Shown: one piece after another, positions 1-64,000 of the stretch
How positions within the stretch are numbered: position 1 is the first letter of the stretch
Layout of the letters: every line of letters starts with the position of its first letter
IMG/VR virus record: IMGVR_UViG_3300002834_000024
Coordinates: 192,001-256,000 of that record
Direction: 5' to 3' (one strand)
Source of the DNA: a virus
Taxonomy: Duplodnaviria; Heunggongvirae; Uroviricota; Caudoviricetes
DNA: 64,000 nt
Notes under the pieces: generated by a model
What the model saw: only the letters and a program-made list of their open reading frames with translations
Told to the model about the DNA's origin: nothing
Databases searched by the model: none
Translations under genes and position numbers: made by a program

Positions 1-1749
1 TTCAAAACCAGGTTTAAATTGTACTTTCCAAATATTACTTGAATTAAGTCTTTCAAGGGTTAATTTACCAGGTTCTAATCTATCAAAATATTCTGTTATT
101 TCATATAACAATTCTAATCTATCTTGTTGGCTAATTTCATTATATTCATCTTTCCAAACACAGCCAGGATCTGTATAAGTTTGGCATGGTGTTCTATCAT
201 TAATCACCCTATATATTTGCCAGCGTAATTCTTTCCATTCGCATTGAATATTAAATTTAATATATCTAATGGTTGGATGAAGTATTGCAATTCTATTTAG
301 ATATATTTTATAAATTTCATCAAAATTTTGTTTGAATTTGTGTATTCCATTTGTACAAAATAAATTATAAACATCTCTATCTATACCCCATAAACGACAC
401 ATATTTACATCATAATACTCCGCACATGTATCTAAATCCAAATCTGTTTGTGCATTTGTATAAAATCTAATAAGATACATAGCATCTCTCATATCTAAAC
501 ATGTTCCATCTGGTTGTTTATCTATACATTCATCTCCATCAATAGTTGGTTCTGGAATACCAGGTAATTGTGGCCAGGCTGGTCGCCATGTTCCATGAAC
601 AAATTTTGGAAATACACAATCTAATCTTCTTTGTTGTTTGCTTTGATCATCAATCCATGTACTATCAGGATTATTAATGAATGGTGGGTTTTGGCAACTG
701 GAATGTTGTCCCCTAAATAATATACAAGATTCATATCTATCATCTTCCTTTTTGATTTTAATAGATAATCTTTCATGTACATATAAGTGAAAATATGGGC
801 ATGTATAAACATCAAATTCCTCATCATCTCTTTTTAATGAAAACCAACTAACATTTGTTGTTTCTACACTTCTAACCAACATATCTTCATCTAATCTGAA
901 TTTTGCAGTTGGCTTACTTCCAATAGCAAATGAAACCCTCAAATCTATTCCCTCACACTTATCATCTTCTTCTATAGTAACACATGGTTTGTATTTTCTT
1001 TCTGTATCAAGTGCGATTAATGTTCTTGTTTGTAATCTTACTCGTCTAAAATCATCTTCTTTTAAAAGATAACCCTTTACTAATATTTTATATGATTGTG
1101 AGTAAAATCGTCTTGCCTCCAAATCATATTTACTTTCATCAGTAATACTTTTTAATTCCATTGACATAAATTGTCCTTGAACTCGAATGTAATCTTCAAG
1201 CGATTTAAAGCGATTTAAGACTATTGTAGCAAAATTGTTAATGTTATCTAGCTTTGTTGAGAAAATGCTTACAGTGTAGTTTAAATCAACGCACATGGGT
1301 TGTTTCATCTCAATCCTATCCACGCTTTCAATTCCATTTTCAATAACTGGAATATATCCAACTGGCCAATATTGGTTATCTTGGGGAATATTAAAACCAC
1401 CAACACCTTGTTGTGTTCCTTGTTGTGGGTTTAATTCCCTACTTATTGTTTTGAAATTTAACAATAAACCACCCTCCGAATCGTTGATTTTCCACATTTT
1501 AGAAAATTCAGAAAGTCGTTGACTACTTAGCAAAAAATGAGTGGATAATAGATTACCATCATAAGAACATTCAAGTGCAGTTTCGACCCACTCATTAAAA
1601 GCTGCATCTATATCTTTTAATGATATAGTTTTCGGTATGTATCCCTGCCCAACAAAACTTTCCAACGCAAGTTTTATTCTTCGGTCTAGTCCATAACTGG
1701 GTTCGGTTAATTGTGTGTAATTTATATTGTTTTTCCCTGAATTTATCAT
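1..1749 (-). CDS. Probable tail completion/sheath-stabiliser (T4 gp15-like) structural protein, runs off the left end
   Basis: Not in ORF track. Hand translation from ATG at 1749 (MINSGKNN...FYSQSYKILVKGYLL...) stays open toward position 1. Product is a resemblance call. Confidence 0.5.
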   Translation of the reverse strand, partial: MINSGKNNINYTQLTEPSYGLDRRIKLALESFVGQGYIPKTISLKDIDAAFNEWVETALECSYDGNLLSTHFLLSSQRLSEFSKMWKINDSEGGLLLNFKTISRELNPQQGTQQGVGGFNIPQDNQYWPVGYIPVIENGIESVDRIEMKQPMCVDLNYTVSIFSTKLDNINNFATIVLNRFKSLEDYIRVQGQFMSMELKSITDESKYDLEARRFYSQSYKILVKGYLLKEDDFRRVRLQTRTLIALDTERKYKPCVTIEEDDKCEGIDLRVSFAIGSKPTAKFRLDEDMLVRSVETTNVSWFSLKRDDEEFDVYTCPYFHLYVHERLSIKIKKEDDRYESCILFRGQHSSCQNPPFINNPDSTWIDDQSKQQRRLDCVFPKFVHGTWRPAWPQLPGIPEPTIDGDECIDKQPDGTCLDMRDAMYLIRFYTNAQTDLDLDTCAEYYDVNMCRLWGIDRDVYNLFCTNGIHKFKQNFDEIYKIYLNRIAILHPTIRYIKFNIQCEWKELRWQIYRVINDRTPCQTYTDPGCVWKDEYNEISQQDRLELLYEITEYFDRLEPGKLTLERLNSSNIWKVQFKPGFE

Positions 1750-2052
1750 TTTTTAATTATTTTATTTAATATTGTATATATTTTTTCCTCAATATTTTCA
1801 TTATATTTTATGTAATATAATTTAACATTGTTTTCCATACATAAATAGTTTTTTAAGGTGTCATTATTTTTGGTATATAGTAATTTTTTATCACCCCCAA
1901 ATCCAATTATTTCTTCAAAATGTTGAACACCTTGACATTCAATTTATAAATATAAATACAACGTTTAACAGAATTAAGAAAAATATATTATTATTGGTAA
2001 TGTTAAAACATTTTTTTTTTATATCTATTTATGATTGAAAAAGAATAAAATT

Positions 2053-2844
2053 ATGCTTTATAATACCATTTTTATATCTAGAAAATTTAATTTTGATGGA
2101 ATGTTATGGATGCGATTAACTAATAATACAGGTAGCCCATTTAATGCTATATCTGGATATTCATTTGATCATTTATTTAATGTGGCATATAGTTCTGGAT
2201 CTCCAAAATTAACATCTGCTGTTGTTGAACGTTCTGGTGGAACTGTTACTAATGTTAAAGGTACAGGTAATTCTATACTTGGTTTTTCGGTTGCAAATGG
2301 TGAAAGTTGTGTAATTAGGTTTTCATGGGTTGATGGGTTATTTGTTTTATATGGTTCTGATACAACAAATCATTATAGAAATATTGTTACAAGTGCTGGG
2401 TGTAAAATATATGGTAATTATGATATACCAACATGGTTTATGTATAATTTGTTTAAAGATTGTGTAAATTATGTTCAAGACCCAAATGATATATTCGATA
2501 CATCCCAATTACGTCCCAATAATATAGGTAATTATGTTTTTCAAAGAACATTCAGTGGTTGTACACGTTTAACAAATGCTGTTATGCCAGATGCAACAAA
2601 TTGGACACCAGGAAGTATTGGAGCTCCGTTTATTATTGATACATTTACTGGATCATTTCCATCTCTAGCATCAACCTTAACATTAAAAGGTGTTTTGTGG
2701 GTTACAACAGTATTTAATACAAATAGTATGGGTATTGATAATAATCGAATTACCAATATAAAAGTTGATCCAGGATTGGTAGGATTATATCAAGCAAGTC
2801 CTAACTGGTCAAATATTTCAGATAGTAAATTTATAACTTGGTAA
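2053..2844 (+). CDS. Hypothetical protein with BspA/LRR-like segments
   Basis: IGNYVFQRTFSGCTRLT LRR-like repeat; first ATG at 2053. Confidence 0.45.
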   Translation: MLYNTIFISRKFNFDGMLWMRLTNNTGSPFNAISGYSFDHLFNVAYSSGSPKLTSAVVERSGGTVTNVKGTGNSILGFSVANGESCVIRFSWVDGLFVLYGSDTTNHYRNIVTSAGCKIYGNYDIPTWFMYNLFKDCVNYVQDPNDIFDTSQLRPNNIGNYVFQRTFSGCTRLTNAVMPDATNWTPGSIGAPFIIDTFTGSFPSLASTLTLKGVLWVTTVFNTNSMGIDNNRITNIKVDPGLVGLYQASPNWSNISDSKFITW

Positions 2845-2845
2845 T

Positions 2846-3295
2846 ATGAAAAAAATATTTTTAATAGTATGGCAGTTACCACAATATTTAATTGGTTATC
2901 TTGTATTGTTGTGGTTTAAGTTATTTTATAAAAACAGATTGACAAATATTGGCGGGGTAAGATGTGATGATTATAAAAACATTGTACCAGTTATGTACAC
3001 TTATCGTGCAAAATGGATGGGTGGTAAATATATGGCATTTTCACTTGGTCCACACATGTTCCTTATTTATGATGATTTATATAGTGATGTTACAAAGATG
3101 CGAAATAAATTGATAACAGCAATATCACATGAATATGGTCATTCCGTACAATCTATGTATTTAGGTTGGTTATATCTTATTATTATAGGTATTCCATCAT
3201 TTATTACTGCTCCAGTAACAAGGAAAATCTATACAGAAGAATGGGCTGAATCTATTGTCTTCAATAAAGAAGTTCGTGCTTCAAATTATATATAA
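2846..3295 (+). CDS. Membrane zinc metallopeptidase-like protein
   Basis: HEYGH (HExxH) motif, hydrophobic segments, downstream E-x-W-A. Confidence 0.55.
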   Translation: MKKIFLIVWQLPQYLIGYLVLLWFKLFYKNRLTNIGGVRCDDYKNIVPVMYTYRAKWMGGKYMAFSLGPHMFLIYDDLYSDVTKMRNKLITAISHEYGHSVQSMYLGWLYLIIIGIPSFITAPVTRKIYTEEWAESIVFNKEVRASNYI

Positions 3296-3309
3296 AAAAA
3301 TGTAAACAA

Positions 3310-3612
3310 ATGAAAATAAAATTAAACGAATTAAAAAATATTATTAAAGAAATGGTTATTAATGAACTTGAAAGAATTAATGACATTCTTGAAGATAATA
3401 ACTTTTATAGTATTGAGTATGGAAATGGTAAATACCATATTACAATAAAAAACAAAGCATTGTATTTAGGTCTTTTAATAAAATATCCATCAGTCAAAAT
3501 GAAAAAAGATAATCAGGGATTATATCACATTGATTTTTTGTATGAGGATATGACTAATTATCAAGAATTAATAGATTTTTTGAAAAGATATTATGTAAGA
3601 TATTCAAAATAA
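3310..3612 (+). CDS. Hypothetical protein with N-terminal virion propeptide-like motif
   Basis: MKIKLNELKNIIKE N-terminus. Confidence 0.6.
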   Translation: MKIKLNELKNIIKEMVINELERINDILEDNNFYSIEYGNGKYHITIKNKALYLGLLIKYPSVKMKKDNQGLYHIDFLYEDMTNYQELIDFLKRYYVRYSK

Positions 3613-3623
3613 AATATAACAAA

Positions 3624-3926
3624 ATGAAAATAAGATTAAGTGAATTAAGAATTATTATTGATGAAACTGTTAAAGAAGTAATTAAGGAAAGTCAACCAGA
3701 AGATTTTTATCGTGCGATTGGGGCTACCCATCTAAATTATCATACTATAAATGATGTATTGGAAGATTATCTTGATGGTGTCATTGATGATTATACAGCA
3801 GCACAAGCATTAGCTTATGGAATAGATGTTCCAATGGATTGGGATGATGCTATGATACTTCTTGATGAATGGGATGCAGGTGTATATGACGAAATTCCAA
3901 TTCTTGATAAATATCCCGATTCTTAA
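3624..3926 (+). CDS. Acidic hypothetical protein with N-terminal virion propeptide-like motif
   Basis: MKIRLSELRIIIDE..VIKE N-terminus. Confidence 0.6.
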   Translation: MKIRLSELRIIIDETVKEVIKESQPEDFYRAIGATHLNYHTINDVLEDYLDGVIDDYTAAQALAYGIDVPMDWDDAMILLDEWDAGVYDEIPILDKYPDS

Positions 3927-4447
3927 TTAGTTTTTGTATAAAATCTATCTTTTAATTCCCTTAAAACATCTTTTGGGTTATTGATAATATCATATTCCTT
4001 AAACCTGATTAATACAAAGTTATTATAAGCAGCCCACTCATTTTTTGCTTTATCTTTTTGTATTTGTCTTTTTTGATTTTCATAAATTGGTTCTGGATAT
4101 ATTCTTGGATCAGAGTGCCAAAATTGTCCATCTATCTCCAGTAGGGCATCAATTTGCCCACCATCTTGTGTTAATATGGCAAAATCATAAACAAATTTAG
4201 CTGGTGTAAAAAATTGATGAATATATTTTATTCCTAACTTATCCAAAAAATTTCGCATAAAAGTATATTCCAGTTTTGAACTGGTAACTCTACTTTTTAA
4301 CATTTCATCCATATCTTCTTTGGATATGGAATTTTTTTTATTTATCCAAAAATCAATACTTTTAGGTATTGGTTGTTTAATAGTCTTTACCTTTTTAGTA
4401 GGTATTGGTTTTGGAAAACAAACATCAACTTTTTTTGGAAGTTTCAT
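3923..4447 (-). CDS. DUF559/Vsr-like endonuclease
   Basis: YDF...EIDGQFWH...DKAKNEWA...LIRF motif. Confidence 0.75.
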   Translation of the reverse strand: MKLPKKVDVCFPKPIPTKKVKTIKQPIPKSIDFWINKKNSISKEDMDEMLKSRVTSSKLEYTFMRNFLDKLGIKYIHQFFTPAKFVYDFAILTQDGGQIDALLEIDGQFWHSDPRIYPEPIYENQKRQIQKDKAKNEWAAYNNFVLIRFKEYDIINNPKDVLRELKDRFYTKTN

Positions 4448-4482
4448 CTAATTAGGTACATTTACAAATAAATATAATTAAT

Positions 4483-4665
4483 ATGGAAAAGGTTTTTGTG
4501 GTTTTAAGTAAAAATGGTATTTTTTTAGGTGTAGATTCTAATAAGAAAGGTGCGCTGAAATTAAAGAAAACATTTTGTGAGATACATCCAGAATGTATTG
4601 GTGGTATTACAGTTAAGGAAATACAAATTAAAGAAATGTATTTTGGAACTATAAGAATAATGTAA
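4483..4665 (+). CDS. Hypothetical protein
   Basis: ORF tiling with neighbours. Confidence 0.5.
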   Translation: MEKVFVVLSKNGIFLGVDSNKKGALKLKKTFCEIHPECIGGITVKEIQIKEMYFGTIRIM

Positions 4666-4668
4666 AAC

Positions 4669-5157
4669 ATGACTGTTGAAATTAAAAAGAAGATAGAAAA
4701 GCAAATTCAAATGTATTGTAATCTCAATAATTTGGATATTAATGACTATGTTAATGATTTGATACAGAAACTTGTTACAGCAGACATATATGGGCAAGTA
4801 CCTGATTTTGTGAAATTGACCGAAATGAAACAAGAAGTAAAGGAAGAAAAAAAATCACAAAAAGAGGTAGAAACACTTAAAACAGAGTTAAATGAAAAGA
4901 ATAATAGAATAGATGAATTAAATATTCTGGTAGAAGAATTAAAAAATAAAAAGCCAATTGAAATAATAAAAGAAGTTTTTGTTGAAAAAGAATCCACAAA
5001 AGTTTCTGAAACTACTATAACAACAGAAAATACAGTAGTTAAACCTGAAAAACCGCCTATAACATATGATTTTTCACAGTTTAATTCAACAACAACTGTA
5101 TATGAAGAAGAAATTGAGGAAAAGAAATCAACTAAACCTAAAAAAAGAAAATTATGA
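4669..5157 (+). CDS. Hypothetical coiled-coil protein
   Basis: E/K-rich ORF in operon. Confidence 0.65.
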   Translation: MTVEIKKKIEKQIQMYCNLNNLDINDYVNDLIQKLVTADIYGQVPDFVKLTEMKQEVKEEKKSQKEVETLKTELNEKNNRIDELNILVEELKNKKPIEIIKEVFVEKESTKVSETTITTENTVVKPEKPPITYDFSQFNSTTTVYEEEIEEKKSTKPKKRKL

Positions 5158-5381
5158 TAAAACCGAAACAATACAAAGGATATAGTGTTGAAACTAATAA
5201 CCTGTTGATTGGATATTATGTTGAACTGCGGAAATGTGGTGGTAAAGATTGTAAATTATACCCCTATATAATTAAACCAGGTATGTATGTTCTTAATATG
5301 ACATATTGGGGTTTACGTGATTATCAAATAAATCCAGATACATTAGAAGAATATGTTGGTGATATAATTAACGAAAATTAA
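5154..5381 (+). CDS. Hypothetical protein
   Basis: Overlap-coupled ORF. Confidence 0.55.
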   Translation: MIKPKQYKGYSVETNNLLIGYYVELRKCGGKDCKLYPYIIKPGMYVLNMTYWGLRDYQINPDTLEEYVGDIINEN

Positions 5382-5388
5382 AATAGAT

Positions 5389-7794
5389 ATGACAGAATTT
5401 TCAAGACAAGGAAAGTATATAATTCGATGGAATACATTTGCATGGGATTATTCACGTGAAAATGAGAAAAAGATAATTGATGCTTTTTCCAAAAAGTATA
5501 ATATACCTAAATCACAAATAAAGGTAGAACCAAATACTATTGTTGTTGATGATAATGGTAAAGAAATATCAATAAAAAGCGAAGTTATTGATAACATTCA
5601 AGACAAAACATTTCAGCAGAAATTATTTCAAGATTATATCAAAATGAACAATATTGAAAATATTAATTTTGATGAAATTTTGAAATTTGATAATGAGGTT
5701 AATGATCAAATAGATTATACACAATATGAAAAATTATCTAAAATTAATGTGAAATGGATTGAATTTAAAAATTTCCTTTCATTTGGTTCTGAATTACAAA
5801 GATTAGAGTTTACTACATTGAATGGAATTGTTTTAATCAATAGCACACCAGTTAATCAAGCTGGTAAAACAACAATCTCATTAGAACTCACAAGATTTTT
5901 ACTCTATGGAAAAACATCTAAATCAAAAACACTTGATAAAATTTTTAACAGATTTTTGAAAAATGAAACCGAATTAATTGTTCGTGGTTGTGTTTCAATA
6001 AATGGTGATGATTTTATAATTGAACGTATTATTACAAGACCTAAAAAACGAAGTGAAAAATCAAAAGCAAGCGGTATTGTAAAATATTATAAAGTGATTG
6101 ATAAGACATGGAATCCTGATGAACCACTATTAGATTATGATCCATTAACTTTTGATGATAAATCGGGAGATGTTAATGCAACCAACAAGATTATTAAAGA
6201 ATCATTGATGAAAGAAAGCGATTTTGAATTAATAAGTATTGCTGATTCAAAATCATTAGATGCTTTAATTGATACAGGTGAGGCAAATTTATCAAAGATT
6301 TTCAGTAGATTTTTGGGAATTAATATATTAGAAGATAAAGAAATAATTGCTAAAAATATTTGGAAAGAAAAATCATCAAAACTTTTATCTAATCAATACA
6401 GTACAGATAAATTGGTAGAAGAAAACATTGAACACAAACAAAACATTGAAACCAATAATAATGAAATAACATTAAAGAAAGACAAAGTATCTATTTGTGA
6501 TGAAAATTTAAAAAGATATGATAGTGAAAAAAATAACATATTTGCCACCAAGGGAAAAGTTGATGAATCTCTTGTTAAATTGGATATTCAAACACAAGAA
6601 CAATCAAGAAGTTTTTTAATTGAACAAGGAAGGGGTTTACGTGCCGAACAAAAGACATATACGGATAAAATTAATGAATTGGTAAATATAAATGTTGATA
6701 AAAATTTAGTTGAAAATAATAGAAGATTTATTTTAAATTTAACATCTGATATTGCAACAATTAAAACCGAAATAAAAAATTTACAAAACGCAAATTCACA
6801 ACTTGAAAATTCAAAGGTATGTCCAACCTGTAAAAGAGATTATGATAAACAAACAATCTCACAGATTGAAGGATGTATTTTTGAAAATAGTCAAACAGTA
6901 GATAAATTAATACAACAAGGAATTGAAAAAAACAATCAGAAGCAAAATATTGAAAATCAAAATACAAATCTTGAAGAACAACTTAAAAAGGTTGATGAAA
7001 GAAACAAATACGAATTAAAGTTAGCACAAGTAAATGTAAATATTGCTAATACAACAAACCAGTATTTACAGGTTGATCAACTGATTAATAATTATCAAGC
7101 AAATAGAGATGCTATTGCACGAAATAATCAGATTGATATTTCCATCAATAACATCAATATCAAGATTAAGACAGAAAATGATTTACGAGATACCTTATTG
7201 AGAGAGATTGCACAATTAGATAATATTAATGTACAATTATCAAATAACATTCAAAAAAATGATGATATAATAGGAAAATTATATATCGAAAATGAATTTA
7301 TAAGACATTATAAACTTTTCTTAACACTTTTAAGTAAGGATGGTATCAAAAAAATCATATTGAGAAATGTATTACCAATTATTAATAGTTCAGTAAGTAA
7401 CTTATTGGGTGATTTAGTAAATTTTGGTGTCGAAGTAACAATAAGTGATAAAAATGATATTGGATTTTCAATCATAAAAGAAAATGAAAGTGGTGAAAGT
7501 GAATATGGTGATTTAACAAGTGCTTCTGGTTTTGAACGTACAATGTCAGCATTAGCATTAAGATCTGTTCTTGCCAAATATTCTTCTATACCATCACTTA
7601 ATTTTGCATGTATGGATGAAATTACAGCAAGGACTGGATCTGAAAACTTTGGTGTTCTTTTTGAAATGTTTCAAAGAATTGAATCCGCATATCAGTTCAT
7701 ATTTGTTATATCACATTCAACTGAATTTAATCAATATTTTGATAATATAATAACAGTTATTAATGAAAAAAATATAAGTAGAATAAAGTCATGA
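5389..7794 (+). CDS. sbcC: SbcC/Rad50/gp46-like recombination nuclease ATPase subunit
   Basis: FKNFLSF, Walker A NQAGKTT, coiled coil with CPTC zinc hook, SGFE signature, MDE Walker B, ISH switch. Confidence 0.9.
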   Translation: MTEFSRQGKYIIRWNTFAWDYSRENEKKIIDAFSKKYNIPKSQIKVEPNTIVVDDNGKEISIKSEVIDNIQDKTFQQKLFQDYIKMNNIENINFDEILKFDNEVNDQIDYTQYEKLSKINVKWIEFKNFLSFGSELQRLEFTTLNGIVLINSTPVNQAGKTTISLELTRFLLYGKTSKSKTLDKIFNRFLKNETELIVRGCVSINGDDFIIERIITRPKKRSEKSKASGIVKYYKVIDKTWNPDEPLLDYDPLTFDDKSGDVNATNKIIKESLMKESDFELISIADSKSLDALIDTGEANLSKIFSRFLGINILEDKEIIAKNIWKEKSSKLLSNQYSTDKLVEENIEHKQNIETNNNEITLKKDKVSICDENLKRYDSEKNNIFATKGKVDESLVKLDIQTQEQSRSFLIEQGRGLRAEQKTYTDKINELVNINVDKNLVENNRRFILNLTSDIATIKTEIKNLQNANSQLENSKVCPTCKRDYDKQTISQIEGCIFENSQTVDKLIQQGIEKNNQKQNIENQNTNLEEQLKKVDERNKYELKLAQVNVNIANTTNQYLQVDQLINNYQANRDAIARNNQIDISINNINIKIKTENDLRDTLLREIAQLDNINVQLSNNIQKNDDIIGKLYIENEFIRHYKLFLTLLSKDGIKKIILRNVLPIINSSVSNLLGDLVNFGVEVTISDKNDIGFSIIKENESGESEYGDLTSASGFERTMSALALRSVLAKYSSIPSLNFACMDEITARTGSENFGVLFEMFQRIESAYQFIFVISHSTEFNQYFDNIITVINEKNISRIKS

Positions 7795-8138
7795 AAACAC
7801 AAAAACGATTTTTAACAGCATTAAACCCAACTAAAAGCAAATTGAATTTAGTAACCAATTATGGTTATAATTTTATAGGTATATTAGATAGTCAAGATCG
7901 TAAAATTATAACACCTGACAAAATTATTAATAATATCCCTTCAAGGTTAAATAAGTATTTTGAAGAAGATTATACATATTGGTGGTTTGTTAATACATAT
8001 GATACAATAGAAGAAGCAAAAATTGGATATAATGAAAGACTTGATTATTTGATACGATACGCTCAAGAAAGTCAGATACATCCATTAAAAAAACAATTAG
8101 CGGAAGAAAATATGTCTAAACATAAATTTATAATATAA
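7791..8138 (+). CDS. Hypothetical protein
   Basis: Coupled ORF between sbcC and sbcD. Confidence 0.6.
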   Translation: MKTQKRFLTALNPTKSKLNLVTNYGYNFIGILDSQDRKIITPDKIINNIPSRLNKYFEEDYTYWWFVNTYDTIEEAKIGYNERLDYLIRYAQESQIHPLKKQLAEENMSKHKFII

Positions 8139-8139
8139 A

Positions 8140-8964
8140 ATGAAATTTTTAATACACATAGCGGATATACATATAAAACAGAACCGCTTACATACAGAAT
8201 ATAAAGAAATTCTTACTAACTTCATTAATGATATTAAACCATTTGTTGAAGCAAATAAAGATGATGTTGCTATTCTTATAGCAGGTGATTTAGTAGATAA
8301 TTTTACAAACATTACAAATGAATTAGAAATTCTTTTGGCATGGTTTTTAAAATCATTGGATAACATTTGTCCTGTTATGATAATTGCCGGAAATCACGAT
8401 TTAACAAGGAGTAATTTAACCAAAATGGATACTTTAACTCCATTATTCACATTGATAGATTTTAAACAGACTACATATTTGGATATGGTGACTGAATATA
8501 AATCTGGGTGTATTGAACTTGATGATAATATTGTATTAGCATTATATTCAATATTTGACAATTACAAAAGACCAAATATTGAACAAGTAAATGGATCTGG
8601 TAAAAAAATCATTGGTTTATGTCATGGACCTGTTATCGGGACTAAAACTGATATAGGATTTACGATGGATAAGGGGATTAAATCAGATATATTTACAGGT
8701 TGTGATATGGTTTTACTTGGGGATATTCATAAACAACAGTTATTTTATAATAATGACAATGTACCAATGTATTATCCAGGTTCATTAATTCAACAAACAT
8801 CAGGCGAAACTACAAATAAACATGGATGGTCAAGTATAAACTTATCTAATTTAGAAATCGAACACCACGAGGTTGAAAACCCATATAAAACATATAAGTT
8901 TGAGATTAGTAGCATTGATGATCTTGATAACAATTTAGAGGCTTGGAAAAACAAGGGGGTATGA
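8140..8964 (+). CDS. sbcD: SbcD/Mre11/gp47-like metallophosphoesterase nuclease subunit
   Basis: DIH, GDL, GNHD, LGDIH, YPGS motifs. Confidence 0.9.
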   Translation: MKFLIHIADIHIKQNRLHTEYKEILTNFINDIKPFVEANKDDVAILIAGDLVDNFTNITNELEILLAWFLKSLDNICPVMIIAGNHDLTRSNLTKMDTLTPLFTLIDFKQTTYLDMVTEYKSGCIELDDNIVLALYSIFDNYKRPNIEQVNGSGKKIIGLCHGPVIGTKTDIGFTMDKGIKSDIFTGCDMVLLGDIHKQQLFYNNDNVPMYYPGSLIQQTSGETTNKHGWSSINLSNLEIEHHEVENPYKTYKFEISSIDDLDNNLEAWKNKGV

Positions 8965-9146
8965 CAAAAAGATATTATCAAAGGTGGATTGATTCTGTTA
9001 AGGAATTTCAACTTCTTCCAACAGTCGAAAAAAATAGATGGTGCAGTTATTGTGGGTGTACTGGCGGTTGTAATATGTGTGAAGATTTAACAAAATTGGA
9101 TTTATCAAATCCCATAACTTATGAAGAAGAAAGTAAATATTTTTGA
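8961..9146 (+). CDS. Small Cys-rich hypothetical protein
   Basis: CSYCGCTGGCNMC. Confidence 0.55.
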   Translation: MTKRYYQRWIDSVKEFQLLPTVEKNRWCSYCGCTGGCNMCEDLTKLDLSNPITYEEESKYF

Positions 9147-9400
9147 CGGTTATACTATATATAATTGGAAAAAATATTTATGAAATGATAGATTGTAAGG
9201 TGAATAATATATTCAAAGTATTACTTTTAGATGATTTTAGAATTGAATTACCAATCAATATTGAATTTGAAATTGATGACAATATTTCGTTAAATGGAAA
9301 AATATATAGAATAATTAGAATATCTCATTTTTTTGAAATTGTTTCAAATGGAGATGGGGTTATTTTAAATAAAATATATCACACAAGAAATGGTATCTAA
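9143..9400 (+). CDS. Hypothetical protein
   Basis: ORF tiling; start uncertain. Confidence 0.5.
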   Translation: MTVILYIIGKNIYEMIDCKVNNIFKVLLLDDFRIELPINIEFEIDDNISLNGKIYRIIRISHFFEIVSNGDGVILNKIYHTRNGI

Positions 9401-10133
9401 TAAAGGAAAAAAGTTATGTATAATGATAAGTGAATATGATGAAAATGTAAAAAGGTATTTTGATAGTATAGCAAAATATAAACCATTAACACTGAAAGAA
9501 GAAAAAAAAATATTTAAAAGTTTCAAGGAAACTGGGGATGTTAATTTACGAAATAAACTTGTTCAATCCAATTTAAAATGGGTTGTTGAAGTGGCAAATA
9601 AATACAAAAACAAAGGTGTTGATTTTGGAGAATTGATATGTGAAGGAAATGATGGTTTGATGATTGCTATTGAAAAATATGATCCAGTTAATTTTGACAA
9701 TAAATTTTTTACTTATGCTAACAGTTGGATTAAGTACAAGATAACTGATAGAATAAAAAGAGAATCATTTTTGAGTGAAAACGTTGATAGAGATTTTCTT
9801 ATTAATGTTAAAAATCTTGAAGATAAAGAAGATGATAATAAAACTGTTACATTAGATGATTGGATAAATAATATTCCTGATTTTGTTTATGAAGATAATA
9901 TTAGGCGAGAACACAGTTATAAGAAAACAGTAAATGATTTATTTTCAGAACTGGAAACATTAGAGGTTGATATTCTGAATATGTCTTATGGAACCAATGA
10001 CAGTGATATTTATACTCTCAAAGAAATAAGTGATAAATATTCTATTAGTCAAGAGCGAGTTCGTCAAATAAGAGATAAAGCATTTATGAAAATGCAATCA
10101 ATGGCATTAGAAAAAAATATTACAATGGATTAA
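9390..10133 (+). CDS. Sigma70-family RNA polymerase sigma factor
   Basis: Region 1.2 PLTLKEE, region 2 NLKWVVEVA...ELICEGNDGL..AIEKYD..FFTYA..WI, region 4 TLKEIS..YSISQERVRQI. Confidence 0.92.
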   Translation: MVSNKGKKLCIMISEYDENVKRYFDSIAKYKPLTLKEEKKIFKSFKETGDVNLRNKLVQSNLKWVVEVANKYKNKGVDFGELICEGNDGLMIAIEKYDPVNFDNKFFTYANSWIKYKITDRIKRESFLSENVDRDFLINVKNLEDKEDDNKTVTLDDWINNIPDFVYEDNIRREHSYKKTVNDLFSELETLEVDILNMSYGTNDSDIYTLKEISDKYSISQERVRQIRDKAFMKMQSMALEKNITMD

Positions 10134-10158
10134 TTATGAATAATAAATTTTAAAATAT

Positions 10159-10518
10159 ATGTTAGATAAATTAAAAGGTTGGTTTGCGGAAAATTATTTT
10201 TGGATAATTACAATTTTTATTGCAATTCTCTGGATGAATGGATGCAATCAGACAAACAAACAAATTAAAATTAATGACAAGTTAGTTAAACATAATATTG
10301 AGTTGGTACAAACATTGGATTCATTAAAAAATCTTATTCCAACACAAGAAAAAATTCAATTAATGATGGAGATTAGTAGTTATGAAACATCAGAAAATAT
10401 GTTGAATGATTATAATGACTTTGCAAGGTCAAAAGCAAGCCCTACTGAAAGATCGAGATATTATCAAAGTAAGAAAAATGCAGCAACCGAGAAGTTAAAA
10501 AATTTGAATAAAGAATGA
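10159..10518 (+). CDS. Membrane-anchored hypothetical protein
   Basis: N-terminal hydrophobic helix then coiled coil. Confidence 0.6.
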   Translation: MLDKLKGWFAENYFWIITIFIAILWMNGCNQTNKQIKINDKLVKHNIELVQTLDSLKNLIPTQEKIQLMMEISSYETSENMLNDYNDFARSKASPTERSRYYQSKKNAATEKLKNLNKE

Positions 10519-11468
10519 AAAAGTTTTTAAGTTGGCTTAAAAAAAATCAGGATGTTGTACTTCGCATGGTGTACAGCATCCCTGTTATTTTAGCAGTTAT
10601 CGTATCAATTAACCATGCAATAACATGGTTTGATATTTCAAATCCAAACTATTGGAGTGTTTTTTTATCTATATCGGTTGAAATTGTTGCCTTAACAACA
10701 CTTGTTGCGCTGATTTTAGGGAAGAACACATTTTCTGTGGTTACAACATTTATTATAATAACATTAGTACAAATATTAGGTAATATTTTCTTTTCATTTA
10801 ATTTTATAGATGAGAGTGGCAATTTATTTCAATCATGGGTTAAATTTGTTGATATTATTTTTACAGATAGTGAATTGACAATGGATAAACATAAATTTTG
10901 GTTGGCTACAATTCAAGGTAGTGTTGTACCATTATTATCGCTTCTTTCAATTCATCTAATTTATAGTCTGAAACTGAAAGAAGATAAAGATACTAAAAAG
11001 TTAAGTGAGGAAATAAAACCAATCCAAATTCAGAAAGAGGTAGAAGTAATTCCTGAAAAGGTTTTTAAAAAACCAACTAATTTTGAACCAATAGAAGAAG
11101 ATTTTAATGAAATAGAAGAATATTTACCTGATTTTCCAATTATTGATGAACCAAATATAGATGAAGAAGAAATTCCAGAAATTCTTGAAGAAGTTACAAT
11201 GCCTGTAATAAACGAACAGGTTGAACCGATTAAAAGGGTAAAGATACCAAAACGAATACACAAACCAGATGTAGTTGAAATATCTAATGGCGAATTTGTT
11301 CCTATTAAAGAAGATGAGACTAAATCTGATGTGGAAGAAATAATTGTTCAGGATGAAGAACCAGAACAACTGTATTATGAAGATATGGGACAACCAGCAT
11401 CAAGGGTAATCAATAAACAAAAACGTCAATCATTTTTACCAAGAGTTAAAATAAATAACAGAAAGTAA
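10515..11468 (+). CDS. Multi-TM membrane protein with acidic C-terminal tail
   Basis: About 4 hydrophobic helices, E/P-rich tail. Confidence 0.65.
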   Translation: MKKFLSWLKKNQDVVLRMVYSIPVILAVIVSINHAITWFDISNPNYWSVFLSISVEIVALTTLVALILGKNTFSVVTTFIIITLVQILGNIFFSFNFIDESGNLFQSWVKFVDIIFTDSELTMDKHKFWLATIQGSVVPLLSLLSIHLIYSLKLKEDKDTKKLSEEIKPIQIQKEVEVIPEKVFKKPTNFEPIEEDFNEIEEYLPDFPIIDEPNIDEEEIPEILEEVTMPVINEQVEPIKRVKIPKRIHKPDVVEISNGEFVPIKEDETKSDVEEIIVQDEEPEQLYYEDMGQPASRVINKQKRQSFLPRVKINNRK

Positions 11469-11501
11469 CAGACAAAACTATTTATAAGAAAATTATATAA
11501 G

Positions 11502-11963
11502 ATGTCTAGAAATGATGATAAATATACACGATTAATGCTTGAAAGTATTAGGAATTTTCAACATAACCCTAATAAACCTATTCTATTGAATGAAGATACC
11601 AATACTGATTATAATAGTGTTCAAAGTATTACAATAACAAAAGAAAATTTTCCAGATTTATTTGAAGAAATTAAAAGTTCATTAATTCAAAAAATACCAA
11701 ATGTTAGACTTTCTGATGATTATCTACAATTGGATAAACAGAAAAATACTTTAACTCTATCTGGTGTTGTTCAAAACTTAAATAATTTGGAATTTACTAT
11801 TACAACCGATATTAGTAATGATGATGGGCTTTATGTAACAGTTGAAGGTCTTAATCTTACACAAGGAACATTACAAACACTCCAAGTATTACAAGGGTTT
11901 AGTAAAGTATTTATTAATGAGTGGACAATCAATAAAGTTGCTGATACCTTTAAAATGACTTAA
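11502..11963 (+). CDS. Hypothetical (probable virion) protein
   Basis: Preceded by TATTTATA; LLNE-type site near N-terminus. Confidence 0.6.
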   Translation: MSRNDDKYTRLMLESIRNFQHNPNKPILLNEDTNTDYNSVQSITITKENFPDLFEEIKSSLIQKIPNVRLSDDYLQLDKQKNTLTLSGVVQNLNNLEFTITTDISNDDGLYVTVEGLNLTQGTLQTLQVLQGFSKVFINEWTINKVADTFKMT

Positions 11964-11970
11964 TATCTCT

Positions 11971-12735
11971 ATGCAATATATTAACACCAAAGATTTAATA
12001 AGTAAAATAGTTACTGAATGTCTTTTTGAGATTAGTAAATTAAATAATGAATCACTGATAATAGAAGGATTAAGTGATTTATTATATCATTTTACGGATA
12101 TAAAGGGTATTAATAAAATAGCAGAAACAGATTCATTTGTTGATAATTTGGATAGAACAGGTAATACTGCATTTTTTTCCTTTTCAAGATCAAAAAACGC
12201 AAATATTGGATATGCACGAAGAAAAGGATTATGTGTTAGAATAACATTTGATGGTGTAAAATTGCAACAAAATTTTAAAGGTAGTCAGTTTGATTACTAT
12301 CGAAACAAGGGTGACTATGGGTATCTTAATTTGGGGGATGATATAAGTGGTAAAGAAGCAAGAAGAAATTATGATATACAATATAAACGCACTTTTAATG
12401 ATAAAGAACGTTTTAGTATGTTAAATCAAGAAACGGAATTTGAAGATAGGATTGAAGTAGATAAAAGAAAACCAAATAAACGTGTAGATATTGATAATAA
12501 TAATAAAGTATACATTAAAAATGTTTCAAATTACATAATACGAATTGATGTACTTCCACCAGCTTTTGAAGATGTATATTTTTTATCCCAAAGTAAGTTG
12601 GCTCAAATAACATATGTTTATTTAGATCAAAATTCATATGCGCTACAACTTAATAGAGATGTGCTTCGATTAACTGATATGGGTAAAAATCCAGCAAATT
12701 TTTCATTTAATACAAATCAGGTATATAGAGTTTAA
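11971..12735 (+). CDS. Putative ADP-ribosyltransferase-fold virion protein, paralog A
   Basis: LYHFT / FSFSR / ETEFEDR motifs shared with 12921 ORF. Confidence 0.45.
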   Translation: MQYINTKDLISKIVTECLFEISKLNNESLIIEGLSDLLYHFTDIKGINKIAETDSFVDNLDRTGNTAFFSFSRSKNANIGYARRKGLCVRITFDGVKLQQNFKGSQFDYYRNKGDYGYLNLGDDISGKEARRNYDIQYKRTFNDKERFSMLNQETEFEDRIEVDKRKPNKRVDIDNNNKVYIKNVSNYIIRIDVLPPAFEDVYFLSQSKLAQITYVYLDQNSYALQLNRDVLRLTDMGKNPANFSFNTNQVYRV

Positions 12736-12754
12736 TTATAAAAGACAAATAACT

Positions 12755-12919
12755 ATGACACAACAAGAACTTGAAAAAGAAATCGAAAAAAGACTTGACA
12801 AAATAATGAAAAGTCGGGACTTTGAAAAGACAGTAAAAAAGATAATTTCTGATTGTTTTGTCGAGTTCAATAGAGTTATGTGGGCAAATAGACACTTTTT
12901 AAAAAATCAAATAGGATAA
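12755..12919 (+). CDS. Small hypothetical protein (54 aa, MTQQELEKEIEKRL...)
   Basis: Below track cutoff; fills the gap between flanking genes. Confidence 0.6.
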   Translation: MTQQELEKEIEKRLDKIMKSRDFEKTVKKIISDCFVEFNRVMWANRHFLKNQIG

Positions 12920-12920
12920 G

Positions 12921-13910
12921 ATGTTAAATGAAGAAAAAGATGAAGTTACTTTTTATCAGTTTCTTTCTGAATTGAAAAGTTTTTTACGTGATTTACTCCA
13001 ACACCCAGTTAAATCCGAATTGGATGATTTTTTTAAATCCAGGGGATTTAGTAAGAGTAAATTAATTGAATATCTAATCAAGACTGAAATGATTAAAAAA
13101 ACCGAAAAAGTTAATAGTGATGATCCAGAAAATGTAACACTTGAAGTTTCTTATCTTATTCCCAAGAAAGGGTTTGAAAGGAAAGTTCAAAAAATGTTTA
13201 TAAAACTATTTGAAATAAGAGAAGATATTGATAAATCATGTTTAATAGAGGGGTTAAGTGATGTATTATATCATTTTACACGTTTTGACAGACTTCTTGA
13301 TATATTAGATTCAGATGAAATGAAAGATAATGTAGATCAAGATAAGGCTAATTTTTATTTTTCATTTTCACGAGTAAAAAATGCAAGTATTGGTTATGCA
13401 AGAAATGAAAAGTCACATGTTAGAATAACCTTTGATGGAAGAATGTTATCTTATAATTTTAAAGGAAATCCCTTTGATTATTATAAAAAGAGTCAGCATA
13501 CATGGGAACGAGATTCAGATTTAAGTGGAAAAGAAAGAAGAAGACAACAAGATAATGAATTTAGGATTAATTTCAATGATGAAAAAAGTTCCCTGAATAC
13601 TGAAACTGAATTTGAAGATAGAATTGAAGTACCCTCTAACAAATTTAATAAAAATGTTAAAAGAGTTGATTCTGGTATTGTGATTAAAAATATATCAAGA
13701 TATATAAGACGAATTGATGTTTATGTTAGTGAAAAAGAATTAGATATATGGTGGATAATCAATAGACTTGTGAGGTTACATGAAAATAAACTTTCAAATA
13801 TTATATTTATTTATACTGACAAAAAGGACTTTGATTTACAAACTAATAATACAATGAAAGTAACAGATTTTATAGAAAAAAATTTTAAAGGAGAATACGG
13901 ACCGCTATGA
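12921..13910 (+). CDS. Putative ADP-ribosyltransferase-fold virion protein, paralog B with extra N-terminal domain
   Basis: LIEGLSDVLYHFT / FSFSR / ETEFEDR. Confidence 0.45.
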   Translation: MLNEEKDEVTFYQFLSELKSFLRDLLQHPVKSELDDFFKSRGFSKSKLIEYLIKTEMIKKTEKVNSDDPENVTLEVSYLIPKKGFERKVQKMFIKLFEIREDIDKSCLIEGLSDVLYHFTRFDRLLDILDSDEMKDNVDQDKANFYFSFSRVKNASIGYARNEKSHVRITFDGRMLSYNFKGNPFDYYKKSQHTWERDSDLSGKERRRQQDNEFRINFNDEKSSLNTETEFEDRIEVPSNKFNKNVKRVDSGIVIKNISRYIRRIDVYVSEKELDIWWIINRLVRLHENKLSNIIFIYTDKKDFDLQTNNTMKVTDFIEKNFKGEYGPL

Positions 13911-14239
13911 GAGAAATATCTAAATTTAAACCTAATATGAGTGATGAAATTGCACCAGTTGTATCAGTGAAATTTGAACAATCACCAAATAAAGAAGTTA
14001 TTAAAGAACATGAGAATAAACAGATAAGTTATGCTAAAACTTATCAAGATATTCAAAATGAGAATTATCAAAAAGCATTGAAAACTAAACAACAACTTGA
14101 AGAAGCATATAAGGGTGATGAAAATGGTATTATTGATTATGATAAGATTACAGAATTAAACTATCAGCTCTTATGTCAGGGAATGTGGTTGTCCAATATC
14201 CATAAAAGCGAGTATAACAGATATAATCCATTAATTTAA
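13907..14239 (+). CDS. Hypothetical protein
   Basis: Coupled ORF. Confidence 0.6.
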   Translation: MREISKFKPNMSDEIAPVVSVKFEQSPNKEVIKEHENKQISYAKTYQDIQNENYQKALKTKQQLEEAYKGDENGIIDYDKITELNYQLLCQGMWLSNIHKSEYNRYNPLI

Positions 14240-14264
14240 TTAATAAACTATTTATTATAAAAAA

Positions 14265-15647
14265 ATGAGTAAGACGATGAAATGGTCGGAAATACAACAG
14301 ATAATTAAAGAGGAAATCAATACCGAGATACAAAGAAATCCAACGATGTCTAAATCTGCTTTTCCTGAAACTGAAAAAACTTCAAATCAAGTATATAAAG
14401 ATGCGGAGTCTAAAAGGGTTGAAACTGATACTAAAAAAGCACCTGGGGCTTTACAAGCCAAAGATACCCCTATGCAACCTTATACTGGTTTTGATAGAGA
14501 TAATAATAAAGGGTTGGAACGTATTAAGTATGATAATATTGATGATAAATTTCAGAAACGAGTAAATGCTCTTGCAATGGGAAAAGATAGTCCATTACAA
14601 AAAGATATTGATGAGTCTGAACAAGGGGTATCAACTAGCGGTAATGAGAAATTTGTAAATAGATCAAAAGAAGCAAATCAATATGATAATGATACAAATG
14701 GGTTTGGTAAAGATAATAAAGCAGGAATATTGTTTGGTAGTGATATAGAAGTTTTAGATGGTGATAAACCAGCACATCAAGATTCAGCATTTGAAAATAC
14801 AAATAATAACACAAAAAATCAAATGAACGAGGAAAAAACATTGGAAAATAAAATACAAAAGGGCGAAATTTTTATTGAATCTAAAAGAGGTTTATCTTTG
14901 AAAGTAATTGGATTATCAGAAGATAAAAAAAGTATTAAATTTATAGATGAAAGTACAAATAAACAATATAGTTTATTAAAAGAAAATTTCAAAAGGTCTA
15001 TTGAAAACAATACCTTATTAAGAGAAAATGTTTTTAATGCGTATAGAGAGTGGGCATTAGCAGTTAGAAATTTTGATTTAGACCGTTCTAAACAACTTTC
15101 AGATAGTTTTAATCAAAAATATGGTATGCACCCAGTTAATACTGAATCTTTTGAGAAAGATAAAAAAACACAAGAAGCATTAGATCAAATGGCTAAAATG
15201 AACGAAGATATTGCTGCCCCTAATGCTCAATATGATGCTGATGGAAAAATAGATTCAATTTCAGAACCATTTAAAAAAGTAGTTAAAGAACCAGTTACAG
15301 GTCAAGTACCTACACCTCAACATGGTACTCTTAAAGAACAAAAATCAAGATTAATATTTAACAAGACAAAGTTCCTTTGTGAATCTCATGTGTTTTCATT
15401 AATACCTGAACATTTTAAAGTTGATGGTAAGCAATTCAAAATGATTGATAATACTGGTAATGAATATTTAATTGAATGGAACCAAAAAGCAGAAATACTT
15501 GAACATAAAAATGAAAATGCTGTTCAGGAACAAATGAAACGTATGAAGCAATTATGGGAACATAAACCAGAAAATACTGATAGAAAAATACAAGAAAATA
15601 CATGTATCTTGGATGAAGTTAGAAAAAATATTCAAAAAGAAGAATAA
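14265..15647 (+). CDS. Probable virion internal/head protein
   Basis: IQQIIKEE N-terminus, several LxE sites, TATTTAT upstream. Confidence 0.55.
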   Translation: MSKTMKWSEIQQIIKEEINTEIQRNPTMSKSAFPETEKTSNQVYKDAESKRVETDTKKAPGALQAKDTPMQPYTGFDRDNNKGLERIKYDNIDDKFQKRVNALAMGKDSPLQKDIDESEQGVSTSGNEKFVNRSKEANQYDNDTNGFGKDNKAGILFGSDIEVLDGDKPAHQDSAFENTNNNTKNQMNEEKTLENKIQKGEIFIESKRGLSLKVIGLSEDKKSIKFIDESTNKQYSLLKENFKRSIENNTLLRENVFNAYREWALAVRNFDLDRSKQLSDSFNQKYGMHPVNTESFEKDKKTQEALDQMAKMNEDIAAPNAQYDADGKIDSISEPFKKVVKEPVTGQVPTPQHGTLKEQKSRLIFNKTKFLCESHVFSLIPEHFKVDGKQFKMIDNTGNEYLIEWNQKAEILEHKNENAVQEQMKRMKQLWEHKPENTDRKIQENTCILDEVRKNIQKEE

Positions 15648-15920
15648 TTAAAATAAAAGTTATGTTTTCATTTATAAAAAAATTTTTTGTTAAACCTGTT
15701 GAATATAAAACATTTTCAGCAGATGAAAGATTACTTGAAAGAGAAAAAATATATGAATTAATAAAAAATGCTAAGAAAGAGATATGGATAGTTGCAGACG
15801 AACCAGATCCTTTTGTCATAACCGAATAAAAAAAAGTATTACAACCAAAATTTTTCACCAACAATCATTGAATTGTTGGTTTTTTTTTATATATTAATCT
15901 GTATAATACATTTAATTTAT

Positions 15921-16322
15921 ATGGATGAAAAATATTATTTAATATATGTTAATCAAAGTGGATTGTCTGTTGATGGATTTAATTCATATGATTTTCTTTT
16001 TGCAAAAGATCCAACAATTGTTTATGGCGAAGGGTGGAATGTAATGCCATCAGGAATTTGTAGTCCAGAAGAAAAATTACCCCATGAATCAACTTATGAT
16101 TTACAAAAACGTGTTACAACTCAATTAAAACTTGGATTGGCACAAAATAACAATTGTTTTGCTATGCAAGATTGTATGGATGGGGTAATATGTTTAGCAT
16201 ATGAAGATATATCCGAATATGAAGAATATCCTGTAAATCGTCTTATTCTTAATTTTGGTGAAACATATGAAAATGTTGATAGAAAATTAGATGAAAAATG
16301 TTTAACACTTAAAGATATTTGA
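15921..16322 (+). CDS. Hypothetical protein
   Basis: ATG start MDEKYYLIYVN. Confidence 0.65.
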   Translation: MDEKYYLIYVNQSGLSVDGFNSYDFLFAKDPTIVYGEGWNVMPSGICSPEEKLPHESTYDLQKRVTTQLKLGLAQNNNCFAMQDCMDGVICLAYEDISEYEEYPVNRLILNFGETYENVDRKLDEKCLTLKDI

Positions 16323-16528
16323 TTATGGAAAAATTAATTTTATTTTTTTTCGTTTTATCATGTCTGTTTATTGTAAGAGAAATATATCTGTTTACTCAAT
16401 CTATATTGAAAAACAGAACATTAATAGATACTGATATTTTACCATATTCTGTTCCAATATTAAGACTTATTGGTATATGGATTAGTAGTGGATATATTAT
16501 AACAACATTAATTTGTGGGTTTAAATGA
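16319..16528 (+). CDS. Small 2-TM membrane protein
   Basis: Two hydrophobic segments. Confidence 0.55.
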   Translation: MIMEKLILFFFVLSCLFIVREIYLFTQSILKNRTLIDTDILPYSVPILRLIGIWISSGYIITTLICGFK

Positions 16529-17109
16529 CACTTGATGAAGGCATAAAACTATTGGGTGGAAGATTTCTTGGAATGAATAAAGAATCTATTCAACATGACC
16601 AAAATGGCAAAAATAAATATTTGTCAAGAATAGAAGTTAATTTTGGATCTAATGTAAAGAAACATCAATGGAGTGTTTTTGGTCATCCTATTAATATGGA
16701 TGAAGAACAACAACAGATACGAATTGTTAAAAAACGTTCCGATGATTCTGTTTTTTATTTATTTTCAATAGATGAAAATATTGATTTTGTAGATTTAATA
16801 TCACATGCAATTACTATTGTTAATGTTAATTCCGAAATGGAAAAGAAAATGATATTAATGCAAGAAAAAATAAACGAACTTGGCGAACTTTTTCAAAATT
16901 TAACATATAACGAATTAACAACACTTAAATTTGTTTATAAAGCACCCAAGAATAAAAAACAAAAATCTCCAATTAAAAATACACAAACCAATAATATTGA
17001 TGTTCACCCAGAAAATGTTGTTGAGGAACAATTTGAATACATATCACAGCCAAATGGTAAGTTTAGGGTTGATGAAACACCAGATAATGTTATTCCAGAA
17101 GATTTATAA
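16525..17109 (+). CDS. Hypothetical protein
   Basis: Coupled ORF. Confidence 0.6.
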   Translation: MTLDEGIKLLGGRFLGMNKESIQHDQNGKNKYLSRIEVNFGSNVKKHQWSVFGHPINMDEEQQQIRIVKKRSDDSVFYLFSIDENIDFVDLISHAITIVNVNSEMEKKMILMQEKINELGELFQNLTYNELTTLKFVYKAPKNKKQKSPIKNTQTNNIDVHPENVVEEQFEYISQPNGKFRVDETPDNVIPEDL

Positions 17110-17130
17110 TTTAAAAACAATTTATATAAT

Positions 17131-17508
17131 ATGAACATACTTTTATTTTTTTTAGTAGTATATACCCTATCATTTGCAGTGGTATATAAAAGACCTGCAA
17201 TATTTAAACCAGTTGAATGGACATTTGAAAAGATTGGATTAGGTCCTGCATTGGATTGTATGTTGTGTATGCCAATGTATATTGGGGCTGCATTATCAAC
17301 ATTTAGTTTAATCTTTTTACCAAAGTTAATCTTTTCCCCATCATTATATTTATTTGGAACACCCGAAAGTTGGTATTATATTGTAGCCTATGTTTTCATT
17401 GATATGTTAAGTGCATCTGGAATGATTTATTTAATTGATCAAATACAGGTATATTTGGAAAACAATTATAGAGGTTTTACAAATAATACACAAATGTTGA
17501 ATGACTGA
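17131..17508 (+). CDS. Membrane protein, DUF1360-like
   Basis: 3 TM segments with LDCMLC CxxC. Confidence 0.5.
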   Translation: MNILLFFLVVYTLSFAVVYKRPAIFKPVEWTFEKIGLGPALDCMLCMPMYIGAALSTFSLIFLPKLIFSPSLYLFGTPESWYYIVAYVFIDMLSASGMIYLIDQIQVYLENNYRGFTNNTQMLND

Positions 17509-17737
17509 TGATAATACATTATATGATTTCAAAATAACTTGGATACCAACACAAATATTAGATGATTTAATTCAGAATAAGTATTTGGACGATGTAGAAT
17601 GTCCATATTGTTTTAAAACAAACAGACAAGTATTTTCAAATGGGGATGTTTTTGATGTTACAAGTAATGGGTGTGAATTAAAATGCCCTGATTGTGAAGA
17701 AATGTTTTATCTTTCATGGGAGGGTGAACCATTATGA
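17501..17737 (+). CDS. Zinc-ribbon protein
   Basis: CPYC...CPDC. Confidence 0.6.
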   Translation: MTDDNTLYDFKITWIPTQILDDLIQNKYLDDVECPYCFKTNRQVFSNGDVFDVTSNGCELKCPDCEEMFYLSWEGEPL

Positions 17738-18132
17738 TGAAAGTTAGATTAAAATATGATTATCAATTCCGTGGGGCTGAAACTTTAAAAGCTGGTACTG
17801 AATATTATATTGATGGTTATTTTTATTCCAATGAAATAATATCACAATTTATATCATCTTTGTATGCAGTTCTGATTAAAATTGATTATGATTATAGATT
17901 TGGATGTGCATTTACCTATTGTCCAGTAGAATATTTGGAAATTATTGAACTAAATAATGTAACAAATAACCTATTTATCAATAATTCAAATAAATTAAGA
18001 TTGGATTCATTTCCAACCAATTCAGTTTCAAGTAGCGAAATAGAAATAGTTGAAGAATTGGATAATTTAACTGAAATTAAAATTAATAAAGACCCTGTTT
18101 ACTATGAAGATATGGGGTTACAAGATTATTAA
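17734..18132 (+). CDS. Hypothetical protein
   Basis: Coupled ORF. Confidence 0.6.
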   Translation: MMKVRLKYDYQFRGAETLKAGTEYYIDGYFYSNEIISQFISSLYAVLIKIDYDYRFGCAFTYCPVEYLEIIELNNVTNNLFINNSNKLRLDSFPTNSVSSSEIEIVEELDNLTEIKINKDPVYYEDMGLQDY

Positions 18133-18134
18133 TT

Positions 18135-18356
18135 ATGGGAGAATATAATACCGATATAGAGAATTTAGATAAAGCAATTATTTTGTGTAATAAACAAATG
18201 GAAATTGATAAGACCACCTTGATACTTAATCTTGAACAAGGTTTAGGTGATGAAATTATTAATCATTTGAATAAACAACAAAAAATAACATGGTTTAACA
18301 GATTTAAACAATCATTTGGGTATTATATAAGAATGTTTTTTAGAATGTTTGGATAA
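18135..18356 (+). CDS. Hypothetical protein
   Basis: ORF tiling. Confidence 0.6.
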   Translation: MGEYNTDIENLDKAIILCNKQMEIDKTTLILNLEQGLGDEIINHLNKQQKITWFNRFKQSFGYYIRMFFRMFG

Positions 18357-18651
18357 TATGAAGAAGATAAGAAGTGAACAGGATTTGATGAGGATTATGG
18401 AAATAATATCATCTGAATATGAATGTGATGGGATGTGGATTAAGATACCAATGCCATCATATAATTTGCGAAGATTAGATGAATATTTGTTTCAAAAGTT
18501 TAATCTAAATCAAAAATATAATAATGTAAAAGTCCCAAATGAAGAAGTATATGTTAAAATGGGGAATATACAATTTCAATTAGTTGGAGATGGTAATTAT
18601 GAAAGACCAATAAAAAAAGATGAAGTTGATCAAGAATATTTTGATGATTAA
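18349..18651 (+). CDS. Hypothetical protein
   Basis: ORF tiling. Confidence 0.6.
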   Translation: MDNMKKIRSEQDLMRIMEIISSEYECDGMWIKIPMPSYNLRRLDEYLFQKFNLNQKYNNVKVPNEEVYVKMGNIQFQLVGDGNYERPIKKDEVDQEYFDD

Positions 18652-18699
18652 TAAAAAAAGATTATTTCCAACACAAGATACAGCAGAATTTAAAAATTT

Positions 18700-19005
18700 T
18701 TAATCTTTCATAGGTGGAATTTTTTGATATTTTTGATTGAGTTTAATTAATACTTCACGATGATTTAGTTCGTCACCAATAATTTCTTGTATTTTCTTAA
18801 TATCTTCTTTATCTGTAATATTTTTTAAAATATTCAAATAAATTTCAATAGCATCACTTTCTGATTTAATTGCGCCTTCAATGCTGGCAGCAACTTCAAG
18901 ATTTGGCATTGGATATAATTTACCATCTTGATAGTATTCATTTTCTTCTTTTAATCTTTTTAAAACATCTTTAACAATGTTTTCAATTACAAATTTATCT
19001 TTCAT
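18700..19005 (-). CDS. Ferritin-like half-domain protein with propeptide-like N-terminus
   Basis: AIKSESDAIEIY...IIGDELNH diiron-type E..Y..ExxH pattern. Confidence 0.6.
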   Translation of the reverse strand: MKDKFVIENIVKDVLKRLKEENEYYQDGKLYPMPNLEVAASIEGAIKSESDAIEIYLNILKNITDKEDIKKIQEIIGDELNHREVLIKLNQKYQKIPPMKD

Positions 19006-20216
19006 AGTTCATCTATATTAAAATATTTATTATCATCTGATAAAGATTTTCTTTTTTCATCTATTTCATTATCAAAATTTTCTTTATCTAAATTGTATTG
19101 TATTCCATCATATAAAGACATAAGTTCAATACTACCCTTTTTTGTATCAGCAAAAACATTAATTAATAAATCATTAAATTTTTCTACTGGTTTGGTAACT
19201 ATTTCATAAAACAGATATGGAATTACATCAACCCTTAAATTTTTGGGTAATTGGTTTTCGATTTTATACCATAATGGTATTCCAAAACGTTCATCCCATT
19301 TGCTGGCAAGTCTAAAATCTGATTTTTTAATAATATATGTTGCTTTACTCTTATCTTCTGGTAATCCATTGAATGAAATTAAGTCCAAGATAGCACGAAT
19401 GGTTTCATATAATAATGATAGAAAATTAATCCCTTTTACATTAACAACAGACTTATCATAGGTTTTAACAATAACTTCTGATATGCTGCCATTAGTTACT
19501 TCATTTTCATTTAAAATATTAGCATCTTCAAGATATAATATATATTCATTCAATGCAAGAATTTTTTTATATAGTGGTAATAACTCATCACTAATTTTAA
19601 AAATATCTTTTATATAATATTCATTAAGATTAATAATACGATTGGCTATTCCTTGCATAATACAATTTATCATTCGTCTTTTATAAATTTCATCATTTAC
19701 ACCACGAATGTCCTCAATTCCATTGAAAACAACATCTTCAACACTTTCTGGTTTTAATGGTGTCTTTAAATCAACATTTTGTATTTTATCAACCATTTCA
19801 ATGGTCAAATCAACATCATTTTTGTCAATATCAAACATTTTTTTAATAATGTTCATAACAATAAATTCTAATTGATTTTTTAATGGATTTTCTATTTCAT
19901 AACACCTTTTTAATAATTCAGATAATGTTTTTTTTAATAATGTTTCATCATTTATATCAATATCAGGAAAATTCTTTATCAAGTTGTTTTTAATCCAAGA
20001 ATAACTATTTAACAATAATCGAATAACAAATTTGTTTTCATCATCGGGTGGAAATGCAGGATGATTACCAAGTGATGTTTTATCAAGTTGAATAGCAGTA
20101 ATAATGTGTTTTGGTAGAGTTGGTTCACCAGGACCATAGTCTTCCATCAATAATCTTTTATTTTCTTTAATCACATTCAATTGATTTTGTGTTATTTTTA
20201 TTTTTTTTAGATTCAT
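19002..20216 (-). CDS. Hypothetical (probable virion) protein
   Basis: KIKITQNQL...LLME N-terminus; TATTTATA upstream on minus strand. Confidence 0.65.
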   Translation of the reverse strand: MNLKKIKITQNQLNVIKENKRLLMEDYGPGEPTLPKHIITAIQLDKTSLGNHPAFPPDDENKFVIRLLLNSYSWIKNNLIKNFPDIDINDETLLKKTLSELLKRCYEIENPLKNQLEFIVMNIIKKMFDIDKNDVDLTIEMVDKIQNVDLKTPLKPESVEDVVFNGIEDIRGVNDEIYKRRMINCIMQGIANRIINLNEYYIKDIFKISDELLPLYKKILALNEYILYLEDANILNENEVTNGSISEVIVKTYDKSVVNVKGINFLSLLYETIRAILDLISFNGLPEDKSKATYIIKKSDFRLASKWDERFGIPLWYKIENQLPKNLRVDVIPYLFYEIVTKPVEKFNDLLINVFADTKKGSIELMSLYDGIQYNLDKENFDNEIDEKRKSLSDDNKYFNIDEL

Positions 20217-21306
20217 TATTTCGCTCTAATTCCATCTTATAAATAGTATCAAGTTTGTTTGTAATCACTTCATCATAAATCTCACATAGTTTTAATGAAG
20301 TATCAACTGGTCCCATAAATGTTATATTATTGTATTTCTTTTTTTTACAAAAACCTTGAAGAAATTTGTACAATTCTATAATGATATTAACATGTGGGGC
20401 ATATATTAATTCAGTTTCGTTTGTACTGTATTTCAATATTAGGTAACAATCATATATAAATATATGTATAGGTCTGTCATCAAATATTAGATTATCTAAA
20501 ATGTACTTTACTTCTTTATCTCTATACTTGGCAAGTGTATTATCTGATCCAAACGATTTGAATAATTTTACAGTAGAAACACCAACATGATGAAATTTAT
20601 CTTCAACATTCCATTTATGTTTATTAATGATAACCCAATTACTTTTAGAATCAACAATATTATCAATCAATTTTCCATAGTCATTTGGAAATTGTGATGG
20701 TTCAGTATCATCTTCCAGTTTTAATAACAACAATTCATCATTAGCTTTATGTAATTCTCGATTGAGATAAAAATATTTTCGTGGTAATAGAATGTTTTTA
20801 TTTTCATTTAATAAATTTTCAACACCATCAAATGCTTCTTCTTGGGTAATATATTTATCAAATGATTTTTTTTGAATGTATTTATCAGTAATTACAATTT
20901 GATATACAAATTTAGCCTTTTCATCTTTTTCTTGTGCAAGTTTAAGTTTTCTTCTTTCCAACCCTAATTGCATGAAGGCTTTTCCAGCACATTCTTGTGA
21001 ACAGTATTGCCAATTATAATCTTTGCCCCTTAGTCTTGGTTTTTTCTTAAATTCACTTCCGCACCAATCACATATCCACCATATAGGTTTTTTAATTACA
21101 TAGTTTTTTATATAACCAAGTTTTTTTCGGTATCCTTCTTTGCCTTTTGTTTTATACCATTCTTTATAGAATTTCTTTTTTTGAGCTGCTAAATGAGTAG
21201 CCCATTGAGCATCAGTATAATCTTTTTTTCTTTTTCTTGTTTTTATACCTTTTGCTTCACGTTCTTCAATAGCATTTTTTCTATATTCTGGTATTTTTTT
21301 TGGCAT
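20167..21306 (-). CDS. Basic zinc-finger hypothetical protein
   Basis: CDWCG...YCSQEC; K-rich N-terminus. Confidence 0.6.
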   Translation of the reverse strand: MPKKIPEYRKNAIEEREAKGIKTRKRKKDYTDAQWATHLAAQKKKFYKEWYKTKGKEGYRKKLGYIKNYVIKKPIWWICDWCGSEFKKKPRLRGKDYNWQYCSQECAGKAFMQLGLERRKLKLAQEKDEKAKFVYQIVITDKYIQKKSFDKYITQEEAFDGVENLLNENKNILLPRKYFYLNRELHKANDELLLLKLEDDTEPSQFPNDYGKLIDNIVDSKSNWVIINKHKWNVEDKFHHVGVSTVKLFKSFGSDNTLAKYRDKEVKYILDNLIFDDRPIHIFIYDCYLILKYSTNETELIYAPHVNIIIELYKFLQGFCKKKKYNNITFMGPVDTSLKLCEIYDEVITNKLDTIYKMELERNNESKKNKNNTKSIECD

Positions 21307-21383
21307 TTTATTTGGTTTTATACTTTTTTTGGAATATTATTGCATTACTTTTAATATAATATAATTATCAAAATTTTAAATAC

Positions 21384-21827
21384 ATGGCAGCAAGTAAATT
21401 TTTTCCAATGAGTGAGGATATTGTAGATTTAATCCTTGATGTAATGAAAGATGATACACCCTATCTGGCGACATTAGGTCTTGATTTTACTTATCTTGGA
21501 GTTGCAAAACAACCATCAATAATTAAAGTATCAAAGATTGCACCAATAGCTGAATATCTTATTGAAAAGGAAACAATTGTAATAACAATTTATGAACAAG
21601 CATTTGAAATGCTAACACCAGAATATAAGAAGATGGTTATAGCACATGCGTTAAATTCAATTGAATATGATTCAGATAAAGATAAATTGAATATTCGTGG
21701 AAATGGTGGAACAGCCATTGATGAAGGGATATACAACAAATATAAAGAAACATCTGTACTGGCAGTATTTGCTGGCGAACATGCAATCAGACAAATCGAA
21801 GAAGATAAGAAAAAAGATAAACAATAA
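21384..21827 (+). CDS. Phage metallopeptidase-like protein (degenerate HExxH)
   Basis: FEML...MVIAHALNSI resembles phage metallopeptidase domains. Confidence 0.45.
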   Translation: MAASKFFPMSEDIVDLILDVMKDDTPYLATLGLDFTYLGVAKQPSIIKVSKIAPIAEYLIEKETIVITIYEQAFEMLTPEYKKMVIAHALNSIEYDSDKDKLNIRGNGGTAIDEGIYNKYKETSVLAVFAGEHAIRQIEEDKKKDKQ

Positions 21828-22150
21828 TGGACAAAATTGAAATTAGAGTTGGTATTGGTTTGGATAGTATAACTTTTGCTATATTACCATCCAGAAGACA
21901 ATATATAAATAATTGTTATCCAGATACAATTCAAGCAAACTATGTTACCATTAACTATGATATTAATAAGTGTGAAAATGTTGAAAACTTTATTTTGAAG
22001 TATAAACATAATATTTCCACAATCTTATTTGGAATAGATAGTCAAATTGTTTTATCTGATGATAAAGTTAGAGAAATACAATTTGTGTATTCCAAAGACG
22101 AAAAAATATTATATACCTATACAATGTCAGATCATTGTAGAAAAATATAA
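21827..22150 (+). CDS. Hypothetical protein
   Basis: Coupled ORF. Confidence 0.6.
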   Translation: MDKIEIRVGIGLDSITFAILPSRRQYINNCYPDTIQANYVTINYDINKCENVENFILKYKHNISTILFGIDSQIVLSDDKVREIQFVYSKDEKILYTYTMSDHCRKI

Positions 22151-22154
22151 TATA

Positions 22155-22304
22155 TTATTTAGTTCTGATAATAGCACGTCTTGTATTCACTCTTGGAGTA
22201 ACCCCACCATAGTTACCATTAGGTTTAACCCCAATATTTCTTGGTGCTTGTTTTTGAACCTGTGTTTTAACAGCTGGTACAGCTCTTTTTGAACAATTGC
22301 ACAT
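22155..22304 (-). CDS. Small basic protein (49 aa, MCNCSKRAVP...)
   Basis: Hand translation; TATTTATA on minus strand just upstream. Confidence 0.55.
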   Translation of the reverse strand: MCNCSKRAVPAVKTQVQKQAPRNIGVKPNGNYGGVTPRVNTRRAIIRTK

Positions 22305-22419
22305 AATATTAATTATTTTAATATAAATATGATTAAAACTTGGAATATTGAAATATTTATACTATATTTATAAATGAAATTACAGAGGTAATTCAAGAAA
22401 AAAGAAAATAACAAGGTAA

Positions 22420-22516
22420 AGGAAATTCACAGCAATTTTTTAAAAATTAACAATTATTCAATTCAAAGACCGTAGGGTTGATCTATCGGGATCAACAAAC
22501 AAAAACAAATTTCCTG
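22420..22516 (+). ncRNA. ACAGCAA stem-loop RNA unit 1
   Basis: AGGAAATT/AATTTCCT closing stem, ACAGCAA after 5' arm, inner GTTGATC/GATCAAC hairpin. Confidence 0.5.
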
Positions 22517-22527
22517 TCTTTTTTAAA

Positions 22528-22587
22528 GGAAAACTAACAGCAATTTTTAAACATACAAATTTTAGGCGTGTATTAAAGAGTTTTCCG
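22528..22587 (+). ncRNA. ACAGCAA stem-loop RNA unit 2
   Basis: GGAAAACT/AGTTTTCC stem, ACAGCAA, inner ATACA/TGTAT hairpin. Confidence 0.5.
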
Positions 22588-22645
22588 TTTTTTTTTTGAA
22601 AATTTAGAAATAATCAATATATTTATATTTGATTAAAAATTATAT

Positions 22646-22717
22646 CGTGGGATGGAGAAGTGGTATCTCGTGGGGCCCATAACCCCAAGATCGCAGGATC
22701 GTAACCTGCTCCCGCAA
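22646..22717 (+). tRNA. tRNA-fMet (CAT), initiator
   Basis: C1:A72 mismatch, G-C-rich anticodon stem, CAT anticodon. Confidence 0.9.
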
Positions 22718-22727
22718 CAAACTTATA

Positions 22728-22793
22728 GGAAAACTAACAGCAATGTTTAAAAACCATCATTCTGAATCAATGACGACATTAAAATGTTTTCCG
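22728..22793 (+). ncRNA. ACAGCAA stem-loop RNA unit 3
   Basis: GGAAAAC/GTTTTCC stem, ACAGCAA, inner TCATT-CTGAATC-AATGA hairpin. Confidence 0.5.
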
Positions 22794-22842
22794 TTATTTT
22801 TTAAAAATTGAACTATTTATAATTCTAAAAGAAATTAAAAAA

Positions 22843-22977
22843 ATGTTTTTAGTAACAATGACATCTTATATTCAAAATTCTATCAATTTACGTGGTGGAA
22901 ATAAGAATAATAAACCCTTTGGTGATGATGAACAACCAAAAGGGCAAGACCTGTTATTGCAAAAATTTGAAACATAA
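22843..22977 (+). CDS. Attenuator leader peptide 1 (44 aa) for tRNA array 1
   Basis: MFLVTMTSYIQNSINLRGGNKNNKPFGDDEQPKGQDLLLQKFET; core matches array 1 amino acids; contains antiterminator arm 22948-22959. Confidence 0.8.
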   Translation: MFLVTMTSYIQNSINLRGGNKNNKPFGDDEQPKGQDLLLQKFET

Positions 22978-23006
22978 ATGAAGATATAAGTTTCCATAGT
23001 TTTTCA

Positions 23007-23065
23007 GAGAACTCTCAATAACAAGGTCAAGAATAGGGCAAGTTATTGGGAGTTTTCATTTTTTT
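23007..23065 (+). terminator. Attenuator terminator upstream of tRNA array 1
   Basis: 16-bp stem 23007-23022/23042-23057 followed by A and T7. Confidence 0.8.
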
Positions 23066-23108
23066 AACATCCAGTTCAAAAGAGTTTGAATAATTTGGAT
23101 TACTTTTG
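23064..23108 (+). promoter_or_regulatory. TTAACATCCAG box + TAnnTTTG promoter
   Basis: Box, 26 nt, TACTTTTG; tRNA-Glu follows. Confidence 0.75.
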
Positions 23109-23118
23109 TAAAAAATAT

Positions 23119-23193
23119 GGCGGTATCGTATAACGGTTAGTACGACTGACTTTCGCTCAGTAAATAGGGGTTCGATTCCCCTTACCGCTACCA
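23119..23193 (+). tRNA. tRNA-Glu (TTC)
   Basis: Cloverleaf, ACTGA-CTTTCGC-TCAGT, encoded CCA. Confidence 0.92.
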
Positions 23194-23198
23194 AGAAA

Positions 23199-23210
23199 GT
23201 TCTTTGAAAT
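23199..23210 (+). promoter_or_regulatory. boxA-like antitermination element
   Basis: GTTCTTTGAAAT resembles rrn boxA. Confidence 0.5.
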
Positions 23211-23217
23211 ATAAAAT

Positions 23218-23289
23218 TCCCCTGTAGCTCCAATGTAGAGCGACAGACTGTTAATCTGTGGGTTCGTGGTTCAAGTCCACGCAGGGGAG
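23218..23289 (+). tRNA. tRNA-Asn (GTT)
   Basis: ACAGA-CTGTTAA-TCTGT. Confidence 0.92.
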
Positions 23290-23297
23290 CTAAAAAA

Positions 23298-23374
23298 CGA
23301 AAGGTAGAGGAGTCTGGTTCCCTCGTCATCTGATGTGCAGGTGGAGTACAATGGTTCAAATCCATTACTTTCGA
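23298..23374 (+). tRNA. tRNA-like gene, Pro-type body with aberrant anticodon loop
   Basis: C1-G72/A73, D and T arms intact, loop GATGTGC lacks U33. Confidence 0.55.
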
Positions 23375-23381
23375 CTAATAT

Positions 23382-23457
23382 CTAGATGTATAGGAGTCTG
23401 GTTTATCTAGCTCGCCCTGGAAGCGAGATCACGTTGGTTCAAATCCAACCATCTAGA
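23382..23457 (+). tRNA. tRNA-Pro (TGG), atypical C33/A37
   Basis: CTCGC-CCTGGAA-GCGAG. Confidence 0.75.
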
Positions 23458-23464
23458 CACAAAT

Positions 23465-23538
23465 GCAGGTGTCGTATAACGGTATTATTATATCTGGCTT
23501 CCAACCAGAGGACGTGGGTTCGATTCCTATCACCTGCT
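23465..23538 (+). tRNA. tRNA-Gly (TCC)
   Basis: TCTGG-CTTCCAA-CCAGA. Confidence 0.92.
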
Positions 23539-23548
23539 CAACAAATAT

Positions 23549-23621
23549 GGGATTTGTGGTGTAATGGCTAGCATATAACACTGTCACTGTTAAGGTTGGG
23601 GTTCGAGTCCCCCAGATCCCG
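23549..23621 (+). tRNA. tRNA-Asp (GTC)
   Basis: TAACA-CTGTCAC-TGTTA. Confidence 0.88.
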
Positions 23622-23629
23622 CAAAAAAA

Positions 23630-23702
23630 CGAGTAGTCGCACAGTTGGTAGTGCGCTTGGTTTGGGACCAAGAGGTCGGGAGTTCGAGTCTCTCCTATTC
23701 GA
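23630..23702 (+). tRNA. tRNA-Pro (TGG)
   Basis: CTTGG-TTTGGGA-CCAAG. Confidence 0.92.
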
Positions 23703-23799
23703 CATAAAAATAGAAATTATGAAGAAGATTTTTAAAATAAAACGAAAACATATGCAGTCCCCATAGTCACTATCGGCTATGGGGTCGCTATCAGGCTAT

Positions 23800-23870
23800 T
23801 TCCTCATAGTTCAATGGTAGAACTCTACACTTTTAATGTAGATATTCAGGTTCGATTCCTGATGGGGAAA
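23800..23870 (+). tRNA. tRNA-Lys (TTT)
   Basis: CTACA-CTTTTAA-TGTAG. Confidence 0.9.
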
Positions 23871-23902
23871 CAAAAAAAAAATAGATATATGATAATTAAT
23901 AT

Positions 23903-23974
23903 GGTTTCATAGTTCAACGGATAGAATATTTGACTACGGATCAAAAGATGAGGGTTCAAATCCTTCTGAAATCA
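23903..23974 (+). tRNA. tRNA-Arg (ACG)
   Basis: TTTGA-CTACGGA-TCAAA. Confidence 0.92.
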
Positions 23975-23985
23975 CAAGCATATAT

Positions 23986-24057
23986 TGTCCTATGGTGTAG
24001 TTGGAAACACACATCCCTTTGACGGATGTATCTTTTGTTCGAGGCAAAATGGGACAA
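23986..24057 (+). tRNA. tRNA-Gln (TTG)
   Basis: CATCC-CTTTGAC-GGATG. Confidence 0.9.
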
Positions 24058-24076
24058 CAAATTAAAATATAATGTT

Positions 24077-24379
24077 ATGGATAAAATAATGATGTTTGAT
24101 AAAGAACATGAAGTTCTTGTTAGTAATGATACTAATGGATTAGTATGTGAAACTGAAATGATGAATATGATTGGGAAATCAACAATTCCAGTTTTTATGA
24201 ATAGAAAGCAAAAATTAGAAGAACATGCAAGTTTGTTGTTAAATGATTTAGATGTTGAAATTATTCAATCACATCCAGTTGAACCATCTAAAATTCATGT
24301 AAAAGTAAAATCATTTGAGGATTGGAAAGAATCTATAAAAGATATACCGCCAATTGGAGTAGTAACCATACCTAATTGA
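24077..24379 (+). CDS. Hypothetical protein
   Basis: First ATG clear of tRNA-Gln. Confidence 0.6.
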   Translation: MDKIMMFDKEHEVLVSNDTNGLVCETEMMNMIGKSTIPVFMNRKQKLEEHASLLLNDLDVEIIQSHPVEPSKIHVKVKSFEDWKESIKDIPPIGVVTIPN

Positions 24380-24393
24380 TAATACCATCTAAT

Positions 24394-24438
24394 TTAACAT
24401 CCAGTAAAATTTATTTTTATATAAGTTTATTATTTTTG
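24394..24438 (+). promoter_or_regulatory. TTAACATCCAG box + TAnnTTTG promoter
   Basis: Box, 26 nt, TATTTTTG. Confidence 0.75.
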
Positions 24439-24471
24439 TATCATTATTAACACAAATAATTTAAAAAAGTT

Positions 24472-24819
24472 ATGAGAATTGCATTTAGGCTTTGTGATAA
24501 TACAAAACAGTTAAAAACAACTGATAAAAATGCACATGTTTTTGAAAGAGTAGATGATACATTCATAATTCCAAGAAAAGGTGATGTAGTTGTTTTTTTT
24601 GGTATAAAATATGAGGTAATTTCAGTAGAATTTACCTATAAAGAAATATCATTATTAAATATGTATCATGATGAAGCAAAGAAGATTTATCCATTTATTG
24701 TGGGACAAGATGATAAAATAACAGATACGGTAACTGTTCATTTATTTGAATATAGTCCAAAAATAAAGAAAAAGGGGTTTATTCGCACACTTCTTTCACA
24801 TGGGTTTACTAATTTTTAA
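24472..24819 (+). CDS. Hypothetical protein
   Basis: ORF after promoter. Confidence 0.6.
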   Translation: MRIAFRLCDNTKQLKTTDKNAHVFERVDDTFIIPRKGDVVVFFGIKYEVISVEFTYKEISLLNMYHDEAKKIYPFIVGQDDKITDTVTVHLFEYSPKIKKKGFIRTLLSHGFTNF

Positions 24820-24848
24820 AATTCATATTTATAAGAAAATATGTTTTT

Positions 24849-25088
24849 ATGGAAAAAATTGAAAATATTATAAAAGAAACTATAACTGAATATGTTTTGC
24901 AACCAGAGGGGTTGGATCAAAAGATTAGAAATAAATTAACACCAATATATAATCTCATTGAAGTATTAAAAATGTATGATAAAGATCCAGATCCAAAAAT
25001 ATGGGCGTTTATTATGAAAGAAAACAGTATGGTTGAAAAATCTATTCAAGAGATATTGGAATTAACAAAAGATTATCAACACACTTAA
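24849..25088 (+). CDS. Hypothetical protein with propeptide-like N-terminus
   Basis: IENIIKETITE; TATTTATA upstream. Confidence 0.55.
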   Translation: MEKIENIIKETITEYVLQPEGLDQKIRNKLTPIYNLIEVLKMYDKDPDPKIWAFIMKENSMVEKSIQEILELTKDYQHT

Positions 25089-25102
25089 AATCATATAATG
25101 TT

Positions 25103-25315
25103 ATGACAGAAAAACAGAAACAAAAAATTTGGAATTTCAAGGATACCAATCTTCAACAATGGCAACATGAAAGAACTATTGTTGAAAATGAATTATCTAA
25201 TAATCAATCCATGTTTTGTGTTTGTGGTAAATTAGCCACAGGATTTCATGAAATGAATTGTAGAAAATTCAATGATAAAGTGGATATAGAAACTCTTAAA
25301 AGATTAAAATTATAA
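25103..25315 (+). CDS. Small zinc-binding hypothetical protein
   Basis: CVCG...H...C. Confidence 0.55.
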   Translation: MTEKQKQKIWNFKDTNLQQWQHERTIVENELSNNQSMFCVCGKLATGFHEMNCRKFNDKVDIETLKRLKL

Positions 25316-25317
25316 AA

Positions 25318-25362
25318 TTAACATCCAGAACACTTTTTATTAATATGTTATGTTTATCTTTG
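25318..25362 (+). promoter_or_regulatory. TTAACATCCAG box + TAnnTTTG promoter
   Basis: Box, 26 nt, TATCTTTG. Confidence 0.75.
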
Positions 25363-25415
25363 AGTAATTTTTAGAGATAAAAGGATATTTATTTAGTAGA
25401 AAAGATAAAAATAAT

Positions 25416-26147
25416 ATGATTATGAACAAAGATAAAAAAGACTTGATAGTTGAGAGTTATAAGAACAAATTTTCCTTTTTACTTGGATATGATCCAGAAA
25501 TTGGGGGCGAATTGATAGAAGCAAACCACCATAATTTTATGTCAGAAATTATGGGACAAGATTCATTCAATAAACAACCAATGCAAAGATTAGATGAAAT
25601 AACAACTGACAGATTGTTAGGAAAACATTATGAAAATGGATTTGTTATTCTGTCAGCATCAAGGAGTGAATTATCCGATGCAGAAAATGTAACACGAAAT
25701 CAAAAACTTTTAAATATTTTACAAAGTAGTAGTAATGTTTTTTCATTTTTACCAGTCTATGGTGGATATATCGAAAATAAGGGTACAGAAAACGAACAAC
25801 GTGTTTTTGAAAGAAGTTTTGTAATCTTGAATTTTGATAAAAATGGTAATGTTGGAGATTTTGATGATTTAATGAGTTTTTCACAAGAACTTTCTAATCG
25901 TTTTCATCAAGAAACATATCTTATCAAAAAACCAGGTAATGCACCACCATATTATATTCGTACAAAAAGTGGCAAGGTAGATTGGGAATTTACTGGTGAA
26001 ATCAAAATAGATGATTTAACACAAAAATATTTTACCCGATTAAGACAACTTGGAAAACAATTTACATTTGAAGGTGTTTATATTAATCCAAAACCAATGT
26101 GTTATAGTGAAAGACATTGTAGATATTTGAAAAATGAAATATTTTAA
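25416..26147 (+). CDS. Conserved phage hypothetical protein
   Basis: ILSASR..N..RN..L..PVYGGYIE..E.SF..F.QE pattern. Confidence 0.65.
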   Translation: MIMNKDKKDLIVESYKNKFSFLLGYDPEIGGELIEANHHNFMSEIMGQDSFNKQPMQRLDEITTDRLLGKHYENGFVILSASRSELSDAENVTRNQKLLNILQSSSNVFSFLPVYGGYIENKGTENEQRVFERSFVILNFDKNGNVGDFDDLMSFSQELSNRFHQETYLIKKPGNAPPYYIRTKSGKVDWEFTGEIKIDDLTQKYFTRLRQLGKQFTFEGVYINPKPMCYSERHCRYLKNEIF

Positions 26148-26189
26148 CATCCAGAAGATTGTTTTTTAAAAAAATTGTTTGTACTTTTG
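26144..26189 (+). promoter_or_regulatory. TTAACATCCAG box + TAnnTTTG promoter
   Basis: Box, 27 nt, TACTTTTG. Confidence 0.75.
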
Positions 26190-26195
26190 TATCAC

Positions 26196-26390
26196 ATATA
26201 GAGTAATCTATATTGTTTAAATTTAGTTATGAGGATGTGGACTGAATTGTGTGATGTATGTCATTGCAAAATGCACAATTCAAGGGATACAGCAAGACAG
26301 CTAACAAGGTGAATTAACATCAAAGGGTGAAAATCTCACAAACATAAGGTTGAAAGCCCGTAAAAGAATTTGATGCGTGTTGATTGTGTA
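26196..26390 (+). ncRNA. Candidate structured ncRNA
   Basis: Several stems with GNRA tetraloops directly after a promoter. Confidence 0.45.
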
Positions 26391-26463
26391 GTAATTATTT
26401 TAAACTTTTTTTTAAAAATTGAATTTATTGACTATTTATAATAAAATTAAAAATTTTTTAACA

Positions 26464-26574
26464 ATGAAACGATTTAGTTTACATATTAGTATTACCTTAT
26501 CAGCAATGGCGTATTGCTGGTTGGTGTCTTATTGTACACTTTTTACACATTTTGGTGGAATTGTTTCAAGTTAA
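26464..26574 (+). CDS. Attenuator leader peptide 2 (36 aa) for tRNA array 2
   Basis: MKRFSLHISITLSAMAYCWLVSYCTLFTHFGGIVSS; residues 4-30 all match array 2; antiterminator arm 26561-26570. Confidence 0.82.
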   Translation: MKRFSLHISITLSAMAYCWLVSYCTLFTHFGGIVSS

Positions 26575-26605
26575 TATTATATGAAATAAAGATAGGAAAG
26601 ATTAT

Positions 26606-26662
26606 AATCCCCTTGAAACAAATTAGTCAAAAAGTGATGAAAAGTTTTAAGGGGATTTTTTT
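26606..26662 (+). terminator. Attenuator terminator upstream of tRNA array 2
   Basis: 14-bp stem 26606-26619/26644-26657 with T tract ending 2 nt before first tRNA. Confidence 0.82.
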
Positions 26663-26664
26663 AT

Positions 26665-26736
26665 TGTGTTATAGTTCAGTGGTAGAACAGGTGTTTCATA
26701 GGCATCAAGTCGGGGGTTCAAATCCCTCTAACGCAA
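26665..26736 (+). tRNA. tRNA-Met (CAT), elongator (Ile2 not excluded)
   Basis: GGTGT-TTCATAG-GCATC. Confidence 0.8.
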
Positions 26737-26746
26737 CAAATATATT

Positions 26747-26831
26747 GGAGAGTAAACCTGGACATGGGTTAGGGACCGCCTGCTAAGCGGATCGTTCCGC
26801 AAGGAATTTGGATCGAGACCAATGCTCTCCG
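26747..26831 (+). tRNA. tRNA-Ser (GCT)
   Basis: CTGCTAA loop, long variable arm, G73. Confidence 0.9.
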
Positions 26832-26840
26832 CAAAATTTT

Positions 26841-26932
26841 GGAGGTGTAACCCTAATGTGTAAGGGACTGGTCTTGAAAACCAGCAGTAATCATGTAAAA
26901 GTGATGTGTCAGTTCGAGTCTGACCACCTCCG
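26841..26932 (+). tRNA. tRNA-Ser (TGA)
   Basis: CTGGT-CTTGAAA-ACCAG, long variable arm. Confidence 0.92.
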
Positions 26933-26944
26933 CCTTAATAATGA

Positions 26945-26956
26945 GGTCTTTGACAT
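26945..26956 (+). promoter_or_regulatory. boxA-like antitermination element
   Basis: GGTCTTTGACAT resembles rrn boxA. Confidence 0.5.
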
Positions 26957-26972
26957 GTTGGTAAAAATAAAT

Positions 26973-27060
26973 GAGAGTGCGCTAGCGTTGGAGAGCTGGG
27001 ATGGGCTGTAACCCCATTGCCTTTAACAGGGCTTAGTAGGTTCGATTCCTACCACTCTCA
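26973..27060 (+). tRNA. tRNA-Tyr (GTA)
   Basis: ATGGG-CTGTAAC-CCCAT, long variable arm. Confidence 0.92.
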
Positions 27061-27065
27061 CATAT

Positions 27066-27140
27066 GGGAATATCGTATAGGTGGTTATTGTACGCTGGAC
27101 TGAAAATCCAGAGGCTGGGGTTCAACTCCCTGTGTTCCCA
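27066..27140 (+). tRNA. tRNA-Phe (GAA)
   Basis: CTGGA-CTGAAAA-TCCAG. Confidence 0.92.
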
Positions 27141-27150
27141 CAATAAGTGA

Positions 27151-27234
27151 GGGGATGTGGCGAAATTGGTAGTACGCATCGGGTTTAAGCCCCGATTCCC
27201 AAAAGGAGTGTCGGTTCGAGTCCGACCATCCTCA
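27151..27234 (+). tRNA. tRNA-Leu (TAA)
   Basis: TCGGG-TTTAAGC-CCCGA. Confidence 0.92.
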
Positions 27235-27242
27235 CAACAAAT

Positions 27243-27327
27243 GGGGATATGGGGGAATTGGCAGACCCGCCTGTTTTAGGAACAGGTGCAGTAATGCGTG
27301 TGAGTTCGAGTCTCACTATCCCTACCA
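27243..27327 (+). tRNA. tRNA-Leu (TAG)
   Basis: CCTGT-TTTAGGA-ACAGG, encoded CCA. Confidence 0.92.
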
Positions 27328-27330
27328 AAT

Positions 27331-27401
27331 GTTCCATTAGCATAATGGTAGTGTACTGGTCTGCAAAACCAGGTGTATCCGTTCAATTCGGATATGGAAC
27401 T
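27331..27401 (+). tRNA. tRNA-Cys (GCA)
   Basis: CTGGT-CTGCAAA-ACCAG, U73. Confidence 0.92.
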
Positions 27402-27415
27402 CAAAAAATATTAAA

Positions 27416-27488
27416 GGGGCTGTCATATAGTTGGCTATTATGATAGATTTGCAATCTATTCACTGGGGTTCGAGACCCCACAGCTCCA
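27416..27488 (+). tRNA. tRNA-Ala (TGC)
   Basis: ATAGA-TTTGCAA-TCTAT, G3:U70. Confidence 0.92.
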
Positions 27489-27494
27489 CAAAAA

Positions 27495-27568
27495 GTTTCT
27501 GTATTTCAGTGGTTTAGAATGTTACTCTTACAAGGTAAAGGTCGTTGGTTCAAATCCAACCAGAAACA
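27495..27568 (+). tRNA. tRNA-Val (TAC)
   Basis: TTACT-CTTACAA-GGTAA. Confidence 0.92.
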
Positions 27569-27578
27569 CTCATAACAT

Positions 27579-27651
27579 TGGCACGTATATCAATGGTCAG
27601 ATTACCACCCTGATAAGGTGGGGGTTACTGGTTCAAGTCCAGTCGTGCCAA
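27579..27651 (+). tRNA. tRNA-Ile (GAT)
   Basis: CCACC-CTGATAA-GGTGG. Confidence 0.92.
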
Positions 27652-27666
27652 CTAAATTTTTTATAT

Positions 27667-27737
27667 AGGTACATGGTGTAATGGTAGCATTTTGGTCTCC
27701 AAAACCAACGATCAGGGTTCAAATCCTTGTGTACCTG
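27667..27737 (+). tRNA. tRNA-Trp (CCA)
   Basis: TTGGT-CTCCAAA-ACCAA, G73. Confidence 0.92.
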
Positions 27738-27743
27738 CTACAT

Positions 27744-27817
27744 GGTATCGCTGGTGTAATGGTTAGCATGGCACATTGTGAGTGTGTAGGTTAGGGGTTC
27801 AAGTCCCCTGCGATACC
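27744..27817 (+). tRNA. tRNA-His (GTG)
   Basis: G-1:C73, GCACA-TTGTGAG-TGTGT. Confidence 0.92.
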
Positions 27818-27873
27818 CAAATATTTGGAAAACAATTTTAAAAACAGTATTTTTGTATTAAAATTTTAAAAAT

Positions 27874-28380
27874 ATGAATAAAAAAATGATTTTATTGTCA
27901 ATATTAATGACAAGTCTGTTTTATGGTTGTGGAAGTATGGGTAGTGTTGCTGTTAAAAATGTAAATTCATGTACATATAAAATTGTTAATACAACTTTTA
28001 TTTATGATTTGTTTGATAGTGATGAAGAATATGAAAATAAATTTAGGTTAATTAAATTAGCAATTTATGATATATTTCCTAATATGGATGGTAACACATT
28101 TTTATTTGATGATGAATTAAAAGTTATTCAAGGAAAAATGATTTATAATGTACATACAGATTCTTTTTTTGGAACAAAATATGAAGGGAGAAGTAATTTC
28201 AAAATTATTAATAATAAGATAACATTTAGTAATCCCGAAATATTTTTTTTACCATCTCGTTATAGTAGTGGTGGGTGGGAGAAAATACCAAATGAGGGAA
28301 CTATATCTGAAAAAACCGCATGTAATACAATAGATGTGTGGGAAAAAATGGTAATAAAACTTTTAGAAAACATAAAATGA
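27874..28380 (+). CDS. Lipoprotein inserted in tRNA array 2
   Basis: Signal peptide with LFYGC lipobox. Confidence 0.7.
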   Translation: MNKKMILLSILMTSLFYGCGSMGSVAVKNVNSCTYKIVNTTFIYDLFDSDEEYENKFRLIKLAIYDIFPNMDGNTFLFDDELKVIQGKMIYNVHTDSFFGTKYEGRSNFKIINNKITFSNPEIFFLPSRYSSGGWEKIPNEGTISEKTACNTIDVWEKMVIKLLENIK

Positions 28381-28385
28381 TTAAT

Positions 28386-28457
28386 GCTTCTGTAGTTCAA
28401 TGGCTAGAACATCTGCTTTGTAACCAGAAAATATCAGTTCGATTCTGATCAGAAGCT
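28386..28457 (+). tRNA. tRNA-Thr (TGT)
   Basis: GCTTCTG/CAGAAGC acceptor, TTTGTAA loop. Confidence 0.88.
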
Positions 28458-28476
28458 CTCAATTTTTACCAACAAA

Positions 28477-28647
28477 ATGTCAAAAGAATTATATAATTGG
28501 TTAGAATTTCGTTTCAGACATGATAATTTAAAAAAATATCATAAATATTTTCAACAATGGGTTGATAATATAACTGAAAATCAAGTTCAAGGTTTTTATA
28601 ATCAATTTACCAGTTTCATAGGTCAAGATATAATTTGGAAACCATAA
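28477..28647 (+). CDS. Small hypothetical protein (56 aa, MSKELYNWLEFRF...)
   Basis: Hand translation, below track cutoff. Confidence 0.55.
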   Translation: MSKELYNWLEFRFRHDNLKKYHKYFQQWVDNITENQVQGFYNQFTSFIGQDIIWKP

Positions 28648-28657
28648 TTTACCAACA

Positions 28658-28981
28658 ATGAAAAATTTCAATAAACTTAGAGAGGAAGAAAAATATATTT
28701 ATGAATCCATTATGGCAGCCAGAAAGGTTCAATCTTTTTTATGGGGCGAATTTGAAGAAACAAGTGCTGACATAGAAGAATTTTGTCGAATGTTTCGGAA
28801 AAGAGTTTCAAAAATTGATGAAATAGATTTTAATAATCCACATTATAAAATTGAATTAAAAAAGAGGGTACTTCAAATTTGTGCTATTGGTATTAATTTT
28901 ATCAATAAATTGGAAAATAATGACTTTCCTGAAAAACCACTATTACCATCTAATCTTTCAAACTATTCATTATCCAATTAA
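28658..28981 (+). CDS. Hypothetical protein
   Basis: ORF. Confidence 0.6.
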   Translation: MKNFNKLREEEKYIYESIMAARKVQSFLWGEFEETSADIEEFCRMFRKRVSKIDEIDFNNPHYKIELKKRVLQICAIGINFINKLENNDFPEKPLLPSNLSNYSLSN

Positions 28982-29032
28982 TTTTGTTAATTAATTTTAT
29001 TTTAAATATTTTTATATAAAATATTAATTTTT

Positions 29033-29500
29033 TTGGAAAAACAGCTTGATTATATATCAATATTTAAAGTACATAGTGTTGAACCCATTAAACCTTCAAA
29101 CTGTGATGGTACTATTCGTTACATTACATTGTGTATTACTTGTGATACCAAACCCAATGATACATCCTTTGATTCATTAAGAGTTCTTACAACCTCTAAA
29201 ATTCCAGATGCTTATCATGAAGGATTTACTACATTTGAGGAATATGAGGAAATACCTTTTAGAGTGATTACTACACTAATTCAATGTAATAAGATTGATG
29301 ACATATTTTATTTGGAACTTGATATGTCAAAACCATCTTGCGATATGGGTATTACAATTGATGGTTACATTGGTATTGATCCAAGAATTGATATTGATGT
29401 AAGTAACTTTTTAATAACTTCTAACCAAGATGTGTTTAATTCAAATACAATTACTTTTAATGAGGATTTTTTTAATAATATAAAAAACATAAAATTTTAA
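29033..29500 (+). CDS. Hypothetical protein ending FNNIKNIKF
   Basis: ORF, TTG start. Confidence 0.6.
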   Translation: MEKQLDYISIFKVHSVEPIKPSNCDGTIRYITLCITCDTKPNDTSFDSLRVLTTSKIPDAYHEGFTTFEEYEEIPFRVITTLIQCNKIDDIFYLELDMSKPSCDMGITIDGYIGIDPRIDIDVSNFLITSNQDVFNSNTITFNEDFFNNIKNIKF

Positions 29501-29898
29501 TGGAAGAACTATCAAATAATAAGATGGAAAAAGTAATGACTGAAACATGGGAAAAGTTTTTTCGTTGTATTTTTCAATCAAAGAAAAAAAGTTATGATAA
29601 TTATTCAGTTTATCAATCTTTATTAAAATTTTATTTTAAAGAATGTGTAGTTAAAAATTATAGTTTAGATTTTTATTTAAGTAACTTTCGGAAAATTAAA
29701 TTCATATATAAAACTTATGATGATATTTTTGATTTCATTGTTGCTGGTACATTGAATGATAGATTGGATTTTACTTTTTTCAAAAAAATTGGTAATATTG
29801 TAAAAGAAAATATTGAAATAGAGATGCAAAATAATAAAATAGAAATTTCAAAATTTGATGAAAATTACTTTAATAATATAAAAAACATAAAATTTTAA
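29471..29898 (+). repeat. 30-bp direct repeat (29471-29500 and 29869-29898)
   Basis: TTTAATAATATAAAAAACATAAAATTTTAA twice, each ending a gene. Confidence 0.85.
29500..29898 (+). CDS. Hypothetical protein ending FNNIKNIKF
   Basis: Coupled ORF. Confidence 0.6.
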   Translation: MEELSNNKMEKVMTETWEKFFRCIFQSKKKSYDNYSVYQSLLKFYFKECVVKNYSLDFYLSNFRKIKFIYKTYDDIFDFIVAGTLNDRLDFTFFKKIGNIVKENIEIEMQNNKIEISKFDENYFNNIKNIKF

Positions 29899-29902
29899 AA
29901 AG

Positions 29903-30295
29903 ATGAAAGACAATAACAAAGAAGCCAAAAAATTTGACTTAACAATTAGAAAATTAAAGGGAATTTTAAATTCCGAAACCATTAGTTTACCCACAAAAGT
30001 TCAGGCAACCGAATTATCAACATTGATTCAAGACTTATTCAAGGAGGAAAATGAAAATAATATAAAGTTATTGAAAGAACAATTGAGGGAACTTTTGAAG
30101 AAACATGTTCAATTAGAAAAGAGTGTTAAAGAAAAGGAAAAAGAATTAATTAAATTGAAAAAGGAAAAACAGGCTGAATTTGTTAAAGCATGTGATGACT
30201 TGTTTAATAAAATATCCGATATTGATACTCTTACTTCTCAATACGAAGATTCACTCAAAAGCGCAATTGTAGAAGAAGTTGATGAAGGATATTAA
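29903..30295 (+). CDS. Coiled-coil hypothetical protein
   Basis: ORF. Confidence 0.6.
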   Translation: MKDNNKEAKKFDLTIRKLKGILNSETISLPTKVQATELSTLIQDLFKEENENNIKLLKEQLRELLKKHVQLEKSVKEKEKELIKLKKEKQAEFVKACDDLFNKISDIDTLTSQYEDSLKSAIVEEVDEGY

Positions 30296-30318
30296 AATCA
30301 AATTATCTAAAAAGTATT

Positions 30319-30360
30319 AAAAGGTTGTGAATAGTCATTTTTATTTCACAACCTTTTTTT
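30319..30360 (+). terminator. Intrinsic terminator
   Basis: AAAAGGTTGTGAA/TTCACAACCTTTT with T tract. Confidence 0.75.
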
Positions 30361-30404
30361 AACATCCAGTAAATATCTACCATATAATTTTTATTGTATT
30401 TTTG
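30359..30404 (+). promoter_or_regulatory. TTAACATCCAG box + TAnnTTTG promoter
   Basis: Box, 27 nt, TATTTTTG. Confidence 0.75.
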
Positions 30405-30431
30405 TAATACATTAAAAAAATACAATAAAAA

Positions 30432-30638
30432 ATGACTAATTTTTCAAGTACAACAACAATGTTATTGTTAAATACTGCTGCTGCATCAGCATCTAATAAT
30501 TCTTTGATAAGAACATCCAAAAATTCTAATCAAGATGATGATAACAAGATCACATTAACCAAAGCGATTATTATGATAGTATTAATTATTACTCTTTTTT
30601 CTTTATTTTTATGGATATTTTTAGAATTTATTATATAA
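30432..30638 (+). CDS. Small C-terminally anchored membrane protein
   Basis: Hydrophobic C-terminus. Confidence 0.55.
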   Translation: MTNFSSTTTMLLLNTAAASASNNSLIRTSKNSNQDDDNKITLTKAIIMIVLIITLFSLFLWIFLEFII

Positions 30639-30639
30639 T

Positions 30640-31068
30640 ATGGAATACATTGACAAAAGAATATTACAAAAAATAGCATATGTTCAAAATGAATTGGACA
30701 AATATGTTTATTTACGAAAAGATGATAAGGGATACTACATTGAGTATGCTTTTGCGGATATAGAAGAAAAATATCCTCATGATAATCGTTGTTTATCATG
30801 GTATGTAAAAAGGGATAATGATCCAACATTTGTATCAATGGAAGTTGATAAAATATATAGATTATCATCTTTTTCATGCTCACCAGATAGTGGTTGTTCA
30901 CCAGGTAATCCAAAATTGAATTGTGCATATTTGGCTGGCAATACAGAAAAATGGTCTTATGATGACCCAAAGAAATGTGCTTGTTGGCATTTAGAAACTC
31001 TTAATTTAGAAAAACATTCTTTTAGGTTAACATTTGAACAAGTAAAACGTTTATTTAACTTAATTTAA
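30640..31068 (+). CDS. Hypothetical protein
   Basis: ORF tiling. Confidence 0.6.
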   Translation: MEYIDKRILQKIAYVQNELDKYVYLRKDDKGYYIEYAFADIEEKYPHDNRCLSWYVKRDNDPTFVSMEVDKIYRLSSFSCSPDSGCSPGNPKLNCAYLAGNTEKWSYDDPKKCACWHLETLNLEKHSFRLTFEQVKRLFNLI

Positions 31069-31248
31069 AAAAATCAGTAATTTTATGGAAAATAAAAAAG
31101 TAAAAATACAACGATTGGATGGACGTTACTATGAAGGTAGAAGTGCATGTGGTTTACAGATGTGGGGATACACAGGTAAAGAGTTCGATGAATCGGAACC
31201 ATTTTTAAAAACATTAAGTGAAAATAAAGAATATAAAATTATAAAGTT

Positions 31249-31827
31249 ATGAGAAAAATTAGGTCTAATATTTTTGAAACAAACAGTTCTTCATCACATA
31301 GTTTTAGTATAAATACTGAAACTTTTGAATATGAAGGTAAATGGTTGTTAGAAGCCATTGAAAATGGAACTCTTATTTTGAGGGGCGGCGAGTATAGTTG
31401 GGGATATGAATTACTAGCTGAAAGTGTGGAAAAAGCAAATTATTGTGCTGTTGCATTTGAATATAACTGGCTTGAATATGATTACAAAAAAATGTTTAGA
31501 TCATATGAGACTGGCGATGTACGTGAAGTTGTTAAAAATATTTTTGAAGATGTTTTAAAAAGAGAACTGGGATGTACAGATATTAAATATGATTTCAGAA
31601 TAGATAGATGGACCGATAATGATTTGAATAATGAAGATGATGATATTAATTGGGCATACATTGACCATCAATCATGTGATGTTTTGTATCGAGGATTAAG
31701 AGATGCTGGGTGCATTACCAAATACAAAGATAATTTTAAGGTTAATAAAGAAAAGACAGATAAATTTTTTGTTGATCTTATTTTTAACAAAAATTCAACA
31801 ATTGAAGTATATAACGATAATGTTTAA
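31249..31827 (+). CDS. Conserved phage protein (FETNSSSSHS family)
   Basis: IRSNIFETNSSSSHS ... YIDHQS motifs. Confidence 0.65.
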   Translation: MRKIRSNIFETNSSSSHSFSINTETFEYEGKWLLEAIENGTLILRGGEYSWGYELLAESVEKANYCAVAFEYNWLEYDYKKMFRSYETGDVREVVKNIFEDVLKRELGCTDIKYDFRIDRWTDNDLNNEDDDINWAYIDHQSCDVLYRGLRDAGCITKYKDNFKVNKEKTDKFFVDLIFNKNSTIEVYNDNV

Positions 31828-31841
31828 TAATTTATAAAGAA

Positions 31842-32003
31842 ATGGCAAAGAAAAAAGGATGCGGTTGTTTCATAGGCGGATTTGGCGTTGGTTCAGTCCT
31901 TGCTATGATATTAAGTTTTATGAAGTGGAACTCAATACTGTGGACATTGTTTCATGGTTGTCTTGGATGGATTTATGTTATTTATTATGTAATCTTTTTA
32001 TAA
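31842..32003 (+). CDS. Small membrane protein (53 aa)
   Basis: Hand translation MAKKKGCGCFIGG...FHGCLGWIYVIYY. Confidence 0.6.
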   Translation: MAKKKGCGCFIGGFGVGSVLAMILSFMKWNSILWTLFHGCLGWIYVIYYVIFL

Positions 32004-32019
32004 AAAAATTTTAAAAACT

Positions 32020-32379
32020 ATGGACATTAAGGATTTTTGGAAAGGATGTAAAAGAATATTTGCTGCTGCAATAGTTCTTTTAGTTATTTATGGTGTTGGT
32101 TATGTCGTTTTTCTTGACTATACCAACAAGGAAGTTGTCGAGGTTATTGTTAAAGACAAGACTGTTAAACCAAAAGGTGAGGGTAATAGCATTTATTTGG
32201 TATTTACTGATAAGGAGGTATATAAGATAGATGATCAATGGTTTTTTGGTAAATTCAATTCTTCCGACATTTATTCTACTATCGAGATTGGACATAAATA
32301 TCAAATAGTTTCACATGGCTATCGTATTCCAATTTTATCATGTTATAAAAATATTAGAAGTGTTTATAAATTAGATTGA
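32020..32379 (+). CDS. Membrane-anchored phage protein (DUF1523-like)
   Basis: TM then YLVFTD...KFNSSDIY...GYRIP. Confidence 0.55.
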   Translation: MDIKDFWKGCKRIFAAAIVLLVIYGVGYVVFLDYTNKEVVEVIVKDKTVKPKGEGNSIYLVFTDKEVYKIDDQWFFGKFNSSDIYSTIEIGHKYQIVSHGYRIPILSCYKNIRSVYKLD

Positions 32380-32380
32380 T

Positions 32381-32584
32381 ATGATAAATATTATCAAACA
32401 GGGTTATCAACCCCCCATAACCATTAAGTTTGAATGTAATAAATGTGGTTGTGAATGGGAAACTGATGAATTTCGTAATTGTGGTTCTTCTGTTTATGGT
32501 ACAAAAGAAGATTATTATACTAAATATAAATATGAACACAATTGCCCAAATTGTGGTGAATCATCAACAAGATATTTGGGATGA
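32381..32584 (+). CDS. Zinc-ribbon protein
   Basis: CNKCG...CPNCG. Confidence 0.6.
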   Translation: MINIIKQGYQPPITIKFECNKCGCEWETDEFRNCGSSVYGTKEDYYTKYKYEHNCPNCGESSTRYLG

Positions 32585-33426
32585 ATTTTGATAAATGGAA
32601 ATTTATTAATACCCGAAAGGATGTTATTGAGTTACGTGAATTGATTACCAATTCATTCAAAGACCTTGTTTTTATTGAAGATAGTCACCAATATTTTTTA
32701 AATGGAAAAGAATTAACAAGTGTTTCAAAGATTGTTGAGTCATTTGTTCCAAAGTTTGATGCGGATGGAATGGCTCAACAATGTTTTGAAAAATATTATG
32801 ATAACCCAGATAGTAAATACTATCAAATGACAAAACAACAGATTTTGTCCGAATGGGTTAAGATTAATAAAGATGCTTGTGATAAAGGTCATCATAAACA
32901 TGATTATGGCGAAAACTTATTCTATCTCCATACACATCAATTCGATAAAATAAAATTACAATATCTATACGATCATTATAAACAGTACTATTTTGAACCA
33001 CATCCAAATGATTTTATGAATCATAATGTGTGGAAGTTTTGGTTGGATTTACCAGTTGAATATATTCCAATTTTATGTGAAACAAGGGTATATGATGAAA
33101 GTAAAGGATATAGTGGTACATTCGATATATTGTTTGCTTGGGATAATGGTAGAACACCATTAAAGGATAACTTAATTATAGGAGATTATAAAACAAATCG
33201 TGATTTATTCAAGAATGTTAATAATCAAATCATGTTATCCCCATTTGATAATATGTTAGATATGCCATATTCACATTATCAACTTCAATTATCACTCTAC
33301 CAAATTCCATTAGAAAATATTGGTTGTCGAGTAATTGATAGAAGATTAATTTATTTAAACAATCCAGTCAAGTATGAGATGTACAGGTTGGATAATCATA
33401 CAGAACAATTAAGAAATATTTTATGA
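32581..33426 (+). CDS. PD-(D/E)XK exonuclease-like protein
   Basis: SVS...H...E...GTFD...DYKT...YQLQLSLY. Confidence 0.8.
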   Translation: MNFDKWKFINTRKDVIELRELITNSFKDLVFIEDSHQYFLNGKELTSVSKIVESFVPKFDADGMAQQCFEKYYDNPDSKYYQMTKQQILSEWVKINKDACDKGHHKHDYGENLFYLHTHQFDKIKLQYLYDHYKQYYFEPHPNDFMNHNVWKFWLDLPVEYIPILCETRVYDESKGYSGTFDILFAWDNGRTPLKDNLIIGDYKTNRDLFKNVNNQIMLSPFDNMLDMPYSHYQLQLSLYQIPLENIGCRVIDRRLIYLNNPVKYEMYRLDNHTEQLRNIL

Positions 33427-33932
33427 AAAAAGATGTCTTTATTTTTTCAAAACGTGAGTTTGAAGATACAATGAAAAGATTTGAAATTTATGATTCAAAT
33501 GTTGAAAAATACGAAAATATTGCATTTATTTCAATTCTTTGTCCAACAGATTATGACACAAATGAACTGTTTTTGGATGTGTTCAGTGACAATGAACACT
33601 GGTTCAAAAATGAACACCAAAACGTTTTAAACATTGATTTTTGGGATATTGAAAAGGAAATTGAATATGGTAATGGAAAGGTTTTAAAACCATTTACTCC
33701 AGAACAAGCTGATGAAATATTAAACTTCATTGATAAAAATCAAGGTAAAGAATTTCTTATTCATTGTCATGCAGGAATTTCAAGATCATCTGCTGTGGCA
33801 TATTTCATCAGGGATTATTACGAATGGGTAAATAAAGAATTGTTTGATAGACGTTATAAGGGAAATAAATACCCAAATCAGTGTGTATTTACATTACTTA
33901 AAAAAGCATTTGAAAAGAAATATTATGTATAA
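33423..33932 (+). CDS. Protein tyrosine/dual-specificity phosphatase
   Basis: HCHAGISRS (CX5R) motif. Confidence 0.85.
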   Translation: MKKDVFIFSKREFEDTMKRFEIYDSNVEKYENIAFISILCPTDYDTNELFLDVFSDNEHWFKNEHQNVLNIDFWDIEKEIEYGNGKVLKPFTPEQADEILNFIDKNQGKEFLIHCHAGISRSSAVAYFIRDYYEWVNKELFDRRYKGNKYPNQCVFTLLKKAFEKKYYV

Positions 33933-34854
33933 ATCAAAAAACACTAATATTACTCTAAATAAAGCAAAAGATGTTAAAAAAGATGAGTTTCACACCCAAT
34001 TATCAGATATTGAATGTGAATTAAAACATTATAAAGATCACTTTAAAGGTAAAGTGGTTTATTGTAATTGTGATGATCCACGATATAGTAATTTTCCCAA
34101 ATATTTTTTAGATAATTTTGCCGAATTAGAACTTGAAAGATTAATAGCAACTTGTAAAAATGATGAATGTAGTTTTTATCTTGACAGTTATAGTTCTGAT
34201 ACGGAAAAGTATAAAATAGAAAAATTATTAGATAATGGAGATTTTCGTAGCCAAGAGTGTATAAGATTTTTGAAACAATCTGATATAGTAGTTACAAACC
34301 CGCCATTCTCTCTTTTTAGAGAACATTTTGACCAAATTATGGAATACAATAAAAAGTTTTTGGTAATTGGGCATCAAAATGCAATTATTTATAAAAATAT
34401 TTTTCCATATATTAGAGATAATCAGGTTTGGTTGGGTTATGGTTTTAAGGGAGATGCAACACATTTTATAAACAGGGCTGGATATGATGATTATGCTGTA
34501 TCAACCAGTCGTAAAGATGGTATGATTAGAGTGTCTGGTGTTGTATGGTTTACAAATCTTGAAATTGACAAGAATAGAGAATTAATCCTCCATAAGAAAT
34601 ACAACCCAGAAGAATATCAAAAATATGAAAACTATAATGCTATTGAAGTTAGTAAGACATCTAATATCCCAATGGATTATGATGGTATTATGGGGGTTCC
34701 TGTTTCATTTATGAATAAGTATAATCCTAATCAATTTAAAATTATTGGTTCAAACAGAGGGGTTGATCAAGATCCAAATGGTGTGTATGGTAGAGGTTCA
34801 TACATTGATGGAAAAGAAGTTTTTAAGAGAATTTTTATATGTTTAAAAAAATAA
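33925..34854 (+). CDS. EcoRI-family adenine DNA methyltransferase
   Basis: DEF.T, YCNCDDP, GDFRS, VVTNPPFSLFRE. Confidence 0.88.
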   Translation: MYKSKNTNITLNKAKDVKKDEFHTQLSDIECELKHYKDHFKGKVVYCNCDDPRYSNFPKYFLDNFAELELERLIATCKNDECSFYLDSYSSDTEKYKIEKLLDNGDFRSQECIRFLKQSDIVVTNPPFSLFREHFDQIMEYNKKFLVIGHQNAIIYKNIFPYIRDNQVWLGYGFKGDATHFINRAGYDDYAVSTSRKDGMIRVSGVVWFTNLEIDKNRELILHKKYNPEEYQKYENYNAIEVSKTSNIPMDYDGIMGVPVSFMNKYNPNQFKIIGSNRGVDQDPNGVYGRGSYIDGKEVFKRIFICLKK

Positions 34855-34855
34855 T

Positions 34856-35380
34856 ATGAATAAAAGAATTGGATTATTTGCCGGAACTTTTGACCCATTT
34901 ACTGTTGGTCATGGTGATATTGTAAATCGTTCATTATTTCTTGTTGATAAATTAATCATTGGGGTTGGAAGAAATTCATCAAAGGAACCAATGTTTTCAC
35001 TAACAGAAAGAGTGAATTTTATTAAATCAGTGTATAAAAATGATGACCGAATATCGGCAATGTGGTATGATGGTCTTACCATAGACTTTGCTGAACAAAA
35101 TGGTGTAAATATCATCATCAGGTCTATCAGGAGTTTTATTGATTTTGAATATGAGAAAAATATTGATGAGATTAATAATCAGATAGGACATGAATGTTAT
35201 GGTATTCAAACAGTATTTATGTTTCCATCAAGATACTTTTCTCATATCAGTTCAAGCATGGTTAGAGAATTAATAAGACATAATAAGGATGTTTCTAAAT
35301 ATATTCCAGATATAAGTAATTATTCATCTCCCGAATTTGTGGATAATGAATTAAAAAGATATATTGAAAGTAAAAGATAA
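34856..35380 (+). CDS. coaD: Pantetheine-phosphate adenylyltransferase
   Basis: AGTFDPFTVGH, DFEYE, ISSSMVREL. Confidence 0.92.
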   Translation: MNKRIGLFAGTFDPFTVGHGDIVNRSLFLVDKLIIGVGRNSSKEPMFSLTERVNFIKSVYKNDDRISAMWYDGLTIDFAEQNGVNIIIRSIRSFIDFEYEKNIDEINNQIGHECYGIQTVFMFPSRYFSHISSSMVRELIRHNKDVSKYIPDISNYSSPEFVDNELKRYIESKR

Positions 35381-35383
35381 ATT

Positions 35384-35584
35384 ATGTCCCAAATATATAC
35401 TATATATCAAGAAAAATTAGACAAAGCATTAGAAAGTAATGAAGTTTACATACAATGCCCATGTTGTCTTGAAAGTTATTATTATCCTATTTTAATAGAG
35501 GAAATTGAAGAACTTTCAAAAAAAGATGTTTATTGTATTTGTCAAGAGTGTGGAGATTCATTTTATTTAACAATAGAAGATTAA
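35384..35584 (+). CDS. Zinc-ribbon protein
   Basis: CPCC...CQEC. Confidence 0.55.
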   Translation: MSQIYTIYQEKLDKALESNEVYIQCPCCLESYYYPILIEEIEELSKKDVYCICQECGDSFYLTIED

Positions 35585-35809
35585 AAATATGTTAGAAGTA
35601 TTTAAACCAAAAAGAGGTATCATTCAAAGATACAAGAAGTATATGAAACGGAATACAAAATCAATATTTATATTAGTAAAATATGGTGATGATGATATAC
35701 GTTTAACATTAGTAAATTGAACAAATGGTGAAAATCGTTTTATCAGGAAGATAAAATAATTTTGTTGGAAACACCAACTTTTTATGAATAAAATTAATAA
35801 CTAAAATTT

Positions 35810-36544
35810 ATGGTTTTAAATTATCAAAAAGAATTAGAAGAATATAATCAAGCAATATTAACATATCGTAATGAAATCCGAAAAGCATTTGGTTGTGATA
35901 TTAGTGAGGTAAAAGATATTTTAAAAGAGTTGCCAAAGACAATCAGAAAACAGAATATTGAAAAACCGATATTTAGGTTTGGTTATAATTTTTTGGATAC
36001 ACTTGAAGAAGATTACTTTCAAAACTCGGCTGGGGTTTATAAATTTGATTGTACAGTTGGATGTTATATTGGTAAATCCATAAAGTTAAAAGATAGATTA
36101 AAAACACACTTTAAAAATATATCTGAAAGTACCGAACATAAAGGAAAATATTGGGATTTCAAAAACAATGAAATTGATGTGTCTATATTAAAATACATCA
36201 AATTAGAAGAAATTCAAGATGATATATGGCATCATATTCCCAATCTTTTTAACAATAAAGAAAATATTGAAAGATATAAAACATATTATGTAAATGGTGA
36301 ATGTACACTTGGTAAAGACTTATTCAATAAATATTCCCTATCTTGGATTGCCGAAAATGAATTATGTTTTTATGAAAGTATGTACATTATGGAACAAGAA
36401 GAAACATTTGATAAACCTTGTTATAATTTTGGTGTTGTTAAAAATGAACAACCACAAGATATATTTCATAAAGATGATGAACTTATACCATTAAAATACA
36501 AAACCCGATATAAACAATTAGTAACAAAAGAATACATTCTTTAA
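35810..36544 (+). CDS. GIY-YIG nuclease-domain protein
   Basis: AGVY...YIGKS..LKDRLKTH ... E ... YN. Confidence 0.7.
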   Translation: MVLNYQKELEEYNQAILTYRNEIRKAFGCDISEVKDILKELPKTIRKQNIEKPIFRFGYNFLDTLEEDYFQNSAGVYKFDCTVGCYIGKSIKLKDRLKTHFKNISESTEHKGKYWDFKNNEIDVSILKYIKLEEIQDDIWHHIPNLFNNKENIERYKTYYVNGECTLGKDLFNKYSLSWIAENELCFYESMYIMEQEETFDKPCYNFGVVKNEQPQDIFHKDDELIPLKYKTRYKQLVTKEYIL

Positions 36545-36817
36545 TAAAAACTATATAATTATGAAGAATTTTTCCAAACCAATGTTACTTACTTTGATAG
36601 TAACATTTTTTGTTGCTTGTAGTAAAGAAAATATTAAATAACTAAAATATGAAACAAATTAAAAAAGTAATTAAGTTAAAAGAAGGAGATAATGTTGATC
36701 AAAAAGTATTAGAAGAACTTTCTCCTGAAATAAACAAACACATTAAAAAAGAATTAAAAAAAACATGGGGTAAAAACCCTAAAACATTAAAAATAAAATT
36801 TTAACAAATAGAATAAA

Positions 36818-37411
36818 ATGAAAAGAATTTTAATTACAGTATTGTTGTTAATAGGATTATCTATTAATATTTTTGCGGGTCCATTTGGTATTGATATGGG
36901 AATGAGTTTAGAGGAAGTAACAAAAATAAGTAAAATTGAACCAGTAAGTATTGGTGATGATGCTTACCTTATTACGCCACCTAATACAAATAACCTTTTT
37001 GAAATGTATATGGTTAAAATTCATCACCTACATGGGGTTTATCTTATAAAAGCAATTGGGGTTGATATATCTGTTACAGGATATGGTGATGAATTAAAAT
37101 TGGAATTTAATAAACTAGTTCAAAATCTTGAAAAAAATTATGGTAAATATAAAAAAATAGATTACTTAAAAAGGGGTAGTATATGGAAAGATGCAGATGA
37201 TTTTATGATGGGATTATTAAAGGGGGATAGAAGTTTAATAGTTAGTTTTGATAAAGAATCCAAAGCAACATTACCAAGTGATTTAAAAGAAATTCTTGTT
37301 GGAGTTTCAGCAAAAAATCAAAATACTGGATATATTCTTTTAGAATATTATTCAACCAAATATGATATAATTACAAAAGAAATTGAAGAAAAACAAAATA
37401 ACGTTTTTTAA
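36818..37411 (+). CDS. Secreted hypothetical protein
   Basis: Signal peptide, then GPFGIDMGMS. Confidence 0.65.
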   Translation: MKRILITVLLLIGLSINIFAGPFGIDMGMSLEEVTKISKIEPVSIGDDAYLITPPNTNNLFEMYMVKIHHLHGVYLIKAIGVDISVTGYGDELKLEFNKLVQNLEKNYGKYKKIDYLKRGSIWKDADDFMMGLLKGDRSLIVSFDKESKATLPSDLKEILVGVSAKNQNTGYILLEYYSTKYDIITKEIEEKQNNVF

Positions 37412-37515
37412 TGTCTCGCAAACTAACCACAGTAGATTTTTCAAATCCATTATACACAATTGATAATACATTTGATGATTTGGAATTGTTATTGGAAAAA
37501 ATAAAAAAAATATGA
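37411..37515 (+). pseudogene. Internally deleted remnant of a zinc-ribbon endonuclease gene
   Basis: MSRKLTT start fused to DLELLLEKIK end, the latter matching the next gene's C-terminus. Confidence 0.55.
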
Positions 37516-38645
37516 GATATTATAATCAGTCAACAACAAAAGAATTTATTGAGAAAGCAAAACTTATTCATGGCGATAAGTATGATTATTCCAAAGTTGA
37601 ATATACTAATGCACACACAAAAATAAGTATTATATGCCCAATTCATGGAGAATTTAATCAAACCCCCACTAACCATTTATCGGGGTATAAATGTTTTAAA
37701 TGTAGTGGACAAGGTAAAACGACTGAAAGTTTTATTGAAGAAATAAAAAAGATTCATGGTGATAGGTATGACTATTCCAAAGTTGAATACAAAGATTGGA
37801 AAACAAGGATTACTATCATTTGTCCCATTCATGGAGAATTTGAACAAAGAGCATCAGATCATTTAAGTGGTAGTGGTTGTCCTAGATGTGGGGGGACTTT
37901 ACAATCTAATACAGAAGAATTTATTGAGAAAGCAAAATTAATTCATGGTGATAAATATGATTATTCAAAGGTAGAATATAAAAGAAATATAATAAAAGTT
38001 TGTATAGTTTGTCCTATTCATGGAGAATTTGGACAACGACCAGACAAACATTTGGTCGGATGTGGATGTCCACAATGTGCTGGTAATATCCAATTAACAA
38101 CAGAAGAATTTATTGAGAAAGCAAAATTAATTCATGGTGATAAATATGATTATTCAAAGGTAGAATATATTAATGGTAAAACAAAAGTTTGTATAATTTG
38201 TCCAGAACATGGTGAATTTAAACAACTACCAACTAGTCATTTGCGAGGTACTAATTGTCATTCATGTCAAAGACAAAGTAATTTTGAATCTTATGTTGAA
38301 GATTTTTTTAAAAATAAAAATATTAAATACACAAAAGAACAAACTTTTGAATGGTTAAAATATAAAAAACCCATGTTTTTAGATTTTTTTTTAAAAGATT
38401 ATAATATAGGTATAGAAGTTCAGGGGAGACAACACTTTAAACAAATTAGAAATTGGGATGACCTTAATAGCATAATAAAACGTGATAAAATTAAAAATGA
38501 ATTGTCTCAAAAAAATAATATTAATCTAATATACTTTACTGATTATATAGGTAATGTTGATCACATTGGAATCTACAATGAACAAAATCTTTTCACAGAT
38601 TTGGAATTGCTTTTGAACCAAATTAAAGGTACTTTTAAGTCATGA
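37512..38645 (+). CDS. Homing-type endonuclease: 4 zinc-ribbon (DUF723-like) repeats + Vsr-like nuclease
   Basis: Four HGDKYDYSKVEY..CP.HGEF..H..G..C..C repeats; LDFF..IEVQGRQH..RD..KN; 70-bp exact repeat 37911-37980/38100-38169. Confidence 0.8.
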   Translation: MRYYNQSTTKEFIEKAKLIHGDKYDYSKVEYTNAHTKISIICPIHGEFNQTPTNHLSGYKCFKCSGQGKTTESFIEEIKKIHGDRYDYSKVEYKDWKTRITIICPIHGEFEQRASDHLSGSGCPRCGGTLQSNTEEFIEKAKLIHGDKYDYSKVEYKRNIIKVCIVCPIHGEFGQRPDKHLVGCGCPQCAGNIQLTTEEFIEKAKLIHGDKYDYSKVEYINGKTKVCIICPEHGEFKQLPTSHLRGTNCHSCQRQSNFESYVEDFFKNKNIKYTKEQTFEWLKYKKPMFLDFFLKDYNIGIEVQGRQHFKQIRNWDDLNSIIKRDKIKNELSQKNNINLIYFTDYIGNVDHIGIYNEQNLFTDLELLLNQIKGTFKS

Positions 38646-38869
38646 ATAGTTCAACTTTTTTTCAAAATAAAGATTGTGAATATTTTCCATGTCATCAAAT
38701 AGATGATGTTGAAAATTTTAATTGTTTGTTTTGTTATTGTCCATTATATCCGAAAGGAAATTGTATTGGAAATTATTACTACACAAAAGCAAAAAAACAT
38801 TGTGAACAATGTGATTTTCCGCACATAAGAGAAAATTATGATAAACTAATTGAAACACTTAAACAATGA
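38642..38869 (+). CDS. Cysteine-rich small domain (zf-like) protein
   Basis: CEYFPCH..FNCLFCYCPLY..C..C.FPH. Confidence 0.8.
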   Translation: MNSSTFFQNKDCEYFPCHQIDDVENFNCLFCYCPLYPKGNCIGNYYYTKAKKHCEQCDFPHIRENYDKLIETLKQ

Positions 38870-39684
38870 TTAATCAAATAATACATGGGGATTGTTTAGA
38901 TATATTGATGAATGAGATTTATCATCCCAATAAAGAAAATGATTTTAATGAAGAATCTATTGATTTAACCTTTACTTCTCCGCCATATTTCAATGCACGT
39001 GAATATTCGCAGTACCCAACATATGAGGATTACCTAAAATTTCTTAAAAAGGTATTTACATGGGTATGGACAGTTACCAAAGAGGGTAGATTTTGTGTAG
39101 TCAATACAAGTCCTGTAATTGAAGCAAGACAATCCAGATCACATCAATCGAAGCGTTATCCAATACCATTTGACCTAAATACAATCATGCAGGATATTGG
39201 GTGGGATTTTATTGATGATATTATATGGGAAAAGCCCGAACCATCCGTAAAAGACCGAAATGCACAATTCAGAAACAATAGAAATCCATTAACATACAAA
39301 CCAAACGTTGTTACCGAGTATATTATGGTTTATCGTAAAAAAACAGATAAACTTATTGATTGGAATTTAAAACAATACAGTAAACATCAAAGAACACAAG
39401 ATAAAGTTTTGGGTATTAAAAAAGATGGTTTTTTAATAAAAGAACCAGATAGAACAAATATTTGGAAAATCCCCCCAAAATCATCTAAATTACATCCAGC
39501 AATTTTTCCTGATGAGTTAGTTGAACGTATAATAAAATATTATTCATTCAGAGGTGATATAGTTCTTGATCCGTTTTGTGGTATTGGTACAACATGTAGA
39601 GTTGCCAAATCTTTTCTTAGAAATTATATTGGTATTGAACAAAACTATGAGTATTATTGTATAGCAAAAAATAATTTAGAATAA
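38866..39684 (+). CDS. N4/N6 DNA methyltransferase (beta class)
   Basis: TSPPY, HPAIFP, DPFCGIGTT. Confidence 0.92.
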   Translation: MINQIIHGDCLDILMNEIYHPNKENDFNEESIDLTFTSPPYFNAREYSQYPTYEDYLKFLKKVFTWVWTVTKEGRFCVVNTSPVIEARQSRSHQSKRYPIPFDLNTIMQDIGWDFIDDIIWEKPEPSVKDRNAQFRNNRNPLTYKPNVVTEYIMVYRKKTDKLIDWNLKQYSKHQRTQDKVLGIKKDGFLIKEPDRTNIWKIPPKSSKLHPAIFPDELVERIIKYYSFRGDIVLDPFCGIGTTCRVAKSFLRNYIGIEQNYEYYCIAKNNLE

Positions 39685-39694
39685 AATAAAAGAT

Positions 39695-39925
39695 ATGAAA
39701 ATTATCAAAAATGGTATTGAATTTCCAGAAGAAATTGTGTTTAAATGTACAGTTTGCCAAACTCAATTTACAAATTCAAGGACAGAAACACCTCTTAGTA
39801 AAGTTGTACGTTATAATAATGCAATTGATTTGACATATTCACATATATGTCCTAATTGTTTTTGGGAAATAGACTCACACTATTGGATAGATAGAGAACA
39901 TAATTTAATGAACAAATGCTCATGA
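39695..39925 (+). CDS. Zinc-ribbon protein
   Basis: CTVC...CPNC; similar layout to 32381 ORF. Confidence 0.55.
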   Translation: MKIIKNGIEFPEEIVFKCTVCQTQFTNSRTETPLSKVVRYNNAIDLTYSHICPNCFWEIDSHYWIDREHNLMNKCS

Positions 39926-40161
39926 AATCAATTGACGAAGTTAAAAATGGTATGCCACCTGGTTTAGTTGTCTGGTGTGAAAATGCACTTAATGATGCCG
40001 TAAAAGAATATGCAACTGAACAACTTGGTGAAGAAGAATATAATAGATTAGCAACCTCTAATGAGGGTGAAGATACAACTGACCTTGATGCCTTATCACA
40101 GGATTTTCTACGAGGTTTTTGGTATGCGGTTGAATTGTTTAACATGAATTTTACTAAATAG
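39916..40161 (+). CDS. Hypothetical protein
   Basis: ORF tiling. Confidence 0.55.
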   Translation: MLMKSIDEVKNGMPPGLVVWCENALNDAVKEYATEQLGEEEYNRLATSNEGEDTTDLDALSQDFLRGFWYAVELFNMNFTK

Positions 40162-40163
40162 TT

Positions 40164-40592
40164 ATGGGCGTAAATAGAGAAAATTTAATTTTATATGGAA
40201 TTAAAACAGGAAATCCATATGAATTTGTGAGTAGTAATGATGTAGATGAATACGATATTGCAAATGATAACAGAATAAAACATGTATTGGAGGATGTTAA
40301 AAATTATCGTGATATTCCCTCAAATTATAAATACCATAAAAATAATCCAGAATTAGCCATTATTAATGATGGTATGAATGGAGATTACTCAATTATTGGT
40401 ATTTTAGTTGAAAATGCTGGGGATATGGAAGAAGGTGATGGTGATTTTAATACATTATTAAAAGAAAATAATTTGGTAGAATTAAATGTAAATTTTATAT
40501 CTAAACTTAGAGAAGAAGCTCCAAGTGTATTTGATTCATTTACAAATGGTGAATATGAATGTGGAGTAATTGTAATAACACATTATACTTAA
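40164..40592 (+). CDS. Hypothetical protein
   Basis: ORF tiling. Confidence 0.6.
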   Translation: MGVNRENLILYGIKTGNPYEFVSSNDVDEYDIANDNRIKHVLEDVKNYRDIPSNYKYHKNNPELAIINDGMNGDYSIIGILVENAGDMEEGDGDFNTLLKENNLVELNVNFISKLREEAPSVFDSFTNGEYECGVIVITHYT

Positions 40593-40597
40593 ATATT

Positions 40598-41059
40598 ATG
40601 TACGAAAAAATTAAACAGAAATTTTACTTTCTTAATAAAAATATATTGGCAAAATATATTAAAGATTATGATTCATCTATTATTGAAAATGCCAATAATA
40701 AAATAAGATATGAAATTGAGGGTGATGTAAATGATTGGGATATTGAAAAATCTGTTCGTGAAATGCCAATAATTAAATTTTTTAATTGTTTATTACCAAT
40801 TGCATTGATGTATTTTACTGATGTTCCAGGTGCTTGTGTTCGTGGCAAATTAGATGATACATTTACCAAATTGGCTGATTTATCCGATTTAGACCTTCCA
40901 CGTCATCCAGATACTTATGAAATTGCTCATAGAATGGTAGGTACAAATATATTTTTAATAAATGAAGATAATGTATTATTTCCAGTATTGTTACCTGGTA
41001 TATGGGATATATTTGAAAATGAAACAGAATTACTTAATTATATGAAAGAATATGAATAA
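40598..41059 (+). CDS. Hypothetical protein
   Basis: ATG after previous stop. Confidence 0.6.
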   Translation: MYEKIKQKFYFLNKNILAKYIKDYDSSIIENANNKIRYEIEGDVNDWDIEKSVREMPIIKFFNCLLPIALMYFTDVPGACVRGKLDDTFTKLADLSDLDLPRHPDTYEIAHRMVGTNIFLINEDNVLFPVLLPGIWDIFENETELLNYMKEYE

Positions 41060-41369
41060 ATCGGAATTAAGAACAAAAGAAGATAAATGCTTGTGGGAAA
41101 TATACACAAGACTATTTGCAGCATCAACCCCAAAGGGTGATTTTGCTGATTTAGTTGAAAATGCCACTAAAGATGAACATGGAAAATTACATATACCATT
41201 TGATAATTATGTAATTGATCCAGATGTTATGGATAATATTATTCTTGAAGTATGCAAGGAATTTAAAATTCGGAAATCTGATAGACCAAAATTTAAAACA
41301 ACAGCTTATCTTGGATGTTCGCCAAGATTTAGTCCAAAAGAGTGGGAACCAACAGCATTAGCCGAATGA
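41052..41369 (+). CDS. Hypothetical protein
   Basis: ORF tiling. Confidence 0.6.
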   Translation: MNKSELRTKEDKCLWEIYTRLFAASTPKGDFADLVENATKDEHGKLHIPFDNYVIDPDVMDNIILEVCKEFKIRKSDRPKFKTTAYLGCSPRFSPKEWEPTALAE

Positions 41370-42061
41370 AACTTGATGGATACAAGGACATAACACAGTT
41401 AAATAAAAAACAAACCATATTAGTTGATATGGATCAGGTTTTAAATAACCTGAATGTAGAGTGGGTTAGATTGTATAATGAAAAATATAATGATAACCTA
41501 CTCTATCAAAATATTACAGACTGGATTGTTTATGATTTTTTCAAAAACTGTACACATGAACAGGTGTGGGAATTATTAGAAACTCCAACATTGTTTTCAA
41601 AAATGGTCAAACCACTTGAAGATAGTGTTAAAGTTACTGAAATTTTATCCAAGTTTTTTGAGTTGTATATTGTTACATCCTGTTCACATCCAAACATTAT
41701 ATTGGAAAAGTTTGAATTTGTTGAAACACATTTTCCACATATTCATCGAAGTGATATTGTTACATGTAAAAATAAATGTTTGATAAAAGGGGACTACATG
41801 ATTGATGATTATGTTGAAAACCTTAGATGTTTTGATGGAAAGGGTTTGTTATTAAATACATCATATAATCTAAATGTTAATTTACCTGATAATACTATTA
41901 GAGTTACTTCTTGGGATGATATTTTAATGTATTTTGCTATACAGAATAAAGAGTTGATGAATTATTTGGTAAAGGATATGTTTGAGTGTGGCGAAAGTTA
42001 TATCGAAAAATTTGATATAAAGACTGTGGCTGGAATTAAAAATTATTTGAATTTGAAATAA
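41366..42061 (+). CDS. 5'(3')-deoxyribonucleotidase (HAD, NT5C family)
   Basis: VDMDQVL, IVTS, K..IKGDYMIDD. Confidence 0.88.
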   Translation: MKLDGYKDITQLNKKQTILVDMDQVLNNLNVEWVRLYNEKYNDNLLYQNITDWIVYDFFKNCTHEQVWELLETPTLFSKMVKPLEDSVKVTEILSKFFELYIVTSCSHPNIILEKFEFVETHFPHIHRSDIVTCKNKCLIKGDYMIDDYVENLRCFDGKGLLLNTSYNLNVNLPDNTIRVTSWDDILMYFAIQNKELMNYLVKDMFECGESYIEKFDIKTVAGIKNYLNLK

Positions 42062-42063
42062 TT

Positions 42064-42109
42064 TTAACATCCAGTAAAAAACTTATCTAATTTTATTTTT
42101 CTATTTTTG
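42064..42109 (+). promoter_or_regulatory. TTAACATCCAG box + TAnnTTTG promoter
   Basis: Box, 27 nt, TATTTTTG. Confidence 0.75.
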
Positions 42110-42133
42110 CATCAAATTTAAAATGAAATTAAA

Positions 42134-42322
42134 ATGGAAAATTGGAAAGTTGTAATAATTGCAATACTACTGTTAGCAGTTGCTTGTTTAGTTGGATGGA
42201 TACTGGATATATCTGGTTTTTTTGATGCTATTGGGCATAACTGGAGTATTTTTGTATGTGCATTATGCGGTTGTCTTTATATGGAAATATTAAAATCTAT
42301 AATCAGGAGAGGTAAGAAATGA
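42134..42322 (+). CDS. Small 2-TM membrane protein
   Basis: Two hydrophobic helices. Confidence 0.55.
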   Translation: MENWKVVIIAILLLAVACLVGWILDISGFFDAIGHNWSIFVCALCGCLYMEILKSIIRRGKK

Positions 42323-42696
42323 AAACATTTGCAGAAATTCAAAAGGGTGATACAATTTATTGTTACAATACACAGGACAATAAAATTGAAAATCATTTAG
42401 TGTATGCAACAAGCAGTGATAAGTATACAAAACACATTGGTCTTGATTATGGAATTACTACCGATAAAATTTGTTTTTTTATAAAAAATAAAGAAATGGA
42501 AATCAATGGGGTAATTGATATACAACTTAGTACAATTTTTGATGAATATATTGTTTATTCAACTGATTATGACACATTAGTTAAACATAATTTAGAAGCA
42601 TTGAACAAAAAAAGACAAGATGTGTTGGAAAAAATACAGGATTTACAAGATGAATTATGTAATATTGATTCACAAATATCACAACAAATATGTTAA
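42319..42696 (+). CDS. Hypothetical protein
   Basis: Coupled ORF. Confidence 0.6.
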   Translation: MKTFAEIQKGDTIYCYNTQDNKIENHLVYATSSDKYTKHIGLDYGITTDKICFFIKNKEMEINGVIDIQLSTIFDEYIVYSTDYDTLVKHNLEALNKKRQDVLEKIQDLQDELCNIDSQISQQIC

Positions 42697-42717
42697 TTAA
42701 TAAATAATAGAAAAGAA

Positions 42718-43263
42718 ATGAAAAATTTAGGAATTATTGGTGGCATAGTTGCCACAATTGCAGTTTTGGGTATTGTTATATGGTTTTTTGTATCCATGTC
42801 CTACAACAACCAAGAAAAAGGTCTTCGTAACAGAGGTGAGGCACAAAATGGTAAAATTGAAGTAGTATTTGACGAGATGTGGAAAGTATTACAAGACCAA
42901 GCTGGTGTTTCTACTGAATACAAAGAGGCGTTCAAAGAGATTTACATTCCATTAATTGAAGGCAGATATTCACAAGGTGATGGTAGTTTAATGAAATGGG
43001 TTACAGAACATAATCCTCAATTTGATCCATCCTTGTATCAAACACTTATGTTAAGTATAGAAAAGTATCGTGCTTTGTTTGCAAAAGAACAGGAAATAAT
43101 GCTTGATATTAAACGGCAACACAAGGATTTATGTACACTTGAACCAAGTTCATGGTTTGTAAAGAATAAAGAAGAAATCGAATATACTATTATTAGTTCA
43201 ACAAGAACAAAACAGGTAATGGAAACAGGTATTGATGATAGTCCGCCTTTGTTTAAACAATAA
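42718..43263 (+). CDS. Membrane-anchored LemA-like phage protein
   Basis: N-terminal TM then SYN..., helical body. Confidence 0.5.
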   Translation: MKNLGIIGGIVATIAVLGIVIWFFVSMSYNNQEKGLRNRGEAQNGKIEVVFDEMWKVLQDQAGVSTEYKEAFKEIYIPLIEGRYSQGDGSLMKWVTEHNPQFDPSLYQTLMLSIEKYRALFAKEQEIMLDIKRQHKDLCTLEPSSWFVKNKEEIEYTIISSTRTKQVMETGIDDSPPLFKQ

Positions 43264-43335
43264 AATATGAACGGTATAGTAAGTTTTCTGGTTCTTGAAT
43301 CCGTTTGAAAGTAAACCAAATGAAAAATCAGACAC

Positions 43336-43407
43336 GGTCCTGTAGTATAATGGACAGTACATAAAACTTCTAATTTTAGAGTGATGGTTCAATTCCATCC
43401 AGGATCA
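43336..43407 (+). tRNA. tRNA-Arg (TCT)
   Basis: TAAAA-CTTCTAA-TTTTA. Confidence 0.9.
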
Positions 43408-43430
43408 CATATTTTTAATACAGAAAAGTT

Positions 43431-43760
43431 ATGGAACAAAAGAGAGTAGTAAATGTAAATTTATATGAACTAGCCAATGAGATTTATCAACTTGGTAATT
43501 CATATCATGAACATGGTGAAAAGGGTATTAATTTCAAAATATTACCTTTTAATGTGAAAGATATAAAAAACAAATTTCATGCCATATTGAGAAAACATGG
43601 TGTAAGTGAATATGTTAAACATGAAGATGGCACAATGACTGGTGCATCTGTTGAATATATTATGTGTCATGGATATTTAATGGCGTGTTTATTTGAACAT
43701 CAGGCGCAATCTTTTCAGTTGGCAATGATGTGTTTTACAGCCGATGGTGATGAAGATTAA
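43431..43760 (+). CDS. Hypothetical protein
   Basis: ORF. Confidence 0.55.
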   Translation: MEQKRVVNVNLYELANEIYQLGNSYHEHGEKGINFKILPFNVKDIKNKFHAILRKHGVSEYVKHEDGTMTGASVEYIMCHGYLMACLFEHQAQSFQLAMMCFTADGDED

Positions 43761-44201
43761 TTATATAAAATTATGAGATGTTACTGTGGTGAAGATGATT
43801 CTTATTACGACATGGATGGAGATTTACGTTGTCGTGAATGTGGGAGTGTCCTTGATAGATGTTCACAATATTATGTTATTAATGGGGTGAAATATCAAGT
43901 TGGAACAAATAATTTATATACTGACAAAAAGAATAAAATAAAGAAATAATATGGAAATATTTTTATTATTGGGGAATGAACTATTATTTTATATGATAGT
44001 TACTTTTATGTTCGGTTGTTTTTGTGGTTGGTTATTTACTAAACTTTTTCAAAAGAAATAATAATTATAGATTATGAGTAATTCAGTATTTGTATTATGT
44101 GTTTACCTAACTTTTTTTATTGGTATTTTTGGTCTCCCAGGACTAGTTCACTGGATTAGTAGAAACGATCATAAACACAAATAATTAAGATTTAGATTGT
44201 T

Positions 44202-45434
44202 ATGCACATATTAGTATCATTTGCAATACCATTTATAATATCAATTGTATTATTGATATTCTTCCGAAGTAAAACTGTCTGGTATGAATATTTGTTTTTA
44301 TTCATTCCAAGTATTTTTGTAGGATTGTTATTGAACTGGGTAATGGTAAGTTCAAATACTTCAAAAACGGAATATTTAGGATATTATGTTACCCATGTTC
44401 AACACTATGACAGATGGAACGAATACATACATCAAACATGTACAAGAACATGGACAGATTCGGATGGTAATTCTCACAGTGAAACATATGATTGTTCTTA
44501 TGTAAAAGACCACCCAGAATATTGGGTGATTGTAGATAATGGAAAAAATGAGTTTAATATTACTAAACAAACATTTAATAACATTATTTTACAGTGGAAA
44601 ACACCAATGATATTCATTGATATGAAAAGAAGTTATCATACAATTGATGGTGATGCACAACGATATATGTGGGATAATAACATTGAACATTCATATACAA
44701 CTACTGTACCACATTCATATACAAACAAAATACAGGCAACCAATAGTATTTTTAACTTTGAGAAACTTACTAAAAAAGAAGCATCTTCATATGGAGTGTA
44801 TCTTGATTATCCAAAAATTGAATCTCTTATAACAAAAGGTGGTTGGTTTGGTGGAGGTGGTGAATATCAATCAACATTAATGGGATTTAAACATCAGCTA
44901 GATAGTGTAAAATATTGGGATTTTGTTAATGGTTTTAATGGTAAACAACACCAATTCAGAAGTTATTTGATAGCCTATTATAATCAACCATATAATATTT
45001 CAATGATGCAGAAAAGTTGGTGGATAGGTGGTAATAAGAATGAATTTATTATTACAATTGGTTTAGACAGTATTACGAATAAGATTGAATGGGTTAATAC
45101 ATTTTCATGGTCAGATGATGTATCATTATCTCACATGGTTGATAATTACTTAACACAAAGAGGTACATTGTATCTTGGTGAATTATCTAATAATTTGATG
45201 GAATGGGTTCCAAAATATTGGAAACGTAAATCATTCAAAGATTTTGATTATCTTAAACCAACAATTACCTCGACACAATTATTTTGGTTATCAATCATTT
45301 TACTTATTGTTAATATGGGTATTGGTGTATGGGTGGTTATAAATGATATTACAAATGAACCAAGAAGATATTATAATTATGGATACAACCACAGACAACA
45401 AAGAAAAAGAATATCCATCTGGCCATTCAATTGA
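44202..45434 (+). CDS. Membrane protein (3 TM, large extracytoplasmic domain)
   Basis: Two N-terminal TMs, one C-terminal TM, GGNKNE motif. Confidence 0.7.
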   Translation: MHILVSFAIPFIISIVLLIFFRSKTVWYEYLFLFIPSIFVGLLLNWVMVSSNTSKTEYLGYYVTHVQHYDRWNEYIHQTCTRTWTDSDGNSHSETYDCSYVKDHPEYWVIVDNGKNEFNITKQTFNNIILQWKTPMIFIDMKRSYHTIDGDAQRYMWDNNIEHSYTTTVPHSYTNKIQATNSIFNFEKLTKKEASSYGVYLDYPKIESLITKGGWFGGGGEYQSTLMGFKHQLDSVKYWDFVNGFNGKQHQFRSYLIAYYNQPYNISMMQKSWWIGGNKNEFIITIGLDSITNKIEWVNTFSWSDDVSLSHMVDNYLTQRGTLYLGELSNNLMEWVPKYWKRKSFKDFDYLKPTITSTQLFWLSIILLIVNMGIGVWVVINDITNEPRRYYNYGYNHRQQRKRISIWPFN

Positions 45435-45559
45435 AGATGCCAATCAGGATAAAAAAGATGTGAAATCAGATGATGTTCCAAATAACATATATGAAACTGG
45501 ATTTTTTATTGATGATTTGAACTTTTTTTAGTATTATTGAAATAATAATATTAAAAAAA

Positions 45560-45760
45560 ATGGAAAAAAATGTTTATCTGGTTAGCGGTGCAACCAACAA
45601 TCCAAAGAAATCACCGTATTTTAGTGTGATATATAGTATTGACCAAAAGTTGAATGGTTCCAAACTAATTAGCGAAATTGCTAATTCAGTTCAAAAAGAA
45701 CTTGGAAATAATACTTTTTCAATATTGAATATAATTAATTTGAGTACCGTTAATGGGTAA
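45560..45760 (+). CDS. Hypothetical protein
   Basis: ORF. Confidence 0.5.
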   Translation: MEKNVYLVSGATNNPKKSPYFSVIYSIDQKLNGSKLISEIANSVQKELGNNTFSILNIINLSTVNG

Positions 45761-45768
45761 TCAATAAT

Positions 45769-45841
45769 TGTCCTTTCCTCTAGTTGGTTAGGAGACATGA
45801 CTCATAATCATGCAAGCTCGGTTCGATGCCGAGAGGGACAA
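45769..45841 (+). tRNA. tRNA (CAT), Ile2 or Met
   Basis: CATGA-CTCATAA-TCATG. Confidence 0.85.
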
Positions 45842-45857
45842 CAATAAAGAATAGAAA

Positions 45858-46619
45858 ATGGCAATAGATTATGCTGATGTAGTACGTTCTGTTTCAGAAG
45901 ATCAGAATGAGATATTATTTAACATTTTAAAACTATATAACAATGGACAGGATTTTGATGCCGATCCAACCTATTCAAAAGGTGGATACTATAACAAATC
46001 AAAAGAATGGATTGTTAATTCCCCAAAATATAAATTTGATGTATTCCCCGAAAAAGGGATAGATGGTGTTATCCAAATTGAACCTTTAGGAAAGTGGCCC
46101 CTTGAAACAAACAGTATCAATGCAATTAATGTAGATTTGCCATTTGTTATAACAGTTGGACCTGCAATGAAAAAAGAACAAGTTGAGGGTGAACCAAAAA
46201 ATTGTGTTATAGCACGTAGGTTTTCTGGTTACTACCCAGCACCAGAACTTTTTCGTTCATACTATTGGTTTCTTCGTGAATGTTTTCGTGTATTAAAACC
46301 AGGTGGTATTTGTGTATGGAAAACTCAAAGAACAATCAGTGGTTCAAAAACACTTATGACACCTGAAATGTCATGGAGATTTGCTGATGATATGGGATTT
46401 TATACACTTGACCGTTTTACATTGGTAGCCAAAAACAGATTATGGTCTGGGCAAGTGAAAAAACAGGAACATTCAAGAAGTTTTGACAGTCAATTTTATG
46501 TTTTTCAAAAACCAGATGGTACGTCAAAAACAAAACAAATTGATTATTATTATTGGAAAACTGACGAATACAAAACAAAATTTGAAAAATATCAGAGTAA
46601 AGTTTTAACATCCAGTTAA
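45858..46619 (+). CDS. Putative DNA methyltransferase
   Basis: DPTYSKGGYY, VDLPF, ECFRVLKPGG. Confidence 0.7.
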   Translation: MAIDYADVVRSVSEDQNEILFNILKLYNNGQDFDADPTYSKGGYYNKSKEWIVNSPKYKFDVFPEKGIDGVIQIEPLGKWPLETNSINAINVDLPFVITVGPAMKKEQVEGEPKNCVIARRFSGYYPAPELFRSYYWFLRECFRVLKPGGICVWKTQRTISGSKTLMTPEMSWRFADDMGFYTLDRFTLVAKNRLWSGQVKKQEHSRSFDSQFYVFQKPDGTSKTKQIDYYYWKTDEYKTKFEKYQSKVLTSS

Positions 46620-46649
46620 AACAATTTTAAATTATATTTTGTATATTTG
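46605..46649 (+). promoter_or_regulatory. TTAACATCCAG box + TAnnTTTG promoter
   Basis: Box, 26 nt, TATATTTG. Confidence 0.75.
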
Positions 46650-46780
46650 TAATATTGTTTTTAGTGGAGATTTACAAATTATTGGAAATTTATTGTTGAT
46701 AGCTATTGGAATTATATTCGTGAATGGACAAGCGTTGGATCAACCCACTAAGAACATTTATATTAAGTTAAAAAAAAATT

Positions 46781-47593
46781 ATGATTTATTCGCTTGAATT
46801 TAAAAATAAAAAGAAAACTCCCTTTAATTATATTGAAAAGGGATTTTCTAATGATGAGAAGTTTATTTTGAAAAAGAAATATAATTTTTCAGAGGGTATT
46901 AATGTTTTGGTTGGTTGTAATGGTTCTGGTAAATCCACATTATTAAATCTCATAAAACATTATACTTTGTGTGGTAAAAGTTTTTCGAGTGATGCAGGTA
47001 TTACTTCCAATATGGAGTTTCAACAGTATTTTAATTTTACCACTAAAAAGGAATCATTACTTGATGGTGTTGTTATTACAGCAGATTATACAAACACATT
47101 TTACAATTTAAGATTCATTGATAATTTAAAATCACATAATATTCTTGAAAAGTTTTTAAATGTTGGTCAATATTTGAATAATCAAAGTTTAAGCGATGGT
47201 GAAAAAAATGTTGCTGCTATTAGACTTATGTTAGATGAAATGTTCAGTGGTAAAAATGATGGAAAATTTCCAGTAGATCAAATCAAGAAAAATAAAGATA
47301 ATACAAATGATGTTTGGCAAAACAGATGTGAATTACTATTGGGGTATTATGAAAAAAACCATAAAGATGGTAACAAGTATACAGTAATTATGGACGAACC
47401 AGACAGAAATCTTGATTTATATAATTCAAAACAGATTTACGGTTTTTTGTCAAAAGAGAGAGAAGATACACAGATTATTGCAGCAATTCATAACCCCACA
47501 ATGATTTATAAATTATCTCAACTTGAACATGTAAATATTATTGAATTAACAGATGGATATGTTGAAGATATTGTCGAATTTATTGAAAGTTAA
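46781..47593 (+). CDS. ABC/AAA-type ATPase
   Basis: GCNGSGKST, LSDGE, IMDEPD, H switch. Confidence 0.85.
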   Translation: MIYSLEFKNKKKTPFNYIEKGFSNDEKFILKKKYNFSEGINVLVGCNGSGKSTLLNLIKHYTLCGKSFSSDAGITSNMEFQQYFNFTTKKESLLDGVVITADYTNTFYNLRFIDNLKSHNILEKFLNVGQYLNNQSLSDGEKNVAAIRLMLDEMFSGKNDGKFPVDQIKKNKDNTNDVWQNRCELLLGYYEKNHKDGNKYTVIMDEPDRNLDLYNSKQIYGFLSKEREDTQIIAAIHNPTMIYKLSQLEHVNIIELTDGYVEDIVEFIES

Positions 47594-47596
47594 ATT

Positions 47597-47788
47597 ATGA
47601 GAACAATAATATTCATTTGCACAGTAATGTTATGTGATACATTATATAAAATTAATAATGTTCAATCACAAATAGATGATGAAACAATTAGCTATTTAGC
47701 AGTAATATTTTGGTTCTATTGTGTGGTATTTGATGTTATTGAACTTTTTAAAAAAAATAAAATAAATATCAAAAAAGAAACTGATTAA
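47597..47788 (+). CDS. Small membrane protein
   Basis: Hydrophobic ORF. Confidence 0.5.
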   Translation: MRTIIFICTVMLCDTLYKINNVQSQIDDETISYLAVIFWFYCVVFDVIELFKKNKINIKKETD

Positions 47789-47917
47789 TAGATGAAATAA
47801 AAGAATATCTTTCTGGTAAATTTTATGGAAATGTTGAAGATACATGTCCATTATGTTTTACACCTATAAGAAAGACAATACAATTATCAACATTATTAGA
47901 AAGTTAAAATAAAATGT

Positions 47918-48790
47918 ATGTTAAAAAAGAAAGAACTAATCAAAAAGACAAAGAATAAAAGGGTGTTACATTACTATGCAAATGATAATACCTTTTCTAA
48001 AATAAATTCAGATAGTCCAATTCTGAATGAGATTATTTGTGATGATTCATTAAAGGTATTGAAAACATTACCTGATAATTGTATTGATTTAACATTAACC
48101 TCGCCCCCCTATAATTTCAATCGGGAATATAGTGAGTATGATGATCTTCAAACCAATGAAGAATATTTTGAAAAACTGTTTGAAATCCTTAAAGAAGTAT
48201 GTCGGGTAACAAAATATGGGGGTAGAGTTATTGTCAATATTATGCCATTATTTTCCGATTTCATTCCAAGTCATTTTATGATTGGAAATTTCTTTATGCA
48301 ACAGAAATTTATATGGCGTGATGAAATTATATGGAATAAGAATAATCGTAATTGTTCATATTCGGCTTGGGGGTCGTATAGATCGAGCTCAAGCCCTTAT
48401 ATGAAGAAATTACATGAATATATTTTGGTATTTGCTAAAGGCTCAATTAAACATGATATACCAAACCACGAATATCAGGATGATATGCAGAAACTTGAAT
48501 TTTCCGAATGGGTAAAGACAGGTACTTGGAGTATGGCCCCTGAAACAAGACAAAAGGATTATGGTCATCCAGCAATGTTTCCAGAGGAACTGGCTTATCG
48601 TTGTTTGAAGTTATTCAGTGGTAGGGGTGATACCATATTAGATCCATTCAATGGTGCTGGGACAACCACAAAAATGGCTTATCAAACAAATAGAAATTAC
48701 ATAGGAATTGATATTGATGAAAACTATTGTAAAACAGCAAGAGAAAGAATTGAAAATACAGAAATTGAAAATTTTATATTAACAACATAA
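47918..48790 (+). CDS. N4/N6 DNA methyltransferase (beta class)
   Basis: TSPPY, HPAMFP, DPFNGAGTT. Confidence 0.92.
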   Translation: MLKKKELIKKTKNKRVLHYYANDNTFSKINSDSPILNEIICDDSLKVLKTLPDNCIDLTLTSPPYNFNREYSEYDDLQTNEEYFEKLFEILKEVCRVTKYGGRVIVNIMPLFSDFIPSHFMIGNFFMQQKFIWRDEIIWNKNNRNCSYSAWGSYRSSSSPYMKKLHEYILVFAKGSIKHDIPNHEYQDDMQKLEFSEWVKTGTWSMAPETRQKDYGHPAMFPEELAYRCLKLFSGRGDTILDPFNGAGTTTKMAYQTNRNYIGIDIDENYCKTARERIENTEIENFILTT

Positions 48791-48964
48791 GAATTATGAG
48801 TACATACATTTTACAACCAGATGAAGATAGTGATGTTGATCCTATTGAAATAGATGTAGTTCTTGAAAGTGAAGCGATTTTAAGAGCAAAGGAAATAAAA
48901 GATGAATATGAGTGTGAATACGTTGATATTTTTAAGAAAACTTTTATAAAAGAAGTATAATATT

Positions 48965-49225
48965 ATGAAACAAGAAAAATTAATTTGTCCATTTTGTGGA
49001 AATGAAGTGGAAATTAGGGTATGTGATAGTGAAGGTAATGACAGAACTGATGAACAAGAATACATAAATGAACCGTATTCTGGAATAGGATATTATTTAT
49101 CACATTCGTTTATATCAGAGGAATTTGTTTGTCCAATCCAAACACATGAAGAAGAATTTTTAGGTTGTCATATCTATGACTCAATCGAAGAAATTTATGA
49201 GAAATGGAATAAACGTGCTGTATAA
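48965..49225 (+). CDS. Lar-like zinc-binding protein
   Basis: CPFCG ... WNKRA. Confidence 0.55.
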   Translation: MKQEKLICPFCGNEVEIRVCDSEGNDRTDEQEYINEPYSGIGYYLSHSFISEEFVCPIQTHEEEFLGCHIYDSIEEIYEKWNKRAV

Positions 49226-49245
49226 CTATTAAAGACATATAAATT

Positions 49246-50058
49246 ATGGAAACGAATAAACTTTTATCAGTAAAAAATGAGATAATATTTAATGTATCAC
49301 AAAAAATTCTTTTTGATTGCCAAAGGAAATCAATTGATGTTCTTTTATTTGGTGGTGCTTCATTATTATTTTTGCCTGGTTATGAAATTGATTTTATAAC
49401 AGAAAATCGTGGTGATATTAATGATATAGATTTAGTTGTTAATCCAAAAGATGTTGCAAGATTGAAATATTATCTTGTGGTAAATGGTTTTAAACCTGAT
49501 ATTAACTTCAATTTTCAACATGGAAATAAACGCATATGTTATTATCGGGAAGAAGATAATCTTTCAATTGATGTTTTTATTGGTGATATTCTTTTATGTC
49601 AAAAAATTGAAACTATCCATAGGTTTAGATATGATAAATTGATATTAGCGCCAATGATTTTGTTTTTAACCAAAATTCAAAAATTAAAATTATCTGATAA
49701 AGATATTTTTGATATTAATCTAATATTAAAACATATAGATTTATGTGATTTTAGATTTGTAATTGAATTATGTTCTAAAAATTGGAGATGGTATAAAACT
49801 ATAATTACAAATATCTTTTATTTATTAAAGGAAAAACGCATTACAGATAAAAAATATGCAATTGTATTGGAGGATGTGGCTGATAAAATTTTAGTATCCA
49901 GGAAAACCATATGTTGGAATATTAGAAAGTTTTTTGGTGGCCAGTGGTACAATGATGTTGAAGAACGTAAAAATCCCGATTGGAATGAAACAAATACAAC
50001 ATCAGATAATTATATAAGAAACAAACCAGTAATAAACAACGATAATAAAACTGATTAA
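49246..50058 (+). CDS. Nucleotidyltransferase-family protein
   Basis: FGGAS...DIDLV...IDVF...KD. Confidence 0.65.
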   Translation: METNKLLSVKNEIIFNVSQKILFDCQRKSIDVLLFGGASLLFLPGYEIDFITENRGDINDIDLVVNPKDVARLKYYLVVNGFKPDINFNFQHGNKRICYYREEDNLSIDVFIGDILLCQKIETIHRFRYDKLILAPMILFLTKIQKLKLSDKDIFDINLILKHIDLCDFRFVIELCSKNWRWYKTIITNIFYLLKEKRITDKKYAIVLEDVADKILVSRKTICWNIRKFFGGQWYNDVEERKNPDWNETNTTSDNYIRNKPVINNDNKTD

Positions 50059-50060
50059 TT

Positions 50061-51137
50061 ATGAATAATAGTGTTTATAAGGAACTTGCAGCGATTAACA
50101 ACCCAATGCTTAATTTAATTAAACCACATGAAATTAAAAAAAGACTTGATGAATATGTTATTGGTAATGAAGATGTGAAAAAAACATTATCCACAACATT
50201 ATACAATCATTATAAGAAAATATCTTACAGGGGCGAAATAGAATTAGATAAAAGTAATCTTGTTTTACTTGGTCCAACTGGTTCTGGTAAAACATTTCTT
50301 ATTAAAACAATAGCAAACATATTAAATGTCCCTTATTATATTGCCGACTGTACAACCTTAACAGAATCAGGTTATGTTGGTTCAGATGTTGAAACAGTTT
50401 TAGATGGTTTATTAGAAAAGGCTGAAGGTAATATTCAATTAGCACAAATGGGAATTATTTGTCTTGATGAACTTGATAAGATAGGTAGAAAATCAGAGAA
50501 TGTATCTATTACACGTGATGTTAGTGGTGAGGGTGTTCAACAAGCATTATTAAGAATGTTGGAAAGTAGTGTTGTTCGCATACAACCTGGTCAGAAAAGA
50601 CAACACCCCGAAAAGCCTTATATCAATTTTGATACACGAAATGTTTTATTTATCGGAATGGGGGCTTTTGAGGGTATTGAACAAAAAATTAAAAAACGAT
50701 TGAACCTTACCAGAATTGGTTATGCTTCTCATACAGATGATACATCTAAAAAAATTGATGAAAAAAATCTTTTGAGTGAAGTTACAACAGATGATTTAAA
50801 ATCATTTGGATTAATTCCTGAATTGATCGGTAGGATGCCAATAATCACAGCAACCGAGCATTTAAGTGAAGAAGCACTAATCAATATCATAACAAAACCA
50901 AAGAACGCCATTTTAAAGCAATATAAGGAGTTGTTTTTAATGGATGGGTGTACTTTATCATTTACCAATGAAGCGTTGATAGCAGTGGCTAAAAAGGCTA
51001 TTAAATTAAAGACTGGAGCCAGGTCTTTAAGAACCATTTTGGAAAAGGTTTTACAAGGTTATATGTATGATATTCCAAAGACAAAAGTAAAAAAATTAGA
51101 AATTACTGAAGAAATTGTTAATTCTATTATAAATTAA
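50061..51137 (+). CDS. clpX: ATP-dependent Clp protease ATP-binding subunit ClpX (no N-terminal zinc domain)
   Basis: GPTGSGKT, GYVG pore loop, DELDK, RDVSGEGVQQALL, IGY loop, TGAR. Confidence 0.95.
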   Translation: MNNSVYKELAAINNPMLNLIKPHEIKKRLDEYVIGNEDVKKTLSTTLYNHYKKISYRGEIELDKSNLVLLGPTGSGKTFLIKTIANILNVPYYIADCTTLTESGYVGSDVETVLDGLLEKAEGNIQLAQMGIICLDELDKIGRKSENVSITRDVSGEGVQQALLRMLESSVVRIQPGQKRQHPEKPYINFDTRNVLFIGMGAFEGIEQKIKKRLNLTRIGYASHTDDTSKKIDEKNLLSEVTTDDLKSFGLIPELIGRMPIITATEHLSEEALINIITKPKNAILKQYKELFLMDGCTLSFTNEALIAVAKKAIKLKTGARSLRTILEKVLQGYMYDIPKTKVKKLEITEEIVNSIIN

Positions 51138-51166
51138 TATATTTCCAACGAATAAAATATTTTTAT

Positions 51167-51364
51167 GTGAAAACAGATTTAGGAACATTAGAATTTGATG
51201 TTATTACAGATGAAAAATTTGATGAATTTCATAAAGTAGTCATTCCAGCTCATATTGTAACAAGTCCAATAATTAATTATTGTAGACAACATTTTAATTG
51301 GAATAAAGATAAAGTTGTCCCAGAGTTTTGTAAGGGTGAATTGATATTTAAAATGGTAAAATAA
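51167..51364 (+). CDS. Hypothetical protein
   Basis: GTG-start ORF. Confidence 0.5.
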   Translation: MKTDLGTLEFDVITDEKFDEFHKVVIPAHIVTSPIINYCRQHFNWNKDKVVPEFCKGELIFKMVK

Positions 51365-51366
51365 TC

Positions 51367-52143
51367 ATGGGTGAAGATGTTAAGAAAATACATACTCCAT
51401 TTGAACTTTTTTATACAGAGGGTTTAAGTGATGTGTCTGGTTGGGCTGGTTTAGTTCGGATATTCTTACATAAAGTAAAAAAATTCAATGAGAATAAACC
51501 AGAAAATGAACAAGCACTGATTACCCAAATTAAAGAAAAATGGGGTTCATTATGTTTATATTCATACTTACCAAAAGAACTTGATGATTATAGGCAAATG
51601 GCTGAACATGCCAGTAACCATATTTGTGAACACTGTGGGAGTCCATTTCATGTTGGTAAATATCAAGGTGGATGGATAGAAACAGTTTGTGAAACATGTG
51701 CAAAGAATGAAAACAAATATGAACCAAATTATCATTATCATTTTACAAGTGGTAAAAAGGATACTGATGAATATCAAACTTATGATATATATTCAGGTGA
51801 AAAAAACAACTTAAAAGCTTGGGAAAAATTAATTGAAAGATTACAAATTAAACATCCATCACCTAATGATTTATCAATATGTAAAACAATTAATCGTGGT
51901 GTTACATGTTGTAATAAAGAAATTGCTTGTATATCAGGTAAAGTTTATCGGCTTGAATATGTCGAAAAGTATGATTTATGGAAAGAATATAATCATTCTG
52001 TAAAAATGGATTGTGTAATAAGATTTGCTTTGAAAGTACAAAAAATCAAAGATAAAATCGAAAAAAAATATTCTTATATTTCTTACAAATATTGGAAAAT
52101 CAAACGTTATTTTATTCTAAAATATAAAACTCTATGGGATTAA
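51367..52143 (+). CDS. Conserved phage protein with QIKEKWG + zinc finger
   Basis: GW..QIKEKWGSL..CEHCG..GWIETVC. Confidence 0.65.
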   Translation: MGEDVKKIHTPFELFYTEGLSDVSGWAGLVRIFLHKVKKFNENKPENEQALITQIKEKWGSLCLYSYLPKELDDYRQMAEHASNHICEHCGSPFHVGKYQGGWIETVCETCAKNENKYEPNYHYHFTSGKKDTDEYQTYDIYSGEKNNLKAWEKLIERLQIKHPSPNDLSICKTINRGVTCCNKEIACISGKVYRLEYVEKYDLWKEYNHSVKMDCVIRFALKVQKIKDKIEKKYSYISYKYWKIKRYFILKYKTLWD

Positions 52144-52319
52144 TGTATACAGATTTTTCAGGAAATAAATATAAGATTCCAACCATGCCAGAGGTTAATA
52201 ATAGAATTACTGAAAGAAATGAAGATCTTGAAAAAAGAGTGGCAATATTGGAAAAACAATTAAATATATTTCAAAATCAAGTTTTAATTTTGAGAGAACC
52301 TTATATAATTGATAATTAA
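52134..52319 (+). CDS. Hypothetical protein
   Basis: ORF tiling. Confidence 0.5.
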   Translation: MGLMYTDFSGNKYKIPTMPEVNNRITERNEDLEKRVAILEKQLNIFQNQVLILREPYIIDN

Positions 52320-52335
52320 ATAAAAATATGTACTT

Positions 52336-52680
52336 ATGACGAATGAAGAAATTTTACAAAAATTAATAAACAATGGATTACCATTGGAAATCATAGAAAA
52401 TGTTAAATTGTTTGATGTATGTGATACAACAAGCGGAAATGTAGTATTTGATTTCCTTTTTTATGGATCAGATGCACGAGTTCAATATAGTATATTATGG
52501 AAAGATAGTTCTGATGAAAATTATAAAGGGACTTATGAATTTATGTATTCTGAAATTGAAGATGAAAATTTGAGTGAAACTTTTGACGATTTTTGTGAAA
52601 CAAATCTGGATTTGTTAATTGATATTAATGATTATTTACATGAAAGTGATGTACCAGATTTTGCTTTTCCACAATTATAA
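52336..52680 (+). CDS. Acidic hypothetical protein
   Basis: ORF. Confidence 0.6.
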   Translation: MTNEEILQKLINNGLPLEIIENVKLFDVCDTTSGNVVFDFLFYGSDARVQYSILWKDSSDENYKGTYEFMYSEIEDENLSETFDDFCETNLDLLIDINDYLHESDVPDFAFPQL

Positions 52681-52695
52681 AATTTTAGATAGATT

Positions 52696-52989
52696 ATGAA
52701 AATAGTAAAAATTAGTGCTGAATGGTGTGGTCCTTGTAAAGTTCTTGCCCCCATTTTTGAAGAATTGAAAAATGAATTAGAATCTGAAAATTTGACATTT
52801 GAAGTTGTTACTGAAGATGATAAACGTTTTTCAGAAATTTCATCAAAATTTGGAATAAGAAGTATTCCAACAGTTTTAATCATGGATGATTATGATATAA
52901 CTCTTTATTCAAGAATAACTGGTTTGAAAACAAAAGATGAATACAAGAATACAATTCTTGATATAGTTAGAGAACATGGGAGTATTTAG
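52696..52989 (+). CDS. Thioredoxin
   Basis: WCGPC, IRSIPT. Confidence 0.92.
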   Translation: MKIVKISAEWCGPCKVLAPIFEELKNELESENLTFEVVTEDDKRFSEISSKFGIRSIPTVLIMDDYDITLYSRITGLKTKDEYKNTILDIVREHGSI

Positions 52990-53093
52990 AAATAGAGGAT
53001 CAATAATAGCCATTGATAATTTTGATATGGCAGTGTTTTATATTCTTGTAATTGGTTGTTGTGTGTTAATGTATTTTGCTTATTTTAAATAAC

Positions 53094-53324
53094 ATGAAAG
53101 ATAAATTAAAAAATCTCTATACTAATAATTTTGAAGATTTTATTAAATTATTGAAATTATTTTATGGGGTTGATGATGTGATGGCTGTATTACAAGATTA
53201 CTATAAGAAAAATGATTTTTATTTTATTATAGATGGTAGGTTACTTAATTTTGAAACAGTTGTTGAAGATATGAGTGAAATAGCAAAGAATTTAAAATTA
53301 TTCAAACAGTTTAAACTGATGTAA
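53094..53324 (+). CDS. Hypothetical protein
   Basis: ATG at 53094. Confidence 0.55.
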   Translation: MKDKLKNLYTNNFEDFIKLLKLFYGVDDVMAVLQDYYKKNDFYFIIDGRLLNFETVVEDMSEIAKNLKLFKQFKLM

Positions 53325-53507
53325 AACAAAGCATCCCAAATCATTTTTCCATGACTGGGATGCTTTTCTGTTGTACTTCCTTTTGTTTTTGTGGGGTCTA
53401 TTAACAGCGACCCACCCATCTCTTACTTCAAAGGCGGCATCACGAGAGCCTTTTCTAATAGCCTTTAAAAAGTCCTCTTGTTTGATTGTACCAATAATAG
53501 TTTTCAT
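53298..53507 (-). CDS. Small basic protein, candidate ArfA-like ribosome rescue factor
   Basis: HKNKRKYNRK motif; intrinsic terminator inside ORF; own promoter. Confidence 0.5.
   Translation of the reverse strand: MKTIIGTIKQEDFLKAIRKGSRDAAFEVRDGWVAVNRPHKNKRKYNRKASQSWKNDLGCFVLHQFKLFE
53328..53366. terminator. Bidirectional terminator inside the 53298-53507 ORF
   Basis: AAAGCATCCCA/TGGGATGCTTT stem extended by TCAT/ATGA. Confidence 0.75.
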
Positions 53508-53536
53508 ATTTTTAAAATTTTATATATTAATAATTG

Positions 53537-53581
53537 CAAAGATACTAAATATTACATAATATTAAATAGTCTGGATGTTAA
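53537..53581 (-). promoter_or_regulatory. TTAACATCCAG box + TAnnTTTG promoter (minus)
   Basis: Box, 26 nt, TATCTTTG on minus strand. Confidence 0.75.
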
Positions 53582-53641
53582 AAAAACAATGACCAACTAT
53601 TTATATCCACATAAGAAGATAAATAAAAACTTTATAATACA

Positions 53642-54103
53642 ATGGCAAAGAAATCAATTGTACTAGCTAGAGAAAAAAAGGCACAGCTTGAAAAAGATAA
53701 AATAGATGCAAAACGTAATGTTACTCCTGTACCTAAACCATTTATAAACATTGTTAAACCACCAGTTGTAGAACCTGTTGTTGTAGTTAAAACACCAGAG
53801 GAAATGAATGTTATGTATCAATTGGAAATTGAGCAATTAAAAGCAGAATTGGCAAGAGTTAATAAGGAAAATGCTAAGGCATTTGAAATCATCACAAGAC
53901 AACGAAAAGAAATAAACAATCTTAAAGGTAAAGGTGTGATTGATGAGGAAAAGGAAAAAGATTGGATTAAGGTTGATAAAGATGCTGAAAAAGCAATGAG
54001 AGGGAGAAAACCTGTTACCATCGTTCATAGACCAATTACTGATATAAGTAGAGAGTTCTATATGGATCATGCTGGAAACGGGCCCATAAACGCAAGAAAT
54101 TAA
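53642..54103 (+). CDS. Hypothetical protein
   Basis: ORF after TATTTATA. Confidence 0.6.
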   Translation: MAKKSIVLAREKKAQLEKDKIDAKRNVTPVPKPFINIVKPPVVEPVVVVKTPEEMNVMYQLEIEQLKAELARVNKENAKAFEIITRQRKEINNLKGKGVIDEEKEKDWIKVDKDAEKAMRGRKPVTIVHRPITDISREFYMDHAGNGPINARN

Positions 54104-54127
54104 AGATAGGTTGGATACTGTTGTGTA

Positions 54128-54544
54128 ATGAAAAAAGTTATCATATCAGAAGAACAATACAGAAAGATAAAATTACTTGAACGTAAGGGTATTTTTGATA
54201 ATAACCGAGATAGTCATGTTGATAAAGATGGTTATATCTGGTGCAAAACACCAGCATTTCCTGATCATTATATGATATGTGGTAACATCAATGAAAGTCG
54301 AAGTAAAAGTTATGGTGGTTTAGATTGGTTAAAGAAAAATGAGATTTCACTTTCTGATGAAGAAAAGGCATATTTTAAAAAACATGGTCTTACCTGGGAT
54401 AATGGAGATTTAATTATACATAAAGGGAAAAGTAAAGATGATGATAGTGAAGTTTATTTTGCTTGGACACATCGAGCTTGGGGTGTAAAACCAACTAAAT
54501 CAGAAGCAATAAAGATGGGAAAATTTATTAAATCAACAAGTTAA
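54128..54544 (+). CDS. Hypothetical protein with propeptide-like N-terminus
   Basis: MKKVIISEEQYRKIKLLE. Confidence 0.6.
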   Translation: MKKVIISEEQYRKIKLLERKGIFDNNRDSHVDKDGYIWCKTPAFPDHYMICGNINESRSKSYGGLDWLKKNEISLSDEEKAYFKKHGLTWDNGDLIIHKGKSKDDDSEVYFAWTHRAWGVKPTKSEAIKMGKFIKSTS

Positions 54545-54559
54545 AAATATATAATTGTT

Positions 54560-54994
54560 ATGAATAAAAATGTCAGATTAAGAATGGGTAATATGTGTTT
54601 TGAAAATATTCAAGATATATATGAAATTGTAAAATATGAACCTAATGGTTACTATGGAAAAGAAGAAGATTATGAATTAATTAAGGTTAATTCATTTAAT
54701 GGAAATGAAACAGATGCTTATGCTTATACTCCAAAAGGCGAGGGCTATGGTAGTTTCATAATTGATAAATCTTGTTTTCAAAATCCTGAAAGGTGTTATG
54801 TTGTTGCATCATTTGATGTTGATGATGAGGGTGCAAATCTTGTATGGTGTGGTGAAAGACCACTTCGATTAACCAAATCAGAATGGCAAGACTTTATGGA
54901 ATGTGTTAAATTTGGATATAGCCACATTGATGGTGTTGTTAATAACAATAATATATACACTTTTGATATGTCAAATATTGAAATATCAGATTAA
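54560..54994 (+). CDS. Hypothetical protein
   Basis: ORF. Confidence 0.6.
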   Translation: MNKNVRLRMGNMCFENIQDIYEIVKYEPNGYYGKEEDYELIKVNSFNGNETDAYAYTPKGEGYGSFIIDKSCFQNPERCYVVASFDVDDEGANLVWCGERPLRLTKSEWQDFMECVKFGYSHIDGVVNNNNIYTFDMSNIEISD

Positions 54995-55034
54995 AATAAC
55001 TATATTTATAGAATATAATAATAAATTAATTAAT

Positions 55035-56744
55035 ATGAAGAAACTTTTACTCTTTTTTATAGCGTTATCTGCATCGCTCTCAATAAATGCAGCAGTAGTG
55101 GATACTGTGAGAATCTCTCTTAAAATGCCTGTTACAGAAAAATTTGAATTAAAAGCGAGAATAGATACAACAGGACTTTTACCACTTGTTGGGGGCGTTA
55201 AGGATACTATATTTTGGTTAGGTGAAAAAACAACAAGTTATGTAAATGTATTAGATACAACATTTGTTCATCCAATGAAATCTTTGAATATAGATAATAT
55301 TAATACACTTGGATTTACAAATACTGAATTTTATGTTGGTAGTTTATATATTAATCAAACTAATCACGATTTATTACACCCTTATAATCCAGCATTTCCA
55401 ATAAATCCATCACTCACAAATGGTTCGATTGATACATTATACTATTTTAAATGGTATCAATTACCATTGGCTAATTGGATTACTAATACCACATTAAAAA
55501 TATCTGGAACAACAAATAGAACACAAGTAAAAGCACTTGATGAAGGAGAAAGTTTTAAAGTTGGATTTAATTTTGGTATTAATGAAGATGATATTCAATT
55601 TGTAAAATTATATAAAAATGATGGCACGCTTTTATATACAGGTAAAACGTTAGATAGTATTCTTGTTAATTATCCAACTTATAGTGGAATTATAGATACA
55701 ATTCGTTTTGAATTTGGAAACTGGGAGGATACCATAAAATACACTGTAAATACAAACCGTTTGTTTTACAGAGTTTATAAACCTTTTGATTTTACTGCAA
55801 GATATACAAACAAACAAACTGCTGATAAACCATTAGTTGGAACTAACATTGTGGTAGATGCTATCGAATTACCAATTGTCTTATATCTTAAAGCTAGTGA
55901 TTATAATCCAAGTAAAGTTTACTCTCCATCGAATAATCAATTTATATTAGGTACATCTGTAGTTTCATCTAATGTTGATACTGTAAAGATTGACAAAGAA
56001 GGTGATTATGTATTATTTTATAAAGTTGATGGAGTTTCTTATTCAAAAACATACAAAGTAACTGTTAATCAACCAACTGCATATTCATTAACAGTCGTAG
56101 ATGGAAAAATTTTATCACCTATTGGTGGAAGTTATGTACCAGGTACAGATGTAAAAGTAGCAGCTGATAAAGCACCTGATGGATATTACTTTGATAAATG
56201 GACGGAAAGTTATAATTTAGATTTTGAAGCATATAAAGATACGATTACTTATAAAATGCCCGCTGGAAATGTCGTTTTAACTGCTAACTATTGTGAATTA
56301 CCGATTTATACATTCAATGGTAATTTAATTAAAGATAGTATTTTAACAATTCACAGTGCTTTTGATGTCAACAAACTATTTGTTAATGGACAACCTGTTG
56401 TTAAAATTAACCAGATGATACAAGATTCAATCGCATGTTTTTCAACACCAGATGTTTTCAATGTTGTTGATACATTTACAAATGCTTGTGGAAAAGTATT
56501 TATTACTCCGTTTAAAGTAACCGTTTCAACCATATATTTAGGCATTGATCCAATCGCTGTTGGAAGTGTGTATGCAAGTAACGGACAAGTAGTAATCGCT
56601 CTTAATAACGTATTTGATGTTAAAATATACAATATATTCGGTTCATTGGTATATAGTGCAAAAACACAAAACGAAATCATAAATCTTTCACATGGTGTAT
56701 ATATCGTGGTTGTGGGGGGTAACAAATACAAGATTATGATATAA
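55035..56744 (+). CDS. Secreted protein with InlB-B/Flg_new-like repeat and T9SS C-terminal sorting domain
   Basis: Signal peptide MKKLLLFFIALSASLSINA; GYYFDKWT..MPAGNVVLTANY; VKIYNIFGSLV..LSHGVYIVVV..KIMI. Confidence 0.75.
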   Translation: MKKLLLFFIALSASLSINAAVVDTVRISLKMPVTEKFELKARIDTTGLLPLVGGVKDTIFWLGEKTTSYVNVLDTTFVHPMKSLNIDNINTLGFTNTEFYVGSLYINQTNHDLLHPYNPAFPINPSLTNGSIDTLYYFKWYQLPLANWITNTTLKISGTTNRTQVKALDEGESFKVGFNFGINEDDIQFVKLYKNDGTLLYTGKTLDSILVNYPTYSGIIDTIRFEFGNWEDTIKYTVNTNRLFYRVYKPFDFTARYTNKQTADKPLVGTNIVVDAIELPIVLYLKASDYNPSKVYSPSNNQFILGTSVVSSNVDTVKIDKEGDYVLFYKVDGVSYSKTYKVTVNQPTAYSLTVVDGKILSPIGGSYVPGTDVKVAADKAPDGYYFDKWTESYNLDFEAYKDTITYKMPAGNVVLTANYCELPIYTFNGNLIKDSILTIHSAFDVNKLFVNGQPVVKINQMIQDSIACFSTPDVFNVVDTFTNACGKVFITPFKVTVSTIYLGIDPIAVGSVYASNGQVVIALNNVFDVKIYNIFGSLVYSAKTQNEIINLSHGVYIVVVGGNKYKIMI

Positions 56745-56777
56745 TAGTCTCTCTCTTTTTTTCATAATAATCTCCCC

Positions 56778-56819
56778 GAAAAGGCATTTATCTTAATTGG
56801 TAGATGCCTTTTCACTTTT
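56778..56819 (+). terminator. Intrinsic terminator
   Basis: GAAAAGGCATTTA/TAGATGCCTTTTC. Confidence 0.7.
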
Positions 56820-56864
56820 CTGGATGTTAAAATTTGTTAAAAAATGTTAAAATTATTATATTTG
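56820..56864 (+). promoter_or_regulatory. Inverted TTAACATCCAG box + TAnnTTTG promoter
   Basis: CTGGATGTTAA, 26 nt, TATATTTG. Confidence 0.65.
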
Positions 56865-56887
56865 CTATATAATAATTAATATTTAAT

Positions 56888-57319
56888 ATGGCTGACATAA
56901 TACGCAGACCAAGTAAAACTCTTAAATTAAACATAGATGAAAACTGGAACGTAACATACGGAACATTTAATAACAAAAACCCCAAAACTGTTTATATTAT
57001 CATGTGGTCATGGCTAAAACCACTTAATGATGATTTCATGGATATTTTAAATGAGGTTGAAAAATTTGTAAAGCATTATAAAATTGGATTAAATGATGTA
57101 TTTCAAACAAGATTGATTACGACTTTTGATATAGCACATTTAAAAATGTTGGTAAATAAGAAATCCCAATTAAAACTTAAATTACATCTTATTCAAATTG
57201 AATGTAAACCATTTTTGGAAACAAAAGAAAATGTAATTAAAATTGCAACAGATATAATTAGTAGAATTTATCGGCTTACAGGAAATGATTTTGAATTTAG
57301 TAGAAAGGGAAGAAAATGA
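56888..57319 (+). CDS. Conserved phage hypothetical protein
   Basis: YGT.N..NPKTVYI...W motif. Confidence 0.6.
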   Translation: MADIIRRPSKTLKLNIDENWNVTYGTFNNKNPKTVYIIMWSWLKPLNDDFMDILNEVEKFVKHYKIGLNDVFQTRLITTFDIAHLKMLVNKKSQLKLKLHLIQIECKPFLETKENVIKIATDIISRIYRLTGNDFEFSRKGRK

Positions 57320-57645
57320 CTTTACATGAAACATTAGATAAACTTGGATTTTATTGGTATAAAGAAGTTGAACCTAAAATTAAATCTTATCGTTTATCCG
57401 AACAAGAATTATTGGAAAAAACAGAATATGTTCTTAATCAATTTTATCCCAAGAAAGAAAAAGAATTACCAACAATGGAAAACATGATTAACTTTTTGAT
57501 AAAAAAGAAATATCATGCAAAAGATGAGTTTATTAAAAAATGGGGTGAAGAAAAATTTTGGGATATTGCACGAATTGGTTATTGTAATAGTCGAGGAACA
57601 CCATTACAAAAAGCATATGATTATAAGAGACTTTTTATTGATTAA
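57316..57645 (+). CDS. Hypothetical protein
   Basis: Coupled ORF. Confidence 0.55.
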   Translation: MTLHETLDKLGFYWYKEVEPKIKSYRLSEQELLEKTEYVLNQFYPKKEKELPTMENMINFLIKKKYHAKDEFIKKWGEEKFWDIARIGYCNSRGTPLQKAYDYKRLFID

Positions 57646-58163
57646 CCATTAAAATGTGCCTCATCAATTTCAACACCTTTTATTGTTCGCCACATTCTTT
57701 TATACCCAAACAGTGTTTCACTGTTAGCAAAGTTACGTTTTCCATCATCCACAATTTCATAATAAAATATTGTTTTTTCATCAATAACAACTCCAATTAA
57801 ATCTCCATATTTGATGTCGCATTTATATTCCTTTAATGTTTCATCATACATGTAAATTTCGATATTTCCTGATTGTTTATATCTGGCATTATTTTGTGGT
57901 TTAATGTAGGCTTCATTTGTAGATTCTTTTATATCATATCTACATGGTAGTTCGATTGGGGTAGTATATTTTATTTCATCTTTTTTAGTTTCCCCATATA
58001 AACTATCACTGTTTGTCTTGATTCTATCAATTTGATACAATATAACCTTTTGACCAATCCATGTTTCCATATAGTCTTTTCCCCATTCTGACATTGTTTG
58101 AAACAGGTTATCATCAAAGAATAAAGGGGATCTGGTTATTGGTAATTTTTTGTTATTTTGCAT
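57642..58163 (-). CDS. Probable neck/head-closure protein (T4 gp14-like)
   Basis: GQKVILY..D.LYGE..PIEL..IKYGDLI..YYEI pattern. Confidence 0.55.
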   Translation of the reverse strand: MQNNKKLPITRSPLFFDDNLFQTMSEWGKDYMETWIGQKVILYQIDRIKTNSDSLYGETKKDEIKYTTPIELPCRYDIKESTNEAYIKPQNNARYKQSGNIEIYMYDETLKEYKCDIKYGDLIGVVIDEKTIFYYEIVDDGKRNFANSETLFGYKRMWRTIKGVEIDEAHFNG

Positions 58164-58198
58164 TTAATTCAATATCTTTATCAATAAATATTAGAGAG

Positions 58199-58372
58199 AT
58201 GAAAAAAGTGGATAACATTAGTGATATACATGTTGAATGTCCTTATTGTCATATAACTTTACGTTTGGAAAACAAACGAATAAAGGTTGGAACATATGAG
58301 ATAACATGTGAAGTATGTAATAAAGTAATAGGTACACTGGTTGGTAAACGTTCTAAAAAGAAAGAAATATGA
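58199..58372 (+). CDS. Small zinc-ribbon protein
   Basis: CPYC...CEVC. Confidence 0.5.
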   Translation: MKKVDNISDIHVECPYCHITLRLENKRIKVGTYEITCEVCNKVIGTLVGKRSKKKEI

Positions 58373-58884
58373 AAGCAATTACAATTAAAAATCCATGGGC
58401 ATTTTGGATATGTTCAGGATTGAAAGATATTGAGAATAGAACTTGGAGTACCAATTATCGTGGTAAGGTTTTGGTACATGTGTCAAGTAAAATGGAGGAT
58501 ATTAGTAATATTCTGGATAATTATTTCAATGATAAAATGTATCATGATTTGCAACAAAATATACAATGGATAAAAAAATCTAATTATCCTTATAACATTA
58601 AAGATACATGTGGTGCAATAATAGGTTCAGTTGATATTGTTGATTGTGTTATTAATTATCCATCACAATGGGCTGAAGAAACATATGAAACAAATTATGG
58701 ATTTAGAAAACCTATCATATATAATTGGGTGTTAAAAAATCCAATATTATATCGAGAACCCCTTTTTAATGTTAAAGGTCAATTGAAGTTATGGGATGTA
58801 ACAGCAGAACAATATAGAGATTCATATTGTAATAATGAAACTTCAGTGATGAAACATAATTTAATGTTGAAAAATGGCAATTGA
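58369..58884 (+). CDS. ASCH domain protein
   Basis: ITIKNPWA..GLKDIENRTW..YRG; KGQLKLW. Confidence 0.88.
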   Translation: MKAITIKNPWAFWICSGLKDIENRTWSTNYRGKVLVHVSSKMEDISNILDNYFNDKMYHDLQQNIQWIKKSNYPYNIKDTCGAIIGSVDIVDCVINYPSQWAEETYETNYGFRKPIIYNWVLKNPILYREPLFNVKGQLKLWDVTAEQYRDSYCNNETSVMKHNLMLKNGN

Positions 58885-61800
58885 AATAAATAAAATTAAA
58901 ACATTCCTTGAAGGAAGTGATCCCCAAAAACGCATTGTAAACATTGAATGTGGTTATGGGGATACCGAAGTTTCTATATTTTCTAGAAATGATTTAAGTG
59001 AAATAGTTGTAAATAGAGAAGAATTTTTTCCGTTTGTATGGGCAAAACTAAAAGTTACAGATATGTTGATAGCTCATTATGGAAGCCGATCTGCTCTTGA
59101 ATGGGGATTAAGAACAGCAAAGATTTGGGTTGATTGTTTAAAAACGGATAATGAAAATGGTCAAAGCCCCAAAAGAATGTTGGATGGATATAATGTTTTA
59201 TTCTTTGCAACAGAATCTATGTCATATTCTAAATTTACAAAATTTTTTAGAGATTGTGGAATAGATATATATGGTTCAGAAAAAAACTTTATGGCGATAA
59301 CACCAGTTGAACAATACATGATTAAATCTGGAAAACGTTATTTTAAAGAGTTAAACGAATATGATGATTTATTGAGATGTATTTGGGATATTGAAACAGA
59401 GGGATTAGATCCAAATGATTGTGCAATCACACAGATAGGTATAAGTACCAATAAGGGATATGAACAAGTATTACATGTGGAAGGTAATACAAAAGAAGAA
59501 AAAGAAGAATCTGAAAGAAAAACTATACAAAAGTTTTTTCAAAATATTGAACATATAAATCCTGATATATTAGCTGGTCATAATTCAGAAGTATTCGACT
59601 GGCCATTTATATTAAGAAGAATTGAACTTTTATGGCCAGATAAAGAAAATATATTTGATAATATAATAAAACATTTTTGGGGACCAAATAATAAGTTTAA
59701 TGATGGTAAATATGATAGATTTACCCAATTAAAAGATAAGAAAACAAAAAAAGAATATACCGCAAATCGAACTCTTTACAAAAAGGATATTAAGTCAGTT
59801 TTAAAACTTGGAAATGAGGCTGAATATTTTTATCCAACAATTTGGTATGGACATACAGTTGTTGATAGTTTACATGCTTGTAGGCGAGCGCAAGCTATTG
59901 ATAGTAATATGAAGTCAGGTTCTTTGAAATATGCTGCTGAATACGCTAAACAGAAGAAACAAAATAGAGTTTATATACCTGGTGATAAAATATCAGATGT
60001 ATATTATGATAAATCTGATTTTGTTTTAGATGAATCAAATGGCGAATGGCATAAACTTAAATCAAATGAAGAACTAACCGAAACACAAAAGGTTGTTTCT
60101 GGTAAGTATATTGCTGATAGATACTTGTTAGATGACTTATATGAAGGTGATAGGGTTGAATGGTATTATAACCAATCTTCATTCTTTCTATCTAAAATGC
60201 TTCCAATACCATATCAAAAAGTATTAACTATGGGTACAAGTGCTACATGGAAATATATTTTATTGGCGTGGTCATACGAAAATAAATTAGCGGTTCCGGC
60301 ACTTAGTGAATTGAAACCATTTACAGGCGGATTATCACGTTTATTAAAAGTTGGTTTTGTAAAGGATATTGTTAAATTAGACTTCAATTCACTTTATCCA
60401 GCAATTACATTATCATTTGATGTATTCCCAAAATTGGATATTTCTGGTGTTTTTAAAACATTACTTGGTCATATACTTTCTGAACGTGAAAGATTTAAAG
60501 GATTAAAAAAGGAATTTGGAAAAAAAGCAAAAGCAACAGATGATCCAGTAGAAAAATTAAAATTTGAACAAGAAGAAGCTAGAAATGACAAATTACAATT
60601 ACCTTTCAAAATATTTGGTAATGCTTTCTTTGGGTCGTATGGAGCTCCAAATATTTTTAATTGGGGCGATGTAACAAAAGCTGAACAGATTACTTGTACA
60701 GCCAGACAATGTTTACGATTAATGACTAAATGGTTTGAAGATCGTGGATTTAGATCTGTCGTGATGGATAGTGTTACTGGTGATACACCAATTTTAATTA
60801 AATATAAATATAACAATGAAATTGACATAAAACAAATTTGTGATTTATTTGATGAAAATAAATGTGTTGATATAAATAATAATGGACAATTTAGAGATTT
60901 TAGTGAAAAACCATATTTGGTTTTAACAAGAAATGGATGGAAAGATATAGAATATGTTTATAAACATAAAACCAACAAAAAAATCCATAGAATAAAAACA
61001 AAAGATGTTTTAATAGATGTAACAGAAGATCATTCTCTTTTTGATAAAAATAAAAAAGAAATACAACCAAAAAATATTAAAATTGGCGATAAAATAGAAT
61101 TATATGAAAAAAGCTTAGATTATGTTTTTAATAATAATGGTCTAAATGAAGATATTGCATGGTTAATTGGTTTATTTGTTGGTGATGGTTCTTGTTTGTG
61201 TAGAAAACGTCCTCAAAAATATTTTTCAAAAAGAAAGTGTAATTATAATATAAATTATTGTTTTGGTTGTGATTGGAAAATTGATAACTTAAATTATGAA
61301 TTTTTAATAAAAGCACAAAATATTTTAAAAAATGAATATAATATAAATGCAAATATTAAAGATCATATAGAATCAAGTGGTGTTTTTTGTTTAAGAACAA
61401 GTAATTCAAAATTGAGTCGATTTTTTGCCGAAAATTGTTATACTAATAATCGTTTAAAAAAAATACCATCTATAATTTTAAATAGTGATTTAAAAATTAA
61501 AAAGGCATTTATTAATGGGTTACTATGTGCTGATGGATATGGTTATGATATTGATAAAACAATTAGTATTGGTCAAAAATCAAAGGTAGTTATGGCTGGT
61601 ATTGATTTAATTTTTAGAGAATTAAAAGTTAATTATAGAATATTGATTAGAAAAGATAAACCCAATTTTATCACATTTAGTATTAAAAATCGTCATGGCA
61701 ATAACATAAACGATAATTATTCAAAACAAAAATCAGAGGAAGTTTTTAGAAATGACATATTGTTTAATGAATATAATGATTATGTTTATGATATATCATT

Positions 61801-63337
61801 AGATGGGACATTTATAAACGCATTAGGAATGAATGTATTACATAATACAGATGGCATAAACTTTTCATATTCAGATGTGAATGTTGATTACACATATACT
61901 GGAAATGGACTTAGCAGAAATACAAAAGAAGGTAAAGAATATCATGGAATAGAGGCTTATGTTGCAGAGTTCAATGATTTATTTATGAGAGAAAAAATGG
62001 GTTTGGGAATAGATGAATATGCTTCAAATACCATTAACTTTTCACGTAAAAACTATGCTGACTTATTGGATAATGGTAAAGTTAAATATGTTGGTAATAG
62101 CATCAAATCTAAAAAGATGCCTAAATACATTGAGAAATTTTTAGAAACTAATATTCTATTATTATTAAATGATGATGGATATACATTTTTAAAAAATTAT
62201 AATGAATACATTAATAAAATATATAATTACCAAATACCATTAAGGGATATTGCTTCAATTGGTTCTATTAAGGTATCACTGAAAGAATATCAAAAAAATT
62301 CAAGTGGAAAAAATAAAGCTGGTGGGGATAAAGCAAAACAAGCATGGTATGAATTAGCACTTCAACATAATATCCAAGTACATCCTGGTGATAAAATCCA
62401 TTATGTAAATATTGGTGTTAAAAAATCAGAAGGTGATGTTATTAAAGAAGATATATATGAATATGATGTTGATGGTAACATTGTAATGGTTGATAAAGTT
62501 GATAAAAAAACGGGTGAAATTGTTTATGCAAAGCGTGGAGAATGTAAACCACTTCAAAGTAAAAAAGTTATTGGTTACAAACCAAGATTAAATTGTGTAA
62601 GAATTGATCCAACAATCATTGAATCAGATATTGATTATTATGGGCATGAAGATATTTTTGGGGATAATCCTATTCAATATAATGCTGCAAAATATATCAG
62701 TCAGTTTAACAGCCGAATTAAAGCATTATTAGTTTGTTTTCATCCTGATATTCGAGATAAAATATTGGTTGAAACACCTGATAAAGCAAATTATTTTACA
62801 GAAGAACAATCTAAATTAACATCAGGATTTCCAAATAAAGAAATTGATCAAGATACCCTTGAAGCTCTTTTAACAATGGAAGATAAAGAGATTAAATTTT
62901 GGACACAAAATAATCTTGAACCACCATTTGTTAATGAAATTGGTATTGATTGGGAGGCAGTGAAAAGAGATTATTATCAAAGACAAGAGGAACTTAGATC
63001 TTGTGTTAAAGAAGAATCTGACAAATATAATAATATTATTGAAAGAATTACAGAAGATGATATAAAAGAATTTAACGAAAGTGGTGGTATAGTTGATAAA
63101 TTATGGTTTTTTAATGAAATATTAGAATTTTGTAAAATATCAATAGATTTAGATTTTATATCAAAATTACATAATGTTAAATTGGGAACACTTTCTGATA
63201 TAACTGAAAAACAATTTTATGAATCTGATGGTGATGATGAAAATGAAAGTACTGGAACCACAGATGTTAATAATGAATACGCATGTTATCAATATATGAA
63301 TGATGAAGATTATGGGAAAATGCCACTCATTTTATAA
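58874..63337 (+). CDS. Family B DNA polymerase with intein
   Basis: Exo DIET, HNS..FD; DFNSLYP; K...N..FG; D-[intein]-TDG; KNY. Confidence 0.95.
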   Translation: MAIEINKIKTFLEGSDPQKRIVNIECGYGDTEVSIFSRNDLSEIVVNREEFFPFVWAKLKVTDMLIAHYGSRSALEWGLRTAKIWVDCLKTDNENGQSPKRMLDGYNVLFFATESMSYSKFTKFFRDCGIDIYGSEKNFMAITPVEQYMIKSGKRYFKELNEYDDLLRCIWDIETEGLDPNDCAITQIGISTNKGYEQVLHVEGNTKEEKEESERKTIQKFFQNIEHINPDILAGHNSEVFDWPFILRRIELLWPDKENIFDNIIKHFWGPNNKFNDGKYDRFTQLKDKKTKKEYTANRTLYKKDIKSVLKLGNEAEYFYPTIWYGHTVVDSLHACRRAQAIDSNMKSGSLKYAAEYAKQKKQNRVYIPGDKISDVYYDKSDFVLDESNGEWHKLKSNEELTETQKVVSGKYIADRYLLDDLYEGDRVEWYYNQSSFFLSKMLPIPYQKVLTMGTSATWKYILLAWSYENKLAVPALSELKPFTGGLSRLLKVGFVKDIVKLDFNSLYPAITLSFDVFPKLDISGVFKTLLGHILSERERFKGLKKEFGKKAKATDDPVEKLKFEQEEARNDKLQLPFKIFGNAFFGSYGAPNIFNWGDVTKAEQITCTARQCLRLMTKWFEDRGFRSVVMDSVTGDTPILIKYKYNNEIDIKQICDLFDENKCVDINNNGQFRDFSEKPYLVLTRNGWKDIEYVYKHKTNKKIHRIKTKDVLIDVTEDHSLFDKNKKEIQPKNIKIGDKIELYEKSLDYVFNNNGLNEDIAWLIGLFVGDGSCLCRKRPQKYFSKRKCNYNINYCFGCDWKIDNLNYEFLIKAQNILKNEYNINANIKDHIESSGVFCLRTSNSKLSRFFAENCYTNNRLKKIPSIILNSDLKIKKAFINGLLCADGYGYDIDKTISIGQKSKVVMAGIDLIFRELKVNYRILIRKDKPNFITFSIKNRHGNNINDNYSKQKSEEVFRNDILFNEYNDYVYDISLDGTFINALGMNVLHNTDGINFSYSDVNVDYTYTGNGLSRNTKEGKEYHGIEAYVAEFNDLFMREKMGLGIDEYASNTINFSRKNYADLLDNGKVKYVGNSIKSKKMPKYIEKFLETNILLLLNDDGYTFLKNYNEYINKIYNYQIPLRDIASIGSIKVSLKEYQKNSSGKNKAGGDKAKQAWYELALQHNIQVHPGDKIHYVNIGVKKSEGDVIKEDIYEYDVDGNIVMVDKVDKKTGEIVYAKRGECKPLQSKKVIGYKPRLNCVRIDPTIIESDIDYYGHEDIFGDNPIQYNAAKYISQFNSRIKALLVCFHPDIRDKILVETPDKANYFTEEQSKLTSGFPNKEIDQDTLEALLTMEDKEIKFWTQNNLEPPFVNEIGIDWEAVKRDYYQRQEELRSCVKEESDKYNNIIERITEDDIKEFNESGGIVDKLWFFNEILEFCKISIDLDFISKLHNVKLGTLSDITEKQFYESDGDDENESTGTTDVNNEYACYQYMNDEDYGKMPLIL
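60770..61846 (+). mobile_element. Intein with LAGLIDADG homing endonuclease (359 aa)
   Basis: Starts SVTGDTP, TEDH block B, LIGLFVGDG and INGLLCADG motifs, ends LHN before Thr. Confidence 0.93.
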
Positions 63338-64000
63338 TGAAGATTGCATTGCTGGTGCAAAAAAACATTTATTAGATAATTCAATTGATCTTATAATTAC
63401 AGATCCACCCTATGGAATTAAAGGAGATACATTAGATAAACATTATAATCGTGATGAAAGTAATGTTATTGATGGATATGTTGAAATACCATTAAATGAA
63501 TATCCACAATTTTCATTAGATTGGATTAAAGAAGCAGAGAGAGTTTTAAGACCTGGTGGTAGTATGTATATTGTTTCAGGATATTCTAATCTTATACATA
63601 TTCTGAACGCTTTATTTGAAACAAAATTAAAAGAAGTAAATCATATAATTTGGAAATATAATTTTGGGGTGTATACACAGAAAAAATATGTTTCATCACA
63701 TTATCATATATTATATTATGTAAAACCAAAAGGTAAAGTTACATTTAATACTAATGCTTTTTATACAAAAGATGATAGAAAAGAAAATGGTGGTAGTAAA
63801 CAATATAATGATTTAGAAGATGTTTGGATTATTAACAGAGAATATAAACCAGGTAAGATAAAAAATAAAAATGAATTACCAGCTGCATTGTTAAAAAAGA
63901 TGATTCTATATTCAAGTAATCCTGATGATATAATTTGTGATTTTTTTCTTGGTGGATTTTCAACAGTGAAAGTGGCAATTGAATTAGGTAGGAAAGCATG
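63312..64000 (+). CDS. N4/N6 DNA methyltransferase, runs off the right end
   Basis: Hand translation: NEDC..IDLIITDPPY..RVLRPGG..CDFFLGGFST. Confidence 0.88.
   Translation, partial: MGKCHSFYNEDCIAGAKKHLLDNSIDLIITDPPYGIKGDTLDKHYNRDESNVIDGYVEIPLNEYPQFSLDWIKEAERVLRPGGSMYIVSGYSNLIHILNALFETKLKEVNHIIWKYNFGVYTQKKYVSSHYHILYYVKPKGKVTFNTNAFYTKDDRKENGGSKQYNDLEDVWIINREYKPGKIKNKNELPAALLKKMILYSSNPDDIICDFFLGGFSTVKVAIELGRKA

Follow-up and report, generated by a model that had tools for sequence, protein, structure and literature searches.

Two tRNA gene arrays of a T4-like termite gut phage are each preceded by a codon-matched leader that probably acts as a transcription attenuator

The two tRNA gene arrays of a 275-kb, T4-like phage from the termite gut, whose hosts are probably Bacteroidota, share one upstream layout, in which a late-promoter motif is followed by a short ORF, then by an antiterminator arm and lastly by an intrinsic terminator (Table 1; the window is the whole 64,000-nt stretch analysed). 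It is very likely (probability about 0.85) that each of these cassettes is a ribosome-mediated (leader-peptide) transcription attenuator through which tRNA supply feeds back on the array. The phage would thus probably make more of a set of tRNAs only when the codons of that set are decoded slowly. The common layout, which is directly visible, had been recorded in a preliminary description of this DNA and was confirmed here, with ACTATTTATA at 22812 and 26431 and leader ORF, arm and terminator following each. These are the only two promoter-ORF-terminator cassettes in the genome, and the contigs of a second study include both with 0 differences.

Table 1. Features of the two cassettes and their tRNA gene arrays, in window coordinates
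Feature	Position	Strand	Remarks
Late-promoter motif TATTTATA (22620-22627) and initiator tRNA-Met	22620-22718	+	without leader
Late promoter of cassette 1 (probable), ACTATTTATA	22812-22821	+	motif search
Leader ORF 1, 44 aa	22843-22977	+	codons 17-36 sample E, N, P, G, D, K, R, Q
Antiterminator arm 1	22948-22959	+	pairs with 23016-23028; duplex -14.9 kcal/mol
Intrinsic terminator 1 (predicted)	23007-23065	+	16-bp stem, U7, -21.8 kcal/mol
Bypass promoter, TAACATCCAG box and Bacteroidota-type -7 element TAnnTTTG	23065-23108	+	directly before tRNA-Glu, after terminator 1
tRNA array 1	23119-24058	+	Glu, Asn, pseudo-tRNA, Pro, Gly, Asp, Pro, Lys, Arg-ACG, Gln
Aberrant 'Thr(TGT)' pseudo-tRNA, array 1	23298-23375	+	lacks U33
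Lys-rich mini-ORF	23719-23766	+	nested in array 1; conserved in 5 termite phages
Hairpin after Lys mini-ORF	23759-23784	+	no U run; 3' arm can pair with tRNA-Lys 5' strand, 23802-23809
TAACATCCAG and TAnnTTTG promoter upstream of cassette 2	26145-26189	+	its transcript would still run into terminator 2
Late promoter of cassette 2 (probable), ACTATTTATA	26431-26440	+	motif search
Leader ORF 2, 36 aa	26464-26574	+	codons 4-30 sample M, S, Y, F, L, C, A, V, I, W, H, T
Antiterminator arm 2	26561-26570	+	10-bp perfect match to 26612-26621
Intrinsic terminator 2 (predicted)	26606-26664	+	U run, -18.7 kcal/mol; abuts tRNA-Met
tRNA array 2	26665-28458	+	Met, Ser(TGA), Ser(GCU), Tyr, Phe, Leu(TAA), Leu(TAG), Cys, Ala, Val, Ile, Trp, His, Thr
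tRNA-Ser(GCU), array 2	26747-26833	+	missed by ARAGORN at default settings; anticodon read from sequence
168-aa ORF	27874-28380	+	sets tRNA-Thr (last gene) apart from rest of array 2

The division of the amino acids between the arrays, eight to the first and twelve to the second, holds as described earlier, with the set of array 2 now including Ser(GCU). The one tRNA-like gene that had been set aside as aberrant, at 23298, is borne out as such, giving no tRNA match in an Rfam search. The initiator tRNA-Met carries three G-C pairs in its anticodon stem as well as the mismatch C1-A72. Neither leader nor terminator accompanies the two solo tRNAs, Arg-TCT (43336) and CAT (45769).

The leader cores are built from the amino acids of their own arrays, as had been claimed. 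Residues 17-36 of leader 1 take 19 of 20 positions from the set of array 1 with all eight amino acids present, and residues 4-30 of leader 2 take 27 of 27 from that of array 2 with all twelve present, for which the binomial test proposed earlier gave 8e-8. Leader 1 compared with leader 2 in a fixed-window test gave a Fisher p of 1e-7; a further Fisher value, obtained on windows picked by hand, carries no weight here. None of about 77,000 windows elsewhere in the proteome matched, and among the 2,306 short ORFs of the genome the match was limited to both leaders and one near miss without a cassette. This directly observed bias reaches isoacceptors. The Arg codon of leader 1 is CGT and the tRNA of array 1 is Arg-ACG, in a genome that uses AGA for 60% of Arg; AGT goes with the Ser-GCU tRNA, and the Ile codon is ATT, never ATA. 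The leader starts have A at -3 in an A-rich context without SD, as do starts in Bacteroidetes (PMC6847099).

Regional folding gave z = -3.1 for terminator 1 and -3.5 for terminator 2. In both cassettes the predicted antiterminator overlaps the end of the ORF and would exclude the terminator; in some of the A leaders of the freshwater relatives considered below it is weak (duplexes of -5 to -7 kcal/mol). As computed by constrained folding of the alternative structures, a check proposed in the preliminary description, the geometry of the switch depends on the modelled position of the A site: the antiterminator persists up to an A site at codon 33 in leader 1 and at codon 29 in leader 2 and is lost beyond, close to the end of the codon bias in both leaders. 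With a ribosome at the stop codon of leader 1 the antiterminator can re-form in the model. A candidate for the 1:2 pause or anti-antiterminator hairpin of classical attenuators is a pairing of about 8 bp between codons 5-7 of leader 1 and the arm (window, L120, L121), but in ribosome-free equilibrium folding the antiterminator is dominant over it; the antiterminator of leader 2 is partly suppressed without a ribosome (4.2 pairs vs about 10). Taken alone, the duplexes of the two antiterminators in the window lie near the 8% tail of the local null. Across relatives, own versus cross pairing of the arm of leader 1 in four phages gave p = 0.04, and arm covariation in the freshwater leaders gave p = 0.002 (B) and 0.001 (A).

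The short ORF of the cassette is conserved in five termite phages and about 25 freshwater records. Orthologs of leader 1, with indels that preserve the frame, are found in L120, L121, L256 and G072, and those of leader 2 in L256 and G072. As judged by comparison of leader composition with array content, suggested earlier as a check, content follows the arrays in two clades. In the 360-kb termite phage G072, the Gln, Gly and Trp tRNAs are placed in a third array, behind a terminator and a G/Q/W-rich leader of its own; G and Q are missing from the core of leader 1, as are W and internal M from leader 2. Array 1 of L256 is composed of E, N, D, P and K, and its leader core lacks G, Q and R. The freshwater relatives (about 37% polymerase identity) split the amino acids differently between the arrays, with the G, E, D and A tRNAs in the B arrays. 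Among sensor codons, G/E/D/A account for 0 of 341 in A leaders vs 73 of 206 in B leaders, ATA for 0 vs 22 and TTA/TTG for 1 vs 46, and in 26 of 29 freshwater cassettes an AGA/AGG codon is accompanied by an Arg-TCT gene in the array; the relatives share ancestry, and counts across them are not independent events. Against the pattern, the records L265 and L266 retain leader A above a rearranged array. The conservation, the arm covariation and this shifting of leader content with array content, each observed directly, support the attenuator reading of the preliminary description.

A third-position excess is absent in the leader families, and peptide-level selection on the leaders was therefore rejected. 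No relatives were found by neighbouring-protein searches of viral contigs, and none of the GenBank phages is close. DNA scans with the repeated hairpin motif and the core of leader 1 gave mostly chance matches, and a scan of genome contigs gave no confirmable cassette.

The late-promoter motif of cassette 1 is also found upstream of the tail sheath and portal genes. TAnnTTTG lies downstream of 24 of the 26 TAACATCCAG boxes in the genome, mostly at 26-27 nt, against a background of 1.8%. The bypass promoter, which consists of these two elements, is kept in L120 and L121 and missing in L256 and G072. Hence, of the earlier claim that both arrays are gated, the attenuator layout stands, but array 1 is not solely gated; because it also has this ungated promoter, its attenuator would control a late top-up only. 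As read from the sequence, TAnnTTTG is further seen at 27848, ahead of the ORF preceding tRNA-Thr, and several freshwater B terminators have promoters downstream. A sigma-70 scan was uninformative, being unsuited to this promoter type and missing the long terminators. No repeated operator is evident at the two late promoters, and the GC-richer segment 26195-26400 folds no better than shuffles (z -0.87) and has no Rfam match.

In the proposed mechanism, RNA polymerase would start at the late promoter and a ribosome would translate the leader. With fast decoding, the ribosome at the last codons would cover the antiterminator arm, the terminator would form and the array would be left untranscribed. 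When a tRNA of the set is in short supply, because it has been cleaved or degraded or because late phage mRNA titrates it, the ribosome would lag upstream, the arm would capture the 5' strand of the terminator and the polymerase would read into the tRNA genes. Leader translation, termination, read-through and the physiological trigger are what we infer from the features described above. As to the trigger, shortage and starvation had both been suggested. A lack of amino acid is not cured by extra tRNA, and the codon match reaches isoacceptors; shortage of functional tRNA is therefore the likelier signal, and starvation would be the weaker purpose.

It is improbable that the cassettes are instead general sensors of translation rate, in which any slowing, by antibiotic, starvation or host shut-off, would lead to read-through and the codon match would only bias sensitivity. 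In favour of this, the folding model sets no upstream limit to the sensing window and lets the antiterminator form wherever the A site stands upstream of the arm. The first 16 codons of leader 1 are unmatched to array 1, codons 2-16 being mostly for amino acids of array 2, and between them the leaders take in nearly all 20. Content matched to the array is nothing that a general sensor would need, however, and the leaders change with the tRNAs that move, even in single codons.

In another reading, which is very improbable, termination is constitutive or is overcome by an antitermination protein of the phage, with internal promoters making the arrays and the leaders being relics. The promoters past terminator 1, at 27848 and after several freshwater B terminators would suit this reading, but terminator 2 abuts tRNA-Met and leaves no room for a promoter, as is also the case for array 1 of L256 and G072, and relics would not be re-tuned upon tRNA moves. 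It is scarcely credible that the ORFs encode functional microproteins, membrane (leader 2) and polar (leader 1), ahead of ordinary terminators, the match being a hydrophobic/polar by-product. The array split in this genome does follow hydrophobicity, and a short Asn-Asn-Lys-Pro stretch is kept across the orthologs of leader 1. Against this, the freshwater split is unrelated to hydrophobicity and the leaders still match, variants in the leader families are more often amino-acid than synonymous (28:11, 15:7, 12:6), covariation ties the end of the ORF to the arm of the terminator, and G072 has its third leader for G, Q and W.

Apart from the two attenuators, the Lys mini-ORF may gate folding of pre-tRNA-Lys, as a candidate switch that constrained folding reproduces in all five termite phages (own versus cross pairing of the hairpin arm in these phages was not significant, 8/120). 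This mini-ORF, the bypass promoter and the lack of a match in the N-terminal third of leader 1 are additions to the preliminary description.

A published attenuator on tRNA genes was not found in the literature covered, from which subscription papers are mostly absent. The cassettes are a variant of the classical leader-peptide attenuator and not a plain member, because the genes downstream are tRNAs and not amino-acid biosynthesis or synthetase genes. T-box riboswitches, which have a stem I with specifier loop and a T-box bulge, are likewise terminator/antiterminator switches that sense tRNA status, but uncharged tRNA is their direct ligand and translation plays no part; in 21500-29500 an Rfam search at E<=5 gave no T-box match. 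Leader-peptide attenuators of amino-acid operons, classical and multivalent, include trpL, hisL, thrL and the ilvGMEDA leader. The classical attenuator pheL (PMC3082878) and these four are like the phage cassettes in having a short translated leader, regulatory codons and a last-codon antiterminator arm that competes with an intrinsic terminator, but their output is enzymes and not tRNA genes. Their leaders have runs of one to three amino acids, whereas the phage leaders sample 8-12, and those of relatives up to about 15, with one or a few codons apiece. The isoacceptor-level match, late promoter and phage genome further distinguish the cassettes. The attenuators of the synthetase genes pheST (gamma-proteobacteria), trpS and leuS (Streptomyces) (PMC1262725) also place a component of translation supply under feedback attenuation, but are cellular, with one amino acid and protein-coding output. 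The Anabaena trn L-array, repressed by TrcR (PMC8421152, PMC10272220), is a tRNA array induced upon impaired translation, as proposed for the phage, but through a DNA-binding repressor of the RHH kind with a direct-repeat operator over the promoter, without codon-matched leader or terminator.

The purpose of phage tRNA arrays is a long-open question (PMC10264068). Studies of PrrC, of retron Ec78 and of PARIS versus T5 tRNA-Lys describe phage tRNAs that counter anticodon nucleases by replacing depleted host tRNAs (PMC10264068, PMC11464382, PMC11555353); they concern the tRNAs themselves, and on-demand control was not seen in the parts covered. A frequent target is tRNA-Lys, and here this is the tRNA with the extra candidate switch. 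The present arrays might likewise counter host defence, as the preliminary description proposed. In a wider reading, somewhat less likely than not, large Bacteroidota phages possess a modular tRNA homeostat, with every elongator block wired to a leader of its own codons that is rewritten when tRNAs move, and with a second, post-transcriptional tier for tRNA-Lys, where folding of the pre-tRNA would depend on how far a ribosome has moved along the Lys codons; the two tiers would jointly detect and answer tRNA-cleaving host defences. A codon-matched attenuator would mean that tRNA supply is a quantity which the phage measures and restores, and would name the tRNAs that are watched. The codon-compensation and anti-nuclease hypotheses would become directly testable by small reporter constructs, attenuation would no longer be confined to one to three amino acids but would reach most of the code and have non-coding RNA as its output, and the cassettes would offer compact sensors of tRNA depletion.

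All elements listed in the preliminary description are present in the window, including the tRNA sets of array 1 (E, N, P, G, D, K, R and Q, plus one aberrant gene) and array 2 (M, S, Y, F, L, C, A, V, I, W, H and T), and both cassettes occur with identical sequence in contigs from a second study. The claim that each leader core spells its own array's amino acids held, with matches at 19 of 20 codons in leader 1 (codons 17-36) and 27 of 27 in leader 2 (codons 4-30) and every member present. The first 16 codons of leader 1 are mostly for array-2 amino acids. No proteome window equalled this match, and among 2,306 short ORFs only leaders 1 and 2 combined such a match with a terminator. A fixed 15-codon window, set to end four codons 5' of the antiterminator arm, scored 14:1 for leader 1 and 0:15 for leader 2 (p=1e-7). 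With superwobble allowed and Ser(GCU) counted, array 2 could read all core codons of leader 2; with superwobble, array 1 could read all those of leader 1 except one Phe.

Coordinates of the features described (window positions unless a locus is named)
Feature	Position	Remarks
Leader 1; array 1	22843-22977; 23119-24058	
Leader 2; array 2	26464-26574; 26665-28458	
Ser(GCU) tRNA gene	26747-26833	additional member of array 2
Third leader of G072	L308:14752-14844	30 codons
Degenerate tRNA-like gene	23298-23375	Pro-like D arm
Degenerate tRNA-like gene	L302:975-1049 (G072)	Gly-like
Degenerate tRNA-like gene	L121:13155-13230	Gln-like
Solo CAT tRNA	45769-45842	outside both arrays, no leader
TAACATCCAG copies (examples)	24395, 25319, 30360, 42065, 46606	fixed spacing before Bacteroidota -7 element
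TATTTATA with 30-codon ORF	L230:2529-2550; L231:4185-4206 (minus strand)	mixed amino acids, then G+C-rich non-coding stretch; no tRNA downstream
Repeated hairpin elements	22523-22601; 22723-22807; weaker copy 22415	flank initiator tRNA; start GGAAAACTAACAGCAA, end GTTTTCC plus T run
GC-richer non-coding stretch	26195-26400	downstream of TAACATCCAG promoter; ACAGCAA word; no Rfam match, folding not significant
S-adenosylmethionine lyase family gene	25416-26147	between arrays; PF23780, E 3.5e-7
Small basic 49-aa ORF	22155-22304 (minus strand)	Cys-x-Cys motif at start, late motif upstream
Short CRISPR-like repeat array	L121:12200-12510	3' of Cas12f1-like/TnpB gene (PF07282), just 5' of initiator tRNA

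The virus record (274,786 bp, 29% GC), from termite-gut metagenomes, encodes T4-like capsid, portal, sheath and terminase proteins and a family B polymerase. As SD-like motifs precede just 9 of 280 ORFs and 24 of 26 TAACATCC[AG]G boxes have TAnnTTTG downstream, mostly at 26-27 nt (background 1.8%), which is the -7 element of Bacteroidota (PMC6847099), the host probably belongs to this phylum. The 26 genome-wide copies of TAACATCCAG are candidate binding sites for a phage transcription activator. A second motif, TATTTATA, located 16-37 nt upstream of many genes, sheath and portal among them, would be the late promoter.

Both terminators are predicted to be strong, and the arm pairs with the terminator 5' strand over 12 bp with one bulge in leader 1 and 10 perfect bp in leader 2. 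When the nascent RNA was folded with the ribosome footprint kept unpaired, alternative structures were obtained, the antiterminator being present as long as the A site had not passed codon 33 in leader 1 or codon 29 in leader 2 and lost beyond, near the end of the codon bias in both leaders. Sensing had no upstream limit in this equilibrium model, and the leader 1 antiterminator re-formed with the ribosome at the stop codon. The end of a leader matches the terminator of its own cassette better than those of other cassettes (p=0.002 and 0.001, freshwater phages; p=0.04, termite phages). Gating by a terminator, as proposed for both arrays, stands in that each is preceded by one, but array 1 can also be transcribed ungated, because a TAACATCCAG plus TAnnTTTG promoter starts where the U run of terminator 1 ends. 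This promoter is absent in the termite phage relatives L256 and G072.

Leader composition tracks array content in L256, G072 and the freshwater clade, in line with the expectation for related phages. The termite relatives L120 and L121 retain leader 1, with ORF indels in multiples of three only, the arm, the terminator and the downstream promoter. In L256, which also carries a leader 2 ortholog, the array is reduced to E, N, D, P and K, and the leader core is without G, Q and R. The clearest test is G072, a complete phage of 360 kb, with array 1 (E, N, D, P, P, K), array 2 (S, Y, S, F, L(TAG), C, T, A, I, H) and a third array (Gln, Gly, Trp) behind a third late promoter and its own leader. The core of this leader is G, Q or W at 10 of 14 codons, with an arm at the stop codon and then a terminator; in G072, G and Q are missing from the core of leader 1, as are W and internal M from leader 2.

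The freshwater phages (~37% polymerase identity) keep the promoter-leader-terminator-array order, but divide the code differently, between array A (T, Q, S, P, K, V, Y, N, I(GAT), H, R(ACG), W, F, C, L(TAG)) and array B (L(TAA), CAT, I(TAT), G, A, E, D, sometimes R(TCT)). Among distinct leaders, G/E/D/A sensor codons number 0/341 in A versus 73/206 in B, ATA codons 0 versus 22, and TTA/TTG codons 1 versus 46. Arg-TCT lies in array A in some genomes and in array B in others, and an AGA/AGG codon moves along (10 cassettes have both, 16 have neither and 3 are discordant). Since the records are related, these counts exceed the number of independent events, a caveat that does not apply to the re-partition between clades or to G072's third leader.

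Several tRNA genes stand apart. An elongation sensor could not monitor the initiator tRNA, and this gene has a separate late motif and lacks a leader; Arg-TCT lies outside both arrays, also without a leader; and tRNA-Thr of array 2 is downstream of a protein gene that has a -7 element to itself. The solo CAT tRNA may be a lysidine-type Ile tRNA, which would agree with the lack of ATA in both leaders. Directly 3' of tRNA-Asn, several termite phages carry a degenerate tRNA-like gene. ACAGCA elements similar to the repeated hairpins occur in L120, L256 and G072, some within tRNA-like genes. The S-adenosylmethionine lyase family gene likely has an anti-restriction function, and an ORF close in size to the 49-aa ORF has an equivalent location in L120, L121 and L256.

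Upstream of tRNA-Lys, a mini-ORF with five Lys among its first ten codons, beside a hairpin without a U run, is retained together with this hairpin in five termite phages. When all five sequences were folded under constraint, the tRNA acceptor stem stayed intact with the ribosome placed on the Lys codons, and a ribosome near the mini-ORF end freed the hairpin 3' arm to capture the tRNA-Lys 5' strand. The arm pairs with modest specificity (8/120 for own versus cross), and in the window it pairs more strongly with the 5' end of tRNA-Asn than with that of tRNA-Lys. We lean slightly towards a second-tier switch on tRNA-Lys folding. Freshwater loci L205-L207 and L260-L278 share a short conserved stretch that contains Lys codons, starts ATGGAAAGTGACAAG and extends into the tRNA-Lys(TTT) 5' end, possibly a different Lys-sensing design.

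The cassettes agree with leader-peptide attenuators in the short ORF, the matched regulatory codons, the predicted intrinsic terminator and the competing antiterminator, and differ from them in the class of regulated gene. Multivalent ilv/thr leaders and synthetase attenuators such as pheST (PMC1262725) are among the closest known systems, and the TrcR-repressed Anabaena tRNA array (PMC8421152, PMC10272220) is close in purpose; no attenuator controlling tRNA genes turned up in searches of mostly open-access literature. We consider the cassettes to represent classical ribosome-mediated attenuation serving as negative feedback on tRNA supply (probability about 0.85). Starvation and tRNA shortage had both been put forward as the signal, and amino-acid starvation would stall the leader ribosome too. 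However, the match reaches isoacceptors and the output is tRNAs, which point to scarce functional tRNA, rather than amino acid, as the selected signal. Cleavage of tRNA by host anticodon nucleases (PMC10264068, PMC11464382), tRNA decay in general and a high demand for tRNA in the late phase would be equally compatible triggers of this feedback.

Follow-up and report, generated by a model that had tools for sequence, protein, structure and literature searches.

The window analysed here is a stretch of 64,000 nucleotides belonging to a virus record of 275 kb with a GC content of 29%, and the genome encodes a Gp23-type capsid gene. All 26 tRNA genes called by ARAGORN in this genome lie inside the window, where they form two arrays and some singletons. 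Array 1 is preceded by a short ORF, leader 1, and an intrinsic terminator, and a sister cassette of similar layout precedes array 2 (Table 1). Judging from the TAnnTTTG -7 element of the genome's promoters, the host is probably a member of the Bacteroidota (the -7 promoter consensus of this phylum is given in PMC7366714). Scans of viral_contigs with single proteins or with leader patterns recovered no close relatives. Among GenBank phages only tRNA-level matches were obtained, with about 42% identity for the closest capsid proteins, so that the phage has no cultured relative in the GenBank phage collection.

Table 1. Features of the leader 1 region, array 1 and the sister cassette (positions in the window)
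Feature	Position	Strand	Remarks
Putative late promoter of the leader	22812..22821	+	TATTTATA core at 22814-22821, 29 nt ahead of the leader ATG
Leader 1 ORF	22843..22977	+	44 amino acids, A-rich start context
Region 1, protector strand	22856..22867	+	Pairs with region 2 in the MFE fold; codons 5-8
Hairpin A, within the ORF	22878..22900	+	94% of cells paired; 2 pairs with two-sided changes
Control codons 17-36 of leader 1	22891..22950	+	19/20 from the eight amino acids of array 1
Hairpin B, within the ORF, candidate pause hairpin	22915..22944	+	95% of cells paired; holds the F26 codon
Region 2, antiterminator strand	22948..22959	+	Strongest partner within the ORF for the 5' arm of the terminator, five of five homologs
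Conserved motif, stop codon to terminator	22990..23005	+	Conserved in five homologs
Intrinsic terminator (3:4)	23007..23065	+	16 bp and U tract; region 3 is 23016-23028; two-sided changes among homologs
Second promoter, past the terminator	23065..23108	+	TAACATCCAG upstream element and Bacteroidota-type -7 element at 23101-23108
Array 1	23119..24058	+	Glu(TTC), Asn(GTT), degenerate gene, atypical Pro(TGG), Gly(TCC), Asp(GTC), Pro(TGG), Lys(TTT), Arg(ACG), Gln(TTG)
Lys/Arg-rich mini-leader inside array 1	23719..23784	+	ORF 23719-23766, hairpin 23759-23784; conserved in L001 and L002, with co-varying sequence
Sister cassette, ahead of array 2	26431..26662	+	Promoter, leader 2 (26464-26574), terminator (26606-26657)

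Array 1 was taken to serve eight amino acids, a reasonable choice but one of judgement, as it leaves out the Thr(TGT) gene called by ARAGORN at 23298-23375. This gene has an aberrant anticodon loop (G32/A33) and no Rfam tRNA match; it shares Pro-like D and T arms with its neighbour at 23382-23458, a Pro(TGG) gene with C33. Degenerate tRNA-like genes are also present at two of the related loci described below, L002 (about 13155-13235) and L027 (310-382). Leader 2, which makes use of AGT codons, matches the other 12 amino acids. At 26747-26832, a tRNA-Ser(GCT)-like gene was read by eye; it is missed by ARAGORN and by Rfam at the gathering threshold. Between the two arrays lies a SAM-lyase-family gene (25416-26147; PF23780, 30.7 bits).

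The first-pass annotation had drawn attention to the composition of leader 1, and its count was reproduced at the same coordinates: 19 of the 20 residues 17-36 are drawn from E, N, P, G, D, K, R and Q, and all eight are present. The sole Arg codon is indeed CGT, the Arg tRNA of array 1 has the anticodon ACG (23903), and the TCT tRNA is found at 43336. Among 104,852 six-frame windows of the genome, the core is the only one with at least 19 of 20 residues from the set and all eight amino acids. When the bases of the ORF were shuffled 200,000 times, a score of 19/20 was never reached; 200,000 shuffles of its residues reached it 6 times. Because the amino acids of array 1 have purine-rich codons (the cores are 61-69% purine), shuffles were also restricted to the bases of the core, which gave P <= 5e-5 for leader 1 and P <= 1.2e-4 in each of the five homologs. 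The bias is frame-specific, with 17, 10 and 5 of 18 codons matching across the three frames of leader 1 and far lower values in the two other frames of the homologs. Purine richness was on these grounds ruled out as the source of the core bias. The peptide as a whole is only mildly enriched for array-1 amino acids (z = 1.66), so that the bias does not extend beyond the core. Leader 1 and array 1 match in their amino acids and only partly in their codons: by the wobble rules, two GGT codons and one CCC codon of the core are not normally read by the UCC and UGG tRNAs of the array.

Homologs of leader 1 were found through a neighbouring gene and a profile search at four loci, L001, L002, L026 and L027, and the arrays behind all four include Glu and Asn tRNAs. 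The homologous peptides are 40-44 amino acids long and 40-50% identical, insertions and deletions in the ORF are multiples of three, and the reading frame is conserved between promoter and terminator in the five homologs, leader 1 included. In the 18 codons ahead of region 2, 14-17 of 18 residues are from the array-1 set, compared with 4-5 of 14-16 in the N-terminal part; each of these structure-defined 18-codon cores is without Q or R. Five positions are invariant (P25, G27, D29, P32 and G34), and the variable positions of the core exchange mostly among array-1 amino acids. The Arg codons of the five leaders are all CGN (7/7, about three of them independent), which fits the ACG tRNA; genome-wide, CGN makes up 29% of Arg codons and AGR 70%. 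These comparisons indicate that the leader 1 ORF is under selection for its reading frame; its translation is predicted.

The eight amino acids form a common hydrophilic, disorder-promoting set, and this, together with the purine content of the cores and the weak enrichment of the whole peptide, could suggest that the ORF encodes a small protein with a function of its own and a hydrophilic loop, that the terminator behind it is an ordinary one, and that the resemblance to the array reflects a class of residues or purine-rich DNA. We regard this as very improbable. The bias exceeds that of base shuffles in five of five homologs and depends on the frame, and two further observations given below, a conserved and co-varying complementarity between ORF and terminator and the match of other leaders to arrays of mixed chemistry, would be left unexplained or unexpected. 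No Pfam family matched the ORF.

The RNA of the leader can adopt several alternative pairings. Those put forward in the first-pass annotation are present: region 2 pairs with region 3 over 12 bp with one bulge (-14.7 kcal/mol), the terminator hairpin at 23007-23057 has 16 bp (-21.8 kcal/mol) and is followed by a U tract, and hairpin B is found at 22915-22944. To these our analysis adds a helix between regions 1 and 2, hairpin A, and a base-pairing constraint on the codon of F26. A 1:2 duplex, rewired in L027, forms in five of five homologs with energies of -8.7 to -14.0 kcal/mol; in the nascent leader of all five, it is predicted as an outer helix enclosing two hairpins. Hairpins A and B are 95% paired with four two-sided changes, compared with 32-58% for slid controls, values that are indicative only, as five related sequences were available. 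In the stem of hairpin B, a two-sided change from U-A to G-C goes together with the exchanges F/C and K/R. Base pairing in hairpin B thus accounts for the odd residue F26, and the protector helix together with hairpin A accounts for the N-terminal third of the leader, which does not match the array. The duplex between region 2 and the 5' arm of the terminator was stronger than expected from codon shuffles in the five homologs (P = 0.004-0.02). In L027, regions 1, 2 and 3 are altered in concert and both helices survive. Overall, folding and covariation of the five sequences point to three mutually exclusive helices, 1:2, 2:3 and 3:4, with compensatory changes.

Searches of the leader for Rfam T-box or riboswitch families gave no match, either at the gathering threshold or at E <= 10, and a T-box identity was ruled out on this basis. 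A sigma-70 and terminator scanner called neither the terminator, which has a long loop, nor the promoters, and was uninformative here. The motif between the stop codon and the terminator has a CATAG core, which could be a pause or factor-binding element; a related CATAG core is found after the stop codon of non-homologous leaders in L118 and L119.

The effect of a translating ribosome was modelled by blocking a ribosome-sized stretch on the RNA transcribed up to region 3. For leader 1, 2:3 pairing was high for A-site codons up to 32-33 and near zero from codon 34 onwards. In five of five homologs, pairing digits were 7-9 of 9 through the core and collapsed within 1-2 codons of its end; in the model, the control-codon core stops where the ribosome would cover the antiterminator strand. 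With the ribosome at the stop codon, region 2 is left uncovered in the window, L002 and L026, that is, in three of the five modelled leaders. This implies, if the model holds, either a leaky basal read-through or a reliance on re-formed 1:2 helix; for trp, basal read-through after ribosome release has been described (PMC1183508). With the full terminator included, the terminator was the favoured equilibrium fold in the window and in L002 wherever the ribosome was placed. The switch must therefore be kinetic, antitermination being a kinetic trap, and equilibrium folding of the full leader was discarded as a test of switching, since attenuation is a kinetic process.

In this static model, a stall anywhere up to codon 33 permits 2:3 pairing, and this includes the hydrophobic N-terminus. 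A real switch could then report overall ribosome speed, or arrest of the nascent peptide at the conserved Pro/Gly/Asp motif formed by the five invariant residues, rather than a shortage of particular tRNAs. We consider such a general translation-stress attenuator unlikely. Most of the invariant residues fall within hairpin B, and RNA pairing would explain their conservation, although a sequence-specific arrest motif of the TnaC/ErmCL type might also be conserved at these positions. The exchanges at variable core positions, which stay mostly within the amino acids of the array, also argue against a general attenuator, as do the leaders of other phages.

These were sought among the complete genomes of the clade, sampled via the capsid gene, in which the tRNA arrays were read. 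In four of them (G001, G018, G011 and G010), a promoter, a short ORF that is not homologous to leader 1, and a terminator lie ahead of an array. In the leader of G001 (L019 reverse, 1941-2036), 15 of the 16 residues of the core are from its own array, and all nine amino acids of that array are represented; this core was picked by eye, and the unselected stretch gives P = 0.006. The nine amino acids (Thr, Tyr, Glu, His, Asp, Asn, Gln, Pro and Leu) are both polar and non-polar. The G018 and G011 leaders match their own arrays as well, and the arrays matched in G001 and G018 mix polar and non-polar residues, which the small-protein explanation did not lead one to expect. No match to the array is seen for the leader of G010 (z = -0.33), which samples nearly all amino acids, as a sensor of general stress might.

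For six hand-chosen pairs of leader and array, the true pairing ranked first of 720 permutations; it also came first of 24 when only the four other genomes were used, and second when a structure-defined zone of 20 codons was scored. The sample is small and the test carries no phylogenetic correction, and the array boundaries as well as two added tRNAs of G011 are our own calls. In the non-homologous cassettes, the 2:3 duplex was not significant on its own (P = 0.10-0.35). That leaders follow different arrays across phages nevertheless speaks against a sensor of ribosome speed in general. A short ORF of G002 (L025 reverse 1710-1796) also matches its own array (z = 3.1) and uses GAG and CAG codons, the array having CTC and CTG anticodons; it was dropped from the final permutation for want of a clear intrinsic terminator. 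At the arrays of G004, G005, G020 and G021, and at one array of G001, no such leader was found, and the system is thus patchy in the clade. In G011 (L119 3066-3140), the first tRNA after the leader has the anticodon TCA and would read UGA.

Two classes of promoter bear on the transcription of array 1. The genome holds 80 copies of TATTTATA, of which 42 are intergenic, compared with 11% of intergenic DNA, and most stand 23-31 nt ahead of an ATG. Copies are also found ahead of capsid-region genes and of a gene for a large structural-type protein of 1832 amino acids, and the 29 nt that separate TATTTATA from the ATG of leader 1 correspond to the spacing found ahead of virion genes. Three of the four homologs have the exact element, and L001 a variant. 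From these sequence contexts, TATTTATA is probably a late promoter; no published account of it was found in a literature search that reached few subscription journals. The first-pass annotation had warned of a separate promoter at about 23064-23108, past the terminator. As far as sequence can tell, this promoter is genuine: of 26 TAACATCCAG-type sites in the genome, 25 have a TAnnTTTG element 36-37 nt downstream, and the promoter is kept in four of the five homologs (the window, L001, L002 and L026) and missing in L027. It had been deduced from this that attenuation would govern only read-through from upstream. This caveat holds, as far as sequence shows, with one refinement: the leader has a promoter candidate of its own at 22814, and the switch would not act on distant read-through alone. 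Array 1 would then have two inputs, one basal and one conditional, of which the switch would govern the latter. In L027 and G001, no recognisable promoter is present between terminator and array. In these two cases, and for leader 2, transcripts of the first gene would all have to cross the leader, which is not so for array 1. A sigma-70-family protein encoded by the phage (9390-10133) may recognise one of these classes of promoter. The initiator tRNA is flanked by long stem-loops with unpaired ACAGCAA (22421-22516, 22528-22600 and 22728-22800); two of the three run into U tracts, and these two could end transcription from upstream ahead of leader 1. Units of this type also occur in L001 and L026, and correspond to no credible Rfam family.

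A well-formed promoter right after the terminator in four of five homologs, and a terminator that is more stable than the antiterminator (-21.8 against -14.7 kcal/mol), might mean that the switch contributes little: nearly all array-1 RNA would come from the downstream promoter, the terminator would serve as insulation, and the leader would be a relic or a minor tuner. This we find decidedly unlikely. The core, the frame and the three helices are kept beside that promoter at 40-50% protein identity; conservation of the switch in the very genomes that have the bypass promoter argues against a relic. In L027, moreover, the promoter is missing.

The reading that we favour, and hold to be likely on the basis of sequence and modelling, is that leader 1 is a ribosome-mediated transcription attenuator that senses a shortage of array-1 tRNAs and regulates tRNA genes. 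The first-pass annotation had proposed attenuation, and the computations support it: the five homologs have kept the frame, the core and the alternative helices, the modelled switch point lies at the end of the core, and leaders in other phages track different arrays. Transcription from the TATTTATA promoter would enter leader 1, where the nascent RNA is predicted, from folding and covariation, to form helix 1:2 around hairpins A and B. At one of these hairpins the polymerase would probably pause until a ribosome has caught up. With rapid decoding of Glu, Asn, Pro, Gly, Asp, Lys, Arg and Gln codons, the ribosome would pass codon 33 and cover region 2, allowing the 3:4 terminator to form. A shortage of any one of the corresponding tRNAs would hold the ribosome back in codons 17-33, and in the model region 2 takes region 3 before region 4 exists; with 2:3 formed, the polymerase would read into array 1. 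The phage tRNAs would then restore decoding, closing a negative feedback loop. The unattenuated second promoter would provide a basal, probably early or middle supply, to which the switch would add a conditional and probably late one. The phage probably responds to a loss of tRNAs during infection and not to amino-acid starvation, for which extra tRNA would be no remedy.

Multivalent leader-peptide attenuators are known from the ilvGMEDA and thr operons of E. coli and Salmonella, and the pheM leader of E. coli pheST controls an aminoacyl-tRNA synthetase. With ilvGMEDA, thr, trpL and hisL, leader 1 shares a short ORF, control codons, the 1:2/2:3/3:4 arrangement and an intrinsic terminator, and slow decoding leads to read-through, as proposed here. 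It differs in that its targets are tRNA genes and not enzymes, in addressing eight amino acids, in residing in a phage and in having a bypass promoter, and its output would feed directly on decoding capacity. Two features of the attenuator class (trpL/hisL/ilv/pheM) are thus absent from leader 1, namely biosynthesis or synthetase targets and transcription exclusively through the leader. The pheM leader is similar in that a translation component is attenuated through the supply of charged tRNA, but it concerns one amino acid, a protein-coding target and a cellular gene. T-box riboswitches likewise sense tRNA status and control a terminator/antiterminator choice, but they bind tRNA directly, without translation. 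The leader-peptide attenuation model itself is set out in PMC1183508.

The nearest regulatory precedent is the long tRNA array of Anabaena PCC 7120, which is supernumerary like array 1 and is induced when translation is impaired (PMC8421152). It is not of phage origin and has no codon-matched sensing, and neither attenuation nor a leader is mentioned in that article. Phage tRNAs counter host defences that deplete tRNAs, according to the abstract of PMC10264068, which suggests a likely signal and purpose for array 1, the replacement of depleted host tRNAs; the abstract deals with changes in the anticodon loop and not with regulated expression of tRNA genes. Leader-peptide attenuation of phage tRNA arrays or tRNA operons was not found in the literature searched, which covered few subscription journals. 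With no published case found in it, trp-operon-style control of tRNA genes would be new relative to this literature.

A second possible level of control lies inside array 1. Mini-leader loci are found in the window (23719-23870), L001 (11845-12015) and L002 (14646-14805). In these three genomes, with different sequences, the 5' arm of the mini-leader hairpin mimics the 5' strand of tRNA-Lys, and its 3' arm can pair alternatively with that strand. In the model, the acceptor stem of the tRNA is intact with a ribosome at codons 2-11 and invaded at codons 12-13. The mini-leader is thus a possible translation-controlled switch of tRNA-Lys folding. We lean, with some reserve, towards a general scheme in which the jumbo phages of this clade keep their tRNA genes in sorted blocks and check the decoding capacity of the cell for each block with a codon-matched leader. 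The tRNA supply would then correct itself, being turned on once host defences or phage takeover have depleted particular tRNAs, and in array 1 it would be layered with post-transcriptional control of tRNA-Lys folding by the mini-leader. Why phages carry tRNA genes has been unresolved for more than 50 years (PMC10264068). By spelling out the amino acids of its own block, the sensor would tell which shortage the phage is built to detect. If the scheme is true, leader-peptide attenuation would extend from enzymes and synthetases to tRNA genes, the sorting of the arrays into 8 + 12 amino acids would be explained, and the leader would be a natural sensor of multi-tRNA depletion.

L002 shows two additional features. 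Its initiator tRNA is closely preceded by a gene with a Cas12f1/TnpB-like domain and, behind that gene, a short array of CRISPR-like repeats (10658-12510), and a DUF559 gene is inserted in its array 1 (13314-14438).

Follow-up and report, generated by a model that had tools for sequence, protein, structure and literature searches.

Organization of the tRNA arrays and the surrounding region

The 64,000-nt window analysed here belongs to a virus record that consists of one contig of 274,786 bp, with a G+C content of 29%. Sequence identical to this phage is listed for termite-gut metagenome DNA runs from two studies and for no RNA run. The phage is a 275-kb jumbo phage of termite-gut origin with a Bacteroidota-like host. 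ARAGORN finds 26 tRNA genes, and nearly all of these lie within two arrays (Table 1). Each array is preceded by a short ORF and a terminator, and we refer to these units as leader 1 and leader 2.

Array 2 represents the hydrophobic half of the code. It comprises 13 tRNA genes, with tRNA-Met as the first, if a putative tRNA-Ser(GCU) is counted. The latter is an 87-nt element at about 26747-26831 whose MFE fold is a long-arm (class II) cloverleaf with a GCU anticodon loop. It is called neither by ARAGORN nor by the Rfam tRNA model, and its T loop is odd; a divergent tRNA-Ser and a decayed copy are both possible. The two tRNA-Thr(UGU) genes are both outside the contiguous array 2. One is located in array 1 (23298) and the other lies 568 nt beyond tRNA-His, behind an ORF of 168 aa that has its own upstream box. 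No terminator was found between array 2 and the 168-aa ORF with the tRNA-Thr(UGU) gene behind it, so these two genes may share a transcript with array 2. The ORF has one homologue (51% identity), on a 4.4-kb contig without tRNAs. The exact 168-aa product is also present in the protein database on two contigs, the longest of which, at 347,076 bp, is larger than the record analysed here; possible reasons are that the record is incomplete or that the other contig is a concatemer.

Several other features of the region were noted. The gene just 5' of the leader 2 unit (25416-26147) encodes an S-adenosylmethionine lyase family domain (PF23780, E = 3.5e-7), and its product may be a SAMase with an anti-restriction role. 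At 58874-63337 there is a gene for a 1,487-aa family B DNA polymerase that includes a LAGLIDADG-like domain; this domain probably represents an inserted intein or homing endonuclease. Three similar terminator-like hairpins at 22420-22800 bracket a solitary tRNA-Met (22646) that has its own TATATTTG box; their 5' arms are AGGAAATT or GGAAAAC, followed by ACAGCAAT, and they have large loops and T-runs. Within array 1, a 15-codon mini-ORF rich in Lys and Arg (23719-23766) is situated between tRNA-Pro and the Lys-Arg-Gln tRNAs.

Table 1. Positions of the leader units, tRNA arrays and associated features (window coordinates; the three family examples are numbered within their own loci)
Feature	Position	Strand	Description
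Leader ORF 1	22843-22977	+	5' of array 1; whole unit 22843-23066
Leader 1 terminator	23007-23057	+	16-bp stem, then U-run
Class A promoter-like module	23067-23108	+	Between leader 1 terminator and tRNA-Glu of array 1
tRNA array 1	23119-24058	+	Glu, Asn, Thr, Pro, Gly, Asp, Pro, Lys, Arg, Gln (ARAGORN)
Class A promoter-like module	26147-26189	+	ACATCCAG (26147-26154) and -7 box TACTTTTG (26182-26189)
Class B motif CTATTTATAAT	26432-26442	+	21 nt before leader 2 ATG
Leader ORF 2	26464-26574	+	ATG 26464, TAA 26572-26574; 36 codons plus TAA; 36 aa
Region 1	26465-26478	+	5' end of the ORF; pairs with region 2 (MFE)
In-ORF hairpin	26499-26521	+	10 bp, G+C-rich; codons 13-19; rare codons GCG and TGC (MFE)
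Region 2	26555-26570	+	Last ORF codons; partner is region 1 or terminator 5' arm
Region 3	26606-26621	+	Terminator 5' arm 26606-26619; complement of region 2 26612-26621
Region 4	26644-26664	+	Terminator 3' arm 26644-26657; U-run to 26664
tRNA array 2	26665-27818	+	Met, (Ser-GCU-like), Ser-UGA, Tyr, Phe, Leu-UAA, Leu-UAG, Cys, Ala, Val, Ile, Trp, His
168-aa lipoprotein-like ORF	27874-28380	+	Own TATTTTTG (TAnnTTTG) box upstream
tRNA-Thr-UGU	28386-28458	+	3' of 168-aa ORF
Family example L085	6001-6108
Family example L111	6001-6108
Family example L123	2715-2828

Promoter-like motifs and translation start signals

The genes of this phage have no Shine-Dalgarno sequence; they are A-rich at -10 to -14 and many have the motif TAnnTTTG upstream. 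TAnnTTTG is the -7 consensus of Bacteroidetes (PMC7366714). In about 35 places in the genome it follows TTTTAACATCCAG(T/A)A after a spacer of about 30 nt. These modules, which we call class A, are found 50-70 nt before ATGs, usually directly after a terminator (a hairpin plus T-run), and look like a phage promoter class in which a Bacteroidota -7 box is combined with a conserved upstream element. Examples in the window are at 23067-23108, 24397, 25321, 26147-26189, 30362, 42067 and 46608. The module at 26147-26189 likely gives a transcription start near 26195, upstream of leader 2. It is followed by a 27-codon ORF (26229-26312) in an unexplained 200-nt stretch of higher G+C content, and structure between 26200 and 26420 is not unusual (z = -0.27).

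A second motif, class B (CTATTTAT(A/T)), is found 16-24 nt before the ATG of about 25 genes, with copies in the window at 2025, 11478, 14248, 22813, 26432 and 53597. One of the genes that it precedes encodes the 1,832-aa tail sheath (L127), which suggests a late-type promoter; class B is probably such a promoter with a very short 5' UTR. No function could be assigned with PHROGs to the window genes bearing the motif. The genome contains three copies of the full 11-mer CTATTTATAAT, two of which precede the two leaders, at 19 and 21 nt from their ATGs. The spacing at leader 2 is as in real genes, including that for the tail sheath. The start context of leader 2, with A at -3 and -11 to -15 and without a Shine-Dalgarno sequence, is also like that of the other genes of the phage, and resembles that of Bacteroidetes mRNAs (PMC7366714).

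Between the leader 2 stop codon and tRNA-Met (26575-26664) there is no TAnnTTTG, class A or class B motif. As no promoter-like motif is present between the leader 2 terminator and tRNA-Met, array 2 depends on read-through. A sigma-70 scan did return a site inside the leader region (26581-26608). This was rejected as a meaningful promoter because such sites occur at chance level in DNA of 29% G+C (44 found, 38.9 expected) and because the genes of this phage use Bacteroidota-type signals.

The amino acid composition of leader 2 matches array 2

Residues 4-30 of leader 2 are made up only of Phe, Ser, Leu, His, Ile, Thr, Ala, Met, Tyr, Cys, Trp and Val, and each of these is present at least once. 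The original prediction, made from the sequence alone, was that these 12 are the amino acids of array 2. This is correct for 11 of them but not for Thr, which accounts for three of the 27 codons and whose tRNAs are outside the array proper. It was also predicted that both Ser and both Leu codon classes are sampled in keeping with the tRNAs. The codons AGT, TCA, TCT, TTA, TTG and CTT are all present, but the corresponding tRNA-Ser(GCU) is seen only in an MFE fold.

Seven runs of at least 27 residues drawn from the 12-amino-acid set were found in the six frames of the 274,786-bp genome, and only the run in leader 2 has all 12 kinds. Since this set includes Thr, the test was repeated with the strict set of 11. 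Leader 2 is the sole match among the 1,092 small ORFs of the 275-kb phage (ATG-ORFs of 25-60 aa) when a 27-residue window with at least 24 cognate residues and all 11 kinds is required. In order to avoid the choice of a window, we also scored the complete ORF without Met1 and without its six final codons. This segment includes all 11 kinds, and 24 of its 29 residues are in the 11-set (binomial p = 1.3e-4 against proteome frequencies), or 27 of 29 if Thr is included. The two Gly codons of leader 2, Gly being an array-1 amino acid, are located where a stall would already mask region 2. We propose that codons 4-30 are the sensing codons. No match to the leader 2 region was found in Rfam or among protein families.

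It has to be considered whether this composition is merely a by-product of array 2 serving the hydrophobic amino acids. Leader 2 would then be an ordinary late gene for a moderately hydrophobic, membrane-associated peptide, followed by a terminator, and array 2 would be expressed by unregulated leakage. The peptide does begin Met-Lys-Arg and continue with a hydrophobic stretch, the class B spacing is that of real genes, and array 2 is the hydrophobic half of the code. The array-2 residue fraction of leader 2 is reached by 58 of the 1,092 small ORFs. Only two of the 1,092 remain, however, when full coverage is required as well, and leader 2 holds His, Cys and Tyr twice each in addition to Trp. 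Its maximum 19-residue Kyte-Doolittle mean is 1.46, so the usual cut-off for a single-pass membrane peptide (at least 1.6) is not reached. Moreover, a membrane function leaves unexplained both leader 1 and the 16-amino-acid rule of the related leaders described below. We consider this explanation unlikely.

Leader 1 has a similar organization

Leader 1 is the sole small ORF (n = 1,092) with a 20-residue window in which at least 19 residues come from the eight amino acids of array 1. The genome's two most extreme small ORFs in these composition tests therefore each precede the matching array. The layout of 1:2, 2:3 and 3:4 helices and the upstream motif are as in leader 2. The case for leader 1 as the only gate of array 1 is nevertheless weaker, because the class A module at 23067-23108 follows its terminator. 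As array 1 has this promoter of its own, the leader 1 unit could be an ordinary terminator-promoter junction.

Predicted alternative RNA helices in leader 2

The RNA of the leader 2 ORF is unusually structured (z = -4.0). As predicted, a 10-nt segment in its last codons (TTGTTTCAAG, 26561-26570) is perfectly complementary to a segment that overlaps the terminator 5' arm, and the 14-bp terminator (-21 kcal/mol) is directly before tRNA-Met. The calculated duplex energies are -13.4 kcal/mol for 1:2, -11.7 kcal/mol for 2:3 and -21.0 kcal/mol for 3:4, and the helix energies of the E. coli trp attenuator resemble these. A perfect complement of at least 10 nt to the terminator 5' arm is present in 0.2% of dinucleotide shuffles (p = 0.002). 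The energy of the 2:3 duplex is not exceptional, being matched by 6-8% of shuffles or genomic windows and by 26% if a longer arm is used. The separate hairpin within the ORF is a possible RNA polymerase pause hairpin, a role that is inferred.

We then modelled nascent transcripts ending before the terminator 3' arm, with a ribosome represented by a 30-nt mask. The 1:2 helix forms in these constrained folds when there is no ribosome. When the A site is at codon 5 or at codons 15-28 the 2:3 helix forms, and with the ribosome at codon 32 or beyond, or at the stop codon, it does not. Folding with the end of the ORF masked had been suggested as a check on the original prediction, and the outcome agrees with it: a mask at the stop blocks the 2:3 helix, and stalls at codon 5 or codons 15-28 allow it. 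In full-length equilibrium folds the terminator is kept whatever the position of the mask. Any switch must be kinetic, because the equilibrium fold always favours the terminator. The same is true of the classical trp attenuator, in which the equilibrium fold also favours the terminator and the switch is kinetic.

Close relatives of leader 2 or of its neighbours were sought without success. A search of a phage collection gave tRNA matches only, IMG/VR contained no match to leader 2 or to the 243-aa neighbour protein, and two scans of JGI metagenome contigs were likewise without a match. The helices of leader 2 itself are beyond covariation testing because no close relative was found.

A family of leaders in distant jumbo phages

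With the DNA polymerase as query, only distant kin (35-42% identity) were found in IMG/VR. Two of these relatives are complete, at 257 and 304 kb, and their tRNA arrays are in a different order from those of this phage. Both have a conserved 35-codon ORF directly 5' of an array, with TATATTTATAAC before it and a terminator with a covarying stem after it. Using these peptides in a family search, we found 39 loci in IMG/VR, in addition to a divergent one (G015) that was found via its tRNAs. In total, at least 40 IMG/VR contigs share the same layout: a TATTTATAA motif, an ORF of 35-37 codons starting Met-Lys, a terminator and a tRNA array (see Table 1 for examples). The first tRNA is 70-87 nt after the leader stop codon in all 38 loci with downstream DNA. 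There is no family for these leaders in Rfam.

The peptide sequence seems to be little constrained, as substitutions are often radical, whereas the set of amino acids is kept. All 23 distinct family peptides contain the same 16 amino acids, which are those of the first tRNA cluster. Cys, Ile, Val and Gln shift position between clades and yet each copy keeps at least one of each. The remaining four amino acids are those whose tRNAs (Gly, Ala, Glu and Asp) are encoded in a second cluster kilobases away. Glu is never present in the peptides, Asp and Gly are each found in three of 23, and Ala is found in 19 of 23 as one fixed codon in the region 2 zone. The Ala, Asp and Gly residues are confined to positions 6-9 codons from the stop, at which a stalled ribosome would mask region 2. 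The G015 leader contains all 16 amino acids of its own array and none besides; if residues were drawn independently from proteome frequencies, the probability of such a composition would be about 1e-6. Three separate leader types each match their own tRNA set. The fit in the relatives is to a pan-set of array amino acids and is imperfect in detail: some phages have lost tRNAs while the leader is unchanged. Similarly, two loci (L090, 1740-1850; L091, 6001-6111) have a family leader and terminator in front of a rearranged array and the leader has not changed to match. The first tRNAs behind these two leaders are Trp, Cys, Leu, His, Ile, Met, Glu and Asp.

The family leaders are not hydrophobic, with Kyte-Doolittle values of 0.1, -0.25 and 0.5, and they keep their position before tRNA arrays. 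It had been stated that conservation as a membrane peptide, independently of tRNA context, would refute the proposal. The values for the relatives, and that of only 1.46 for leader 2, speak against conservation as a membrane peptide.

A candidate leader for the second cluster of the relatives (L082, 10280-10375) was rejected because its homologues carry stop codons. Very acidic ORFs of 74-78 aa (L082, 9648-9884; L123, 7670-7894) are also present in the relatives, 220-280 nt 5' of the second tRNA cluster (Leu-UAA, Gly, Ala, Glu, Asp). Asp, Glu, Gly, Ala, Leu and Met are abundant in their products, which may be ordinary acidic proteins or, alternatively, a looser equivalent of the leaders.

The family alignment also bears on whether the leaders are translated at all. 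The region is highly structured and matches no protein or RNA family, so it might act as an untranslated 5' leader, for example as a partial terminator, an insulator or a processing element, with the reading frame and the composition being incidental. However, in 28 distinct sequences all indels within the ORF are multiples of three and no copy contains a stop codon. It is also difficult to reconcile an untranslated element with three leader types that each fit their own tRNAs, or with a promoter-ATG spacing and a start context like those of real genes. We regard an untranslated leader as very improbable.

The same 28 sequences were examined for compensatory changes. The terminator has five compensatory pairs. 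A long alternative helix, in which the last nine codons pair with the spacer and the terminator 5' arm, shows three such pairs, and one alignment column covaries with both its partner in the ORF and its partner in the terminator. The 1:2-like helix is conserved but without covariation, and the 2:3 duplex energies are mostly not significant. The compensatory changes represent few independent events, because the tree has only about three clades.

A further explanation accepts that the leader is translated and coupled to tRNA expression but not that hairpin competition is the means. The composition shows a link to translation and is silent on the output step, and the 2:3 and 1:2 helices are weak in the shuffle and covariation tests. 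Ribosome protection from Rho or RNases, a reversed logic, or a peptide acting on the ribosome or on tRNA processing would all be possible in such a scheme. Against such a scheme, every lineage has a strong intrinsic terminator placed exactly between the ORF and the tRNAs. In addition, the segment complementary to the terminator 5' arm is always in the last quarter of the ORF (in this phage and in G004, G015, L105 and L118), and the ORF segment covaries with the terminator arm. Coupling by a route other than competing hairpins therefore seems doubtful to us.

Leader 2 resembles the family in length, start and layout. Sequence similarity is weak: local alignment gives a score of 42, compared with 26.6 +/- 4.7 for shuffled sequences (p = 0.009), at 26% identity, and His7 and a Trp..Ser-Tyr.Thr-Leu pattern are shared. 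A leader composition equal to the amino acid set of the array is common to both. They differ in the sequence of the terminator and in how the code is partitioned, which is 16 + 4 in the family and 11 (or 12) + 9 in this phage. If the leaders are homologous, codons for Lys, Asn, Gln, Pro and Arg have disappeared from the sensing part of leader 2, in a lineage where the tRNAs for these amino acids are in a separate array with a separate leader.

A model for the control of array 2

We consider it likely that leader 2 and its terminator form a ribosome-mediated (trp-type) transcription attenuator that senses aminoacyl-tRNA supply and gates array 2, although there are no experiments or expression data. 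The tRNAs of array 2 would then probably be made only when ribosomes run short of them. The observations behind this are computational and comprise the ORF, its composition, the motifs, the helices and, in the relatives, the conserved layout with covariation and with composition that tracks the tRNAs.

In the model, transcripts would be initiated either from the late-type class B motif at 26432 or from the class A module at 26147, and a ribosome would translate the 36-codon ORF as RNA polymerase advances. If decoding is fast, the ribosome would reach the stop codon and cover region 2, so that the 3:4 terminator could form; the terminated transcripts would be expected to end 1-8 nt before tRNA-Met. 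If any of the 11-12 kinds of aminoacyl-tRNA read at codons 4-30 is scarce, the ribosome would stall upstream and hold region 1. Region 2 could then pair with region 3, the terminator would not form and the 13-14 tRNA genes would be transcribed. In the absence of a ribosome the 1:2 helix is predicted to form and lead to termination. The net effect would be negative feedback, with tRNA genes expressed on demand. Translation of leader 2, stalling, the kinetic switch and the dependence of read-through on translation and on aminoacyl-tRNA are all inferred. That stalling gives read-through and complete translation gives termination was part of the original prediction, and it is supported, short of experiment, by the constrained nascent folds and by the relatives (layout, compensation in the alternative helix, and composition).

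Comparison with known regulatory systems

Transcription attenuation by leader peptides has been described in general terms (PMC1183508). Leader 2 shares with the attenuators of amino acid operons a short 5'-leader ORF with codons cognate to the supply provided by the regulated genes, an intrinsic terminator directly before these genes, an ORF-proximal segment able to pair with the terminator 5' arm, and a stop codon placed so that the terminating ribosome masks that segment. It meets the structural criteria for an attenuator except for statistical proof of the two alternative helices in this sequence, and the experimental criterion is also left unfulfilled.

There are also clear differences. 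Known attenuators of amino acid operons include trpL, hisL, leuL and pheL, as well as the multivalent thrL (Thr, Ile) and ilvL (Ile, Val, Leu). These contain runs of codons for one to three kinds of amino acid, whereas leader 2 samples 11-12 amino acids and its relatives 16, from once to five times each. The targets of leader 2 are tRNAs rather than enzymes, and it is carried by a phage of a type of host that does not use Shine-Dalgarno sequences. It would sense an aminoacyl-tRNA pool that includes the phage's own product, which would amount to direct autoregulation. Leader-peptide attenuation of a component of the translation apparatus is known from E. coli pheST, which encodes phenylalanyl-tRNA synthetase. 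In that case a single amino acid (Phe) is sensed and the target is protein-coding, in contrast with the many amino acids and the tRNA targets of leader 2.

T-box riboswitches (Rfam RF00230) are like the proposed mechanism in that the status of tRNA is sensed and a terminator/antiterminator switch is used. However, a T-box binds uncharged tRNA directly, without translation, and our proposal relies on translation. There was no match to RF00230 at E <= 1 in positions 21000-30000. Literature searches gave no published account of trp-operon-style, leader-peptide control of tRNA genes.

Implications

Arrays of tRNA genes are common in phages, and their role is debated between codon adaptation and escape from host defences that target tRNA. 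To our knowledge, how expression of such arrays is controlled is essentially unknown. On balance we also think it probable, with rather less assurance than for leader 2 alone, that jumbo phages of Bacteroidota-type hosts carry widespread and undescribed sensors of tRNA supply: mini-ORFs that sample the amino acids of an array and gate it by trp-type attenuation, with a codon set that follows the tRNA genes as they move.

If this is true, a leader that probes decoding across all codon families of its array would be the first direct feedback from decoding speed to transcription of tRNA genes, and classical attenuation would be extended from 1-3 amino acids to 11-16. A leader composition equal to the content of the array would be a signature by which functional tRNA operons, and the way they are regulated, could be recognized in metagenomic phages, and the leaders would offer synthetic biology a compact natural sensor of aminoacyl-tRNA supply. 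For the phage itself, such control could allow it to replenish precisely the tRNAs that run short, either late in infection or once the host tRNAs have been depleted or cleaved.
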